Notes: generated by a model not told the origin, from the letters alone. Numbered from the stretch's first letter, positions 1-64,000 are shown. The stretch is 64,000 nucleotides of DNA from an uncultured Verrucomicrobiales bacterium (GCA_964651705.1 CAZYWZ010000016.1:967-64966); one strand, 5' to 3'. Program-made: numbers and translations.

Positions 1-152
1 GCATCCGCTGCGTCGAACTGCTGCGCGAGACGCGCGGCGACCCCGAGGCGTGCCCGGCCATGCCCATCGCCGAGTGGGCCAAGGAGACCCCCGGCGGCTG
101 GAGGGACGTGCTGCCGCTGCTATCAAAGAAGAACGCCGCCAAGGGAGAGTGA
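1..152 (+). CDS. 3' end of an unidentified CDS (partial, runs off the left edge)
   Basis: Frame 3 is open from base 3 to TGA at 150-152 (IRCVELLRETRGDPEACPAMPIAEWAKETPGGWRDVLPLLSKKNAAKGE*). Third codon positions are G/C-rich like the neighbouring genes. No recognisable motif. Confidence 0.3.
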   Translation, partial: IRCVELLRETRGDPEACPAMPIAEWAKETPGGWRDVLPLLSKKNAAKGE

Positions 153-189
153 AAGGACTAGAACCGCAACCCGGCACTGGGAAACAGAA

Positions 190-1605
190 ATGAGACAGAC
201 CCTCGCCCTACTCGCCGCCCTGCTGCTAGCATCGGCAGCGTCCGCCGCCGGACGGCCAAACCTCATCCTCATCCTCGCCGATGACATGGGCTGGCGGGAT
301 GCCGCCTGCTTCGGCGGGACGGCGGTGCCCACGCCCGCCATCGATGGGCTCGCCGCTTCGGGCGTGAGGATGACGCGTTTCTATGCCGCCTCCGCCGTCT
401 GCACCCCCACGCGCGCCTCCATCCTGACGGGGCGCTATCCCCTGCGATTCGATATCCGCGGCCACTTCCCGGATGACGCCTCCCACCTGCCTCGCGGCAC
501 CATGACGCTCCCCGCCCTGCTCAAGCGGAACGGGTATCGCACCGCCCATGTCGGGAAGTGGCATCTCGGCGGCCTGCATGTGAGCCATGCGGAGAACCGC
601 GCCGCCGCCATCCCGGGGCCGCGCGAGCATGGCTTCGACCATTACCTCTGCCAGATCGAGGAGCAGCCCCTGCGGGGTCGCCTGGGCGCCGAGCGCCGCG
701 TCTACCGCGACGGCGGCACCTGCCTGCTGCGCGACGACCGGCGGGTGCCGGAGAGCGATCCGTATTTCTCCATGCACCTCACCGACATCATCGGCGCCGA
801 GGGCATCCGCCTCGTCGAGCAGTTCCACCGCGAGCAGAGGCCGTTCTTTCTCAACATCTGGCATCTCGTGCCCCACACGCCCTACGAGCCCGGCAGCGAG
901 CCGCACTGGACGCGTACCGCCGCCCCCGGCATCAGCGACGACCAGCACCGCTTCCGCTCGATGATGGCCCACATGGACGCCACGGTCGGCGCCCTGCTGC
1001 GCAAGCTCGACCAGCTCCGCCTGCGCGAGAGCACGCTCGTGATATTCACCAGCGACAACGGCGGCGCGTTCGAGGCCGACATCGGACCACTCAAGGGCGG
1101 CAAGACCGATCTCCACGAGGGTGGCATCCGCGTGCCCTTCGTCGCGAGCTGGCCCGGCCGGATCCCTGCCGGAGGCACCAGCACCGCCATCGGCAGCAGC
1201 ATCGACCTCCTGCCCACGTTCTGCGCCGCGGCCGGCGTGCCCGTGCCCGACGGGGCGCGGGTGGATGGCGTCAGCCTCCTGGGGCACTGGCGCGAAAGTG
1301 CGCCCGTGGAGCGCGCCGACCCGCTGTTCTGGCAGCTCGATCTTTACGCGAAGCTCCAGCGCCACTACCCCAAACCGAAGCCCCATGCCACCGAGGTCGC
1401 CATGGAGGGAAAATGGAAGCTCCTCTGCCGCGGGGCCGAACCCCTGGAGCTATTCGACCTCGATGCCGATCTCGCCGAGACGGCCAACCGGCTCGACACC
1501 CAGCCGGAGATAGTCGCCCGGCTCGCCCGCGGCGTGCGCGCCTTCCTCGATGCCCCGCGCGACTCCAGCGGCATCGCAAAAAGGAATGGCGGCAAAGGGG
1601 AATGA
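190..1605 (+). CDS. Secreted Cys-type (formylglycine-dependent) sulfatase, arylsulfatase A family
   Basis: Signal peptide MRQTLALLAALLLASAASAA. Motifs: metal site PNLILILADDMGW, FGly motif CTPTRASILTGRYP, GKWHLG, FTSDNGG, LHEGGIRVPF. Confidence 0.9.
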   Translation: MRQTLALLAALLLASAASAAGRPNLILILADDMGWRDAACFGGTAVPTPAIDGLAASGVRMTRFYAASAVCTPTRASILTGRYPLRFDIRGHFPDDASHLPRGTMTLPALLKRNGYRTAHVGKWHLGGLHVSHAENRAAAIPGPREHGFDHYLCQIEEQPLRGRLGAERRVYRDGGTCLLRDDRRVPESDPYFSMHLTDIIGAEGIRLVEQFHREQRPFFLNIWHLVPHTPYEPGSEPHWTRTAAPGISDDQHRFRSMMAHMDATVGALLRKLDQLRLRESTLVIFTSDNGGAFEADIGPLKGGKTDLHEGGIRVPFVASWPGRIPAGGTSTAIGSSIDLLPTFCAAAGVPVPDGARVDGVSLLGHWRESAPVERADPLFWQLDLYAKLQRHYPKPKPHATEVAMEGKWKLLCRGAEPLELFDLDADLAETANRLDTQPEIVARLARGVRAFLDAPRDSSGIAKRNGGKGE

Positions 1606-1692
1606 GAAAACGGGGGCGGCAAGCTCATCAAGCACGAGTGCATTGCGATGTAAACGAAGGAACAACAAACCAATAAAATCACCGAGATCACC

Positions 1693-2841
1693 ATGAAACG
1701 AAGATCCTTTCTGCAAACCTTGGCCGGGGCGGCGCTTGGCGGCGGCCTCGCGGGCAGTTCCCGAGCCGCGGGGGCGATCGCCGTCCCGTCTTATCTGAAA
1801 AAGTATGCGGGCCAATATGCCGCGGACCCGCGCGGGGCCGCGCTGCGGTGGTTCCGCGAGGCGAAGTTCGGCCTGTTCCTGCATTACGGCCTCTACTCGC
1901 TGCTGGGGCGCCACGAGTGGGTCCAGTTGCGCGAGAAAATCCCGGTGGCCGAATACGCCAAGCTCAAGGACCGCTTCACCGCGGAGAAGTTTGACGCGGA
2001 CCGCATCACCGATCTCGCGCTGGAGGCGGAGATGCGCTACGTGAACATCACCACCCGCCACCACGACAGCTTCTGCCTATTCGCCACCCGGCAGACCGAT
2101 TTCCACAGCGGCAACAGCCCGGCCAAGCGCGATCTCGTGGGCGAGTTGGCGGCGGCCTGCCAGAAGAAGGGACTCGGGCTGTGCCTCTACTACTCCCACG
2201 GGCGGGACTGGAAACACCCGCACGCGCCCAACAACGACGGGTGGGGTGGCAAGGCGCGCCCGGAGTACGACCCGCCGGAACCCTCCTACGCCTACGGCAA
2301 AGACCACGACCTGCAGAAATACCTGGACTTCATGAGCGCCCAGATCACCGAGCTGCTGACCAACTACGGCCCCATCGCCGCGATCTGGTTGGACGGCATC
2401 GGGGTGCCCCTGACTGGCGACCGCGCCAAGTTCAAGTGCCAGGAGCTCTACGACCTCGTCCACCGCCTGCAGCCGCAGGTGCTGGTCTCCTACAAGCAGG
2501 GCCTGCTCGGCACCGAGGACTTCTTCGCGCCGGAACACAAGGCCGTCGAGAATCCTTCCGGCAAACCGATGGAGATCTGCTCCACGCTCCAGGAGAAGAG
2601 CTGGGGCTACAACACGCAAGCCCGCCACATCAGCACGGATGAGGCCTGGGACAAATTGTCCACCGCCGGGGCCGTCCCCGCCAACCTGCTCTTGAACAGC
2701 GGCCCCCTGCTGGACGGAGCCATCCCGCCCGAGCACGCCCAGGTGCTGCAAGAAATGGGCCAGCGCATCCGCGCGCAGGGTTATCCCGCCAAACATGTTC
2801 CCTCGGAGGCTCCACCCTCGCGCCAGAACAAGAACCGATAA
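1693..2841 (+). CDS. GH29 alpha-L-fucosidase with a twin-arginine leader
   Basis: Leader MKRRSFLQTLAGAALGGG. GH29 blocks AKFGLFLHYGLYSLLG, YVNITTRHHDSFCLF, GLCLYYSHGRDW, IAAIWLDG, NLLLNSGPLLDGAIP. Confidence 0.85.
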   Translation: MKRRSFLQTLAGAALGGGLAGSSRAAGAIAVPSYLKKYAGQYAADPRGAALRWFREAKFGLFLHYGLYSLLGRHEWVQLREKIPVAEYAKLKDRFTAEKFDADRITDLALEAEMRYVNITTRHHDSFCLFATRQTDFHSGNSPAKRDLVGELAAACQKKGLGLCLYYSHGRDWKHPHAPNNDGWGGKARPEYDPPEPSYAYGKDHDLQKYLDFMSAQITELLTNYGPIAAIWLDGIGVPLTGDRAKFKCQELYDLVHRLQPQVLVSYKQGLLGTEDFFAPEHKAVENPSGKPMEICSTLQEKSWGYNTQARHISTDEAWDKLSTAGAVPANLLLNSGPLLDGAIPPEHAQVLQEMGQRIRAQGYPAKHVPSEAPPSRQNKNR

Positions 2842-2857
2842 ACGCGAAGAGCCCACC

Positions 2858-4639
2858 ATGCGAAGCACCATCCACCTCCTCCCCGCCCTGCTGCTGATGG
2901 CATCGGGCAGGCCGGCCGCCGCCGATCTCCCCGATTGGTTCGAGGCCAACCGCGTGCAGGCGCACTGCGAGATGTTCCGCATGCAAGATGAAAGTGGTGG
3001 GCTGCACCTGCACAAGCCGATCGCCGATCTCGGGGCCAAGGCGGTTACCCTGATCGTGGACAACCGGGAGGAAGGCGCCTGGTGGCCCAGCGCGGTGGGC
3101 GAGACGCACCCGCTTGCAGCGAACCGAGATGTGGCGCGCGAGATCGTCGAAAGCGTGCATCGCAACGGCATGAAGTGCATCGGCTATTATCGCTACATGT
3201 CGGATGCGTGGGCGGAACGGGAACACCCCGGATGGCTCTGCCGCGATGCCGCCGGCCAGCCGGTCGGCGAGCCGCGCGCGCGAAAGGCGCGGAATCCCAT
3301 TCACGTGCTGTGCGCCAATTCGCCCTATCGCGACTTCGTGAAGACCCGGCTCCGCGAGCTCGCCCAACGCGGCATCGACATGATCTACTTCGATTCCTGG
3401 CACATGCCGGAGGTCTGCACCTGCCAGTTTTGCAGGGCGAAATTCGAGGCCGAAACCGGCCGGCCCTTCCCGCTCAATCTCGAGGCTTCCGGCTTTGTGT
3501 CGCGGAGCCTGGTGCAGGCATTCACCGAATGGCGCGATGCCGCGAGGGAGATCAATCCCTCCATCCGGTTCGCCATCGGGAGTTCACTCTATCCGGTGTT
3601 TCTGGGGCAGCCGCAACTGACGGCGGATTTCCTGGCCATAGCCGACACATCCAAGACGGAGTTCAACAAGCCTTTTGGCGGCGGCATGGCCATGCTCAAG
3701 CGACTCAAACTCGACGGGGTTGCCCCGCCCGCGTTCGATATCCAGACGGCGCTTGGGTGGAGCCTGGTGCGCGATTCCTCCGGCGGGCGGCCTCCGCTCA
3801 TGTGGATCCCGCACTTGAAGACGGAGGAGGATGCGCTGCGCGCCTCCGCGGCGGCGTATTCCTGGGGGTGCGTGGCCAGCATGGCGGTCAGCGACATCGC
3901 CGCCGCCCACTCGCTTTTCTCCAGCAGTTTCGCCAATGGTGCGCGGGTCTCGCCCGCGCTGGCCGGGACCCGGCCCTACGGCTGGGCGGCCGTCCACATC
4001 AGCGAGGGTGCACGCAACCGGCGCCTCAATGACATTTCGGCCCTCTGGAAGGACGTGATCGCCCCGGCGCTCGGATCCTTCGAGGCGCTGGTGCGGGAGC
4101 ATGTTCCCGTTGTCACCCTGAATGACCGACAGATGGCGGGTGCCATTCCGGACATGACGCGCGTGCTGGTGCTGGCCTCGCCCGATGAGTTGACGGCTGC
4201 CCAGCAGGAAGCGCTTGGAAAGTGGGCACAGACGGGAGGCATTGTCGTCCGCGCTGAGCCCGGACAGGACTGGCATACGGCCGATGGCAAATCCTCCCAG
4301 ATGCAGGCGCTGTGGGCGAAGATCCAGGCACAGGCCGGCGAATCCCCCGTCCGCATCAACGGGCCGCCCCACATGCACGCCGTGTGCTTCCGCCACCCGC
4401 AGGGGAAAAGTTTCGTCGTCACCCTCGTCAACGCCTGGGACGACTACGAGGCGGAAGACCGGTCCCCGAAGCCCGCGACATGCAAGAACGTCCGCATCAC
4501 GTTAGACCGGGATTTCTTTCCCGCCCTGACGGCAACCGAACTGTTGACCGGCAAAAACCTCCCCGCGAACCAGAAGGGGCCGCTGGCTGTCGACGTCCCG
4601 GATTTCGACATCAACCGGTGCGTGGTGTTCGGCCCCTGA
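2858..4639 (+). CDS. Secreted hypothetical protein, possible TIM-barrel glycosidase-like fold (GHL6/GH42-like) with a GH42M-like middle domain
   Basis: ATG at 2858 gives the signal peptide MRSTIHLLPALLLMASGRPAAA, and the ORF-track start at 2795 overlaps the upstream gene. The segment MKCIGYYRYMSDAW...IDMIYFDSWHMPEVCTCQFCRAKFEAETG resembles hypothetical glycosyl-hydrolase TIM barrels. RVLVLASPDELTAAQQEALGKWAQTGGIVV resembles the GH42 trimerisation/GATase-like module. Family assignment is by eye only. Confidence 0.45.
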   Translation: MRSTIHLLPALLLMASGRPAAADLPDWFEANRVQAHCEMFRMQDESGGLHLHKPIADLGAKAVTLIVDNREEGAWWPSAVGETHPLAANRDVAREIVESVHRNGMKCIGYYRYMSDAWAEREHPGWLCRDAAGQPVGEPRARKARNPIHVLCANSPYRDFVKTRLRELAQRGIDMIYFDSWHMPEVCTCQFCRAKFEAETGRPFPLNLEASGFVSRSLVQAFTEWRDAAREINPSIRFAIGSSLYPVFLGQPQLTADFLAIADTSKTEFNKPFGGGMAMLKRLKLDGVAPPAFDIQTALGWSLVRDSSGGRPPLMWIPHLKTEEDALRASAAAYSWGCVASMAVSDIAAAHSLFSSSFANGARVSPALAGTRPYGWAAVHISEGARNRRLNDISALWKDVIAPALGSFEALVREHVPVVTLNDRQMAGAIPDMTRVLVLASPDELTAAQQEALGKWAQTGGIVVRAEPGQDWHTADGKSSQMQALWAKIQAQAGESPVRINGPPHMHAVCFRHPQGKSFVVTLVNAWDDYEAEDRSPKPATCKNVRITLDRDFFPALTATELLTGKNLPANQKGPLAVDVPDFDINRCVVFGP

Positions 4640-4655
4640 ACATCTGAATTGGGAT

Positions 4656-7600
4656 GTGAAGATGAACAGAATCCAAATCCTTCCATGTGCTGCTCTGCTG
4701 CTCGCGCCGCTGGCCGCGCTGCCCGCCGCCGATGCGCCGCAACCCAAACCCAACATCGTCTTCATCTTCGCCGACGACTGGGGCTGGGGCGATCTCTCCT
4801 GCCATGGCAGCACCTGGCTGCAGACCCCCAACCTCGACCGCCTGGCCGGCGAGGGGATGGACTTTGCGCAGTTCAACGTGCTCAACCCGGTCTGCTCGCC
4901 GAGCAGGGCCGGCGTGATGACCGGGCGCTACCCCGCCCGGTATTCCATCCACCAGCATTTCGCCTCGCCAGACTCGAACCGCGAGCGCGGCATGCCCGAC
5001 TGGCTCGACCCGAGGGCACCATCCCTGCCGCGCATCCTGAAGCAGGCGGGATACCGCACCGGCCATTTCGGCAAGTGGCACCTGACCAACCGCGAGACGC
5101 TGGGCGCGCCGCTTCCCGAGGCCTACGGATATGACGAAGCCAAGGTCTTCAATGGGGGCGCCGGGTGGCCGTCGGCGGGCGTGCACGAGACCGCGGACGA
5201 CACCGTCGCCTTCATCAAGGCCAGCGCCGGGCGCCCGTTCTTCATCAACGTCTGGCTGCACGAGAGCCACACGCCGCACCAGCCCACGGAGGCCTCCATG
5301 GCGCGCTGGAAGCACCTCGACGAGCAGAAACAGGTCTATGCCGCCGTCATCACCGATGGCGACAACGCCGTGGGAAAAATCCTCGACGCGCTCGAGGAAG
5401 CCGGGGTGGAGCAGAGCACGCTAGTCCTCTTTTCCAGCGACAACGGCCCCGAGCATACCGGCAAGAAAAGGGGCGCCTTAGTCACCGATGCGCACGCGAA
5501 CGTCCGCGGCTACGACACCTGGTGCAGCGTGGGCGAGACCGGCGGCTTGCGGGGCCGCAAGCGCAGCTTGTTCGAGGGCGGGGTGCGCGTGCCCTTCCTA
5601 GTCCGCTGGCCCGGCCATGCGCCCGCCGGAGCGAAGAACGACAGCACCGTGTTCACCGGCGTGGACCTGCTGCCCACGCTATGCGCCGCGGCGGGCATTG
5701 AATTGACTGCGGATGATCGGGGAGATGGCGAGAACCTGCTGGAGGCACTGCACGGCAAACCGGTGCAGCGGACCCGCCCCATCTTCTGGCAATGGACCGG
5801 CTTTGGCGGCGAGCCCGACTGGTGGCCGCGGCTGGCCGTGCGCGACGGCGACTGGAAGCTGCTGCTCGACCCGGAGAAGGACCGGGCAGAACTCTACCGG
5901 CTGACGGACGACCGCGCCGAATCCAGAGATCTGGCCAAGGAAGAGCCGGAACGGGTGACCCGGCTCCGCCGCATGGCCCAGGAATGGAAAGCCACCCTGC
6001 CGCAAGGGCCCGACCCGGCCTGCATCGGGAAAGCGGCGACGGCGGACGCGCAGCCCCCGGGTGACGAGTTCGACCGCAAGGCCGCCGGGCTTTTCCACAA
6101 GACGTTCTTCGCCCATCCCTGGAACGAGACGGAGCACACCGTCGAGGGGGAGGACTGGTCCCTGCCTGACTGGGTCAAGCCCGCGCCCTACAGCGGCGTA
6201 CAGATTGGCGAAACGCTGGTGGGCCCGGAGTTCCCAGGCCGCATCCAGAAGGCGGTGACCGTTTCCTGGCGCCAAATCGAAGCCACGGAAGGCATGTTCG
6301 ATTTCGCCGCCCTGCGCCAAAAGATCCTGGAGACGAGCCAGCGGGGGAAGTACGCCGTGAAGCTGAGCCTGCCGGCCTCGGTCTGGGAGACGCGCTACTT
6401 CGTCAGCCTGGAGGATCGCGCGCTGCGGAAAACCGAGGAAGGCACGGCGCCTCTCTGGCTCAGCCAATACGGCATCCCCATCCGGGAAGAGACGCCGAAC
6501 CGCTCGATCCCGTTCCAGGTGGTCAACCTGGACATCTACCACCCGGAATATCATCGGCGCTACCTCCGGCTGGTGGAGGCGTTCGGCGGGAGCGGCATCC
6601 CCCAGATGCGGGAACTGGACCTCTGCTACCTGCACCTGGTCTCCCCCTCGCGCGGCGAGGAGGGGGATGGGCCGCCCCCCGGTGACCCGCGGCGCCCGCT
6701 CTTCGAGCAGCGGCTCCGCGCGTGGGCGGATGCTTTCCGCGGGGTGACCTACAAGCTGTGCCTGGTCTCCGGCAAGCCGGACGATCTGCAGCTGGCCTTC
6801 CAGCTCGGCATGGGCCAGCGCAACGGCTTCGTCGAGCACTACCTCACCCATGCGCCCAACCCGGCCCTGGGCCAGCTCGTGGACGAGGAAGGCTACCTGG
6901 TGGCCGACGAGACTTGCCCGCTGATCGCCGAAAACCGCGCCTCGGGGGACGAGAACGAGGAATACACCAAGGCCCACGTGGCGCGCTTTGGCCCCATCGA
7001 GACCTTCCCCCACCGCTACCGCGAGTCCACCCTGCGCATGCTGCAGATGCGGCGCAACTTCGTCTGGGCCGAGGGCGGTCCCTGGCTCATCAACCCGCCC
7101 CTGCTGCACTACCTGACCATGGAGCTCAGCCAAACCGTCCGCACCGCCCCAGATGCCTGGTGTTACCTGCGGGAAAGCACCCTCAAGGGGGGGCGCGACG
7201 GGCGGGCGGTGAAGAATTTCGAGCGCTGGCTCTACCAGCGCGACGCGGACGGCGCGCGCACCGAAGCGACCGCCAGGGTGGAGGTGCCGGACCAGATGTT
7301 CGAGTTCCACCCGGACCACCGCTACGATTGCACCGCCCGCAAGACCCGGTCGGCCGAGGGGGAAACCCGCATCCGATTGGCCCTGGACGACGCCTTCCTG
7401 GCGGGCGGACCGCACCGGGTGGCGGTGAAGATCACCTATCTGGACTGCGACCATGCCAAGTGGCAACTCGAGCACCTTGCCGCCGGCGGGCAAAGGGCGG
7501 CGCGCGAAGTGATCTGCGGCAATACCGGGACAGCAAAAACGGTCACCTTCCTCCTGAATGGCGCGTTCTTCCCCGAGACCGGATTTCGCGGTGCCGACCT

Positions 7601-7712
7601 GATCATCCGCGCGGTGCAGGGGGATGCCACCATTCGCCTGGTGCGCGTGATCAAACTGGATCCCCCGCCCGCGCATCCGGGCCAACTTGGGCCTTCGGCA
7701 ACCAACCCGTGA
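4656..7712 (+). CDS. Fusion protein: N-terminal Cys-type sulfatase (about nt 4656-6000) plus a roughly 570-aa C-terminal domain of unknown function (possible TIM-barrel glycosidase-like)
   Basis: Signal peptide, then PNIVFIFADDWGWGD, CSPSRAGVMTGRYP, GKWHL, FSSDNGPE, FEGGVRVPF. After the sulfatase tail (RVTRLRRMAQEWKATLP) the frame stays open for about 570 aa, including VSWRQIEATEGMFDFAALRQKILE, a GH42/GH35-style W-x-x-x-E-P-x-E-G-x-Y-D-F-like block. The start may be GTG 4656 or ATG 4662. Confidence 0.85.
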   Translation: MKMNRIQILPCAALLLAPLAALPAADAPQPKPNIVFIFADDWGWGDLSCHGSTWLQTPNLDRLAGEGMDFAQFNVLNPVCSPSRAGVMTGRYPARYSIHQHFASPDSNRERGMPDWLDPRAPSLPRILKQAGYRTGHFGKWHLTNRETLGAPLPEAYGYDEAKVFNGGAGWPSAGVHETADDTVAFIKASAGRPFFINVWLHESHTPHQPTEASMARWKHLDEQKQVYAAVITDGDNAVGKILDALEEAGVEQSTLVLFSSDNGPEHTGKKRGALVTDAHANVRGYDTWCSVGETGGLRGRKRSLFEGGVRVPFLVRWPGHAPAGAKNDSTVFTGVDLLPTLCAAAGIELTADDRGDGENLLEALHGKPVQRTRPIFWQWTGFGGEPDWWPRLAVRDGDWKLLLDPEKDRAELYRLTDDRAESRDLAKEEPERVTRLRRMAQEWKATLPQGPDPACIGKAATADAQPPGDEFDRKAAGLFHKTFFAHPWNETEHTVEGEDWSLPDWVKPAPYSGVQIGETLVGPEFPGRIQKAVTVSWRQIEATEGMFDFAALRQKILETSQRGKYAVKLSLPASVWETRYFVSLEDRALRKTEEGTAPLWLSQYGIPIREETPNRSIPFQVVNLDIYHPEYHRRYLRLVEAFGGSGIPQMRELDLCYLHLVSPSRGEEGDGPPPGDPRRPLFEQRLRAWADAFRGVTYKLCLVSGKPDDLQLAFQLGMGQRNGFVEHYLTHAPNPALGQLVDEEGYLVADETCPLIAENRASGDENEEYTKAHVARFGPIETFPHRYRESTLRMLQMRRNFVWAEGGPWLINPPLLHYLTMELSQTVRTAPDAWCYLRESTLKGGRDGRAVKNFERWLYQRDADGARTEATARVEVPDQMFEFHPDHRYDCTARKTRSAEGETRIRLALDDAFLAGGPHRVAVKITYLDCDHAKWQLEHLAAGGQRAAREVICGNTGTAKTVTFLLNGAFFPETGFRGADLIIRAVQGDATIRLVRVIKLDPPPAHPGQLGPSATNP

Positions 7713-7728
7713 GCGCAAAAGCACAGCC

Positions 7729-9243
7729 ATGATCTCAACCCATGTCATCACCCTGCTGCTGGCCGCATGCGCGATCTCCGCCGCCGAGCCGCCGCCGTCG
7801 CGGCCCAACATCGTGGTGATGGTCGCCGACGACCTCGGCTGGGGCGATGTGGGCTGCTATGGCGCCACCCGAATCAAGACGCCATACATCGACCGGCTCG
7901 CCGGCGAAGGCGTGCGCTTCACCGACGCCCACGCGCCGGCCGCCGTCTGCCAGCCGTCGCGCTACGCCATCCTCAGCGGAGCCTACTTCATGCGCGCCAA
8001 GCGCCAGGGCCAGCAGCAACTCTACTTCCACGAGGGCCAGGTCACCCTGCCGTCGTTGCTGAAGGGTGCCGGCTACCGCACCGCCGCCATCGGCAAATGG
8101 CACCTCGGCTTCGGCCGCGGCGCGGAGCCGGACTACAACGCCGAACTCAAGCCGGGGCCGCTGGAGGTCGGCTTCGATGATTTCTTCGGCTGCCCGCGCA
8201 CCCACAACGAGCCGCCCTACGTGTTCGTGGAAAACCGCCGCATGGTCGGCGCCGATCCCGCCGATCCGATCCGCATCGTGCCCCACGACGAGGTGGTCCG
8301 GCGCGGGCTGAAGGACTTCAACTGGGGAATCAGCGAGGGCGCGGCGAAGGCGCACGCGGCGCGGCCGGTGGACCGCATCGACCTCATCCTCGCCGACAAG
8401 GCCGCCCAGTGGCTCGCGCGGGAGAGCGATGCGCCCTTCTTTCTCTACCTCGCGTTCCTCGCGCCGCACGTGCCCATCGCCCCCGCGAAGGAGTTCCAGG
8501 GCACCAGTCAGGCCGGCCGCTACGGCGATTTCATCCAGCAACTCGACGCCTGCGTCGGCAGGGTCCTCGACGCCCTGAAAGCGCGAGGCCTCGCCGACGA
8601 CACGCTGGTGTTTTTCACCAGCGACAACGGCGGCGTGCTCCACGGCGACGCCATCGCCGCCGGCCATCGCGCCAACGGCCCGTTGCTCGGCCAGAAAACC
8701 GACGCCTGGGAGGCGGGCCATCGCGTGCCGTTCATCGCGCGCTGGCCGGGCCGCATCCCCGGCGGCTCGCGATGCGACCGGCTGTTGGGGCTGAACGACC
8801 TCATGGCCACCATCGCCGCCGCCGCAAACGTCTCCGTCCCCGCCGGTGCCGCGCCCGATAGCCTCAACCAACTGCCCGCGCTCACCGACCCCGCCAATGC
8901 GCCCGCCATCCGCCGCGAGATGCTCGCGCAAGGCACGGGCGGTTACGCGTTGCGGCAAGGCGACTGGGCCTATCTGCCGAAACAGGGTTCGTGCGGCATG
9001 ACGGTGCAAGTGCCCGCGGGAAAGCCGTGGGGCCTGCCGTATGAGCAGCTGGGCCTGCGCAACAGCGACATCGATGGGCGGGGCAAGATCAAACCCAGCG
9101 CGCCACCCGCGCAGCTCTATAACCTCCGCGACGACCTGTCGCAGACGACAAACCGTCTCGGCGACGAACCCGACACCGCCAGGCGCCTCGCCGCGCGCAT
9201 GGAAGAGCTGGTGCCAAAGCCGAAACGGCCAGGAAAGAAATGA
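7729..9243 (+). CDS. Secreted Cys-type sulfatase
   Basis: ATG 7729 gives MISTHVITLLLAACAISAAEPP. Motifs: PNIVVMVADDLGWGD, CQPSRYAILSGAY, GKWHLGFG, FTSDNGG, WEAGHRVPFIARWPG. Confidence 0.9.
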   Translation: MISTHVITLLLAACAISAAEPPPSRPNIVVMVADDLGWGDVGCYGATRIKTPYIDRLAGEGVRFTDAHAPAAVCQPSRYAILSGAYFMRAKRQGQQQLYFHEGQVTLPSLLKGAGYRTAAIGKWHLGFGRGAEPDYNAELKPGPLEVGFDDFFGCPRTHNEPPYVFVENRRMVGADPADPIRIVPHDEVVRRGLKDFNWGISEGAAKAHAARPVDRIDLILADKAAQWLARESDAPFFLYLAFLAPHVPIAPAKEFQGTSQAGRYGDFIQQLDACVGRVLDALKARGLADDTLVFFTSDNGGVLHGDAIAAGHRANGPLLGQKTDAWEAGHRVPFIARWPGRIPGGSRCDRLLGLNDLMATIAAAANVSVPAGAAPDSLNQLPALTDPANAPAIRREMLAQGTGGYALRQGDWAYLPKQGSCGMTVQVPAGKPWGLPYEQLGLRNSDIDGRGKIKPSAPPAQLYNLRDDLSQTTNRLGDEPDTARRLAARMEELVPKPKRPGKK

Positions 9244-9264
9244 CCGCCGCCAAAGATCCCCGCC

Positions 9265-10701
9265 ATGAAGCTCATATATACTCTCCTTGTCTCCCCGCTG
9301 CTCGCCCCGCTGGCCGTGCCGCACGCCGCCGAAACCCAAGGCCGTAAGCCCAACGTCCTGCTCATCATCGCGGACGATCAGGGCTACGGGGATTTTGGCT
9401 TCATGGGCAACCGGCTCGTGAAGACACCGTCTCTTGACCGGCTTGCAGGCGAGTCGGCGGTGTTCAGGAACTTCGTCGTCGCGGCAGCTTGCTCGCCGAC
9501 GCGCTCGGCGATCTGGACCGGTCGCGATCATCTGCTCACCGGCGTGTGGGGCGTGCCGCCGAAGGCAAACTTGCGTGACGATGAAGTGCGCATGCCGGCC
9601 TTTTTCCAGAAGGCCGGCTACCGGACGTTTCATGTGGGTAAACTCGACTGCGTGAAGGCCGGCTCGGGCGGGCCGTCAGACTTCGGCTGGGAGGAGTGGA
9701 CGGGCGGGGGTGGCTATGAGCATCGCGACCCGATGATATTCCAGCCGGGAAACAACCGGCGCGGCCAGGGCTGGACGGTGGACATCTGGACGGAGGAGGC
9801 GCTGAGATTCATCCGCGCGAACCGCGACGCGCCGTGGTTCGCCAGCGTGGCCTACATCATCCCACACATGCCTTGGGTGTGCGACGAGAAATACGCCGCG
9901 CCATTCCTCGCGCAGGGTTGTTCGAAAGACCTCGCGGCGTGCTACGGCTCCATCGCGCACATGGACGCATGCATCGGCCAGCTGCTCGATGCGTTGCGGG
10001 AGACGGGGCAGGAGCGGCGGACGATCGTGGCGTTCCTCAGCGACAACGGCCAGGCGGGGCCGGAGACGAAGAGCGGAACGGCGGACGGCTTCGTGCGGAG
10101 CGTGGATTGGGAGAAGCGCAACGTCGCGCGGTTGCGGGGTCACAAGGCGACGGTCTGGGAGAACGGCATCCGCGTCCCGTTCATGCTGCGCTGGCCGGAA
10201 ACCATCCCGCCCGGCGAGCGGAAGCAGTTCGGCTGCGCGGAGGACGTGCTGCCGACCTTGCTCGATCTGGCGGCGATCCCCGACACGACGCAGAAACATC
10301 TGCCCTTCACCGGCGTGAGCTTGCGCCCAGCGTTGGGTGAAGCCGCAGAAACATTCGAGCGGCCTGCGGCCCTTCGCATGGCCATCGCCGGAGCAGGCGC
10401 GCCGCGCGGTGGCCTCGGCGGGCCGGGAAAGCGGAAGTTCGAAGAACATCATATCACGCTGCGCGGGTCGCGCTTCAAATACCACGCGCTGCCCGGCGGA
10501 AAGGCCGCGCTCTACGACCTCGATGCCGATCCCGGCGAGACCACCGACGTGCGGGCGAAGTTCCCCGACGTGGCGGCGAAGATGGCGCAGGAGTGCCGCA
10601 AACGATGGGATGAGATCCTCGCCAGCGGTCGCGCTTTTGCGCCTCAGCCCGTCGCATCACCTGCTGCGACGAAAAAGGCACGCCCGAGCTCCGAAAACTA
10701 A
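9265..10701 (+). CDS. Secreted Cys-type sulfatase
   Basis: Signal peptide MKLIYTLLVSPLLAPLAVPHAA. Motifs: PNVLLIIADDQGYGD, CSPTRSAIWTGRDH, LSDNGQ, WENGIRVPFMLRWP. Confidence 0.9.
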   Translation: MKLIYTLLVSPLLAPLAVPHAAETQGRKPNVLLIIADDQGYGDFGFMGNRLVKTPSLDRLAGESAVFRNFVVAAACSPTRSAIWTGRDHLLTGVWGVPPKANLRDDEVRMPAFFQKAGYRTFHVGKLDCVKAGSGGPSDFGWEEWTGGGGYEHRDPMIFQPGNNRRGQGWTVDIWTEEALRFIRANRDAPWFASVAYIIPHMPWVCDEKYAAPFLAQGCSKDLAACYGSIAHMDACIGQLLDALRETGQERRTIVAFLSDNGQAGPETKSGTADGFVRSVDWEKRNVARLRGHKATVWENGIRVPFMLRWPETIPPGERKQFGCAEDVLPTLLDLAAIPDTTQKHLPFTGVSLRPALGEAAETFERPAALRMAIAGAGAPRGGLGGPGKRKFEEHHITLRGSRFKYHALPGGKAALYDLDADPGETTDVRAKFPDVAAKMAQECRKRWDEILASGRAFAPQPVASPAATKKARPSSEN

Positions 10702-10717
10702 GGGTCATTACCAAGCC

Positions 10718-12694
10718 GTGAAACTCGCCCCGACAAACCCTGCCCTCGCCCTCCTCACCGTCCTGCTGCCCGCGCCGCTGGCTGGGTTGAAAGCCGCCGA
10801 TTTGCCCCAGTTCATCGTGCCCGGCCATGAGGCGGAAATGAAAGCGTTGAACGATCTCCATGCGTTGCATCACGAGGCGGCGTTCACAACGTGCACGCTA
10901 TGGGATGCCTGGCTGCCGATGGCGACGCTGTGGGCATCCGACAAAAAGCGCACGCAGTATCGCGCGGCGCTCATCAACCGACCGATCGATGCGGAGGGCT
11001 ATGTGTCGATGCAGCAGCATCGCGGCATGGCGCACAGCGAGGGCTGGCCGTTTCCCGCGTGGCAGCAGAGCACGGGTAAGGGCTTTCATTTTTCCACCTT
11101 GCACGAGGTGTGGGCGATCCAGAACTTCGCGCTGAAGCCGCTCGCAAGCACGGGCGGCTGGGAGATCAACGGCGCGGAGGTGATCGGCATCGATCCTGCG
11201 GTGGGGCTGAAATTGAAGGCGACGGCGGACGTCGTGACGCTCGCCACGCCGCCTTTTCGGTGCGGCACCATCGTGGCTCCCTTCGCGCGGCTGGAATGGG
11301 CGGCGCGTGGGTTGAAGGCGGAGTCGCAGGCCGGCATCGAGTGGCTGCTGGACGGCGAGCCGACGTGGCCGGGGGGTCGCGTGGTGGCCCTCCCCGCGCC
11401 GCAGGCCATGCAATACGCGAACGTGCCGCTCTACCGCCATCCGGCGCACGCGGGCCTGCTCACGCGCTATCGCCTGCGGCTCGATCACGCGGCGGGCGCG
11501 GAGATCGATTTGAAATCCATCATCACCGCCATCGACACGCGTCATCCGATCACCAACCCGAACTTCGTGCGCGGCTGCTGCGCGTACTTCGCGTGGACGC
11601 GCGACCTCGACTTCCTGCGGCAGAATATCGGTCGCATGCGAAAGGCGCTGCACTTTGCGCTGCAGGAGTTCCGCGTGCGGGAGGGAAAACACGTCTTCGT
11701 GCCCTGGGTGGGCCACGATGGCCGCAGCGGCCTAGTGGTTGGGCCGGATGGCAAGAAGTCCGCGCGCCCCGGCCTCGGCGTGGGGAACAACTACTGGGAC
11801 CTTCTTCCCTTCGGCGGGCATGACGCAATGGCGACGATGTATCTGTACGATGCCATCCGTGCCTTCTCGGCGCTGGAATGCAGCGTGGCGAAACATCCCG
11901 AGTGGAGCCTCCCCGCCGAGGCGGCTACCCTCGATGCCCGGGCACTCACCCGACTCGCCGACGAGATGCGGCAGGATTTCCAGACTCGCTTCTGGAACCG
12001 TGATACGGGTCGTTTCAACGGCTGGACCGACGTCGAAGGCCGTTCCTACGACTATGGCTTTACCTTTGTGAACCTAGAGGCCGTCTGCTATGGCCTCGCG
12101 AGCGCCGAGCAATCGGAGAGCGTCTTCGCTTGGCTCGACGGCCGCCGCGAGGTGGCGGGCGACACCTCGTGCGGCGCGGACATCTATCGGTGGCGTTTCG
12201 CGCCGCGAGCCACCACGCGCCGCAACGTCGAGACGTACGTCTGGCCTTGGTTCAACCCCGAGAAGATCCCCTGGGGCGACCAGGTTCAGGACGGCGGCGC
12301 AGTGCTGGGTTTCAGCTGCCACGATCTCATGGCGCGGCTGATGACAAACGGCCCCGACGATGCGTGGAGGCGCCTGCGAACGATCCTCGCGTGGTTTCGC
12401 GAGGTGCGGGCGGAGGGCGGCTACCGCGCTTACTACGCCAAGCCCGGCCGGGGCACGCTGCAGGGCGGCGGCACGGCGGGTGGCCTGGGGCTGGATCGGG
12501 AGTTCCTGGAGAGCGTGCTCGTGCCGCAGGTCATGCTCTACGGCTTCCTGGGCTTCACCCCGGGTCCCGACGGCTACACGCTTAACCCCCGACTGCCGAA
12601 GGAGTGGTCCTCGCTCACCGTCACCGGCATCCATTTCCATGGCAAGGTGCTCGACATCACGGCGCACCCCGACGGCCGCACGGAGGTAAAGTGA
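10718..12694 (+). CDS. Secreted hypothetical protein, possible (alpha/alpha)6 six-hairpin glycoside hydrolase
   Basis: GTG 10718 lies 16 nt after the upstream stop and gives VKLAPTNPALALLTVLLPAPLAGLKA. The ORF-track start 10337 lies inside the sulfatase gene. The C-terminal half (GNNYWDLLPFGGHDAMATMYLYDAIRAF..., ...VPQVMLYGFLGFTPGPDGYTLNPRLPKEWSSLTVTGIHFHG) resembles the end of six-hairpin GHs of the GH78/GH63/GH15 type. Family not assigned. Confidence 0.4.
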   Translation: MKLAPTNPALALLTVLLPAPLAGLKAADLPQFIVPGHEAEMKALNDLHALHHEAAFTTCTLWDAWLPMATLWASDKKRTQYRAALINRPIDAEGYVSMQQHRGMAHSEGWPFPAWQQSTGKGFHFSTLHEVWAIQNFALKPLASTGGWEINGAEVIGIDPAVGLKLKATADVVTLATPPFRCGTIVAPFARLEWAARGLKAESQAGIEWLLDGEPTWPGGRVVALPAPQAMQYANVPLYRHPAHAGLLTRYRLRLDHAAGAEIDLKSIITAIDTRHPITNPNFVRGCCAYFAWTRDLDFLRQNIGRMRKALHFALQEFRVREGKHVFVPWVGHDGRSGLVVGPDGKKSARPGLGVGNNYWDLLPFGGHDAMATMYLYDAIRAFSALECSVAKHPEWSLPAEAATLDARALTRLADEMRQDFQTRFWNRDTGRFNGWTDVEGRSYDYGFTFVNLEAVCYGLASAEQSESVFAWLDGRREVAGDTSCGADIYRWRFAPRATTRRNVETYVWPWFNPEKIPWGDQVQDGGAVLGFSCHDLMARLMTNGPDDAWRRLRTILAWFREVRAEGGYRAYYAKPGRGTLQGGGTAGGLGLDREFLESVLVPQVMLYGFLGFTPGPDGYTLNPRLPKEWSSLTVTGIHFHGKVLDITAHPDGRTEVK

Positions 12695-12921
12695 ACAGAA
12701 CTCGGAATACTGGAGAGCCCCCTCGAAGAGAGGGTCTACAGTCAGCCGACGTGGCGGGTGTTGGAGCATCAACGGCGGGGCGTTCGTCGGCCCCGCATGC
12801 GGGCGGTGGTGGCACTGAGGTCAAGAATCGATACGCCTCGGTCAATTGTGGCCATTGCCGCTGGACCCGCGCGCGCCCAGCCTAGGGGAGGGCCATTCGC
12901 CAGTCAGGAGGAAACGCAACG

Positions 12922-14709
12922 ATGAATCCACGGGGAACGCTCACCATCATCGCCGTGGCACTCGCGCTCGGCGCAATGCACCTGGATGCCGCGGGGGAGA
13001 CCGACCCCGAGCGCGACGCCCGCATGGCGTGGTGGCGCGAGGCGCGGTTCGGCATGTTCATCCACTGGGGCGCCTACGCGCAGATGGCCGGCGTGTGGGA
13101 TGGCAAACGCATCGACGCCGGCGTGGGCCACGGCATCGGCGAGTGGATCATGTACAACGCCAAGATCCCCGTGGCCGACTACGCGCGCGAGGCGGCGAAG
13201 TTCAACCCGGCCGAGTTTGACGCCGACGCGTGGGTGCGGCTCGCCAAGGAGGCCGGGCAGCGCTACATCATCATCACCACCAAACACCACGACGGCTTCG
13301 CGCTGTTCCAGTCGAAGGCCAGCCCCTTCAACATCGTGGACCACACGCCGTTCAAGCGCGACGTGATCCAAGAACTGGCCGCCGCCTGCCGGAGGCATGG
13401 CGTCCGGCTCGGGTTCTACTACTCGCAGGCGCAGGACTGGCATCATCCCGGCGGCGCCGCCTACAAGAACACCTTCAATGGCGGCGACCCGGCCGCGGGA
13501 CACTGGGACAAGGCGCAGGAAGGGAGCTTCGACGACTACCTCGACCGCATCGCCATCCCGCAGGCCCGCGAGCTGCTCACGAACTACGGCCCGGTCGCGG
13601 TCTTCTGGTGGGACACGCCCGTCGGCATGAACCGGGCGCGCGCGGAGAAACTCGCCGCGCTGCTGGCGCTCCAGCCCGGCATCATCACCAACAACCGCCT
13701 CAACAATCGGGACGAGGGCATTTTCCTGGGCGACACCGAGACGCCGGAACAGACGATCCCGCCGACCGGATTCAAGGGCCGCGATTTCGAGGTCTGCATG
13801 ACGATGAACGACACCTGGGGATACAAGCTGCACGACCAGAACTGGAAGCCGACGTCCGATCTCATCCGCAAGCTCGTGGATGTCGCCTCCAAGGGCGGCA
13901 ACTTCCTGCTCAACGTCGGGCCGGACGCGCTCGGCCGCATCCCGCGGCCGAGCGTGGAGCGCCTGCGGGCGATGGGGCGATGGACTCGCGCCAACGGGGA
14001 AGCCATCTATGGCACCGCCGCCAGTCCATTCGCGAAACTGCCGTGGGGCCGCTGCACCCAAAAACCCGGCACGCTGTATCTGCACGTGTTCAACTGGCCC
14101 GGGGACGGCCGCCTCGTCGTGCCCGGGCTGAAATCCGCCGTGCGCTCCGCGCGCCTGATCGCCGGCGGCGAACCGCTGCGCGTGGATTCCAAGGGCAACG
14201 ATAAACTGCTCCACCTGCCCGCGTCCGCGCCCGACCCGGTGGCCAGCGTCATCCGCGTGGAGCTCGATGGCCCGCTCGACGTGGACAACCGCCTGCCGTC
14301 GCCCGCCGCCGACGGGGCGATCCATCTCCCGCTCTGGATGGCGGACATCCACAACCCCGGCTACGGCGCCGAGGCCCGGCTCGGCCAGGATGCCGGGGCC
14401 CCGGCCATCGTGGACTGGACCGGCCCGAAAACCTATCTCGCGTGGTCCTTCGAGGCCGCCGCGCCCGGCGCCTACGAGATCGTTTCCACGCTCGCACCCG
14501 CCCAACCGGGCGCGAAACTGAGGCTCCAGATCGGCAAGGAATCCGTCACCGCCACGCTCCAGGGCGATCCGTCGCCCGTCGTCCTCGGCCGCCTGACCAT
14601 CCCCGCCGCGGGCGTTCACGATCTCACCTTGCGCCCGGTCGCCGCCGGATGGCAGCCCGTGATCCTGCGCTCCATCACCCTGCGCCCCGAGCCGCCATCC
14701 CAACCGTGA
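12922..14709 (+). CDS. GH29 alpha-L-fucosidase with a C-terminal beta-sandwich (carbohydrate-binding-like) extension
   Basis: Strong SD (caggaggaaacgcaacgATG) and a signal peptide. GH29 blocks ARFGMFIHWGAYAQ, YIIITTKHHDGFALFQS, LGFYYSQAQDWHHPGG, VAVFWWD, KGGNFLLNVGPDALGRIP, WTRANGEAIYGT. About 170 additional C-terminal residues follow. Confidence 0.85.
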   Translation: MNPRGTLTIIAVALALGAMHLDAAGETDPERDARMAWWREARFGMFIHWGAYAQMAGVWDGKRIDAGVGHGIGEWIMYNAKIPVADYAREAAKFNPAEFDADAWVRLAKEAGQRYIIITTKHHDGFALFQSKASPFNIVDHTPFKRDVIQELAAACRRHGVRLGFYYSQAQDWHHPGGAAYKNTFNGGDPAAGHWDKAQEGSFDDYLDRIAIPQARELLTNYGPVAVFWWDTPVGMNRARAEKLAALLALQPGIITNNRLNNRDEGIFLGDTETPEQTIPPTGFKGRDFEVCMTMNDTWGYKLHDQNWKPTSDLIRKLVDVASKGGNFLLNVGPDALGRIPRPSVERLRAMGRWTRANGEAIYGTAASPFAKLPWGRCTQKPGTLYLHVFNWPGDGRLVVPGLKSAVRSARLIAGGEPLRVDSKGNDKLLHLPASAPDPVASVIRVELDGPLDVDNRLPSPAADGAIHLPLWMADIHNPGYGAEARLGQDAGAPAIVDWTGPKTYLAWSFEAAAPGAYEIVSTLAPAQPGAKLRLQIGKESVTATLQGDPSPVVLGRLTIPAAGVHDLTLRPVAAGWQPVILRSITLRPEPPSQP

Positions 14710-14720
14710 CAAGGGCCGCC

Positions 14721-16166
14721 ATGAAACACTCCCTCACGCTCCTCACCGCCCTGCTGCTCGCGCCGCTGGCCGCGCTACACGCCGCCGATGCGGTTCCCGT
14801 CAAAGAGCCCAACATCCTTTTCATCCTGACCGACGATCAGGGTTACGGCGACGTCGGACGGCATGGGAACCCGATCCTCAAGACACCGAATCTCGACGCC
14901 TTGCACGACCAGAGCGTGCGGTTCACCGACTTCTGCGTCAGCTCATCCTGTTCGCCGACGCGGGCCTCGCTCATGAGCGGGATGTTCAACCTGCGCACGG
15001 GCGTGACGCACACCATCGCGCCGCGGTGCCGCATGAACCCGGGACTGACCATCCTGCCGCAGTATCTCAAGGCCGCCGGTTACACCTCCGCCTGCATCGG
15101 CAAATGGCACCTCAGCGCCGACGCCGCCACCGAACCGGGCCAGCGCGGGTTCGATTACGTCGCCGGGAAACCCGCGCATTATCAGGACGGGAAATATCGC
15201 GAGGACATCCTGTTCGATGAGGCGATGGGCTTCATGGAGCGGAGCGCGGGAAAACCGTTCTTCTGCTATCTCGCGACGTGGTCGCCGCACGCGCCGCTGA
15301 TCGTGCCGGACAAATACGTCGAGCCGTATCGGGGCAGAGTGGGCGATGACGCCGCGAAGTTCTTCGGCATGGTGGCGAACATCGACGAGAACCTGGGCCG
15401 GCTGATGCGCTGGCTGGAAGAGAAAGATCTGGCGCGCAACACGGTCGTCATTTTCATGAACGACAACGGGGGCACCTACGGAGTGGACACGTGGAACGCG
15501 GGGATGCGCGGGTGCAAATGCACCGCCTGGCCCGGCGGCGCTCGGGCGATCTCGTTCTGGCGCTGGCCGGGGGAATGGAAGCCGCGCGACGTGAGCGCGC
15601 TGACGGCGCATGTGGATGTGCTGCCGACGCTGGCGGCCATCGCCGGGGCCAAACTGGCGGATGCGTCGCTCGACGGGCGCAGCCTGTTGCCGCTGCTCGA
15701 GGGCCGGGAGGATCCGTGGTTTGGCGAGCGGATGTTGTTCCAGCACAATGCGCGCTGGCCCAGCGGCATGGCCGCCCGGCACAAGGATTGCATGGCCGGG
15801 GTGCGCTGGAAAGAGTATCTGCTCGTGCGCAGCCGTCCCTGCGACGATCCGGCGTGTGTCCGGAGCGGCGTCAGCCAGTGCGGCGCGCTGCGGAATGTCG
15901 AGCGAGGCTCAGACGTCGCCACCTATACGAAGAACGCCCAGTTCGTCTGGGGCCTCACCCCCGGAGACGGCTGGGCGCTCTACGACGTGCGAAAGGACCC
16001 GGCCTGCGAAGAGAATCTCGCCCCGGCCAACCAGGGGATCGCCGACAAACTCCGCCAGGCCTACGACTGCTGGTGGGACGCCATCTATCCCGAGATGATC
16101 GCCGCCGGCGGCGATGTGCCATTGGCCCAGGCGGCGGTGGAAAGAGTGAGGGGCAAGAAGAAGTAG
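14721..16166 (+). CDS. Secreted Cys-type sulfatase
   Basis: ATG 14721 gives MKHSLTLLTALLLAPLAALHAADA. Motifs: PNILFILTDDQGYGD, CSPTRASLMSGMF, GKWHL, MNDNGG. Confidence 0.9.
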   Translation: MKHSLTLLTALLLAPLAALHAADAVPVKEPNILFILTDDQGYGDVGRHGNPILKTPNLDALHDQSVRFTDFCVSSSCSPTRASLMSGMFNLRTGVTHTIAPRCRMNPGLTILPQYLKAAGYTSACIGKWHLSADAATEPGQRGFDYVAGKPAHYQDGKYREDILFDEAMGFMERSAGKPFFCYLATWSPHAPLIVPDKYVEPYRGRVGDDAAKFFGMVANIDENLGRLMRWLEEKDLARNTVVIFMNDNGGTYGVDTWNAGMRGCKCTAWPGGARAISFWRWPGEWKPRDVSALTAHVDVLPTLAAIAGAKLADASLDGRSLLPLLEGREDPWFGERMLFQHNARWPSGMAARHKDCMAGVRWKEYLLVRSRPCDDPACVRSGVSQCGALRNVERGSDVATYTKNAQFVWGLTPGDGWALYDVRKDPACEENLAPANQGIADKLRQAYDCWWDAIYPEMIAAGGDVPLAQAAVERVRGKKK

Positions 16167-16173
16167 GAACCAT

Positions 16174-17805
16174 ATGAAATTCACCCCCACCCCCAGCTTC
16201 GCCCTGCTCCTCGCGACGCTGGCGGCTCCTCGCGCCGCCGATGCGACAAAGCCCGCCAGCCCGCCCAACATCCTCGTCATCCTCGCCGACGACCTAGGTT
16301 ACGGCGATGTGCGGTGCTACAATCCCGAGCGCGGTAAGATACCCACGCCGCATATCGACAGGCTAGCGGCGCAGGGGATGCGGTTCATGGACGGGCATTC
16401 GTCTTCGGGCGTGTGCTCGCCATCGCGCTACGCGCTGCTGACGGGGCGGTATCATTGGCGCAGTCGATTGCAGGCGGGGATCGTGGGCGTCTTCGGCGAG
16501 CCGTTGATCTCGCCGGAACGCACGACCATCGGGACGCTGGCGAAGCAGCAGGGCTATCGCACCGCGTGCATAGGCAAATGGCACCTCGGCTGGGACTGGC
16601 CGGTCACGAGCGATCAGCGCCCGCTGCTGGCGCCGAGGCGGCAGTCGGGTGATGAAGCCAAGAGGGGCGACAAGAAGGCCGCGGCGCGAGATGCCGCGGC
16701 GACCGACGAGCAGATCGCGGCTTGGCGCGACATCTTTTCCAAGCCGATCGCAGGGGGGCCGACGACGCGCGGCTTCGATCTGTACTTCGGCACCGATGTG
16801 CCGAACTGGCCTCCCTATTGCTTCATCGAAAATGACCGGACGCAGGGGATCCCGACGGAGTTTTTGCCCGCGACACTGCTCGGCAACAACCAGGCGAGCA
16901 CTCAGGGCCCCGCGCTGAGCGGCTGGACCCTCGAGCCCATCCTCCCCGCGCTGGGCGACCGCGCGGTGCGGTTCATCCGGGAATCCGCGGGCCAGAAACA
17001 GCCATTCCTCCTCTACATGCCACTCACGTCACCGCACACGCCACTCGCGGTGAATGCGGCGTGGAAGGGCAAGAGCGGGCTCAACACGTATGCCGACTTT
17101 GTGATGGAGACCGATGCGGTCGTGGGCCGGGTGCTCGATGCGCTGGAGGCTAGCGGGGCCGCGGCCAGGACGCTCGTCGTCTTCACCAGCGACAATGGCT
17201 GTGCCCCCTACATCGGCAAGGCCGACCTCGAGGCGATGGGCCATTACCCCAGCGGTCCGCTCCGCGGGGCCAAGGCGGATGCCTGGGAGGGCGGCCACCG
17301 CGTGCCATTCATCGTGCGCTGGCCCGGGGTGGTGAAGCCCGGCGGGGTGTGCGGACAGCTGGTCAGTCAGGCCGACCTGCTGCGCACGTTCGCGGAAGTG
17401 TGGGGTGCCGCGCTGCCCGACAATGCCGGCGAGGACAGCTTCAGCCTGCTGCCTATGCTCCGGGGCGAGGACAGGCCCGTCCGCGAAAACGCCGTCAGCG
17501 CTTCCAGCCGCGGCACGCCTGCGGTGCGCAGCGGCGCGTGGAAATTCATCCCCGCGCCCGGATCCGGCGGCTGGGGCGAGGGCGGCGACCAATCCCAACC
17601 CGTGCAGCTCTATAACCTGGCCGACGACATCGGCGAAACCAAGAACCTCGCCGCCGCGATGCCGGAGAAGGTCGCCGAGATGCAGGCGCTGCTGGAAAAG
17701 CTGATCATCGATGGCCGCAGCACCGTCGGCGCGAAGCAGGGGAATGATGTCGAGGTCGTGCGCTATCCGCGCGCCGCCGCCGCGAAGAAGGGGAAGCAGA
17801 AATGA
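16174..17805 (+). CDS. Secreted Cys-type sulfatase (paralogue of 44356-45858)
   Basis: Signal peptide, then PNILVILADDLGYGDVRCYNP, CSPSRYALLTGRYHWRS, GKWHLGWDW, FTSDNGCAP, WEGGHRVPFIVRWPG. Same block order as the 44356 gene. Confidence 0.9.
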   Translation: MKFTPTPSFALLLATLAAPRAADATKPASPPNILVILADDLGYGDVRCYNPERGKIPTPHIDRLAAQGMRFMDGHSSSGVCSPSRYALLTGRYHWRSRLQAGIVGVFGEPLISPERTTIGTLAKQQGYRTACIGKWHLGWDWPVTSDQRPLLAPRRQSGDEAKRGDKKAAARDAAATDEQIAAWRDIFSKPIAGGPTTRGFDLYFGTDVPNWPPYCFIENDRTQGIPTEFLPATLLGNNQASTQGPALSGWTLEPILPALGDRAVRFIRESAGQKQPFLLYMPLTSPHTPLAVNAAWKGKSGLNTYADFVMETDAVVGRVLDALEASGAAARTLVVFTSDNGCAPYIGKADLEAMGHYPSGPLRGAKADAWEGGHRVPFIVRWPGVVKPGGVCGQLVSQADLLRTFAEVWGAALPDNAGEDSFSLLPMLRGEDRPVRENAVSASSRGTPAVRSGAWKFIPAPGSGGWGEGGDQSQPVQLYNLADDIGETKNLAAAMPEKVAEMQALLEKLIIDGRSTVGAKQGNDVEVVRYPRAAAAKKGKQK

Positions 17806-18989
17806 ATCCTACCGGCATCGCCATGAAACGGGTCACCACCCGGCGCCGATTTCTCCAAATCTGCGTGGCCGGTTCGGCTGCCGCCGCGCTCGGCTGCGCG
17901 CCAGAGCGCGCGCAGTCGGCCAAGGTGCCGCCGCACCTCAAAGGCCGCGAGGCGGCCCTCCGGCAAGATCCGCGCGGGGCGGCGCTGGCGTGGTTCCGCG
18001 ACGCGAGATTCGGGCTGTTCATCCATTACGGGCTCTATTCCCTCGACGGGGTTCATCCGTTCGAGCAGCACCGGCTCAGGATCCCCGTCGCCGAATACGA
18101 GAAGAAGGCGGCGCGGTTCACCGCGGAGAAGTTCGACGCCGGCGCGCTGTGCGACCTCGCGGTGGAGGCGCAGATGAAATACGTCACTCTGGTCACGAAG
18201 CACTGCGACGGCTTCTGCCTCTGGGACACCAGGCACACGCCGTTCAACAGCGTCCGCTCCGCCGCCGGACGCGATTTCGTCGCGGAGATGGTCGCCGCCT
18301 GCAACGCGCGCGGTCTCGGTTTCTTCGCGTTCTACGAGTACGGTTTCGAGTGGCATCACCCGCACGGCCCGCGGAAGAAAGATTTTCCCACCGCCATCAC
18401 CGAGGTCCCGTACCCGGCGCCCGAGCCGGCTTACGCGCATGGCGCGGACTACGACCTGGACCGCTACCTGGACTATGCCCACGCCCAGATCGGGGAACTG
18501 CTGACCCGGTACGGCCCGATCGCGGGCATCTGGCTGGACGGCGTGGCCGTGCCGCTCAGCGGCGACCGGGACCGGTTTCGTTGCCAGGAGCTGTACGACA
18601 AGATCCACGCGATCCAGCCGCACGCGCTGGTGTCGTTCAAACACGGCGTGACCGGCACCGAGGACTTCTACGCGCCCGAACGTTTCCAGCTCCAGCACAT
18701 CAAACCCGGCGACCCGAAGCCTGCCGAGCTGTGCGAGTCGCTGAATCCGAGCTGGGGTTACGTCAAGGCCGAGGCGCATCACGATGCCGACTGGGTGATG
18801 CAGCGTCTGGCATTCACCCGAGAGAAACAGATGAACTACCTGCTCAACGTCGGCCCGCTCCCCGATGGCTCCGTGCTCCCGGCCGACGCGGCGACCTTGC
18901 GGGAGGTTGGCCGCCGCATCCGCGAGCAAGGCTGGCCCAAGGGCGTCACGGCGCTGCCGGGATTCAAGGGCGAACAGAAGGCATTTTGA
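17802..18989 (+). CDS. GH29 alpha-L-fucosidase with a twin-arginine leader
   Basis: ATG overlaps the upstream stop (ATGA at 17802-17805); an alternative ATG is at 17823. Leader KRVTTRRRFLQICVAGSAAAALG. GH29 blocks ARFGLFIHYGLYSLDG, YVTLVTKHCDGFCLWDT, IAGIWLDG, NYLLNVGPLPDGSV. Confidence 0.85.
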   Translation: MNPTGIAMKRVTTRRRFLQICVAGSAAAALGCAPERAQSAKVPPHLKGREAALRQDPRGAALAWFRDARFGLFIHYGLYSLDGVHPFEQHRLRIPVAEYEKKAARFTAEKFDAGALCDLAVEAQMKYVTLVTKHCDGFCLWDTRHTPFNSVRSAAGRDFVAEMVAACNARGLGFFAFYEYGFEWHHPHGPRKKDFPTAITEVPYPAPEPAYAHGADYDLDRYLDYAHAQIGELLTRYGPIAGIWLDGVAVPLSGDRDRFRCQELYDKIHAIQPHALVSFKHGVTGTEDFYAPERFQLQHIKPGDPKPAELCESLNPSWGYVKAEAHHDADWVMQRLAFTREKQMNYLLNVGPLPDGSVLPADAATLREVGRRIREQGWPKGVTALPGFKGEQKAF

Positions 18990-19003
18990 GAGTCCCCGTG
19001 AAA

Positions 19004-20101
19004 ATGGCGTCGCTAGCCTTGTCCATGCTGGCATCGGCCTTATCGGGCGATGCCCTCGACTTCGCCAAGTGGATCCCCTCGACCCTGCCGCGCTCGGCGA
19101 TATATCGGCAGGAAGGCTGGTTTTTGTGGGACCCGTGCGTCGCTCGGACAGCCGACGGCACATATCATCTGTTGTATTCGCGCTGGAGGCAGTCGCTCGG
19201 CTTCGACGCGTGGGCGACCCACGCCGAGATCGCGTGGGCCACGGCAAAATGCGCGGAGGGGCCGTACGAATTTCGCCGCGTCGTCCTTCCCGCCCGCGGT
19301 GGCGGGTTCTGGGATGGCCATTCGGTCTATAACACCTGCGTCATCCGGCACGGCGGGAAGTTCTACCTGTACTACACCGGCAACCACGGCTCCGACGCGT
19401 GGCGCCCCGACCGCACCATCAAGGCGTCATCCGAGGAATGGTGGGCACAGCGCAACCGCCAGCGCATCGGCGTGGCCGTCGCCGATCATCCCGGCGGCCC
19501 GTGGGAGCGATCGGGCCAGCCGCTGCTCGATGTCGGGGAGGAATTCGGCCAGGGAATCATCGCCGTGCCAAACGCCCTCGCCTTGCCGGACGGCGGCGTC
19601 CGCCTCTACTACAAGACGCTCGCGCCTGGCCCCGGCAAGTTCGGCGGCGGCGTCGTCCACTACGCCGCGACCGCGCCCGGGCCGCTCGGCCCGTTCCGGC
19701 GGCACCCCAAACAGATGGTCGACAAACGCGAGCTGCTGAAGACCGACGCGCCATTCAATTTCCACATCGACGACCACTTCGAATGGTTCCAGGGCGACCG
19801 CTACTATGCGATCGTCAAGGACCACGACGCGCCCTTCATGACGCCGCATGGCCGCAGCCTCGTGCTGTTCGAATCGCCCGACGGCCTGGACTGGCGCCCA
19901 TCCCCGCATGCGCTCGTGAAGGATTTCTCGATCGCGTGGGACGATGGCTCGCGACAGGACTTCCAGAGGCTGGAGATGCCAAAACTCCTTCTGGAAAACG
20001 GGCGCCCGCGGCTCCTGAGCCTGGCCGCCCAGCCCGAAAAGTCGGGGGAGTCTTTTCTGGTGATCGTACCGCTCGACCCGCAACCCGAGGTGCGGCTATG
20101 A
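19004..20101 (+). CDS. Five-bladed beta-propeller glycoside-hydrolase-like protein (GH43/GH117-like), paralogue of 47241-48323
   Basis: Only the C-terminal 365 aa of ORF-track entry 17711-20101 look coding; the upstream part overlaps the fucosidase in another frame. Blocks WDPCVARTADGTYHLLYSRW, FWDGHSVYN, GKFYLYYTG, QRIGVAVADHPGGPWER, YYAIVKDH, SPDGLDW. A GTG at 18998 is an alternative start. Confidence 0.6.
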   Translation: MASLALSMLASALSGDALDFAKWIPSTLPRSAIYRQEGWFLWDPCVARTADGTYHLLYSRWRQSLGFDAWATHAEIAWATAKCAEGPYEFRRVVLPARGGGFWDGHSVYNTCVIRHGGKFYLYYTGNHGSDAWRPDRTIKASSEEWWAQRNRQRIGVAVADHPGGPWERSGQPLLDVGEEFGQGIIAVPNALALPDGGVRLYYKTLAPGPGKFGGGVVHYAATAPGPLGPFRRHPKQMVDKRELLKTDAPFNFHIDDHFEWFQGDRYYAIVKDHDAPFMTPHGRSLVLFESPDGLDWRPSPHALVKDFSIAWDDGSRQDFQRLEMPKLLLENGRPRLLSLAAQPEKSGESFLVIVPLDPQPEVRL

Positions 20102-20171
20102 CGACAACGGATTCCATGAGCCGGCCGAAGTCGCCGGTGACCGATGCCTGAGGCTGCCAGAGAGTTGACGA

Positions 20172-20405
20172 GAACTGGAAGACGACGGCCACGCTGGTGG
20201 GGCAGCTGATCGAGATCGTCAGCAAGGGCGGCAACTTCCTGCTTAACGTCGGCCCTACCGTCGAGGGCGTGATCCCCGCGCCGAGCATCGAGTGACTCCG
20301 CGACGTGGGGGAGTGGTTGAAAGTCAACGGTGAGGCCATCTACGGCGCCGGGCCATCGGCGCTGCCGCCGACGGCGGGGAAGAACAGCTCCCCCGCGTGG
20401 CGATA
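20172..20405 (+). pseudogene. Relic 3' fragment of a GH29 alpha-L-fucosidase gene with an in-frame TGA
   Basis: Translation is [60 protein letters not shown]..., with the stop at 20292-20294. It matches the KGGNxLLNxGP...[13 protein letters not shown] block of the intact GH29 genes at 12922 and 40860. There is no N-terminal catalytic part and no start codon. Confidence 0.6.
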
Positions 20406-20614
20406 AATGGACTGCAGCGACCACCGTCAAAAGCAATTTCCGATCCTTTTTACGCTCCCTTAACAAAAAGGCACGCCGGGCCACACCATCTCTTTACATG
20501 GAGGATGTATTGTGGGGTATGGTGTTGGCGGATGTCTCGAGAATGCCGCTCGCCCCGGCCCCGTTCCAGGGTCGCTTGTCGGCGCCAAGGACATCACGGA
20601 GTAAAGACGCCATC

Positions 20615-22141
20615 ATGAAGATGCTGTGGATATTGTCTGTCGGCTTGCTGGCCGGCGCGGCTGCCCTGGCGGCACCGAGTCCGTTTGATAGCGGTGTGGC
20701 GCCAACGGCCGAGGGGACGATCGACAGGTATGTTCTTGGCAGGCTGAAAGCGCTACAGATCGACCCGGCCAATCTCTGCCCGGATGCGGTTTTCGTCCGC
20801 CGGGCGTTCCTCGATATCATTGGCACGCTGCCCACGGCGAAGGAGGCAGGAGATTTCATCGAGGACAAGGATCCGAAGAAGCGCGGTGCGCTGATCGAGC
20901 GTTTGCTGGCGCGCGAGGAGTTTGCCGATTATTGGGCAATGAAGTGGTGCAACTTGCTGCGCGTCAAGTCGGAGTTCCCGATCAATCTCTGGCCCAACGC
21001 GGTGCAGGCGTATCACCGATGGATTCGGACCTGCCTCGCCGAGAACGTGCCGTACGATCGCTTCGTCCGCGAGATGCTCACGTCGAGCGGCAGCAATTTT
21101 CGCAAGCCGCAGGTCAATTTCTACCGCGCCGTCCAGAGCAAGGAACCGATGGCGCTCGCGCAGGCCGTGGCGCTGACATTCATGGGCGCACGCGCGGAGG
21201 CATGGCCCAAGGAACGCCTGGCCAACATGGCGCTGCTTTTCTCGCGCGTCGGCTACAAGACCACCGCCGAGTGGAAGGAAGAGATCGTCTTCTTCGATAT
21301 CGGCGGGACGACCGCCACGCCGTCTGCCGTTTTGCCCGACGGGATGAGGGTGACTCTGTCGCCGGCGCAAGACCCGCGCGCCGTGTTTGCCGACTGGCTC
21401 ATCAGGCCCGAGAATCCGTGGTTCACGCGCCACATCGCCAACCGCATCTGGTGCTGGCTGCTGGGGCGCGGCATCGTGCATGAGCCGGACGACATTCGCC
21501 CCGACAATCCCCCGCGCCATCCGGACCTGCTCCATCACCTGGAGCAGGAGCTGATTGCATCGCGCTACGACCTGAAGCATCTCTTCCGCCTGATCCTCAA
21601 CTCAAATACCTACCAGCTTTCGGTCGTCCCGCGCACCTCGCATCCGGAGCCCGAGACAGAGTTCGCTTGCTACCCGGTGCGCCGGCTGGAGGCGGAGGTG
21701 CTGATTGACGCGATCAACCAGGTCACCGGCATGACGGAGAGATACACCAGCCGCATCCCGGAACCGTTCACCTATATGCCGGAGGAGCAGCGTTCCATCA
21801 CGCTGGCGGACGCGAGCATCACCAGCGCGTTTCTCGATCTGTTCGGGCGCTGTCCGCGCAACACGGGCCTCGAAGCGGAGCAGCGCGGCAGTCTCCCGAC
21901 TGCCGCCCAGCAGCTGCATCTCCTGAACTCGAGCCACATCCGCAACAAGCTGGAGCAGGGCCCCAAGATTCGCGCGCTGATGCACTCCACAAGCAGTGCC
22001 CGCGATGCGGCCCGCGCGCTTTACCTGACGGTCCTCTCGCGTTACCCGACGGCGGAAGAATTGGAGGCGGTGCAGCGCCGCGTCGGCCCGGAATTGCTCT
22101 GGGCGTTGATCAACAGCGCGGAATTCCAGTTTCGACATTGA
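20615..22141 (+). CDS. DUF1549/DUF1553 domain protein (PSD1-type, lacking an N-terminal cytochrome-like PSCyt module)
   Basis: ATG 20615 gives the signal peptide MKMLWILSVGLLAGAAALAA. DUF1549-type block IDRYVLGRLKALQIDPA...FVRRAFLDIIGTLPTAKEAGDFIEDKDPKKRGALIERLLAREEFADYWAMKWCNLLRV. DUF1553-type tail ...LYLTVLSRYPTAEELEAV...LWALINSAEFQFRH. Confidence 0.85.
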   Translation: MKMLWILSVGLLAGAAALAAPSPFDSGVAPTAEGTIDRYVLGRLKALQIDPANLCPDAVFVRRAFLDIIGTLPTAKEAGDFIEDKDPKKRGALIERLLAREEFADYWAMKWCNLLRVKSEFPINLWPNAVQAYHRWIRTCLAENVPYDRFVREMLTSSGSNFRKPQVNFYRAVQSKEPMALAQAVALTFMGARAEAWPKERLANMALLFSRVGYKTTAEWKEEIVFFDIGGTTATPSAVLPDGMRVTLSPAQDPRAVFADWLIRPENPWFTRHIANRIWCWLLGRGIVHEPDDIRPDNPPRHPDLLHHLEQELIASRYDLKHLFRLILNSNTYQLSVVPRTSHPEPETEFACYPVRRLEAEVLIDAINQVTGMTERYTSRIPEPFTYMPEEQRSITLADASITSAFLDLFGRCPRNTGLEAEQRGSLPTAAQQLHLLNSSHIRNKLEQGPKIRALMHSTSSARDAARALYLTVLSRYPTAEELEAVQRRVGPELLWALINSAEFQFRH

Positions 22142-22158
22142 TGAAGGAGCCAGCGGCC

Positions 22159-23535
22159 ATGAACACACCCATCTCACGACGCGACATGTGGCGCCGCGGC
22201 CTGCTCGGTGCCGCGGGATTCTATCTCGCCGACAACCCTCTGATCCGTGCCTGGGCCGCATCGCCGCCGTCGCGGGCCGCGGGCAAGGCGAAGTCGGTGA
22301 TCCAAATCTGGCTGTGGGGCGGGCCGTCGCATCTCGACTTGTTCGATCCCAAGCCGGAGGCGGGCAGGGATTATTGCGGCCCATTCGACAAGCCGATCGA
22401 GACCAACGTGAGCGGCATCCGGATTTGCGAGATGCTGCCGCTGCTGGGCAAACAGGCGGACAAATATTCGCTCATCCGCAGCATGACCCACGGCAACAAC
22501 GCGCACGAGACCGCAACCTATATCGTACAGACCGGCCGCAAGGCCGGCGAGCGGCTCGTGTATCCGTGCGCGGGCGCGGTCGTGTCAATGTTCAAAGGCT
22601 ACGACGCTGGCTACCGGGGCAGCATACCGCCATACATCGTGCTGACCGAGCCGCTGGGGCGTTTTGACGAAACGGGCTTCCTCGGCACGCGCTACAAGCC
22701 GTTCGTCACGGGCGGCGATCCGTCGCAGGCCCGGTTCGCGGTGGAGGGCGTGGTCGCGGAAGGCATCACGGAGCAACAGCAGCGCGAGCGCCGCGACCTG
22801 CTCAACCGAGTGGACGCGCTCAGGCATGCGCTGCCGCGAAATGCGGCGTTGACCGCGCTGGCCCGCTCGCGCGACCAGGCCTACGACATGATCATCGGCG
22901 ATGGCGCGACTGCGTTCGACCTCTCGCAAGAGGCGGAAGCCCTGCGCGACCGCTATGGCCGCGCCTCGTTGCCGGCGACAGCGTCGGCGGCGCAGGTTGC
23001 GCCCCGCACCAAGTTCGGCCAATCGTGTCTCGTGGCTCGGCGGCTGGTCGAGCGCGGCGTTCCGTTCATCACCATCAACTATCCGGGCTGGGACACGCAC
23101 AAGGACAATTTCGGGGAGATGAAGCGCATGTTGCCGGACCTCGACAAGGGGCTGGCGGCGCTCATCCAGGATTTGTCGGAGCGCGGGCTGCTCGATAGCA
23201 CGATCATCTGGTGCGGCGGCGAGTTTGGCCGCACGCCGAAGGTGGACTGGCAGGCGCCGTGGAACGGCGGGCGCGGTCATTGGGGCAGCGCGTTCTGCGC
23301 GCTGGTGGCGGGCGGCGGTTTCAAGGGCGGCCACGTCGTCGGGGCGACAGACGCGCGCGGCGAGGAAGTGAAACAGCGCCCCGTTTATCCCGGCGACGTC
23401 ATCGGCACGATCTACAAACTGCTTGGCATCGATCCCGCCGCGAGCCTGCCGAACCCGCAAGGCCTGACCGCGAGCGTGATGCCCACGCCAGCCGAAGGTG
23501 TGCCGACGGGCGGGCTGTTGGGCGAGATCATTTGA
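22159..23535 (+). CDS. DUF1501 domain protein (sulfatase/alkaline-phosphatase-like fold) with a twin-arginine leader
   Basis: SD aaggag lies 10 nt before ATG 22159. TTG 22138 and ATG 22141 are alternatives that overlap the upstream stop. Leader ISRRDMWRRGLLGAAGFYLA. Motifs: KSVIQIWLWGGPSHLDLFDPKPEA, GWDTHKDNF, WCGGEFGRTP. Confidence 0.85.
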   Translation: MNTPISRRDMWRRGLLGAAGFYLADNPLIRAWAASPPSRAAGKAKSVIQIWLWGGPSHLDLFDPKPEAGRDYCGPFDKPIETNVSGIRICEMLPLLGKQADKYSLIRSMTHGNNAHETATYIVQTGRKAGERLVYPCAGAVVSMFKGYDAGYRGSIPPYIVLTEPLGRFDETGFLGTRYKPFVTGGDPSQARFAVEGVVAEGITEQQQRERRDLLNRVDALRHALPRNAALTALARSRDQAYDMIIGDGATAFDLSQEAEALRDRYGRASLPATASAAQVAPRTKFGQSCLVARRLVERGVPFITINYPGWDTHKDNFGEMKRMLPDLDKGLAALIQDLSERGLLDSTIIWCGGEFGRTPKVDWQAPWNGGRGHWGSAFCALVAGGGFKGGHVVGATDARGEEVKQRPVYPGDVIGTIYKLLGIDPAASLPNPQGLTASVMPTPAEGVPTGGLLGEII

Positions 23536-23550
23536 GGGCGGAGAGAACTC

Positions 23551-25788
23551 ATGAACTCATTCCGGCTATCCATGCTGCCGCTAACGTTTGCGATTGCCTC
23601 GACCGCGTTCGCGCAGGAGGGCCAAATGAGCGAGCCCCACGTGGGCTACATCTATCCGGCCGGCGGGCGGCGCGGCACGACGTTCGAGGCGACCGTCGGC
23701 GGGCGCTATCTCTATGCCGGCGGTGTCCACGTCTCCGGCTCGGGAGTCAAGGCGACAATCACCGATCAGGAGCGGCAAGTGACGCCGACCGAGCAATCGC
23801 AATTGAGCGAGAATCTGAGCAAGATTCAAGAGAAGCGAAAGCAAGGACAGCGCGTGACGCCGGAGGAGGCGAAGATGGCCGAGGAGATCCGGCGGAAGCT
23901 TAACAGGTTTGGCCGTCGGCTGACAAACCCGTCGCTGGGTGAGTTCATCACGCTCCAAGTCAGCATCGATCCGGCGGCGACGCCCGGCAATCGGGAGATC
24001 AGGCTGGAGACGCCCGCGGGGCTGTCGAATCCGCTGGTATTCCAGGTCGGCGAATTGCCGGAGGTCAGCGAGAGGGATTGGAAGAACATCCCCAAGTCGC
24101 GAGGCAGCATGGAACCGGAGCTTGACCCAAAGCCGCCGGAGAAGGACATCGCGCTGCCGGTCACGCTGAACGGCCAGATTCCCCCTGGCGGCCTCGACCG
24201 GTATCGGTTCACGGCTCGCAAAGGTCAGCAACTCGTGGTCCTGGTCCGCGCCCGGGAACTTATCCCATTTATCTCCGACGCCGTGCCCGGCTGGTTCCGC
24301 GCCGCGGTCGCGTTGACTGATGCCGGCGGAAAGGAGCTGGCCTACACCGACGATTTTCAGTTTCGTCCCGACCCGGTCCTTCACTACAAAGTGCCCGCCG
24401 ACGGCACCTACGTCCTCCAAATCAAGGACGCGCTCTACCGCGGCCGCGAGGATTTCGTCTATCGCGTCACGCTTGGCGAACTGCCGTTCCTCACCGCGAT
24501 TTTTCCGTTGGGCGGGAGGATAGGCTCGAGGGTGACCGTCGGCACCAGTGGCTGGAATCTGCCGTTCAACCAGCTGCCGATCGATCTCGGAAAGAGCGCC
24601 CCGGGCATCTCGCCCATCTCGTGCGCCGGATTGGCCAACGGCGTGCCGTTCGCGGCGGACACTTTGCCGGAGTGTTTTGAGAAGGAGCCGAACGACGATG
24701 TCGCGAACGCGCAGCCGGTGGCGCTGCCGGTCATCATCAACGGTCGCGCCGATCGGCCCGGCGACTTCGACGTGTTTCGCTTCGAGGGCAAGGCGGGCGA
24801 TCGGGTTGTCGCGGAGGTTTGTGCTCGCCGGCTCGATTCGCCGCTCGACTCCATGCTCATAGTCACCGACGCGACAGGCAAACAACTCGAGTTCAACGAC
24901 GACCACGAGGACAAGGGCTCCGCGCTCAACACGCACCACGCGGACTCCTTCCTGATGCTTGCGCTGCCTGCGGCCGGCAGCTACTTCCTGCACCTCGGCG
25001 ACACGCAGCAAGCCGGTGGCGCGAGCTATAGTTATCGGCTGCGGCTCAGCGCGCCGCGTCCCGATTTCGAACTGCGCGTCACTCCCTCCGCCCTCAACGT
25101 CCGCGGCGGCTCGAGCGTACCGTTGACCGTCCACGCGCTGCGCAAGGACGGTTTCACCGGCCAGATCGCGTTGCGGCTGAAGGACGCGCCCAAGGGGTTC
25201 ACGCTGACCGCCGCCGACATTCCAGGGGGACAGGAGAAGGCCCGCTTCACGCTGAATGCCTCGCCGGAATCCGAAATGGAACCGTTCAGCGTGGCCATAG
25301 AAGGGCGGGCGATCCTCGCCGGCCGCGAAGTCGTGCGCGTCGCGATGCCAGCAGACGACATGACACAGTCGTTCGCCTACCGTCATCTCGTCCCTGCGCA
25401 GGACTTGAAAGTCGCCGTGATCGGCCGCTTCCGGCCCGGCGATGCCGCTCGAATTCTCACCGACACGCCGCTGAGGATTCCCGCCGGCGGAACCGCCGGG
25501 CTTAGGGCGTCCATGCCCGTCGGCCCGCTGATCACGAAAGTGGAATACGAACTCAGCGAACCGCCCGACGGCATCACCATCAAAAGCGCGACCTCGACAG
25601 GCGGCGACGGTGACATCGTCCTGCAAGCCGATGCCGAAAAAGTCAAACCCGGCGCGAAAGGCAACCTGATCATCTCCGTCTTTGCCCAAGCGCCGCAGGC
25701 GTCCGGCAAGGGAGGCGGCGGCGCCCCGCGCCGAATTCCGTTCGGCGCGTTGCCCGCCATTCCGTTCGAGATTGTCACCGGGAAGTGA
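23551..25788 (+). CDS. Secreted protein with two pre-peptidase C-terminal (PPC)-like domains
   Basis: Signal peptide MNSFRLSMLPLTFAIASTAFAQ. PPC-like modules: DRYRFTARKGQQLVVLV...DGTYVLQIKDALYRGREDFVYRVTLG, and EKEPNDDVANAQPVALPVIINGRADRPGDFDVFRFEGKAGDRVV...GSYFLHLGDTQQAGGASYSYRLRLS. Confidence 0.55.
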   Translation: MNSFRLSMLPLTFAIASTAFAQEGQMSEPHVGYIYPAGGRRGTTFEATVGGRYLYAGGVHVSGSGVKATITDQERQVTPTEQSQLSENLSKIQEKRKQGQRVTPEEAKMAEEIRRKLNRFGRRLTNPSLGEFITLQVSIDPAATPGNREIRLETPAGLSNPLVFQVGELPEVSERDWKNIPKSRGSMEPELDPKPPEKDIALPVTLNGQIPPGGLDRYRFTARKGQQLVVLVRARELIPFISDAVPGWFRAAVALTDAGGKELAYTDDFQFRPDPVLHYKVPADGTYVLQIKDALYRGREDFVYRVTLGELPFLTAIFPLGGRIGSRVTVGTSGWNLPFNQLPIDLGKSAPGISPISCAGLANGVPFAADTLPECFEKEPNDDVANAQPVALPVIINGRADRPGDFDVFRFEGKAGDRVVAEVCARRLDSPLDSMLIVTDATGKQLEFNDDHEDKGSALNTHHADSFLMLALPAAGSYFLHLGDTQQAGGASYSYRLRLSAPRPDFELRVTPSALNVRGGSSVPLTVHALRKDGFTGQIALRLKDAPKGFTLTAADIPGGQEKARFTLNASPESEMEPFSVAIEGRAILAGREVVRVAMPADDMTQSFAYRHLVPAQDLKVAVIGRFRPGDAARILTDTPLRIPAGGTAGLRASMPVGPLITKVEYELSEPPDGITIKSATSTGGDGDIVLQADAEKVKPGAKGNLIISVFAQAPQASGKGGGGAPRRIPFGALPAIPFEIVTGK

Positions 25789-26130
25789 GGTCACGGCGGC
25801 GCGAGGAGTTCACGAGGGTCGTTGAGACATCGCCCCGCCCGACCCAGGGGCCGAAGAAGGGAAAGAAGGTGCAATGAAATGGGAAAGGCTTGCTGGGGGT
25901 GAAAGAACCCGCTTACAGGAAAGGAATCCATGAAAAGCCCGAATAACTACTGCCATCTGCTGACATGCCTGATCCTGGGCCTCGCGGGAGGGTTCGCCGT
26001 CCGCCACGCTTCCCCGCGTCGGTAGCGGGGCGAACCCCCGATACCCCCCTGGGCACTCGGTGCGGATAGTTCACCCTGCCCGTGAGCCCTCCGGGCTAGA
26101 CAGGCTAGCCAGATAATGCTAAAGGGGTTC

Positions 26131-26379
26131 ATGAAGATCTGGCAACTCCAGGACGCCAAGAACCGATTCAGCGAGGTGGTGGAGAGGGCCCTGCGCGAGG
26201 GGCCGCAGACGGTGACGCGGCGCGGCGAACCGGTCGTGGTGGTCGTGGGCTACGGGGATTACCGGAAGAAGGCGCGACCGAAGAAGTCGGTGGTGGAGGT
26301 CCTGCGATCGTGCCCGGTCTCCGCGGAAGAACTGGATTTGGCCCGCACGAAAGATTTGCCGCGCGAGGTGGACCTGTGA
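26131..26379 (+). CDS. Phd/YefM-type antitoxin (VapB-like) of TA module 1
   Basis: MKIWQLQDAKNRFSEVVERALREGPQTVTRRGEPVVVVV is the typical Phd/YefM N-terminus. The stop overlaps the GTG start of the PIN gene (GTGA). The ORF-track start 26116 is an upstream alternative. Confidence 0.75.
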   Translation: MKIWQLQDAKNRFSEVVERALREGPQTVTRRGEPVVVVVGYGDYRKKARPKKSVVEVLRSCPVSAEELDLARTKDLPREVDL

Positions 26380-26795
26380 GCTGGCTCTTGGACACGTGTC
26401 TGATATCCGAGCCGCGACGCAAGCGGCCCGACGCCGGCGTGTTGGAGTTCCTCGAGCGGGAGGCGTCGGGGGAGATGTATTTGAGCGTGGTCACGGTGGG
26501 GGAGATCGAGAAAGGCATCGAGCTGCTGCCCGACGCCGGTAGGCGCCGGGCGACGAGGGCATGGCTCGCGGAACTGGAGGGGCTATTTGAGGGGCGAATC
26601 CTGCCTTTTGATGCGGCCGTCAGCAAGCGCTGGGGGAGGATGGTCGGAGGGCTCCAGCGCCGGGGGATCCGACTTTCCGCGATCGACAGCCTCATCGCGG
26701 CCACGGCGCTGCGTCACGATCTGACCGTCGTGACGCGGAACGTGGCGGACATCGGGCCATCGGGCGCGCGGGTCCACAGCCCTTGGCGGGGGTAG
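26376..26795 (+). CDS. vapC: PIN-domain toxin, VapC/FitB-like (TA module 1)
   Basis: VSWLLDTCLISE (Asp), VTVGEIEKG (Glu), SAIDSLIAATA (Asp) and VVTRNVADI are present in canonical PIN order. 139 aa, with a 4-nt overlap with the antitoxin gene. Confidence 0.8.
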   Translation: MSWLLDTCLISEPRRKRPDAGVLEFLEREASGEMYLSVVTVGEIEKGIELLPDAGRRRATRAWLAELEGLFEGRILPFDAAVSKRWGRMVGGLQRRGIRLSAIDSLIAATALRHDLTVVTRNVADIGPSGARVHSPWRG

Positions 26796-26890
26796 GCTCA
26801 TCATTTGCCGTGGTCTAACCCCGGCATTTATCAGTAGGGTGCGATACACGACCGCTTGACAATCGGATTATCCGATTATATGAGAATCGT

Positions 26891-27166
26891 ATGAGGGATC
26901 GACGGATGACGGTGACGGAAGCGGCGCGTCACTTTGCCGATGTCGTGAATCGCACATACTACCGGGGCGAATCGACCGTTTTGGTCCGGTCTGGAGAAGC
27001 GGTGGCCATGGTGGTGCCGGTTGGGGGGGGCAGCGTGACGGGCAGGGATTGGCTGGTCCATTGGCGGGAGATGCCCCGCTTGGGTGCCGTAGAGGCGGAG
27101 GACTTTGCCGCCGACATCGAAAGTGCGCGGAAGAACCTCGTTCCCCCGAAGTCGCCATGGGACTGA
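26891..27166 (+). CDS. Antitoxin (Phd/YefM-like) of TA module 2
   Basis: MTVTEAARHFADVVNRTYYRGESTVLVRSGEAVAMVVPV fits the antitoxin N-terminal pattern. 91 aa, overlapping the downstream PIN gene by 10 nt. Confidence 0.65.
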   Translation: MRDRRMTVTEAARHFADVVNRTYYRGESTVLVRSGEAVAMVVPVGGGSVTGRDWLVHWREMPRLGAVEAEDFAADIESARKNLVPPKSPWD

Positions 27167-35799: not shown

Positions 35800-38700
35800 T
35801 CAGCGAGATACGGGGTCGTTCCGAGGGCGAAATCCCGGTGCCAGCAACTGGCATTGCGCCACCTGGCCGAAGTTGGTCCCGGCGACATGCCAGACGACGC
35901 GCTTGTCTGGCGCGACCTCGAAGATGTGCGCGCCAAGCCTGTCGCCCTCGGTCTTTGCGCCCCAGTTGCAGACGACGGTATTGCCGTTGGGCAGTCGCTG
36001 GATTCCCGCCGGGACCGCGACATGGATGTCGGGGATGTCCTCGGGGGCGAGTTCCCAGACGACATTCCCGGAGGGGTCGTATTCCGTCACGGATCTTCCG
36101 GCGCTGATGAGGGTGTTGCCGTCCTCGAGGCGGATGGCGCACACGGGCGTGGGCTTCCGGGGAAACTCGCGGAGGAGCGACCCATCCCTCGCGTACTCGC
36201 GCACGGCGCCCTCGGCGGTGAAAGGCACGAGATAGGTGCCCTGCGGCGTCTTGCGGCACATGCGGAACTGGGCGTGCGGCCTCTTCTCTGTGGTCGAGAG
36301 CGGCAATTCGAAAATGACATCGCCGCGGCGGTTGACCTCGATGAGGCGACATTGCCCCACGATGCCGATCAGGACGTTGCCATCGGGCAACGGCTGGCAG
36401 GTGGGCACCTCGTCCGGCGCCCGGACCCGATATTCCCAGACGACCTTGCGGTCACGCGTGACCTCCTGGACGCCGTGCAGGTGCGTCGTTAGCACGTTGC
36501 CGTCCGGCAGCATCCAAGCGTCCTGCGGGTTGGGCGCGTGGTAGTCCCAGGCGACCTCGCCACCCTCGTCGAGCAGGAAGACCTTCTTCAGCTGGTGGCT
36601 GGTCGCGAGGATCGCGCGCGGGCCCCAGAGATTCTCGTGCCAGAAGTTGCCCTTCAGCGGCGCGCCGCGAAACTCGGTGCCCACGACATTCTCGGGGTCG
36701 ACATCCAGTTCGGGCCAGACGAGTTCTCCCCGGAGCTGGGCCTCCTCGCGGACGTAGGCGCCGAGGCGCAGGGAGTTGGAATCCAGCCAGAGTACGATCT
36801 TGTGGCGGTCGGTGTCCGAAACGGAGGCGCGATGGTTCTCGTCGAACAGTGCGCGGCCGATCCGCGAGTGGCGTGCGCCGAAGCGGCCGGGGATGGTGCG
36901 GGAGCCCCCGTGCACCCCGCTGTAATCCGACGCCATATTCCGGAACATCGCGCCGGAGAACCAGAACGTGTACTCCTCCTTGAGCGCCTCGTAGCCCATG
37001 TCCCGGGGCCCCCGCTGTTTTTCCGCATGGCACGGGACGCAAGAGCGCTCGAAGATCGGCCGGATCTGCCTGTGGTAGCTGACCGGCTCGACGGGCCCGG
37101 CCTCCGGCGCGATGGGCGAGGGGGCGCGCCGCAGCGCGAGCGGCGTGCCCGCGAGGGCCGAGGCGCGCTGCACGGGCTCGTGGCAACCCTGGCACGTGAG
37201 CTGTTCGCCGGGGCGAACGAACGCCACCGATCGCATCGAGTGCACGGCGCGATAGTGCTCGTCCAGCGCCTGGAAGATCAGCGCCTTGGCCACCGGCGCC
37301 TCGAAATAGGCGCTGCCATCCTCTTCCACCGGAACGATGCCCAGCGGGATGCGCGGGGTGTTCTCCCGCTCGTAGCCAATCATGGGCTCGCCCATCGCAT
37401 GGTTGGATTTCAGGATATTCTGCGTGACGCGGAGCCACTTGATCTTCGTGCCCGGCGGGAAGGGCATGTCGGAATCGTAGACGTTCATCACCGCGATGGT
37501 GGCGGGACGCGTCGCCCTCTCGGGTGCCGCGACGGGCGGGCGCCGGCGGGGCCGAAGGGGGATCGGGTCGATGAGCCGGAGGCGCTCGTCGTGCGCGCAG
37601 GGCAGTGCCGTCAATTCGCACAGCAGCTCCTTGTTCCCGTATCGGTCGAGCAGCACGAGGTTCTCCCACGCGTTGCAGACGAAGAAGTCCTCTCCCAGCG
37701 GCCAGGGGCTGCCGTACTTGTAGTGCCGGCGCCCGGCGTTCTCGCTCTCGGGGAATGGCTCCTCCGGGGTGATGCGGCGGATCTGCGACATGCGCCCGTC
37801 GTCGGGTATGCGGAGATCGAGGGTGCAGAGCGAACCGAACGCCTCGCCGTGGTGCGGTGCCGCGGTGAACACGTACAATGGCGAATCCGGTATGGCGCGG
37901 ATGCCCATTTCCACCAGCGGTGTCCCCATGCGGCCGTCGATCTCCCGTCCCCCGACCACCTCGAATCTCGGCCGGTCGGGGAAGGAGTGATACGGCTGCG
38001 GGTAATTGCCGTGGGGGGCGCGGGGATCGGAACCATCGGGCCGGCAGAGCCAGATCCGCGAGCCGAGGCAATTCTCGCGGTCGGTGTAGTCCCAGCGCGT
38101 GAAGACGACCTGGCCATGGTTGTTCACCGTGGGGTTCCACTCGCTCGTCTCAAAATAGCTCATGGGGCGGATGTCGGTGCCGTCCGCCGCCATCGAGAAC
38201 ATCGTGTAGGTGCGGACCTTCAGATAGCCGGCAAAGCACCGGATGTGGCCGCCGCGCCGCTCGGAGACGAATGCGATGCGGCCGTCGGGCAACCAGCAGG
38301 GATCGAAATCGTTATAGGGGCCGTCGGTCAGTTGCGTGAGCCCGGTGCCGTCCGCGTTGATGCGGAACAGGTGGAAGCATGACTTCGTGCCAAAACCCCA
38401 TTCGTGCTCGCGGTTGTCCGTCCACGCGAAGACCACCGATCGGCCGTCGTACGAGAGGTCCGGGGTCGCGAAGGCGCCATGATCCAACCGGCGTCCCGCC
38501 ATGCGGCCATTCTGGACGACGGCGTCCCGCGTGAGGTCGAAGACCCGGGGCGCCTTCCCCCAGTCTCGGACGACGTACAGGCCGCCCACGGGCAATGCGG
38601 TGCAGCCGAAATATTGCGTGGTGAAATGCCCGCCCTGGGGGTCTTTCGTGACGGGGTTGGATCTGACCGAGCCCGCAAAGGTCCCGCGCGCCACGCAAAG

Positions 38701-39906
38701 GATCCCGTCGAAATCCAACAGGGGATTGGACAGCGCGATCTGGCGGCGCACCGCGCAGGCCGCCAGATAGAGGGCGAGCGCCTCCGGCGATTCCGCCGCG
38801 GGGCGCGAGGCCAGCAGGGCCGAACGCAAGGCCCCCAGATCGCTTCGCGCCGCGCCGGCGTACCCGAGGCGGTCCGCGAGGGCCTCGGCCCGCCGTATCA
38901 CGGTGCCGGCCGGCCCGCCGTCATCGGGCCAGATCAGCGCATGGCGATCGTAGGCCTGCAGTTCGATGTCCGCCTCGGCCGCCGGGTACCACGGCCTCCG
39001 GCTCTCGGGATACTCCAGCTTGCCGACCCATCTGAAATCGTAGAGCCACTCGCGCAGCACGGCGTCGCGGACTGCCGGGGGATCGACGGATGCGAGGGCG
39101 AGGCGATTGGCGATGTCGCGCAGGGCCGCGCGGGCGGGCGCGGTGTCTTCCGCGGGCGGCAGAGGCTGAAACGCCGCGCTCATCTTCGGGATCGATGGCC
39201 CCGGGCCCGCCCTGGTGGCGGCGACAAACTGCGCCCGGAGGCCGAGCGGGGAGGCGTCGGCAAAATGCCCGTCGCCCATCGCATCGAAGCGCCAGAGTCC
39301 CAGCGTGGAGGCGTCCGCCTCGGGGGCGCGGTCGGGGAGTCCCGCGGGCGGCCGCGCCCCACGGGACAGCCGCGCCTCGTCGATCCACCCGCCGCACGCC
39401 AACTGCCCGTCAACGAGGCTCCCGATGCAAAATGCCTTCGGCGGGTCCTTGGCCACCGGGCCCGCCAGCGCCTGATCGCACTGTTCCTCGCCATCGACAT
39501 AGAGGCGGATCCGGTCGGTCTCCAGCACGGCACCGACATGGTGCCATCTGCCGTCGGCGATGTCGCGGGCCGTGCGCGCGTGATCCGGCCTCCGGCCCGG
39601 AAGATAGGCGCAGAGCGCGCCGGTGCGCGGCGCCGTGAACAGCTCCCAGTGCCCCGGCGCGGCCTTGGCATCGCGCGCGACGATCACGTTGTAGCCCGAT
39701 TTTTTCTCGAGCCGGACCCAGCACTCGAAGGTCAGCGGAAATTCCGCGAATGCCGGCGATGGCCGCAGGAGCGCCGAGCCCCGCCGGGCGTCCAGCGCCT
39801 TGCCGAATCGCCCCTCGTCCCATCCCGCCGCACCTGCGGCGCACGTCACGACGGCCGACAGACAGGTGGCCGCGACCCATCGCGAGATGGCGGCGCCGGC
39901 GCTCAT
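35800..39906 (-). CDS. 1368-aa exported multidomain protein: LamG-like jelly-roll, TolB/PD40-like beta-propeller region, two CxxCH motifs, C-terminal beta-propeller (architecture reminiscent of 'HzsA-related' proteins of PVC bacteria)
   Basis: - Signal peptide: MSAGAAISRWVAATCLSAVVTCAAGAAG.
- LamG-type: FTFECWVRLEKKSGYNVIVARD...DGRWHHVGAVLETDRIRLYVDGE.
- PD40-like: SYDGRSVVFAWTDN, INADGTGLTQLTDGPYNDFDPCWLPDGRIAFVSER.
- CxxCH motifs: CQGCH at nt 37180-37194 and CVPCH at nt 37027-37041.
- C-terminal repeats: LPDGNVLTTH.../LPDGNVLIGI.../LEDGNTLISA.../LPNGNTVVCN. Confidence 0.65.
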   Translation of the reverse strand: MSAGAAISRWVAATCLSAVVTCAAGAAGWDEGRFGKALDARRGSALLRPSPAFAEFPLTFECWVRLEKKSGYNVIVARDAKAAPGHWELFTAPRTGALCAYLPGRRPDHARTARDIADGRWHHVGAVLETDRIRLYVDGEEQCDQALAGPVAKDPPKAFCIGSLVDGQLACGGWIDEARLSRGARPPAGLPDRAPEADASTLGLWRFDAMGDGHFADASPLGLRAQFVAATRAGPGPSIPKMSAAFQPLPPAEDTAPARAALRDIANRLALASVDPPAVRDAVLREWLYDFRWVGKLEYPESRRPWYPAAEADIELQAYDRHALIWPDDGGPAGTVIRRAEALADRLGYAGAARSDLGALRSALLASRPAAESPEALALYLAACAVRRQIALSNPLLDFDGILCVARGTFAGSVRSNPVTKDPQGGHFTTQYFGCTALPVGGLYVVRDWGKAPRVFDLTRDAVVQNGRMAGRRLDHGAFATPDLSYDGRSVVFAWTDNREHEWGFGTKSCFHLFRINADGTGLTQLTDGPYNDFDPCWLPDGRIAFVSERRGGHIRCFAGYLKVRTYTMFSMAADGTDIRPMSYFETSEWNPTVNNHGQVVFTRWDYTDRENCLGSRIWLCRPDGSDPRAPHGNYPQPYHSFPDRPRFEVVGGREIDGRMGTPLVEMGIRAIPDSPLYVFTAAPHHGEAFGSLCTLDLRIPDDGRMSQIRRITPEEPFPESENAGRRHYKYGSPWPLGEDFFVCNAWENLVLLDRYGNKELLCELTALPCAHDERLRLIDPIPLRPRRRPPVAAPERATRPATIAVMNVYDSDMPFPPGTKIKWLRVTQNILKSNHAMGEPMIGYERENTPRIPLGIVPVEEDGSAYFEAPVAKALIFQALDEHYRAVHSMRSVAFVRPGEQLTCQGCHEPVQRASALAGTPLALRRAPSPIAPEAGPVEPVSYHRQIRPIFERSCVPCHAEKQRGPRDMGYEALKEEYTFWFSGAMFRNMASDYSGVHGGSRTIPGRFGARHSRIGRALFDENHRASVSDTDRHKIVLWLDSNSLRLGAYVREEAQLRGELVWPELDVDPENVVGTEFRGAPLKGNFWHENLWGPRAILATSHQLKKVFLLDEGGEVAWDYHAPNPQDAWMLPDGNVLTTHLHGVQEVTRDRKVVWEYRVRAPDEVPTCQPLPDGNVLIGIVGQCRLIEVNRRGDVIFELPLSTTEKRPHAQFRMCRKTPQGTYLVPFTAEGAVREYARDGSLLREFPRKPTPVCAIRLEDGNTLISAGRSVTEYDPSGNVVWELAPEDIPDIHVAVPAGIQRLPNGNTVVCNWGAKTEGDRLGAHIFEVAPDKRVVWHVAGTNFGQVAQCQLLAPGFRPRNDPVSR

Positions 39907-40730
39907 CGGGTCCCGGCCCCCCCCGATCGGGCGGGCGCGCCCACCAGCCCGTACCCGAATCGCCGCGAGATCCGTTCCGCATGCTCCCGGACCTTCCGCC
40001 CCAGGCCATCCAGCGCTCCGACCTTGAGCCGGAAGGCGGGGCCGATGACCGTCACCGCCGCAATCGGCAGCCCCATCCGGTTAAGTATGGGCGCGGCCGC
40101 GCAATGGACGCCGTCCAGGTGCTCTCCCCTGTCCAGGGCGAATCCCCGTCTCCGGATCTGCGACAGGTGCTCGCGAAAGCGGCCCTTGTTGGTGATCGAC
40201 GCCGGCGTCCAGCGCCGGAATCGCGCGGCGCGCAGGATCGCCTCCCGGCCGCCGGGCTCCATGAAAGCCAGCAGCGCCTTCGGCGATGCCGACACGTTGA
40301 GCGGCTGCCGGAGGCCCGCGTCACACACCAGGCGAAACGGGTGGATCCCGGGCACCTGCTCCACCACGAGGCATTCGTCGCCGGCCATGACGCTCAGGAT
40401 CGTCGTCTCCCCCGTCGCGTCGCGCAAGTCCCGCATCGGGCCCATCGCGGCCTCCATCAGCGTCGCCGACGAGGCGCTGCCGTAGGCCATCCCGAAGAGC
40501 TTTGGGCTGAGCCCCAGCCGCCGCGTCTCCCCGTCCCGCTCCACGTACCCGTGCATCAGCAGCGTGTTCGCGATCCGAAACACGCTGTTGCGCGGCAGGC
40601 CCCGATCGCGGGCGATCTCGCTGAGCGTCAGCCCCCCCGCGCGCGTGCGCAGCAGCTCCAGGATGGAGAGCGCGCGGTCGAGGTTGGGCACGCTGAATCG
40701 CGAGGGGCCGGCGGCGGCGGGCGATTTCAT
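39903..40730 (-). CDS. IclR-family transcriptional regulator
   Basis: Winged-HTH block LDRALSILELLRTRAGGLTLSEIARDRGLPRNSVFRIANTLLMHGYVERDGETRRLGLSPKLFGMA, followed by an IclR effector-domain-sized C-terminus. The stop overlaps the downstream ATG (ATGA, 39903-39906). Confidence 0.85.
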   Translation of the reverse strand: MKSPAAAGPSRFSVPNLDRALSILELLRTRAGGLTLSEIARDRGLPRNSVFRIANTLLMHGYVERDGETRRLGLSPKLFGMAYGSASSATLMEAAMGPMRDLRDATGETTILSVMAGDECLVVEQVPGIHPFRLVCDAGLRQPLNVSASPKALLAFMEPGGREAILRAARFRRWTPASITNKGRFREHLSQIRRRGFALDRGEHLDGVHCAAAPILNRMGLPIAAVTVIGPAFRLKVGALDGLGRKVREHAERISRRFGYGLVGAPARSGGAGTR

Positions 40731-40736
40731 GATGTG

Positions 40737-40746
40737 CTATATATAG
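40737..40746. promoter_or_regulatory. Perfect 10-bp AT-rich palindrome CTATATATAG in the iclR/fucosidase divergent intergenic region (candidate -10 element and/or IclR operator)
   Basis: The palindrome is read directly from the sequence. It lies 6 nt upstream of the iclR ATG (40730, minus strand) within the only AT-rich patch of a GC-rich region. A half-site-like CTATAT recurs at 40768-40773. Confidence 0.25.
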
Positions 40747-40859
40747 TCAGCATGACTAAGCGACAACCTATATTTCCCGCGGCGGCGGACGGCCGAGCCG
40801 GGCGGGGGTCGGCCGATGATCCTTGATAAGATGCGCGCGCTTGCGAGGATGGCCCGCCG

Positions 40860-42989
40860 ATGGGACAGGCAGCCATCCTCCTCGCCGCCCTGATGCGGGC
40901 GGCATGTTGCGGATACCTTCTGTTGTGCGTGGGCGCCGCCCGCGGGGCGCCGCCCGCGCCGGCCCGGTATGAGGCGGCCTGGCCGTCGCTGGATGCCCGG
41001 CCGACCCCGGCATGGTATCCCGCGGCGAAGTTCGGCATCTTCATCCACTGGGGCGTCTACTCCGTGCCGGCATGGGGGCCGAAAGGCCAGTACGCGGAGT
41101 GGTATTGGAGCGCGCTGAAGAACGAGAAATCGGATACGGCGGCCTTTCACCGGCGCGTGTATGGGCTGGACTTCACATACGAACAGTTCGCGCCGCTGTT
41201 CAAAGCGGAACTCTTCGATCCCGACCGGTGGGCCGACGTCTTCACGCGCAGCGGCGCCCGGTATGTCGTGCTCACGTCCAAGCATCACGAGGGTTTCTGC
41301 CTGTGGCCCAGCGCACAGAGTCCCGGCTGGAATGCCATGGAGACCGGCCCGCATCGCGATTTGCTCGGCGACCTCACGTCGGCCGTGCGCAAACGCGGCC
41401 TCAAGATGGGCTGCTATTATTCGCTCTATGAATGGAACCACCCGCTCTATCTCTCCGATGTCCCGCGCTACGTGAGCGAGCACATGATGCCCCAGTTCAA
41501 GGATCTGGTGATGCGCTATCGGCCCGCGCTCATTTTCGCCGATGGTGAGTGGAGCCATGACAGCGCCACGTGGCGCTCGCCCGAACTACTCGCGTGGCTG
41601 TTCAACGAGGCGCCGAATCGCGAGGAGGTGGTCATCAACGACCGCTGGGGCAAGGATTGCCGCAGCGTCCACGGCGGCTATTTTACCACGGAGTACGGCG
41701 AAGTGGGCAAGGGGAAGGAATTGGCGAGCGGGCGCCCATGGGAGGAGTGCCGTGGCATGGGGGCCTCGTTTGGCCACAACCGTAACGAGGGCGCGGCCGA
41801 ATACCGGACGACCCCGGAGCTGATCGCGCTGCTGGCCCAGCTGGTCTGCCGGGGCGGCAATCTGTTGCTAAACATCGGCCCCGCCGCCGACGGCACCATT
41901 CCGGTTATCATGGAAGAGCGCCTGCTGGCGATGGGCGAATGGCTGAAGGTGAACGGCGAGGCGATCTACGGCACGCGGCCCTGGTGGGCGCACGAGGAAC
42001 AGGATTCGGTGTTCTACACGCGGCGGGGCGATGCGGTGTATGCCATCCTGGCGAAGTGGCCAGCGGGGGGACGGCTGCGCCTGCATTTTCCCAAGCCGAC
42101 CGCCGCCACTCGCGCCCGCATGGTCGGGAACGATCTCGACATCCCTGTCGCCAGCCAAGGCGAGGACATGGTGCTGGATCTGTCGGCCTTCCGTCCGGAC
42201 ATGTTGCCCTGCTCCCACGCGTGGGTGATTCGGTTGACGGACCTCGACACCCGCCACATCCGGTTCGCGCCGACCTGGGAGTGCTTCGCCGTCGAGGGGC
42301 GCGTGAAGGTATCGGCGCACGCAGACTGGTCCGGGAAGCCTTTCGATCAGGAGACCGTGGTGCGGTACACCTTGGACGACGATGAGCCAACGGCCGATTC
42401 GCCAGTTTGCGATGGAATCGTGACGCTGACCCGGAGCGCCACGCTGCGCGCCGCGTGTTTCCGCAACGCCCGTCGGGTCTCGCCGGTGTTCTCGGCGCCG
42501 TATCTGGTGACGCCGTTCGACATCAGTCCCGCGCTGGATGGCTTGCCCCCGAGGCCGGACATATTCCTGGGAGACCTCGCGCCGGTGTCGGCGGTCACCG
42601 GTTGGCGCCAGGTGACGGCGAACTCCTGCGCCGATGGCACGCCGCTGAACATCAATGGCGTGGCCTTTGACAAAGGCATGGGCGTGCACTCGCGCGCGGA
42701 ACTTGTGTATTCACTGAAGCCCGAGTACAAGCAGTTCGTGGCGCGCGTGGGGATTCACGGAAAGGGTGCCCGGGGCAGCGTTCAGGTGGAGGCGTGGGTC
42801 GGCAAACTGCGCGTCCATCGTTCGCCCGTCCTGCGCGGCGGCATCAAACCGTGGAACATCGCCGTGGACCTTCCGGTCGATGCCGAAGGGCCGCTGCGCC
42901 TCCTCGTGCTCGACGGCGGCGATGGCGGATCGTATGACCTGGCCGATTTCGGCGACGCCGGCTTCATTGCGGCAGAGAAGAAGAAATGA
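40860..42989 (+). CDS. GH29 alpha-L-fucosidase with a C-terminal NPCBM-like carbohydrate-binding module
   Basis: GH29 blocks AKFGIFIHWGVYSVPAWG, YVVLTSKHHEGFCLWPS, GCYYSLYEWNHP, LIFADGEW, RGGNLLLNIGPAADGTIP, GEWLKVNGEAIYGT. C-terminal block FLGDLAPVSAVTGWRQVTANSCADGTPLNINGVAFDKGMGVHSRAELVYSL...GSVQVEAWV...LLVLDGGDGGSYDLADFGDAGF is typical of NPCBM. Confidence 0.85.
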   Translation: MGQAAILLAALMRAACCGYLLLCVGAARGAPPAPARYEAAWPSLDARPTPAWYPAAKFGIFIHWGVYSVPAWGPKGQYAEWYWSALKNEKSDTAAFHRRVYGLDFTYEQFAPLFKAELFDPDRWADVFTRSGARYVVLTSKHHEGFCLWPSAQSPGWNAMETGPHRDLLGDLTSAVRKRGLKMGCYYSLYEWNHPLYLSDVPRYVSEHMMPQFKDLVMRYRPALIFADGEWSHDSATWRSPELLAWLFNEAPNREEVVINDRWGKDCRSVHGGYFTTEYGEVGKGKELASGRPWEECRGMGASFGHNRNEGAAEYRTTPELIALLAQLVCRGGNLLLNIGPAADGTIPVIMEERLLAMGEWLKVNGEAIYGTRPWWAHEEQDSVFYTRRGDAVYAILAKWPAGGRLRLHFPKPTAATRARMVGNDLDIPVASQGEDMVLDLSAFRPDMLPCSHAWVIRLTDLDTRHIRFAPTWECFAVEGRVKVSAHADWSGKPFDQETVVRYTLDDDEPTADSPVCDGIVTLTRSATLRAACFRNARRVSPVFSAPYLVTPFDISPALDGLPPRPDIFLGDLAPVSAVTGWRQVTANSCADGTPLNINGVAFDKGMGVHSRAELVYSLKPEYKQFVARVGIHGKGARGSVQVEAWVGKLRVHRSPVLRGGIKPWNIAVDLPVDAEGPLRLLVLDGGDGGSYDLADFGDAGFIAAEKKK

Positions 42990-44359
42990 AACACACCCTG
43001 GCCCTCCTCGCCGCCCTGCTGCTGGCGCCTCCGATAACCCTGCGCGCCGCCGCGACCGCGGAATCCCCTAACGTCATCCTGCTGATGACCGATGAGCACA
43101 ATCCGCGCGTGACCGGCTGCTACGGTGACCCGATCGTGAAAACGCCGACGATGGATAGCCTCGCGGCGCGAGGGGTGCGCTTCACGGGAGCCTATTGCCA
43201 GAATCCGATCTGTGTGCCGTCGCGAGTCTCGCTGGTGAGCGGGCGGATGCCCTGCCATCTCGATACCTTCGGCAATACCGCCAACCAGCGATACGAAGGC
43301 GTCACCACGCTGGCCGATGTCTTCGTCCAGGCCGGCTACCAGACCGCCTGGTTCGGGAAAACCCATTGGGGTGATCCCCGCTTTCAGAAGATTGGCGCAG
43401 GCGCGGGGAACAAGAAGGCCGCCAAGGCAGAACAGGACGAGAGCTTTGGGCGGCTGCCGCAGGATTCCCGTGTCTCGCAATGGCCGGTGGAGAAGAACCC
43501 GGACCACCTGACGGCCGAGGAGGCGCTCGAGTTTCTTGAGCAGAACAGGGCGGGAAAGTTTTTCATGGGCGTGTCCTTCGTGAAGCCGCACTTCCCGTTC
43601 ACGATTCAGCAGCGGTATTACGACATGTATCGGGACAAGGTCGGCATGCCGCGCGCCACGCCCGAGCTGATCCAGGAACTGCCCGCAGTCTCGAAACAGG
43701 AGCGCGAGAAATACAAGCACGCCGAGGCGAAGGCCGAGGATATCCTGCGCGCCAGAGCGATCTACTACGGCATGGTCACCTACGTGGACGAGGAATTCGG
43801 GCGCATACTCGAGAGGCTGGACGAGCTGGGGCTGCGCGACAACACGATCATCCTCTACACGGCCGACCACGGCGAGATGCTGGGCGACCGCGGCATCTGG
43901 TACAAAAATAGTTTCTACGACGGCTCGGCGAGCATCCCGTTCATCTGGTCGTTCCCGAAGGCCCTGCCGCAGGGCAAGGTCATCAGTGCGCCGGCGATGA
44001 ACATGGACATCTTTCCGACCCTGTGCGAACTGTGCAACCTGTCTCGGCCGCCCGGTCTAGAGGGCAAGAGCCTGGTGCCGCTGATGACAGGTGCGGAGGA
44101 CGGCACGGGCCGCCATGCCCTTTCCGAGAACTACCGCGGTGGATTCGCCGGGCGCATGATCCGCACGGCGAAATGGAAGTACTTCTTCTACACCAACGGC
44201 GAGGAATACCTCTACGACATGCAAGCCGACCCGTTGGAGGAAGAGAATCTGATCGGAGATTCGTCCCATCGCAAGACGGCTGACGGATTGAAACGGCGGG
44301 CGTCCGAAGGCTGGATCGAAACGCCAAAGAAAAAGGCGAATGGGAAGAAATCAGAATGA
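42986..44359 (+). CDS. Secreted Cys-type sulfatase
   Basis: ATGA overlap with the upstream stop. Motifs: PNVILLMTDEHN, CVPSRVSLVSGRMP, YTADHGEMLGDRG, and KWKYFFYTNGEEYLYDMQADPLEEENL at the C-terminus. Confidence 0.85.
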   Translation: MKHTLALLAALLLAPPITLRAAATAESPNVILLMTDEHNPRVTGCYGDPIVKTPTMDSLAARGVRFTGAYCQNPICVPSRVSLVSGRMPCHLDTFGNTANQRYEGVTTLADVFVQAGYQTAWFGKTHWGDPRFQKIGAGAGNKKAAKAEQDESFGRLPQDSRVSQWPVEKNPDHLTAEEALEFLEQNRAGKFFMGVSFVKPHFPFTIQQRYYDMYRDKVGMPRATPELIQELPAVSKQEREKYKHAEAKAEDILRARAIYYGMVTYVDEEFGRILERLDELGLRDNTIILYTADHGEMLGDRGIWYKNSFYDGSASIPFIWSFPKALPQGKVISAPAMNMDIFPTLCELCNLSRPPGLEGKSLVPLMTGAEDGTGRHALSENYRGGFAGRMIRTAKWKYFFYTNGEEYLYDMQADPLEEENLIGDSSHRKTADGLKRRASEGWIETPKKKANGKKSE

Positions 44360-45858
44360 GGTACGCGCCGGCAATCCTCGCCGCCCTGCTGCTGGCGCCG
44401 TCGGCAAGGCTTCGCGCCGCAGGGACGCCGAAGCCCGCGACGAAAGCGAGCATCGTTTACATCCTCTGCGATGACCTGGGCTACGGCGATGTGCGGTGCC
44501 TGAACCCGGGGCGCGGCAAGATCGGGACGCCGCACATCGACAGGCTCGCCTCGCAAGGCATGGCGTTCACCGACGCGCACAGCGGGTCTTCGGTCTGCAC
44601 GCCCACGCGCTACGGCCTGCTCACGGGCCGCTACGCGTGGCGCACTCGGCTCCAGCAAGGCGTCTTGGATGGCGGCAACGACGAGCCCCTTATCGCGGCC
44701 GACCGGCTGACGGTGGCGGGCTTCCTCAGGCAGCACGGCTATGCCACGGCCTGCATCGGCAAGTGGCACCTCGGTTTCCAATCGGACGCGCCCACTGGCA
44801 AAGGGGGCGCCGGGAAAGATCTCGGGCGGGCCGGGCTGCCGGTGGGCGCCAGGATCATAGGCGGGCCAACGACGCGCGGATTCGATCTTTTCTTCGGGTG
44901 CTCGAACGCGCGCACGATGTCGTCGCTCATCGAGAACGACCGGGTCATCGAGTCCATCCCGACCATCGACATGCTGCCGCGCCTCGCCCGCCGCGCGGCG
45001 GGCTACATCGGCGAGCGGGCCGGCCCCGCGAGATCCGGCAAGCCCTTCTTCCTATACCTGCCGCTGACCTCGCCGCACACGCCCATCGTTCCGTCGGCCG
45101 AGTGGCAGGGGAAGAGCGGCCTGGGGGCCTACGGGGACTTCGTCATGCAGACCGACGGGGTCGTCGGCGACGTGCTCGCCGCGCTCGATGCGGAAGGGTT
45201 GACGCAAGACACGCTCGTCATTTTCACCTCCGACAACGGATGCTCGCCGCAGGCGCAGGTGGACAAGCTCGAGGCGCGGGGGCATTTCCCCAGCGCGCAA
45301 TTTCGCGGCTACAAGGCGGACATCTGGGAGGGCGGGCATCGCGTGCCGTTTCTTGTGCGCTGGCCTGGCAGGGTGGAGGCGAACTCGCGGTGCGAGCAAC
45401 CGGTCTGTCTCGGAGACTTCCTCGCGACGTGCGCCGACATTCTCGGCGAGCGGCTGCCGGACAACGCCGGCGAAGACAGCGTGAGCCTGCTGCCCGCGCT
45501 GCTCGGCAGGGACGCCGCGCCGCTCCACGAGGCGGTGGTGCACCACAGCATCAACGGGCGCTTCGCCATCCGGCAGGGCCCGTGGAAACTCGCCGTGTGC
45601 CCCGGCAGCGGGGGCTGGGGAAAACCCCGCGACGCCGACGCGGAGAAGCGGGGCCTGCCGGCCGTGCAGCTCTACGACCTAGGCGCCGACATCGCGGAGT
45701 CAAAGAACCTGCGGGCGGAGCACCCCGATATCGTCGGGCGCCTCGCCCGGTTGCTCGATCAGTACATCGCCGATGGCCGCAGCACGCCGGGCCCCATGCA
45801 GGCCAACGACGTGCCCGTCACCGTGGACAAGACCTCCCGGAAGAGGGCGAAGAAATGA
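44356..45858 (+). CDS. Secreted Cys-type sulfatase (paralogue of 16174-17805)
   Basis: ATGA overlap with the upstream stop. Motifs: SIVYILCDDLGYGDVRCLNP, CTPTRYGLLTGRYAWRT, GKWHLGF, FTSDNGCSP, WEGGHRVPFLVRWPG. Confidence 0.9.
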   Translation: MRYAPAILAALLLAPSARLRAAGTPKPATKASIVYILCDDLGYGDVRCLNPGRGKIGTPHIDRLASQGMAFTDAHSGSSVCTPTRYGLLTGRYAWRTRLQQGVLDGGNDEPLIAADRLTVAGFLRQHGYATACIGKWHLGFQSDAPTGKGGAGKDLGRAGLPVGARIIGGPTTRGFDLFFGCSNARTMSSLIENDRVIESIPTIDMLPRLARRAAGYIGERAGPARSGKPFFLYLPLTSPHTPIVPSAEWQGKSGLGAYGDFVMQTDGVVGDVLAALDAEGLTQDTLVIFTSDNGCSPQAQVDKLEARGHFPSAQFRGYKADIWEGGHRVPFLVRWPGRVEANSRCEQPVCLGDFLATCADILGERLPDNAGEDSVSLLPALLGRDAAPLHEAVVHHSINGRFAIRQGPWKLAVCPGSGGWGKPRDADAEKRGLPAVQLYDLGADIAESKNLRAEHPDIVGRLARLLDQYIADGRSTPGPMQANDVPVTVDKTSRKRAKK

Positions 45859-45880
45859 ACCGGGGACCCCTTCCGCGCCC

Positions 45881-47233
45881 ATGAAAGTCGCTCTCGCGCA
45901 AATCATCGCCCTGCTCCTCGCGCCGTTACCCGTGCCGGCTGGCTCGCCCGGCGCGGGCATCCCGTCTCTGGCGCTCTGCGGTCCGGATGGCTCGCGGCGA
46001 ACGCTCGATGCGATCGGCGAACTTCCCGAGGCGCTGGCGGGGGTGGCCGGCGACGGCGACATCCGCGTCGTGGTGGCTGGCCGCCATGAGCTGCGCGAGG
46101 CGTTGCATCTTAGTGTGCGGGTGACGCAACGCCTGATCCTGGAGGGTGGGCCCGAAGAGGCCGTGCTCGAGCTGGGGGCGTTGCCCATGGAGAGCGCCGC
46201 GGTCTGCCTGGAGGGCGGCTCGTTCGAGTTGCGCGGGCTTGCGCTGCATCAGGGGCCCGCGTGGAGCGTGCAGGTCTCCGGGGGGGTCTGTTACCAGCTC
46301 CGCGGACTGCGGATTCGCGATGCGCGCGGGGGAGGCATCGTGGTCTGGGGGCCGTGCGGCGTGGATCAGGCGGGCCCGCCGGGCAACCGCATCGAGGGCT
46401 GCGTGATCGGTCGCTTTAACACCGCCGGGGCGAAATGGACCCACGATGGGATCTCAGTCCGCGACAACGGGGCCGTCATCGCCCGGAACATCATTCGCGA
46501 TTCCCCCACCGAGACCATGGGCATCCGGGTGATGGGCGCGGGCAATCGCATCGAGGGCAACCTCGTGGAACATGTTGCCACGGGCGACGCCGGTGGCATC
46601 TACCTCTGGGCGGGGGAGGCCATCTACACCGCCGTCGGCAACGTCGTGAGCAATAACATTGTCGCCGGCGCCTCCCGTGGCATCTACCTCGATGACGGCA
46701 CCTGCGCGGCGCGGGTGGAGGCAAATTGCCTCGTGGATTGCCGCGAGGCGGCGGTTTTCATCGGCGGCGGGCGGGACAACCGCGCCGATCGGAATGTCGC
46801 CCTGCGCTGCCCGATCCTCGCGCATGTCGACAACCGCCGCGTCGGCTGGCGCGACCTGCCCGAGAAGGCGGCCATGTTTTCCGCCGCGCGCACCCGCCTC
46901 GCCGATGCCCTGCGGGATCCCGCGGTTCGCGCGCGGGTAGCCGAAGGCGGGCTCGACGTGCGGGCATTCGAGACCCTCGATGAGCCGGGCTTCAACGAGC
47001 CCGCCGGCAACCGTGTCACCCGCAACATCCTCATGCCGCCCGCGCTGGAAATCCGCTGGCAGAATTACGCGCGGCCCGACCAGCCCCTCAGGGGGGCGGC
47101 CACCGATCCGGATCGGCCCAACCGCATGGCCCCCGCGCCCGACGGCGACTGGAGAAAACTCTCCCTCCTCGCCCCCGAGATGGCTAGTATACCAGCGGTC
47201 ACCGATATTCTAAAGGCCTTGCCCAAGCCATGA
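45881..47233 (+). CDS. Right-handed parallel beta-helix repeat protein
   Basis: ATG 45881 gives MKVALAQIIALLLAPLPVPAGS. PbH1-like repeats: NRIEGCVIGRF, VIARNIIRDSPTETMGIRVMGAGNRIEGNLVEHV, VVSNNIVAGASRGIYLDDGTCAARVEANCLVDCREAAVFIGGGRDNRADRNV. Confidence 0.65.
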   Translation: MKVALAQIIALLLAPLPVPAGSPGAGIPSLALCGPDGSRRTLDAIGELPEALAGVAGDGDIRVVVAGRHELREALHLSVRVTQRLILEGGPEEAVLELGALPMESAAVCLEGGSFELRGLALHQGPAWSVQVSGGVCYQLRGLRIRDARGGGIVVWGPCGVDQAGPPGNRIEGCVIGRFNTAGAKWTHDGISVRDNGAVIARNIIRDSPTETMGIRVMGAGNRIEGNLVEHVATGDAGGIYLWAGEAIYTAVGNVVSNNIVAGASRGIYLDDGTCAARVEANCLVDCREAAVFIGGGRDNRADRNVALRCPILAHVDNRRVGWRDLPEKAAMFSAARTRLADALRDPAVRARVAEGGLDVRAFETLDEPGFNEPAGNRVTRNILMPPALEIRWQNYARPDQPLRGAATDPDRPNRMAPAPDGDWRKLSLLAPEMASIPAVTDILKALPKP

Positions 47234-47240
47234 GGCATCT

Positions 47241-48323
47241 ATGAGACCACCGACCTGCATCCTGCTCGCGCCCCTCCTCGTCCTGCTGGCCGGCTCGCCA
47301 GCCGGCCGGGCCGAGGGCTACGACTTCGCGGCGATGATCCGCCCGGTGCCACCGCAGGCGAAGTTCATCGACCCGGATTATTATATATGGTGCGGCACGA
47401 TGGTGCGGGGCGACGACGGCAAGTGCCATCTGTTCTATTCGCGCTGGCCGAGGGCATTGGGCCACAATGCGTGGGTGACGCACTCGGAGGTCGCCCATGC
47501 CGTGGGCGACACGCCGCTGGGGACATTCACGCACAAGGACGTGGCGCTCCCGGAGCGCGGGAAGGAATTCTGGGATGGGCACTGCACGCACAACCCGACC
47601 GTGCTGCGCTTCGGGGACAAGTTCTACATCTACTACATGGGCAACGTCGGCGACCGGGAGCGGACCGAGGGCCTGAACTGGGTCCATCGCAACCACCAGC
47701 GCATCGGCGTGGCGGTGGCGGATTCGCCGGATGGGCCGTGGAAGCGCTCTGACAAACCGCTCCTTGAGCCGACGCCGGGGTTCTACGACGCGCTCTGTTG
47801 CAACAACCCCAGCGTGGCCGCGCGGCCGGGCGGCGGCTACCTCATGGTGTACAAGGCCGTCGGCGACAAGGGCAAGCCGCCCTTCGGCGGGCCGGTGCTG
47901 CACTGCGTGGCAACGAGCGATAGCCCGACCGGGCCATTTAAAAAACACCCGAACCCGATCTTCGTCAAAGAGGGCGTGCCTTTTGCCGCGGAGGACCCCT
48001 TCATCTGGAGCGACGGCCAGGGCTACTGGGCCATCGTGAAGGACAACGCCGGTTACTTCACCGGCGCGGGCAAATCCACCGCCCTCTGGCGATCCGACGA
48101 TGGCCTCGATTGGAAGTTGGCGGAGCACCCGCTGGTCGCGACGACGGAGATCGTCTGGGAGGGCGGGGAAAGGCAGAAATTGAATTCGCTCGAGCGCCCG
48201 CAGCTGTTCTTCGAGGACGGCCGGCCCACCGTGCTGCTATATGCGTCGGACGTCGATCGAGCCCGCGGACATTCGTTCAACGTGCGGATCCCGCTCCGCG
48301 ATTGGAAAGGAGACCGCCCATGA
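47241..48323 (+). CDS. Five-bladed beta-propeller glycoside-hydrolase-like protein (GH43/GH117-like), paralogue of 19004-20101
   Basis: Signal peptide MRPPTCILLAPLLVLLAGSPAGRA. Blocks GKCHLFYSRW, FWDGHCTHN, DKFYIYYMG, QRIGVAVADSPDGPWKR, YWAIVKDN, SDDGLDW, LERPQLFFEDGRP. Confidence 0.6.
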   Translation: MRPPTCILLAPLLVLLAGSPAGRAEGYDFAAMIRPVPPQAKFIDPDYYIWCGTMVRGDDGKCHLFYSRWPRALGHNAWVTHSEVAHAVGDTPLGTFTHKDVALPERGKEFWDGHCTHNPTVLRFGDKFYIYYMGNVGDRERTEGLNWVHRNHQRIGVAVADSPDGPWKRSDKPLLEPTPGFYDALCCNNPSVAARPGGGYLMVYKAVGDKGKPPFGGPVLHCVATSDSPTGPFKKHPNPIFVKEGVPFAAEDPFIWSDGQGYWAIVKDNAGYFTGAGKSTALWRSDDGLDWKLAEHPLVATTEIVWEGGERQKLNSLERPQLFFEDGRPTVLLYASDVDRARGHSFNVRIPLRDWKGDRP

Positions 48324-49465
48324 GGCATATCATCGCGCTGGCCATCCTCTGGGTCGGGGGGCCGTGTGCCGCCATTGCCGCCAACGGTTCTGCACCCCCG
48401 GCGGAGGTGGGACCGGTGCCGGCCGGGCGCGCCGCGTGGCTCCGCGCCGCGAAGTGGGGCGTCTTCTTCCACTATCTGGCCTCGCCCGCGTCATCGAAAG
48501 AGACGGTGGGCATGGATGAGGACCAGTGGAACCGGCGCATCGATGCCTTCGACGTCGAAGGGTTGGCGGGGCAGTTGGAGGCCGTGGGCGCCGGCTATTT
48601 CTTCATCACGCTGGGCCAGAACAGCGGTTACTATCTCTCGCCGAACGCGACCTACGATCGGCTCGTCGGGCACCAGCCGAGCCGCTGCTCGCGGCGCGAC
48701 CTGGTTGCGGATATCGCCGCCGCGCTCAAGCCGCGAGGCATCCGGACGATGGTCTATTTCACCTCTATGGCGCCGGCCCACGATCGGCAGGCCATCGAGC
48801 GCTTGCGCTGCACGCCGCCGTGGGATCCCAAGCGGGTGGGGTTCAAACCCGACAGCTTCGCGCCGCAGCCCGGCGTCGATGATCGCCTGACCGATTTTCA
48901 GCGCCATTGGGAGGCGGTGATCCGCGAGTGGTCCGGGCGCTGGGGCAAGGACGTGCACGGCTGGTGGATCGATGGCGCGTATAACGCGGACGCCATGTAT
49001 CGCCACAAGGACCGGCCGAATTTCGAGAGTTTCGCCGACGCGATGCGGGCCGGTAACCCCGGGGCGATCGTATGTTTCAACCCCGGTGTCAAAGTGCCGA
49101 TCATCAAACATGCGCCCCGCGAGGATTACACCGCGGGAGAGATCGCCGACGCTTTTCCGATCGGGGTGAATGCGGGAAACTGGGCCAAGCCGGTCGGTGG
49201 CACCATCGGTGGCGCGCAGTATCACATCCTCACTTTCCTCGGCGAGTATTGGGGCCGCGGGACGCCGCGCCTCAACGAGGAGTTGCTCATCGGTTACACG
49301 AAATACATCAATGATCGCGATGGGGTGATCACATGGGACGTGCCGCCGACGGACAAGGGGCTTATCCCGGACGAGTTCTTTCGGCTGCTGCTGGCGCTGA
49401 AGGAGGCGACGCGGGACGGCAAGGGCGTCCGCGTGGGCGGGAGCCAACCCAAGGAGGCAAAATGA
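48320..49465 (+). CDS. Secreted hypothetical protein, divergent GH29-like / alpha-L-fucosidase-superfamily TIM barrel
   Basis: ATGA overlap with the upstream stop, with SD ggaaaggaga. Signal peptide MRHIIALAILWVGGPCAAIAA. AKWGVFFHYL, GAGYFFITLGQNSGYY, IRTMVYFTS and HGWWIDGAY mimic the spacing of the GH29 blocks, but the canonical HHDGF motif is absent. Confidence 0.4.
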   Translation: MRHIIALAILWVGGPCAAIAANGSAPPAEVGPVPAGRAAWLRAAKWGVFFHYLASPASSKETVGMDEDQWNRRIDAFDVEGLAGQLEAVGAGYFFITLGQNSGYYLSPNATYDRLVGHQPSRCSRRDLVADIAAALKPRGIRTMVYFTSMAPAHDRQAIERLRCTPPWDPKRVGFKPDSFAPQPGVDDRLTDFQRHWEAVIREWSGRWGKDVHGWWIDGAYNADAMYRHKDRPNFESFADAMRAGNPGAIVCFNPGVKVPIIKHAPREDYTAGEIADAFPIGVNAGNWAKPVGGTIGGAQYHILTFLGEYWGRGTPRLNEELLIGYTKYINDRDGVITWDVPPTDKGLIPDEFFRLLLALKEATRDGKGVRVGGSQPKEAK

Positions 49466-51654
49466 GATCACGGATCGTCGCCGCACTGCTCCTGACCCCG
49501 ATGGCCGCGCTACGCGCTGATGACTTTCATGTCGCTCCCGAGGGAAGCGATGGCAATCCCGGCACCCGGGACAAACCTTTCGCCACGCTGGCGAGCGCCC
49601 GAGATGCGATCCGGGGGGTGCGCGCCGCCAAACCGCAGGAGTCCTGCCGGATCATACTGCACGCCGGCACGCATCGCGTCGCGCGGACTGTCACCTTCGA
49701 CCTGCGGGATGGCGCGGACGGTGATGCCGCCACGGAAATCGTCGCCGCACCCAACGCGAGGCCCATCCTGAGTGGCGCCGCGCCGCTCCCGGGCGGGTGG
49801 AAGCCCGCGCCGCGAGATTTGGCCCGGCTGCCAGACAAGGCGCGCGGGAATGTCTGGATGGCCGAGGTACCGAAGGATTGGCCGGTCTTCCGGACGCTCT
49901 TTCAGGGCGAAGCTTTGCTCCCTCGGGCGCGCACGCGGGGGTTCCAGCAATTGAAGGAAGCGCCGGCGGGCGGGCCGTCGATCGACCAGCGGCATATATA
50001 TTTACCTGAGGAGGCCGTGCGGGGCATTGCGGACTTCACGGGGGCGGAGATGGTGGTGGTGCCGATCCACCCCTGGACCATGAACATCTTGCCGATGACC
50101 GAGGTGAACCGCGCCACGGGCCTGGTTCGCACCGCGGTGCCCGCGACCTATCCGTTGGGGCCGCCCAACTTCGCCCGGTTTCCCGGGGGCTCGGTCTGGA
50201 TCGAAAACGTCCTCGAGGCGCTCGATGCGCCCGGGGAGTGGGTCTTGGACACCGGGGCCAGCAAGCTCTACCTCTGGCCGCGGGACGGGAAGCGGCCCGG
50301 TGACGATGCCGTCGCGCCCCGGCTGACCGAACTGATCCGCGTCGAGGGGAAAATCGATTATGAGGGACCGAGCGACACGCCCGTGCGCGGCCTGGTTTTC
50401 CGCGGCCTGACCTTCTCGCAGTGCGATCGCTGGCCGTGGGAGGCAGAAAAGACCGGTTGGGGACTGCAGCACGATTGGGAGATGTTCGACCGCCCGACGG
50501 CGATGCTGCGCTTCCGCGGCGCAGAGTCCTGCCGTGTGGAGGATTGCCGCTTCGTCTCCAGCGGCTCGGCCGGCGTTCGGCTGGACCTGCATTGCCAGAA
50601 GATCGCCATCGTCGGTTGCGAGTTGGCCGAACTCGGCGGCGCGGGCGTCCTGCTGGCGGGATACGGGATGGGCACCAAGGACGTCAACCGGGACAACGCG
50701 GTTAGCGATTGCCACGTGCATCACGTCGGGCGCCTCCTGTGGCACTCCGCCGGGATTTGGGCCTGGCAGAGCGGGCACAACCGCATCGAGCACAATCATG
50801 TCCACCACACCCCGTACACCGGGATCCTCGCCACCGGGCGAACGATCCTCGACCGCAAGGGAAATGCCGAATGCAGCCGCACCGTCCGCTGGGCCGAGGT
50901 CGATCCGGTGCTCGGGAAGGAACCCCCGACCTGGCAGCGCCGCGAGCCGCTCATGCACGCGCGGGGAAACCTCATCGCGCACAATGACCTGCACCACTGC
51001 ATGGAGATCATGGGCGACGGGAACGCGATCTACGTCTCGGGCGCCGGAGGCGGGAACAGGGTCGTGAATAATTTCATCCATGACATCCCCTCCGGCAACA
51101 TCAACGCCAGCATCCGCTGCGATGACGACCAGGACGGGACGATCATCGAGAATAACATCATCACCCGCGTCTGCGGTGAGGGATTCATCTGGAAAGGAAA
51201 CAATACCCTCCGGAATAACATCGTGTACGACATCCGCGCCACGACGCCCGACGGGGAACCCACCGTCCACCAGCGCGGCTATCTCGTGATGCCCTCCACG
51301 CCCGTGGACGGCTCCTTCGTCCAGCGGAACATCATCGTCTCGCGCACGGCGGGCCAGGCGCTGCTGTACGAGCGCGCGAAGCCGTCGCCCAAGAAGGCAC
51401 AGCTGCGGGAGCCCGCGGTGCTCCGGTCCTGCGCGGCCGATCACAACCTCTATTTCAACAGCGCCGAGCCCGGGTGGGGACAACGCCACATCGACGCCCA
51501 GCGCGCCTTCGGCATCGAACGGCACAGCATCGAGGCCGACCCCAAATTCCATGACCCCGCCAAGGACGATTTTGGCCTCGCGCCCGACTCTCCCGCGCTC
51601 AAACTCGGCTTTGGGCCCATCGACATTTCAGCCGTCGGCCCCCGGGACCGATGA
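49462..51654 (+). CDS. Right-handed parallel beta-helix repeat protein, GH141-like candidate
   Basis: ATGA overlap with the upstream stop, with SD aaggagg. MRSRIVAALLLTPMAALRADDFHVAPEGSDGNPGTRDKPFATLASARDAIR. Repeats: NRIEHNHVHHTPYTGI, NLIAHNDLHHCMEIMGDGNAIYVSGAGGGNRVVNNFIHDIPS, TIIENNIITRV. Tail: DPKFHDPAKDDFGLAPDSPALKLGF. Confidence 0.7.
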   Translation: MRSRIVAALLLTPMAALRADDFHVAPEGSDGNPGTRDKPFATLASARDAIRGVRAAKPQESCRIILHAGTHRVARTVTFDLRDGADGDAATEIVAAPNARPILSGAAPLPGGWKPAPRDLARLPDKARGNVWMAEVPKDWPVFRTLFQGEALLPRARTRGFQQLKEAPAGGPSIDQRHIYLPEEAVRGIADFTGAEMVVVPIHPWTMNILPMTEVNRATGLVRTAVPATYPLGPPNFARFPGGSVWIENVLEALDAPGEWVLDTGASKLYLWPRDGKRPGDDAVAPRLTELIRVEGKIDYEGPSDTPVRGLVFRGLTFSQCDRWPWEAEKTGWGLQHDWEMFDRPTAMLRFRGAESCRVEDCRFVSSGSAGVRLDLHCQKIAIVGCELAELGGAGVLLAGYGMGTKDVNRDNAVSDCHVHHVGRLLWHSAGIWAWQSGHNRIEHNHVHHTPYTGILATGRTILDRKGNAECSRTVRWAEVDPVLGKEPPTWQRREPLMHARGNLIAHNDLHHCMEIMGDGNAIYVSGAGGGNRVVNNFIHDIPSGNINASIRCDDDQDGTIIENNIITRVCGEGFIWKGNNTLRNNIVYDIRATTPDGEPTVHQRGYLVMPSTPVDGSFVQRNIIVSRTAGQALLYERAKPSPKKAQLREPAVLRSCAADHNLYFNSAEPGWGQRHIDAQRAFGIERHSIEADPKFHDPAKDDFGLAPDSPALKLGFGPIDISAVGPRDR

Positions 51655-51685
51655 GCCAGAAAAGAAGGAATCCAGGAATATCACC

Positions 51686-53107
51686 ATGACAAAGACATTA
51701 GCCATTATTGCGACGCTGCTGATGGCGCCATGGGCCGCGTCGGATGCCGCAGCGAGGGGCTCCAGTAGGCCAAACATCCTCCATATACACACCGACGACC
51801 ACCGCCCGGACGGCCTGCGCGCCCTTGGCAACCCGTTGCTCCAGACACCGAATCTGGACACCCTCGTCGATCGCGGCATGACTTTCACCCATTGCTACAC
51901 GATGGGCTCGATGATCGGGGCGGTTTGCACCCCGAGTCGCACGATGATGCTGACGGGGCGCTCCTGGCAGCGGATTCCCGGGGCGCCGGCCGCGGCGCCG
52001 AACGCCGCCGATCCCGCGACATTCCTGCCGCGGGTCATCGCGGCCGCGGGCTACCAGACTTGGCACATGGGCAAGAAGGGCAACGGCTTTCCGGCGGGCC
52101 TTCAGGAATTCGAGACGAGCATCATCGATGATGCCCGGGGGGACACCCCCGAGGACGACCGCGCCCACAGCAGCCGTCGGTTGGCCGACCGCGCCATCGG
52201 GTTCTTGAAAGAGCGCTCCGCCAAGGAGGAGCCGCGGCCCTTTTATATATATCTGGCGCCGCCGGTCCCGCATGACCCGCGGACCGCTGAGCCAGAGTTT
52301 CACAAGCTATACGATCCCGCCAAGGTGCCCCTGTCGCCGGCCTTTCTGCCGCAGCACCCGTGGGATAACGGCGAGATGACCGTGCGCGACGAAAAACTCG
52401 CCCCGTGGCCGCGCACGCCCGAGGACACGAAGCGGCAGAACGCCGAATACTATGCGTGCATCACCGGCCTGGACCACCACGTCGGGCGAATCTTTGCCGA
52501 ATTGAAGACCGTCGGGCAGTGGGAGAATACGATCGTCATCTTCAGCGGCGATAACGGCCTGTCCCTCGGCGAACACGGCCTCTTCGGGAAACAGAACTTG
52601 TACGAGTTCGGAGGCATGCACGTGCCGCTGGTCTTCGCCGGTCCCGGCATCTCCAGGGGCAAGAGCGCCGCATTCGTCTACCTCATGGACCTGTTCCCTA
52701 CATTTGCCGACTTCGCAGGGGCGAAGATCCCCGATGGCGTCGAGGGCAAGAGCCTCGTGCCGATCCTCTCCGGAAAGGCGACCAAGGTCCGCGGCGCCCT
52801 GTACACGGGGTATCGCGACTGCCAGCGCGCCATCCGCGACGACCGATGGAAACTCATCCGATACCCCCTGGTGGACCGCACGCAGCTCTTCGACCTCGAC
52901 GCCGACCCGCACGAGTTGAATAACCTCGTCGGTCAGCCCGCACATGCGGCCAAGGTTCGCGAGATGACCGCCCTGCTTGAAAAGGAGATGGCGGCCCACG
53001 CCGATACGCACCCGCTCGTGGTCGCCAGTCCTAAACCCGCCGAATGGACGCCGCCGCCCGGGGGCGAGCCGGCCCCAAAGAAGGCGAAGCGAAAAGGAAA
53101 ACGTTGA
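51686..53107 (+). CDS. Secreted Cys-type sulfatase
   Basis: ATG 51686 gives MTKTLAIIATLLMAPWAASDAAA. Motifs: PNILHIHTDDHR, CTPSRTMMLTGRS, FSGDNGLSLGEHG, RWKLIRYPLVDRTQLFDLDADPHELNNL. Confidence 0.9.
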   Translation: MTKTLAIIATLLMAPWAASDAAARGSSRPNILHIHTDDHRPDGLRALGNPLLQTPNLDTLVDRGMTFTHCYTMGSMIGAVCTPSRTMMLTGRSWQRIPGAPAAAPNAADPATFLPRVIAAAGYQTWHMGKKGNGFPAGLQEFETSIIDDARGDTPEDDRAHSSRRLADRAIGFLKERSAKEEPRPFYIYLAPPVPHDPRTAEPEFHKLYDPAKVPLSPAFLPQHPWDNGEMTVRDEKLAPWPRTPEDTKRQNAEYYACITGLDHHVGRIFAELKTVGQWENTIVIFSGDNGLSLGEHGLFGKQNLYEFGGMHVPLVFAGPGISRGKSAAFVYLMDLFPTFADFAGAKIPDGVEGKSLVPILSGKATKVRGALYTGYRDCQRAIRDDRWKLIRYPLVDRTQLFDLDADPHELNNLVGQPAHAAKVREMTALLEKEMAAHADTHPLVVASPKPAEWTPPPGGEPAPKKAKRKGKR

Positions 53108-53120
53108 CTCATTCCGGGAC

Positions 53121-53318
53121 GTGGCCACGGTCGCCAGACCGCGGGTGCCCGTGCCGGTGACCGACCGGGGGAAGCTGGTGGCGGTGCTCGCGGCCCCGCA
53201 TCTGATGGTGCACCGGCCTCGGCGGCGCACCCTCCTGCCCGAGTATGCCGCGCTCCTTTCCCAGGCGGCGGCGGGCAACGTCCTGGATGATCTCGACGCC
53301 GTCCGCGGCGACCGCTGA
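53121..53318 (+). pseudogene. N-terminally eroded Phd/YefM-like antitoxin remnant (TA module 3)
   Basis: The frame reads ..FRDVATVARPRVPVPVTDRGKLVAVLAAP...NVLDDLDAVRGDR*, a typical antitoxin core and tail. The reading frame runs back into the sulfatase gene with no ATG, and the first possible start is GTG 53121. It ends 2 nt before the PIN fragment. Confidence 0.4.
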
Positions 53319-53320
53319 AC

Positions 53321-53566
53321 ATGATCTTCTGCGACACATCGACCCTGGCCAAGTACTATGTTCCGGAGGCGGGGCCCGCTGGGGTGCGATCGCGCCTCGA
53401 CGGCGAGGACGAGGTCGTTCTGTCGGATCTGGCGCGGGCCGAACTCATGGGCGTGTTTCATCGGCGGTTGCGGGAGGGCAAATGGACCAGGGCCGAATTT
53501 TCGGCCTTCGCGCGACCCGGATCGCGTAGAATGCCAGGGCCAAGAGTCGTGGCCGCCCGAGATTAG
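53321..53566 (+). pseudogene. Truncated PIN-domain (VapC) toxin gene (TA module 3)
   Basis: MIFCDTSTLAKYYVPEAG...VVLSDLARAELMGVFHRRLREGKWTRAEF is a typical VapC N-terminal half with the first Asp and Glu. The product then diverges and stops at 81 aa. The distal acidic residues (the DALHLA-type block) are missing and were not found in any frame downstream. Confidence 0.5.
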
Positions 53567-53858
53567 GGGTCTCGCGCAGGGACGCGGGAAGATTCTTGCC
53601 GGCTGGACGGGGCATTCCCCGACCCCCTACGGCCGCGCATCGATCTCGACCACGGGGGCGCCCCCGGAGACCCTCTGCGCCGCCTTCGGCCCCGCGGAAA
53701 CGCCCGAAGGCGTGACTAAGAGCCTTTTCCTACGCTCGGGAAGATGGAAGATGAAAAATCGGCGATCTGCCATCGTCCATCGGCAATGGGACAGTTCCGT
53801 CTCGACCATGCGTGGGCTGGCCACTACCCTTTGGACCCAGCCTGATAAGGAGAGCGAT

Positions 53859-56800
53859 ATGAGCCAGGGAACCCATCATAGGAAAGTCATTGCCGTCTGC
53901 GCGGCGTGGGCGTGGCTCCTTGGCGCGGGCGCGTTCGCGCGCGCGGAGGACGAGGCGCAGGGGGTTATCGCGAAGAGCGGATTTTCCGGGGGCGTGGTGG
54001 CGCATGTCCATGGCGCGGATGACGCGCTGTTGCGCTCCTTGTGCGAGCGGCGCCCGAACATGCTGGGCCAGTTGCTCGTGGCGGAGGAGGACGGCGCCCG
54101 GCGGGCGCGCGAGGCGCTTGTCGCGTCGGGCCTGCACGGGAAGATCACCGTGGGGCAATGGCGAGGCGGGGTCCTGCCGTTCATCGATAACTTCGTGAAT
54201 CTCCTGATCGTGTCCGGTGCCGACGCGGTGCCGCGGGAGGAGATCTTGCGCGTGCTCGCGCCGGAGGGGACGGCCCTCGTCGGCGGGGAGAGGGTCGTCA
54301 AACCGCGCCCTGCCACGATGGACGATTGGACACACCAGCTCTACGACGCCACCGGCAATGCCGTCTCGAAGGACAAGGTGCTGCGGCCGCCGCTGCAACA
54401 CCTGCAGTGGATCGGCGGTCCGCGCTGGTCGCGTCACCACGACAAGATGTCCAGCGTCTCGGCCTGCGTGAGCGGCGACGGGAAGGTGTTCTATATCTTC
54501 GACGAGGGGAGCACGTTCACGCCATACCTGCCCTGCCACTGGAAGCTCATCACGCGCGACGCGTTCAACGGGGTCATTTTGTGGAAGCGGCCGATCGATC
54601 GGTGGAGCGGCAATCTCTACGGGCTCAAGAGCGGCCCCTCGACCCTGCCGCGCCGGGTGGTCGTGGCGGGCAAGCGTGTCTGCGCGACTCTGGGGATCGA
54701 TGCCCCCGTCTCGGTGTTGGACACGGATACCGGGGAAGTCCTCAAAACCCTCGCCGGGACGGAGGGCACCGAGGAGATCATCCACGAAGATGGGATGCTC
54801 TATCTGGTGGCCGACACGAACGAGGACAAGGAGGAATTCGAGAACGGGCCGCGGATGAATTTCCCTGGGGGCAAATGGATCATCCGCAAGAAGCAGGTCC
54901 TGTGCTGCGATCTCGACGCGGGGAAGGTGCTCTGGTCGAAATCCTTCGACTGGGTCGCGCCGGCCACGCTGAGCGCCTCGAAGGGCAAGGTGTATCTCTT
55001 CGATGGAAAGCACGTGGTCGCGCTGGGCCGCGAGACCGGCGAGGTGCTGTGGAAATCCGCGGAACTGCCTGTGTGGCAACAGATGGCGACTTTCTACGCG
55101 CCGAGGCTGGTGGTGCAGGGCGGGGTGGTGATGTTTGTCGGCGGCGAAGACTACGTGCCGCACCGGGGCAGCGCCGGGGGCCAGGTGGCCGGGATGTCTA
55201 CGGAGAATGGCAAGATCCTCTGGAAAGAGAAGCACCTCTCGGGCGGCTACCAGTCGCCCGGCGACCTGCTGGTGATCGGTGGCAAGATGTGGGCGGCGAA
55301 TGTCACCTCCGGGAGGAAGGAGAGCCCCACGGGGACGGGAGAGATCGTGGCCCGGAATCCGGGCACCGGCCAGGAAGAGAAGAAGTATGACGATATCCCG
55401 GCGTATTGGTTCCACCATCGATGCTACCCGGCCAAGGCCACGGAGGACTTCCTCATCATGAGCCGCACCGGCACGGAATTCGTGGATCTCGATACGGGCG
55501 AGTGGACGTTGCACCACTGGGTGCGGGGCGCGTGCCTGTACGGCATCATGCCCGCCAACGGGTTGCTCTACGCGCCTCAGCACCCCTGCTCGTGCTACAT
55601 CGGCGCGAAGATGTACGGTTTCACCGCGCTGGCGCCCGCGGGTGCCTCGAGGGCCGTCCTCCAGCCCCTGCCCGACGATCGGCGGCTGAGCGCCGCCCCC
55701 GGTGCGGGCACGGCCTTCCCGAGACGAGAGGCGCGGGAGAAAGGCGAATGGCCCACCTACAGGGGCGACGTCGCCCGCAGCGGGCTCGTCGGCGGGATCA
55801 ACGCGCCCGGCCGATTGAAGTGGTCGACCAAGCTGCCCGGGGCGCCGACGCAGCCGGTGATCGCCGGACAGAAAGTTCTCGTGGCCGACAAGGACAACCC
55901 GGTCCTGTGCGCCTTCGACGCCGCCACCGGCGCGCCGGCCTGGCGGTTCATCCCCGGGGGGCGGATCGATTCCTCGCCCGCCATCTACAAGGGTCTGGTC
56001 TACTTCGGGGCCTCGGACGGATTTGTCTATTGCCTCGACCTGGGAAGCGGCGCCTTGCGCTGGAAATATCAGGCGGCTCCGGCGGTGGCGCATCACATGT
56101 ACATGGAGCGGATGGAGGCGACCCATCCGGTCCACGGCAACGTCCTGGTGATGAACGACCGGCTCTACACCGTGGCCGGGCGCTCGATGTTCAACGATGG
56201 CGGCATCCGCTTCCTGATTCTCGACGCGCTCACGGGGCGCAAGATCAAGGAGCACATCATGGACGACAAGGTGCCCGGCACGGGGGAGTCGCTGCAGATG
56301 CAGCACGAGATCCTCAACATGCCGATGGCCCTGTCCGACCTGCTGTCCTCGAATGGGAAGAAGATATTCATGCGGTATCAGCCCTTCGATCTGGAAGGGA
56401 ACCGCCTCGACCTGATTTTCAGCGGCAAGCTGTACGGCTACGAGCCCGGGAGCTACGGGGAGCACGTCGCGATGACGCACGATCCGGTCGCCACGAAACA
56501 GAAGGGCGAGGACGCACACCTCTTCAGCGGCACCGGATTCCTGGACGACAGCTGGTGGCATCGCACCTATTGGATCTACGGCAAATATCACGCCTCGGGC
56601 CACAGCGGTTACACGCAGGCGGGCGCCAAGGGCGCGCCGGCCGGCCGCATGATCGCGTTCGACCAGGACCGGATCTACACATGGGGCCGGCTCCAGCGCT
56701 TCTTCAAGTGGTCGGAGGAATACGTCTTTCACCTCCACGCCAAGAATTATGAGTACGAGGACCAGTGGAGCGTCATGCTGCCGATCCTGGTGCGGGCGAT

Positions 56801-57737
56801 GGTGGCGTCCGATGACCGCCTGTTCCTGCTCGGTCCCGAGGAGATCATGCGGCAGGACGAGGTCAAGCTGCGGATCACGGAGGCGGAGGTACAGAAGATC
56901 ATGGCGGAGCAGGAGAAGGCCATCGACGGCAAGTCCGGCTCGATCCTGCTGGCCGTCGACAAGCGCTCCGGGAAGATCCTGTCCGGCCATCGCATGGCGG
57001 TCGCGCCGGTGCTGGACGGCATGGCCGGCGCCTACGGCAACCTGTACGTGGCGGCGACCGACGGGACGGTCAGTTGCATCGGCGCTGACGGCCAGGGCCT
57101 CGAGGCGCTGGCGGACGGGAAGATCGAGGAATGGAACAAGAACTCCGCGCCCCCGCCGCCGCCCCCGCCGGCGAAGGGCAAGGGCAAGAAGAAGGGCGCG
57201 CCGACGAAGGCGGCCCCGGTATCCGGACCGCCCAAGGACGCCGATTTCTCTAAGGTGGATGGCGCGCGCGTCTTCCAGTCGGCTCTGGGATATCGGGTCG
57301 CGGCGGAGGGAAAGGCCATCGGGACCGCGGTGAAGAAACTCGATGCGCCCGCGGGCGGGAAGGTGACGCTGAAGTGCGAGCTGCAATATGCGAGCGAAGG
57401 GGGCCCGAACAACGGCTATCTCGCCTTCGGGGATGGCGATGACGAGGCGGGGCTGGTGAAATGCGGCCTGCGGATGAAGAAGAAGACCGCCGCGGTCATC
57501 CAGGGGCCGCTCGCCAAGGAAAAGGGCGCGACGTCGCCGTGCGCCACGGAGGAGGGAAAACCGTACGAGCTTGCCGTGACCGTGGATCTGGCGTCCGGGG
57601 ACGTCACCCTCTCGGCTGGAGGCGCGACGGTGAGGGCAAAGCTGGAGCGGCCGATCGCCGCGATCACCCACGTCGGCTACTGCGTCAGCGGGACGTCGGC
57701 GGATTTTGGCGCGATCGAGGTCGCGGCATCGCGATGA
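53859..57737 (+). CDS. 1292-aa exported PQQ-like (BamB-like) beta-propeller repeat protein with a methyltransferase-fold-like N-terminal domain, Pro/Lys-rich linker and C-terminal jelly-roll-like domain
   Basis: SD aaggagag before ATG 53859. Signal peptide RKVIAVCAAWAWLLGAGAFARA. Repeated propeller signatures: GKVLWSKSF, GEVLWKSAE, GKILWKEKH, GAPAWRFIPGG, GALRWKYQAA. Linker SAPPPPPPPAKGKGKKKGAPTKAAP at about 57141-57238. The ORF-track start 53358 is an upstream artefact. Confidence 0.75.
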   Translation: MSQGTHHRKVIAVCAAWAWLLGAGAFARAEDEAQGVIAKSGFSGGVVAHVHGADDALLRSLCERRPNMLGQLLVAEEDGARRAREALVASGLHGKITVGQWRGGVLPFIDNFVNLLIVSGADAVPREEILRVLAPEGTALVGGERVVKPRPATMDDWTHQLYDATGNAVSKDKVLRPPLQHLQWIGGPRWSRHHDKMSSVSACVSGDGKVFYIFDEGSTFTPYLPCHWKLITRDAFNGVILWKRPIDRWSGNLYGLKSGPSTLPRRVVVAGKRVCATLGIDAPVSVLDTDTGEVLKTLAGTEGTEEIIHEDGMLYLVADTNEDKEEFENGPRMNFPGGKWIIRKKQVLCCDLDAGKVLWSKSFDWVAPATLSASKGKVYLFDGKHVVALGRETGEVLWKSAELPVWQQMATFYAPRLVVQGGVVMFVGGEDYVPHRGSAGGQVAGMSTENGKILWKEKHLSGGYQSPGDLLVIGGKMWAANVTSGRKESPTGTGEIVARNPGTGQEEKKYDDIPAYWFHHRCYPAKATEDFLIMSRTGTEFVDLDTGEWTLHHWVRGACLYGIMPANGLLYAPQHPCSCYIGAKMYGFTALAPAGASRAVLQPLPDDRRLSAAPGAGTAFPRREAREKGEWPTYRGDVARSGLVGGINAPGRLKWSTKLPGAPTQPVIAGQKVLVADKDNPVLCAFDAATGAPAWRFIPGGRIDSSPAIYKGLVYFGASDGFVYCLDLGSGALRWKYQAAPAVAHHMYMERMEATHPVHGNVLVMNDRLYTVAGRSMFNDGGIRFLILDALTGRKIKEHIMDDKVPGTGESLQMQHEILNMPMALSDLLSSNGKKIFMRYQPFDLEGNRLDLIFSGKLYGYEPGSYGEHVAMTHDPVATKQKGEDAHLFSGTGFLDDSWWHRTYWIYGKYHASGHSGYTQAGAKGAPAGRMIAFDQDRIYTWGRLQRFFKWSEEYVFHLHAKNYEYEDQWSVMLPILVRAMVASDDRLFLLGPEEIMRQDEVKLRITEAEVQKIMAEQEKAIDGKSGSILLAVDKRSGKILSGHRMAVAPVLDGMAGAYGNLYVAATDGTVSCIGADGQGLEALADGKIEEWNKNSAPPPPPPPAKGKGKKKGAPTKAAPVSGPPKDADFSKVDGARVFQSALGYRVAAEGKAIGTAVKKLDAPAGGKVTLKCELQYASEGGPNNGYLAFGDGDDEAGLVKCGLRMKKKTAAVIQGPLAKEKGATSPCATEEGKPYELAVTVDLASGDVTLSAGGATVRAKLERPIAAITHVGYCVSGTSADFGAIEVAASR

Positions 57738-57803
57738 ACGGGCCTCGCGCGAGACAGGGGTCGGGGATCCGGCGGATCTCGTCCGGCGGATCGGGCAGGA
57801 TCC

Positions 57804-58788
<985 letters not shown>

Positions 58789-58808
<20 letters not shown>

Positions 58809-59679
58809 CCAGCGCCTGCGCCAGCTCCAGCTGCGCACGCGATACCCGGTCGAACACCTCCTCACGGGTGAGTACCGGAGCGTCTTCAAGGGCCGGGGGA
58901 TGGATTTCGACGAGATCTGCCCGTACCACCCCGGCGACGAGGTCCGGTCCATCGACTGGAACGTGACCGCCCGGACGGGCCGGCCCCACGTGAGGCGGTA
59001 CATCGAGGAGCGCGAGCTGGCCGTCTGGCTGGTGGTGGACGCCTCGGCCTCCTGCCGGATCGCCGCGCCCGGGCGCACGAAGTGGGATGCGATGCACGAG
59101 CTCGCGGCGCTGATCACGCTTTCCGCGACCCGCAATCACGACCGGGTCGGGATGATCCTCTGGTCCGACCGGGTCGAGCAGATCCTCCAGCCCAGGAAAG
59201 GCCGGCAGCACGCCCTGCGCCTGCTGGCGGATCTCCTGGCCGCCGAGCCCCGCGGCCGAGGCAGCGATCCCGCGGCCGCCCTCGATGCGCTCCTTCACAT
59301 GGCGAGGCGACGCGCCCTCGTCCTGCTGCTGTCCGATTTCCTCTTCGGCGTGGATCGCGAGCAGCTCGGCGCGGTGGCGTTCCGTCACGACCTCGTGGGC
59401 ATCGCCGTGAATCATCCCGCCGAGCGCCAGCCGCCGCCCTGCGGCCTGGCCGCCGTCCGTGATTCGGAGACCGGCGGGACTCTGGTCGCCGACCTCGGGC
59501 CGGCGGGACGCGATGCCTGCCGGGACGCGTTTGGCGCCCGGCGCGCGCGGCTGCGGGAGGAGTTCGGGGCGGTCCGCGCCGATCTTCTCGAGCTCGACAC
59601 CCGAAGCGATTGCGCGGAAGAATTGGCCCGATTCTTCCGCGGTCGCATGAGGAGGACCGCCGATGAGACCGGGGGTTGA
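58789..59679 (+). CDS. DUF58 domain protein (MoxR partner)
   Basis: EYRSVFKGRGMDFDEICPYHPGDEVRSIDWNVTARTGRPHVRRYIEEREL is the DUF58 signature. ATG 58789 overlaps the moxR 3' end by 20 nt. Confidence 0.85.
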
Positions 59680-60073
59680 CCTTCGCCGCGCGGGTATTCC
59701 TTCCGCCGCACTGGCGCTCCTGCTCTTGGCCGCTCCTGCGGCGTTGGCGCGGGCGGCGGTTCGCCTCGGTTGCGAACCCCGGACGTTTGAGGTCGTGGCG
59801 GGCCAGCCGGTGCGGGCCGAGCTGACGGTCGAGGCCGACTCGGCAGACCCGATCCGTCTCCGCATACCCGCGGATCCCGCGCTCGTGTTGCGAGCCGTGG
59901 AGAAACCGCCGGTGCAACGCACCAGAGATGGCGTCATCGTCCACAGGCGGGTGGTCATCTGGCAGGCGCTCCGGCCGGGAATCGTCAAGCTGACGGACAT
60001 CACGGTCGAGACCCGGGGCCAGAAACGGATTTTCCCCGAGATCACCATTCGAGTCCGCGAGGCCGGGCCATGA
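59663..60073 (+). CDS. Small secreted protein, single BatD-like Ig-type module
   Basis: Signal peptide AGIPSAALALLLLAAPAALARA. Then FEVVAGQPVRAELTVEADSADPIRLRIP...GIVKLTDITVE, which resembles the N-terminal module of BatD-type proteins. It overlaps both neighbours. Confidence 0.4.
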   Translation: MRPGVDLRRAGIPSAALALLLLAAPAALARAAVRLGCEPRTFEVVAGQPVRAELTVEADSADPIRLRIPADPALVLRAVEKPPVQRTRDGVIVHRRVVIWQALRPGIVKLTDITVETRGQKRIFPEITIRVREAGP

Positions 60074-61101
60074 CGTTTGCCTTCCCCTGGATTCTGTTGC
60101 TGCTCCCGCTCGCGCTCGCCGCGCTGTGGGAACGTCGTTTTGCCGCGGTCACGGTGCCGGCGCTGGCGGTGTGGCGGGACGTGCGGCCCTCGCGAAGGCT
60201 CGTCTGGTTGCGGCGACTCCGCCCGATGCGGGCGGCGGCGGTCGCGCTCCTAATCGCGGCGTGCGCGGGGCCGCAGGTCGAGCGGAGGGTCGGGGAGGAG
60301 ACGCGGCAGGGTGTCGCCATCCAGTTGCTCATCGACATCTCGAGCAGCATGGACCAGGACCTGGCGTCGGGCGATGAGGCGAGGATGTCGCGCCTCGAGG
60401 GGGCCAAGCGGGTCGTCGAGCCATTCATCCGCCACCGGCCCGACGACTTGATCGGGCTGATCACGTTTGCCCGCTACGCCGACACCTTGAGTCCGCTCAC
60501 GCAAGGGCACGATGCGCTCATCGAGATCGTCCGGGGCCTCGCCGTGCAGGAACTTCCCAACGAAGACGGCACCGGTTACGGCGATGCGCTCGCCCTCGCC
60601 TGCGCCCGCCTCGATCAGATGGGCCAGTGGCAGGCCTCGGCTGGAGGGGCAAAAGACGAGTCCCCCGCTGCGGTGCGCAGCAAGGTGGTCGTGCTGCTCA
60701 CCGACGGCGAGAACAACTGCGGTGCCCACCTGCCGGAAGAGGCCGCCGGGCTGGCGAAAAAGTGGGGCATCCGGGTGTATGCCATCAGCATGGGGGACGC
60801 CGCCGCCGGGGCCGAGCAGGCACCGGATGACGACGGGCTCACCGATGCCGAGAAGCTGTTGCGCCGGTTGGCCGACGAGACCGGGGGCGCATACTGGAAG
60901 ATCGGGAGCGCGGCCGAGCTGGAGGAGGTATACGCGGGGATCGATCGGCTCGAGACCAGCGCGATCCGGAGCGCCATCGCGTACCGGACCGAGATCAGGC
61001 CGCTGTACCAATACCTTGCCCTGGCCGCGCTGGCGGCGCTGCTGGTGGAGCGGGTCTTGTGCGCCACGTGGTTGCGCGTCGCGGAGGAGGTGCATCCTTG
61101 A
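60070..61101 (+). CDS. batA: BatA-like membrane-anchored von Willebrand factor A (VWA) protein
   Basis: N-terminal MTFAFPWILLLLPLALAALW (BatA_N type), MIDAS motif DISSSM, VVLLTDGENN, and a C-terminal TM helix YLALAALAALLV. ATGA overlap with the upstream gene. Confidence 0.8.
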   Translation: MTFAFPWILLLLPLALAALWERRFAAVTVPALAVWRDVRPSRRLVWLRRLRPMRAAAVALLIAACAGPQVERRVGEETRQGVAIQLLIDISSSMDQDLASGDEARMSRLEGAKRVVEPFIRHRPDDLIGLITFARYADTLSPLTQGHDALIEIVRGLAVQELPNEDGTGYGDALALACARLDQMGQWQASAGGAKDESPAAVRSKVVVLLTDGENNCGAHLPEEAAGLAKKWGIRVYAISMGDAAAGAEQAPDDDGLTDAEKLLRRLADETGGAYWKIGSAAELEEVYAGIDRLETSAIRSAIAYRTEIRPLYQYLALAALAALLVERVLCATWLRVAEEVHP

Positions 61102-63152
61102 CCCTTGGCTCGCCATGGATGCTGCTCTTGCTGCTGCCGGTGGCCTTGGCCGGATGGCTCATGGCGCGCGCCCGGCGGCTCCAATCCGAGGCGGCGTGTC
61201 AGCTCAAGGGGGCCGTCCCCGGAATCGTGCGGCGCGGGTTGGGTGGCCGCGATGGTATGGCCCTGGCGGCGCTGGCGTGCACGGTCCTCGCGCTCGCCCG
61301 GCCGCAGTGGGACCCGCGCCCCCAGGGCGTGGAGCGGCGGGGGCGCGATCTGGTCATCGCCCTGGACGTGTCGCGGAGCATGTTGGCGGCGGACGTTTTC
61401 CCGAGTCGGCTGGAGGCCGCGCGGATCGCGATCCACGAGGCGCTGCCGGCATGGGCCGGGCAGCGGGTCGCGCTGATCACGTTTGCCGGATCGGCGGCGG
61501 TGCGCGTCCCGCTGACGCTCGACCACGGGTTCGTGCGCTACATGCTCGAGCGCGCGGACCCGTCGGACGCGGACATGGGGAGCACGTCGCTGCAGGCGGC
61601 ATTCGAGAAGGCGGCGGACACCGTATTGAGCGATGCGGCGGGGCGACGGGATCTGGTCGTGTTCACCGATGGCGAGGATCACCTGAGCGACATGGGGAGG
61701 GCCGCGGACATCCTGAGGGAATCCGGTGCGCGCGCCCTGCTCGTCGGATTGGGCGATCCCGTCGATGGCGCGCGCGTGCCGGACACTTCGGTCACGAATC
61801 GATGGATGCGGCACGGGGGCGCCGAGGTGGTCTCGCGCCTGGAGGAACGGACGCTGGCCGGGCTGGCCGCCGCCAGTCCCCGCGCGACCTATTATCCCGC
61901 GCGGACCCGCCCGTTCGATCTGGTGCCACTCTACCGGCAGATGATTTCCAGCGCGTCCGATGATGCGGTCGTGGGGGAGCTGCGACAGGTCCGTTACACG
62001 GAAGGCTACCCGTATCTTCTGGCCCTGGCGGCGGCGCTGTGGCTCGCCTCGACATCCCGGGCGTTATCGGGGACCCGACCTCTGGCCGCGCTCGCCCTGC
62101 TGCTGTACGGGTGCGGCGGGCCGTCGGAGGACGCCGGGGAGGCGCTGTACCGGGAACGGTCCAGGCGGGGAGCCGAGTTGTCCCAACATGCGCAGGAGCA
62201 AGTCGCCGTCGATCCTTTCGGGGCGCGCGCGCTCCTGACCGATGCGCGCGAGCAATTCCTGTGCGCCGCGCTGCTTCGGCCCGGCGACGCCGCCGCGGCC
62301 CGCCAGATAACCGCCATCACCGGGCGCCTCGGGGATCTGGATGCCGAGATCGAGAAGCAACGGGCGGAGGAAGGGAAGCGGCGCGCGGCGATCGCCGAGG
62401 TCATCGGGCAACTCGAGGGCCTCGCGGTGCGCCAGGCCCAGCTCGCCAACGAGAGCGCGCGGATGCTCGCCCGACGCCTTGCCGCGAAGGGTGAGGACCT
62501 GAGCGAGAGCGGCGCCAGCGCCAACGAGATCGAGTACAACGAGCCGGTCGTGGGCCGCGGCGATATCGACCGCCGCCTGGCCTCGGCCAGCGCGAAAGAA
62601 CAGCGGGCCGTGCACGATGGGACCGCCGGCGTCCTGGAGGGCGTCGCCTTTCAGCGGGAAACGCTCCGGCAGTTGCTCGCGCGCGCCTACGGCGACACGG
62701 GCAAACCGCCCCCGACCGAGTTGGACCCCGTGGCGGAGTTGCTGTCGGGGGCCATCGCCGCGCAACAGCAGGCGCTGTCCAGCCTGCGGCCCGAATGGAT
62801 CCGATGGCCGCAGGCGAACGCCGCGTTCCACGCCGCGGCGGGAAAGATGGATCAGGCCATCGAGGTGCTCCGGAGCCAGCAGCCGCCGTCCGAGGATCAG
62901 AACGCCGGCGCCATGCCCCCCATGAACGATGGCGCCTATGACGAGGACATGGACTTGAACGACGGGGGGAACGGGGCCGGGGCGCGGCGCCCCGTGTCGG
63001 CTGGTGATTTCAGCGCGGCGCTCGCGCTGCGGTCGTTGCCCGTGCCTCACCTCACGTCCGCGGACATCATGGCCGAGGAGACCGCAAACCAGCAGAAACG
63101 CGCCCGGCGAAAAGCGGCTCGCGCGGGTGCGAGGGTGGAGAAGAACTGGTGA
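61098..63152 (+). CDS. batB: BatB-like VWA protein with a roughly 350-aa C-terminal coiled-coil-like extension
   Basis: Start is TTG 61098 (TTGA overlap) or ATG 61119. N-terminal SPWMLLLLLPVALAGWL, MIDAS motif DVSRSM, LVVFTDGEDH, a second TM helix YLLALAAALWLA, then an Ala/Arg/Glu-rich helical region (...LDAEIEKQRAEEGKRRAAIAEVIGQLEGLAVRQAQL...). Confidence 0.7.
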   Translation: MTLGSPWMLLLLLPVALAGWLMARARRLQSEAACQLKGAVPGIVRRGLGGRDGMALAALACTVLALARPQWDPRPQGVERRGRDLVIALDVSRSMLAADVFPSRLEAARIAIHEALPAWAGQRVALITFAGSAAVRVPLTLDHGFVRYMLERADPSDADMGSTSLQAAFEKAADTVLSDAAGRRDLVVFTDGEDHLSDMGRAADILRESGARALLVGLGDPVDGARVPDTSVTNRWMRHGGAEVVSRLEERTLAGLAAASPRATYYPARTRPFDLVPLYRQMISSASDDAVVGELRQVRYTEGYPYLLALAAALWLASTSRALSGTRPLAALALLLYGCGGPSEDAGEALYRERSRRGAELSQHAQEQVAVDPFGARALLTDAREQFLCAALLRPGDAAAARQITAITGRLGDLDAEIEKQRAEEGKRRAAIAEVIGQLEGLAVRQAQLANESARMLARRLAAKGEDLSESGASANEIEYNEPVVGRGDIDRRLASASAKEQRAVHDGTAGVLEGVAFQRETLRQLLARAYGDTGKPPPTELDPVAELLSGAIAAQQQALSSLRPEWIRWPQANAAFHAAAGKMDQAIEVLRSQQPPSEDQNAGAMPPMNDGAYDEDMDLNDGGNGAGARRPVSAGDFSAALALRSLPVPHLTSADIMAEETANQQKRARRKAARAGARVEKNW

Positions 63153-64000
63153 GGGCCGCGCGCGCCATTCCGTTGCCGGTGGTGGCGCTGGGGCTCTTGG
63201 CCCCCGCGGCGCTCGCGGATATCGCCGTCCGTCTCGCGCCGGAGACCGCCACCCTCTTCGTTCACGAGCCATTCGCGCTTCGGCTCGAGGTCGAAAGCGA
63301 CGTCCCGCCCGAGACGCCGGATCTTCCCGCCGTGCCCGGCCTCACCGTGGTCACCATCCGTCGCCTGCCTCCGGAACCGGCCCGACAAAAACACGCTTTC
63401 CGGATCGCGCTGATCGCCGAGCGGGATGGCATCTTGACCCTGCCTCCCTTCGCGGTGCGCGCGGGCGGGGAATCCGCGATGACGCCACCGTTGCGCATGC
63501 GCCTCAGGGCACCGCGCCGCGCGACGGAAATGGATTTGAAGATCGAGGTCGAGCCGACCGAGTTGCGGGTGGGTCAACCCGCCACCGTCACGGTGACCTG
63601 GACCAGCGCCGTGCCGTTTGCCCGATGCAAGCAACTCCTGATCGAGATGCCTCTGGTCGCCGACGAGCGGTGTCGCCTCTTCCCGCTCGACCCCCCGGGG
63701 GCGGAGGGAAAGCGGACGGGGCTGCCGGTGAACAACCAGCGCCTCGTGGCCGGGGGCGGCATCTCGCCGGACGGGCGGCGATGGCTGGCGTTTCGCTACA
63801 AGCTGGTGCCGCGCGAACCCTGCCTCTTGCGAGCGCACGACGCGCGGCTCTCGTGCGCCCTGATGGATGCCGGGGCGCCGACCGAGGGCTCGCCGGGCCA
63901 TTTCTATAATCATTTCTTCATGGCGCCGGGTCGGGACGAGCCGCACGAGCGGATCTATCTGACCGCGCCCGTCCCCGAGATCACCGCCAGGGCATTGCCG
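63149..64000 (+). CDS. batD: BatD-like (oxygen-tolerance family) protein, partial (runs off the right edge)
   Basis: GTG 63149 overlaps the batB-like stop (GTGA). The frame is open to base 64000, so it is absent from the ORF track, which needs a stop codon. Signal peptide VRAARAIPLPVVALGLLAPAALA. Repeated Ig-like modules: FVHEPFALRLEVES..., LRVGQPATVTVTWTS... Confidence 0.5.
   Translation, partial: MRAARAIPLPVVALGLLAPAALADIAVRLAPETATLFVHEPFALRLEVESDVPPETPDLPAVPGLTVVTIRRLPPEPARQKHAFRIALIAERDGILTLPPFAVRAGGESAMTPPLRMRLRAPRRATEMDLKIEVEPTELRVGQPATVTVTWTSAVPFARCKQLLIEMPLVADERCRLFPLDPPGAEGKRTGLPVNNQRLVAGGGISPDGRRWLAFRYKLVPREPCLLRAHDARLSCALMDAGAPTEGSPGHFYNHFFMAPGRDEPHERIYLTAPVPEITARALP

Follow-up and report, generated by a model that had tools for sequence, protein, structure and literature searches.

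An IclR-family regulator gene joined to the gene for a large exported protein with a hydrazine synthase alpha-like, predicted dihaem core in a Verrucomicrobiales glycan locus

What does a giant exported protein do when its gene is joined to that of a cytoplasmic regulator within a locus for sulfated glycans? The question is raised by a 64,000-nucleotide stretch of DNA from an uncultured Verrucomicrobiales bacterium (the window, analysed here as a whole), which contains 11 sulfatase-domain genes, 4 clear GH29 fucosidases, and GH106 and GH141-like genes. The overall reading that we favour, with moderate confidence, is an autoregulated operon that begins with its regulator gene and encodes an exported dihaem redox enzyme bearing lectin-like modules. 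The giant protein belongs to a family of more than 1000 clusters at 50% identity without any member of known function, and the window member lies inside a fucoidan-type locus. Current explanations of marine and soil carbon turnover invoke hydrolases and sulfatases alone, and an oxidative route would be added if the giant were a redox enzyme for recalcitrant glycans. Since the family folds like the alpha subunit of hydrazine synthase (HZS), the signature enzyme of anammox, it also bears on the origin of that enzyme.

Genes were placed by ORF calling, and the features of the locus are as follows.

30098-35641, plus strand: GH106+sulfatase gene, 1847 aa, convergent with the giant gene
35690..35704, minus strand: weak terminator-like hairpin, ~100 nt past the giant stop codon
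35800..39906, minus strand: giant gene, 1368 aa, for an exported modular protein, predicted to be dihaem from domains, signal and fold model
39903..39906, minus strand: ATGA stop/start overlap joining iclR to the giant gene
39903..40730, minus strand: iclR, 275 aa
39963-40475, minus strand: effector domain of IclR, residues 86-256 (Pfam IclR_C PF01614, E 7e-36)
40530-40682, minus strand: helix-turn-helix (HTH) of IclR, residues 17-67 (Pfam HTH_IclR PF09339, E 1.9e-17)
40731..40859, no strand: divergent intergenic region, 129 bp, common to iclR and the GH29 fucosidase operon
40744..40758, no strand: perfect palindrome TAGTCA-N3-TGACTA, candidate IclR operator from motif search and conservation
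40860-42989, plus strand: GH29+NPCBM fucosidase, divergent from iclR and followed by two sulfatases

Both minus-strand genes are taken as real because of their hundreds of protein homologues and the hydrophobic N-terminal signal in all 33 aligned giants. Across the junction the minus strand reads ...CCCGATGAGC..., with the giant ATG at 39906-39904 and the iclR TGA at 39905-39903, bearing out the overlap of stop and start described in an earlier, sequence-only reading of this DNA; the ORF coordinates likewise agree with its placement of the pair, divergent from a fucosidase/sulfatase operon and convergent with a three-module enzyme. Its proposal of a two-gene unit is upheld by the short co-directional junction (-4 to 53 nt) that orthologues at 97% and 80% and a 62% relative also have, and we infer co-transcription of iclR and the giant gene; an internal promoter inside iclR driving the giant gene is possible. 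The overlap, from which translational coupling was also proposed there, is confined to two loci: the ATGA is present in the window and identical in the 97% orthologue (locus L087), whereas in loci L001, L002 and L105 the two genes lie 11-53 nt apart, with a Shine-Dalgarno sequence of their own. The number of terminator-like matches was not above shuffle expectation, and scanning all 64 kb for Rfam families and tRNAs returned nothing.

The window regulator is a member of the IclR family, with a winged HTH, an IclR_C domain and similarity to solved IclR proteins (full-length match to TM0065, 1mkm_A, over residues 16-260, E 6e-25). It reached none of the NCBIfam equivalog cut-offs for BhcR, PcaR/PcaU, KdgR, IclR and AllR, the best being BhcR (183 bits vs a cut-off of 350), with PcaR at 127.5 vs 284.75, KdgR at 107.5 vs 275, IclR at 103 vs 380 and AllR at 83 vs 406. 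KdgR and the pectate lyases offer a precedent for a cytoplasmic IclR-type regulator controlling exported enzymes, and the earlier description of a regulator paired with an extracytoplasmic protein as an unusual layout is not sustained. The locus resembles KdgR-type systems in its cytoplasmic IclR-family regulator, its exported glycan-locus proteins and its palindromic operator, here a candidate, overlapping the promoter; it differs in its sub-threshold KdgR score, and in that the regulator gene heads the operon presumed to be under its control.

A promoter for iclR was proposed from inspection by eye and conservation, comprising a candidate -35-like TTGTCG (40761-40766) and -10-like TATATA (40738-40743), with the palindrome lying in the 17-nt spacer; a sigma-70 consensus scan of 35400-41100 gave 0 matches. 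Because 7 nt separate the end of the -10 element from the iclR ATG, a leaderless transcript is probable. The palindrome is present in a single copy in 64 kb at up to 2 mismatches, and a regulon signal in the form of further copies in the window was rejected; the palindrome alone is not significant, at least one match being obtained in 20 of 100 shuffles. L087 has an identical palindrome and L001 a half-conserved one, and promoter and palindrome together are kept in L087 and, despite another upstream gene, partly in L001. The operators of the remaining IclR-giant pairs look different.

The giant protein was divided into the following parts, all encoded on the minus strand and given here from the C-terminus.

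35857..36591, minus strand: C-terminal six-bladed propeller, residues 1106-1350, Mala_s_1-like/3no2 type
36712..37089, minus strand: cytochrome-c-like domain, residues 940-1065 (weak Cytochrome_CBB3 match; helical in the model)
37027-37041, minus strand: second haem-c motif CVPCH, residues 956-960, in the cytochrome-c-like domain
37177..37410, minus strand: HZS_alpha middle domain, residues 833-910 (Pfam PF18582, E 9e-18, 65 bits vs a cut-off of 26.6)
37180-37194, minus strand: first haem-c motif CQGCH, residues 905-909, ending the HZS_alpha middle domain
37507..38709, minus strand: PD40/TolB-type beta-propeller of the core, residues ~400-800 (PD40 at 523-553)
38722..39159, minus strand: all-helical domain, residues 250-395 (six helices, pLDDT ~90-97), leading into the conserved core
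39220..39822, minus strand: LamG/LNS jelly-roll, residues 29-229 (Pfam Laminin_G_3 PF13385 at 50-187, E 4e-16)
39826..39906, minus strand: signal peptide, ~residues 1-27 (hydrophobic N-terminus in 33/33 aligned homologues)

Pfam and the positions of the LPDGNVL-type repeats (residues 1133, 1173, 1260 and 1305) agree with the jelly-roll, PD40 blades and second propeller with LPDGN(V/T)L repeats that had been called from the sequence, and the searches suggested at that time for Laminin_G_3, PD40 and the HZS_alpha middle domain all gave matches. The absence of a CAZyme or sulfatase signature was confirmed, no glycoside hydrolase, lyase, esterase or sulfatase domain being found in the giant by Pfam or NCBIfam at E <=0.1. 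The N-terminal domain is a LamG/concanavalin-A-like lectin by fold and Pfam signature; it follows a helix of residues 3-24 in the model, was predicted at pLDDT ~90-98, and gave Foldseek matches to perlecan LG3, the thrombospondin-1 N-terminal domain (TSPN), PAPP-A, the AbnA C-terminal domain and pentraxin domains. For the helical domain (250-395), no separate structural match was obtained. The C-terminal propeller matched Mala_s_1-like PF22701 at 1128-1315 (E 7e-24, 85-90 bits) and PDB 3no2 (E 1e-29 by sequence, E 1e-42 by profile, Foldseek TM 0.86). The latter is BACCAC_01654, which resembles the C-terminal 245 residues of the giant and has the PHAQFR and CNW motifs in common with it, but is a stand-alone protein, unlike the fused propeller of the giant; since it is of unknown function, the match gives no functional transfer, and a literature search on 3NO2 found nothing. 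An ASST/arylsulfotransferase identity for this propeller was rejected (no Pfam match at E <=0.01), as was a TolB (Tol-Pal) identity for the giant (25.7 bits vs a cut-off of 343, with PD40 repeats alone in common).

The two CxxCH haem-c motifs had not been recorded in the sequence-only reading. Each is kept in 81-83 of 83 diverse family members, whose alignment has 115 positions conserved at >=95%. Most of the family-invariant polar residues fall in the PD40 propeller, comprising H427, R550, R551, C557 (82/83) and E589, and further W605-D606-Y607 (Y607 in 83/83), D609, R610, H632, and the adjacent H685 and H686 (both 83/83). The giant probably binds two c-type haems covalently, and the invariant CxxCH pairs point to redox, out of the two options, binding or redox, that had been offered for it.

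Structure prediction, likewise suggested earlier, was carried out with AF2, and the model (pLDDT 77.7, pTM 0.77) gave a Foldseek fold match to HZS alpha of Kuenenia stuttgartiensis (kuste2861; PDB 5C2V chain A) with E 2.8e-17, 837 columns, a TM(target) of 0.51 and ~15% identity. The likeness takes in a propeller, a CxxCH-ended middle domain, and a C-terminal cytochrome c with a second CxxCH. Since PDB sequence searches reach HZS-alpha through the middle domain alone (23 bits), the relation of the whole core is drawn from Foldseek; in NCBIfam hydrazine_alpha (NF052339), residues 856-913 align to model positions 531-588 at 26.5 bits vs a cut-off of 800. The giant differs in adding LamG, the helical domain and the C-terminal propeller, in having no adjacent beta/gamma genes, and in its host, a heterotroph with a sulfated-glycan locus where that of HZS alpha is an anammox bacterium. 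Haem alpha-I of anammox HZS has as ligand Tyr591, four residues after the CxxCH His, and His587 and Cys303 bind zinc (PMC12758564). The giant reads CQGCH-EPVQR, with no Tyr at +4 by a mapping that uses the motif alone, and a canonical His-ligated haem is therefore expected. Searching the window by tblastn with the beta-gamma-like protein of locus L014 found no beta-gamma gene, and an identity of the giant as hydrazine synthase was rejected on this result, the hydrazine_alpha score and the missing Tyr ligand.

Non-anammox HZS_alpha domain-containing proteins form clades I-IV, none of which is characterised (Hagglund et al. 2025; PMC12758564), and which were selected by a co-located fused beta-gamma gene (PMC12758564). 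They are exported haem-c proteins with the HZS-alpha fold and a predicted canonical haem pocket, from Planctomycetota and other phyla, and some are paired with a gene for a fused beta-gamma protein, propeller plus CCP-like (PMC12758564). Loci L014 and L024 of the present survey show such a pairing too. The giant, too, combines an HZS_alpha domain with an expected canonical haem-c pocket outside Brocadiia, but it differs from these clades in being without a beta-gamma gene in the window, in carrying LamG and a 3no2-like propeller, and in being led by an IclR gene.

The core defines an uncharacterised, modular and very large family of putative redox proteins from bacteria that degrade glycans, counting at least 591 loci across GTDB species genomes and 1131 clusters at 50% identity. 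Relatives are found in Verrucomicrobiota, Planctomycetota, Armatimonadota and Hydrogenedentota, with full-length members ~60% identical across phyla, and their accessory domains vary (one to five LamG, F5/8C, FGE, a C-terminal propeller, or none), LamG having an occupancy of ~40-65% and the C-terminal propeller being present in ~25% of members. Like CAZyme families, this one has tandem paralogues; no paralogue of the giant was found in the 64-kb window. At 9 loci, those of the close relatives L014 and L024 among them, a beta-gamma-like dihaem partner adjoins the family gene; ~90% of loci are without such a neighbour. Partners were surveyed as the nearest called ORF on each side at ~80 loci, using a home-made codon-usage gene caller and a Pfam scan run as two pseudo-alignments; no family was dominant among the 127 ORFs (CCP_MauG 5, GFO_IDH_MocA 6, sulfatase 4), and a consistent partner gene was rejected.

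Linkage of an IclR gene to a giant gene recurs independently at least 4 times. The pair is kept in L087 (97%), L001/L088 (80%; IclR 79% identical) and L002/L003 (giant 62%, IclR 42%), with differing flanking genes and junctions of -4 to 53 nt. L105 encodes an IclR protein 48% identical to that of the window, 12 nt before a giant with HZS_alpha, F5/8C and FGE, whose core has both CxxCH motifs and can be aligned to residues 350-1051, and in L014 the order is IclR, beta-gamma-like dihaem protein, 59% giant. About 90 other loci are without IclR, including ~12 full-length relatives at 59-65% identity, so that the conservation of linkage that the sequence-only reading had named as a check is found in several distant relatives but is absent from most of the family. 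Among surveyed relatives of the IclR protein, 8 of 8 are first in a co-directional operon of PVC-type proteins with secreted-protein domains, and 3 of these lead a PSCyt/PSD1+DUF1501 pair. The recurrent IclR gene provides an experimental handle, in that the ligand of the regulator should point to the pathway. That the giant produces or captures the inducer, as the sequence-only reading suggested, is a conjecture.

In the favoured reading, the two genes would be read as one operon from the promoter directly upstream of iclR, and the IclR protein, a cytoplasmic small-molecule sensor, would most likely bind TAGTCA-N3-TGACTA between -35 and -10, repressing the operon that encodes it, and perhaps also the divergent GH29/sulfatase operon ~100 bp off, until released by a metabolite. 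The giant would be exported via Sec and then loaded with two covalent c-type haems. Its conserved core (residues ~380-1065), consisting of propeller, haem-bearing middle domain and cytochrome c domain, would act as a catalytic or electron-transfer module, and LamG and the C-terminal 3no2-like propeller, which are optional, interchangeable modules, would target the core to its ligand. Given the surrounding fucoidan-type locus, this ligand is most plausibly a glycan or glycan-derived, although the glycan context proves little, since such genes are everywhere in PVC genomes; a proteomics paper on fucoidan and Planctomycetota (PMC11685898) makes no mention of cytochrome, haem, LamG, DUF1501, IclR or hydrazine.

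The regulator might instead mainly control the divergent GH29 fucosidase/sulfatase operon, sensing a fucose- or sugar-acid-derived metabolite in the manner of KdgR, with the giant as a passenger. Within the shared 129-bp region, the candidate operator precedes the fucosidase start codon by ~100 bp, iclR is the only IclR-family gene found in the 64-kb window, no other transcription-factor domain was found among the large ORFs scanned there, and the named homologues at 32-37% identity include KdgR and XynR. We nevertheless consider this somewhat unlikely, as L001 (80%) and L002 (62%) keep the pair next to other neighbours and without a divergent fucosidase, the promoter motif travels with the pair, and relatives of the IclR gene are found time and again ahead of HZS-alpha-like or PSCyt/PSD1 genes. 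Regulation of the fucosidase operon and of its own operon by the IclR protein are not mutually exclusive.

Two further alternatives concern the giant itself. It could be a non-enzymatic periplasmic or surface scaffold for dihaem electron transfer and binding, tethered through its lectin-like modules and donating electrons to, or accepting them from, a distinct catalytic protein such as a beta-gamma-like CCP/MauG protein whose gene lies elsewhere in the genome. M891 of the middle domain (kept in 82/83 members) or H999 (62/83) could be a sixth haem ligand, typical of electron-transfer haems, a beta-gamma-like partner does adjoin the 9 family genes noted above, and the anammox alpha subunit works only within its complex (PMC12758564); the scarcity of such neighbours at the remaining loci, and the many invariant propeller His, Arg, Asp, Tyr and Cys residues, which resemble an active site more than a docking surface, leave this somewhat unlikely as well. 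A role in handling small nitrogen or oxygen species (hydroxylamine, NO, peroxide) by HZS-related chemistry, with no part in glycan use, would fit the fold and middle domain common to the giant and HZS-alpha and the pairing of some relatives with CCP/MauG-like proteins. It appears very unlikely in view of the low hydrazine_alpha score and the lack of a Tyr at +4 from the haem His, of the key HZS residues that are not conserved in non-anammox homologues (PMC12758564), and of the lectin-like modules (LamG, F5/8C, CBM6 neighbours) and tandem paralogy, which are hard to explain for a detoxifier.

A broader and more speculative extension of the favoured reading, rather unlikely as it stands, is that the HZS-alpha-like core is the catalytic module of unrecognised haem-dependent oxidative enzymes acting on complex (e.g. 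sulfated) polysaccharides or their fragments, some with a CCP/MauG/RoxA-like beta-gamma partner and with a CAZyme-like mix of LamG, F5/8C, PA14-type and propeller modules, and that a PVC clade of IclR proteins senses the oxidised product.

The pairs of PSCyt1/PSCyt2/PSD1 and DUF1501 proteins resemble the giant in being large, exported and PVC-specific and in combining a cytochrome-like CxxCH module with PA14 inserts of lectin-like type, and differ in that their sequences showed no homology to the core of the giant. The IclR genes that lead them in Planctomycetes and Verrucomicrobia are 43-47% identical to that of the window. A literature search on the function of PSCyt/PSD1/DUF1501 found nothing. 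The window has such a pair at 20330-23535, without an IclR gene, and one IclR-led PSCyt/PSD1 pair elsewhere is followed by a stand-alone Mala_s_1-like propeller gene.

Re-reading of the ORF coordinates placed iclR and the gene for the 1368-residue exported protein that follows it (the giant) exactly where the sequence-only reading had put them, and the neighbours it had named, one convergent with the pair and one divergent from it, were likewise correct:

30098-35641, plus strand: GH106+sulfatase gene, 1847 aa, convergent with the giant
35800-39906, minus strand: giant, 1368-aa ORF
39903-40730, minus strand: iclR, 275-aa ORF
40860-42989, plus strand: GH29+NPCBM fucosidase, divergent from iclR, with sulfatases next

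The minus-strand junction sequence, CCCGATGAGC, therefore sets the giant ATG at 39906-39904 and the iclR TGA at 39905-39903. The convergent gene is a single ORF joining a GH106 alpha-L-rhamnosidase-type domain to a sulfatase (plus SGSH_C) domain. With 11 sulfatase-domain genes, 4 clear GH29 fucosidases, and GH141-like beta-helix proteins, the entire window is a fucoidan-type locus.

Domain searches of the giant gave the following matches, in residue numbers:

50-187: Laminin_G_3
523-553: PD40, one repeat
833-910: HZS_alpha middle domain (E 9e-18)
1128-1315: Mala_s_1-like propeller

The LamG domain, PD40 blades and second propeller described from sequence were all matched, and the searches, like the earlier reading, gave no CAZyme and no sulfatase signature. 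That reading had missed two CxxCH haem-c attachment motifs, CQGCH (905-909) at the end of the HZS_alpha middle domain, and CVPCH (956-960) in a helical stretch that matches cytochrome c only weakly; both are invariant among 33-38 close homologues. A hydrophobic signal sequence stands at the start of 33/33 aligned homologues, in keeping with the export that haem-c attachment needs. An AlphaFold2 model of residues 200-1368 (pLDDT 77.7, pTM 0.77), compared with the PDB, matched the Bacteroides caccae propeller 3NO2 over its C-terminal 270 residues (TM 0.86), and the hydrazine synthase alpha subunit (HZS-alpha; 5c2v_A and 5c2v_D) over 837-844 columns (E ~3e-17, TM(target) 0.51), the other matches being generic propellers. 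A second model, of residues 1-470 (pLDDT 82.4), contained a signal helix, a LamG/LNS jelly-roll (29-229), and a six-helix domain (250-395); the jelly-roll was confidently modelled, and matched perlecan LG3, the thrombospondin-1 N-terminal domain, PAPP-A, and the AbnA C-terminal domain. Domain matches and the two models therefore give the order signal peptide, LamG, helical domain, PD40-type propeller, haem middle domain, cytochrome c domain, and 3NO2-like propeller.

The giant is no oddity: full-length relatives (53-80% identity) are widespread, occurring in Verrucomicrobiota, Planctomycetota, Armatimonadota, Hydrogenedentota, Kiritimatiellales and Victivallales, and where sources name them they are 'hypothetical' or carry merely domain-based labels. 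Pattern scanning, with each GTDB species represented by one genome, turned up at least 591 loci of this HZS-alpha-like dihaem family, and among representatives clustered at 50% identity phmmer with core residues 380-1070 returned 1131 proteins (E <= 1e-30). In an alignment of 83 diverse members the conserved unit, or core, spans giant residues ~380-1065, with 115 positions at least 95% conserved, including H427, R550, R551, C557, E589, W605-D606-Y607, D609, R610, H632, H685, H686, M891 and both CxxCH motifs, which are kept in 81-83 of the 83. LamG is present in about half of the members (4-5 copies in one protein), the C-terminal propeller in about a quarter, and other members bear F5/8-type-C together with an FGE-sulfatase domain. 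Paralogues are often grouped, two to four of them inside 20 kb. In its modularity and expansion the family recalls CAZymes and sulfatases. As far as literature searches show, the combination of LamG, HZS-alpha-like core and 3NO2-like propeller is unpublished, as is its very strong cross-phylum conservation. At related locus L024 (8001-13799), a 1966-aa family protein has four to five LamG repeats ahead of the core, and paralogue clusters within 20 kb were seen at L008, L040, L041, L046, L051-L055, L064 and L066.

The pairing of regulator and giant described for the window recurs, with IclR immediately upstream and co-directional, in L087 (giant 97% identical, IclR 95%), L001/L088 (80% and 79%, gap 53 nt), and L002/L003 (62% and 42%, gap 11 nt), but about 90 other family loci, including about 12 full-length relatives at 59-65% identity, are without IclR. 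The flanks vary, from riboflavin genes and sulfatases (L001) to GH43, esterase and GH10 (L002) or fucosidases (window), and in L014 the order is IclR, a beta-gamma-like gene, and the giant. The ATGA overlap proposed to couple translation was confirmed in the window and is shared by L087 alone; in the remaining pairs a short gap separates the two genes, and it contains a Shine-Dalgarno sequence. The giant start in the window has no clear Shine-Dalgarno, unlike its gapped orthologues.

From the regulator side, the contexts of seven IclR relatives (42-48% identity) were surveyed, the L002 IclR (42%) being the eighth, and in every one IclR heads a co-directional cluster. One (P0129) lies 12 nt upstream of a 1396-aa giant that bears HZS_alpha, F5/8C and FGE domains, and whose core aligns to window giant residues 350-1051 at 27% identity with both CxxCH present; three (P0136, P0142, P0133) precede PSCyt/PSD1+DUF1501 pairs, the exported haem-c gene pair of Planctomycetes/Verrucomicrobia-type (PVC) genomes, and three (P0130, P0139, P0137) precede other PVC-type genes, several encoding secreted-protein domains. 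By our rough estimate, far fewer than 1% of genes encode an IclR protein and ~0.1% belong to the giant's family; on such figures four independent adjacencies in ~100 loci, with 2/7 regulator relatives meeting the giant's family, are very unlikely by chance, and the linkage is therefore real yet confined to certain lineages. That a single IclR clade is repeatedly coupled to exported haem-c giants from two unrelated families is, as far as literature searches show, also unpublished, and the value lies in a large uncharacterised redox family with a regulator as experimental handle. The P0129 pair is that of L105:3053-8085 (Verrucomicrobiae), where the IclR is 48% identical to the window's and the 1396-aa protein joins the HZS-alpha-like dihaem core to F5/8-type-C and formylglycine-generating-enzyme-like domains. 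The P0142 contig reads IclR, PSCyt1/2/PSD1, DUF1501, a 331-aa stand-alone Mala_s_1-like propeller, and SDR; the propeller family fused to the C-terminus of the giant thus also occurs as an independent gene accompanying a different haem-c giant. PF12831 FAD_oxidored genes recur beside the giant or relatives of the window IclR (L004, L107, L108, L109), and may be another redox theme.

The window regulator is a full-length canonical IclR (HTH_IclR and IclR_C domains) that matches TM0065/1mkm (E 6e-25, residues 16-260), and reaches no cut-off of the named IclR equivalogs, the best being BhcR (183 bits against 350). The minus-strand sequence leading into iclR is TTGTCG, 17 nt, TATATA, 7 nt, ATG. 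The 17-nt spacer of this promoter holds a perfect palindrome, TAGTCA-TGC-TGACTA (40744-40758), the only such site in 64 kb, although alone it is not statistically significant. At 40731-40768 the -10-like TATATA ends 7 nt ahead of the ATG, with no Shine-Dalgarno, which implies that the mRNA, judged from sequence, appears leaderless or nearly so. A consensus sigma-70 scan of 35400-41100, including the inside of iclR, found no promoter; an internal promoter within iclR may be compatible with that result.

The layout of regulator and exported giant had been called unusual, but its regulatory logic is judged ordinary. Taken whole, the reading that we prefer, and hold to be reasonably probable, is that iclR and the giant would form an autoregulated operon, regulator first, in which IclR would repress at the candidate palindrome until it binds a small metabolite. 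The giant would be exported, be loaded with two haems, and serve as a redox enzyme or module, the HZS-alpha-like core doing the chemistry, and LamG and the C-terminal propeller supplying targeting. A rival is that IclR mainly serves the divergent fucosidase operon. Since the palindrome lies ~100 bp from the fucosidase ATG, a second role at that promoter is possible. L087 has exactly the same promoter/palindrome arrangement, and L001 a recognisable version of it (TAGTCAT...CTATATAT) despite a different upstream gene. For the giant, a glycan or glycan-derived substrate is favoured because lectin-like modules are interchangeable, paralogues stand in tandem, and the locus has the content described. 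The last of these reasons is a weak one, since PVC genomes are full of such genes and a neighbour survey of family loci gave no consistent partner gene. A second rival casts the giant as an electron-transfer scaffold serving a partner that is encoded elsewhere.

A further rival has the giant doing HZS-like small-molecule nitrogen or oxygen chemistry. Fold, middle domain and haem motifs are common to the giant and HZS-alpha, but anammox HZS-alpha has a Tyr at +4 after the haem His, ligating haem alpha-I, where the giant has Gln. HZS-alpha-like proteins outside anammox bacteria are already published, as uncharacterised: Hagglund et al. (2025) described such homologues, with >600 structural matches annotated merely 'HZS_alpha domain-containing', 0 with confirmed function, and key HZS residues not conserved (PMC12758564).

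Membership of the giant in HZS-alpha itself was rejected on that haem-ligand residue, on an equivalog score of 26.5 bits against a cut-off of 800, on the beta-gamma gene, of which none lies within the 64-kb window, and on the host, a glycan degrader rather than an anammox bacterium. Among family loci, a fused beta-gamma-like protein (seven-bladed propeller and CCP/MauG/RoxA-like dihaem domain) adjoins a family gene at 9 of the loci surveyed (L014, L024, L040, L046, L066, L074, L101, L102, L104), a point first made here; in L014 and L024 it stands beside close full-length relatives of the window's giant. At L014:5209-12038 (a Chthoniobacter MAG), IclR is followed by a 623-aa gene and a full-length giant 59% identical; the 623-aa protein, HZS beta-gamma-like, has a seven-bladed propeller and a CCP_MauG/RoxA-like dihaem domain with two CxxCH.

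Elsewhere in the window, ORFs of 785, 796 and 745 aa (10337-12694, 17711-20101 and 23551-25788, plus strand) amid the sulfatase/fucosidase locus had zero Pfam matches at E <= 1e-5 to 1e-6. At 53358-63152 (plus strand), a 1459-aa protein with BamB/PQQ_2-type propellers comes first, then a MoxR AAA ATPase, DUF58 and two VWA proteins, a Bat/MoxR-type operon. At 20330-23535 (plus strand), a PSCyt2/PSD1 gene (603 aa) and a DUF1501 gene (465 aa) overlap by 4 nt, without IclR; this PVC-specific pair is of the gene type preceded elsewhere by the IclR relatives P0133, P0136 and P0142.
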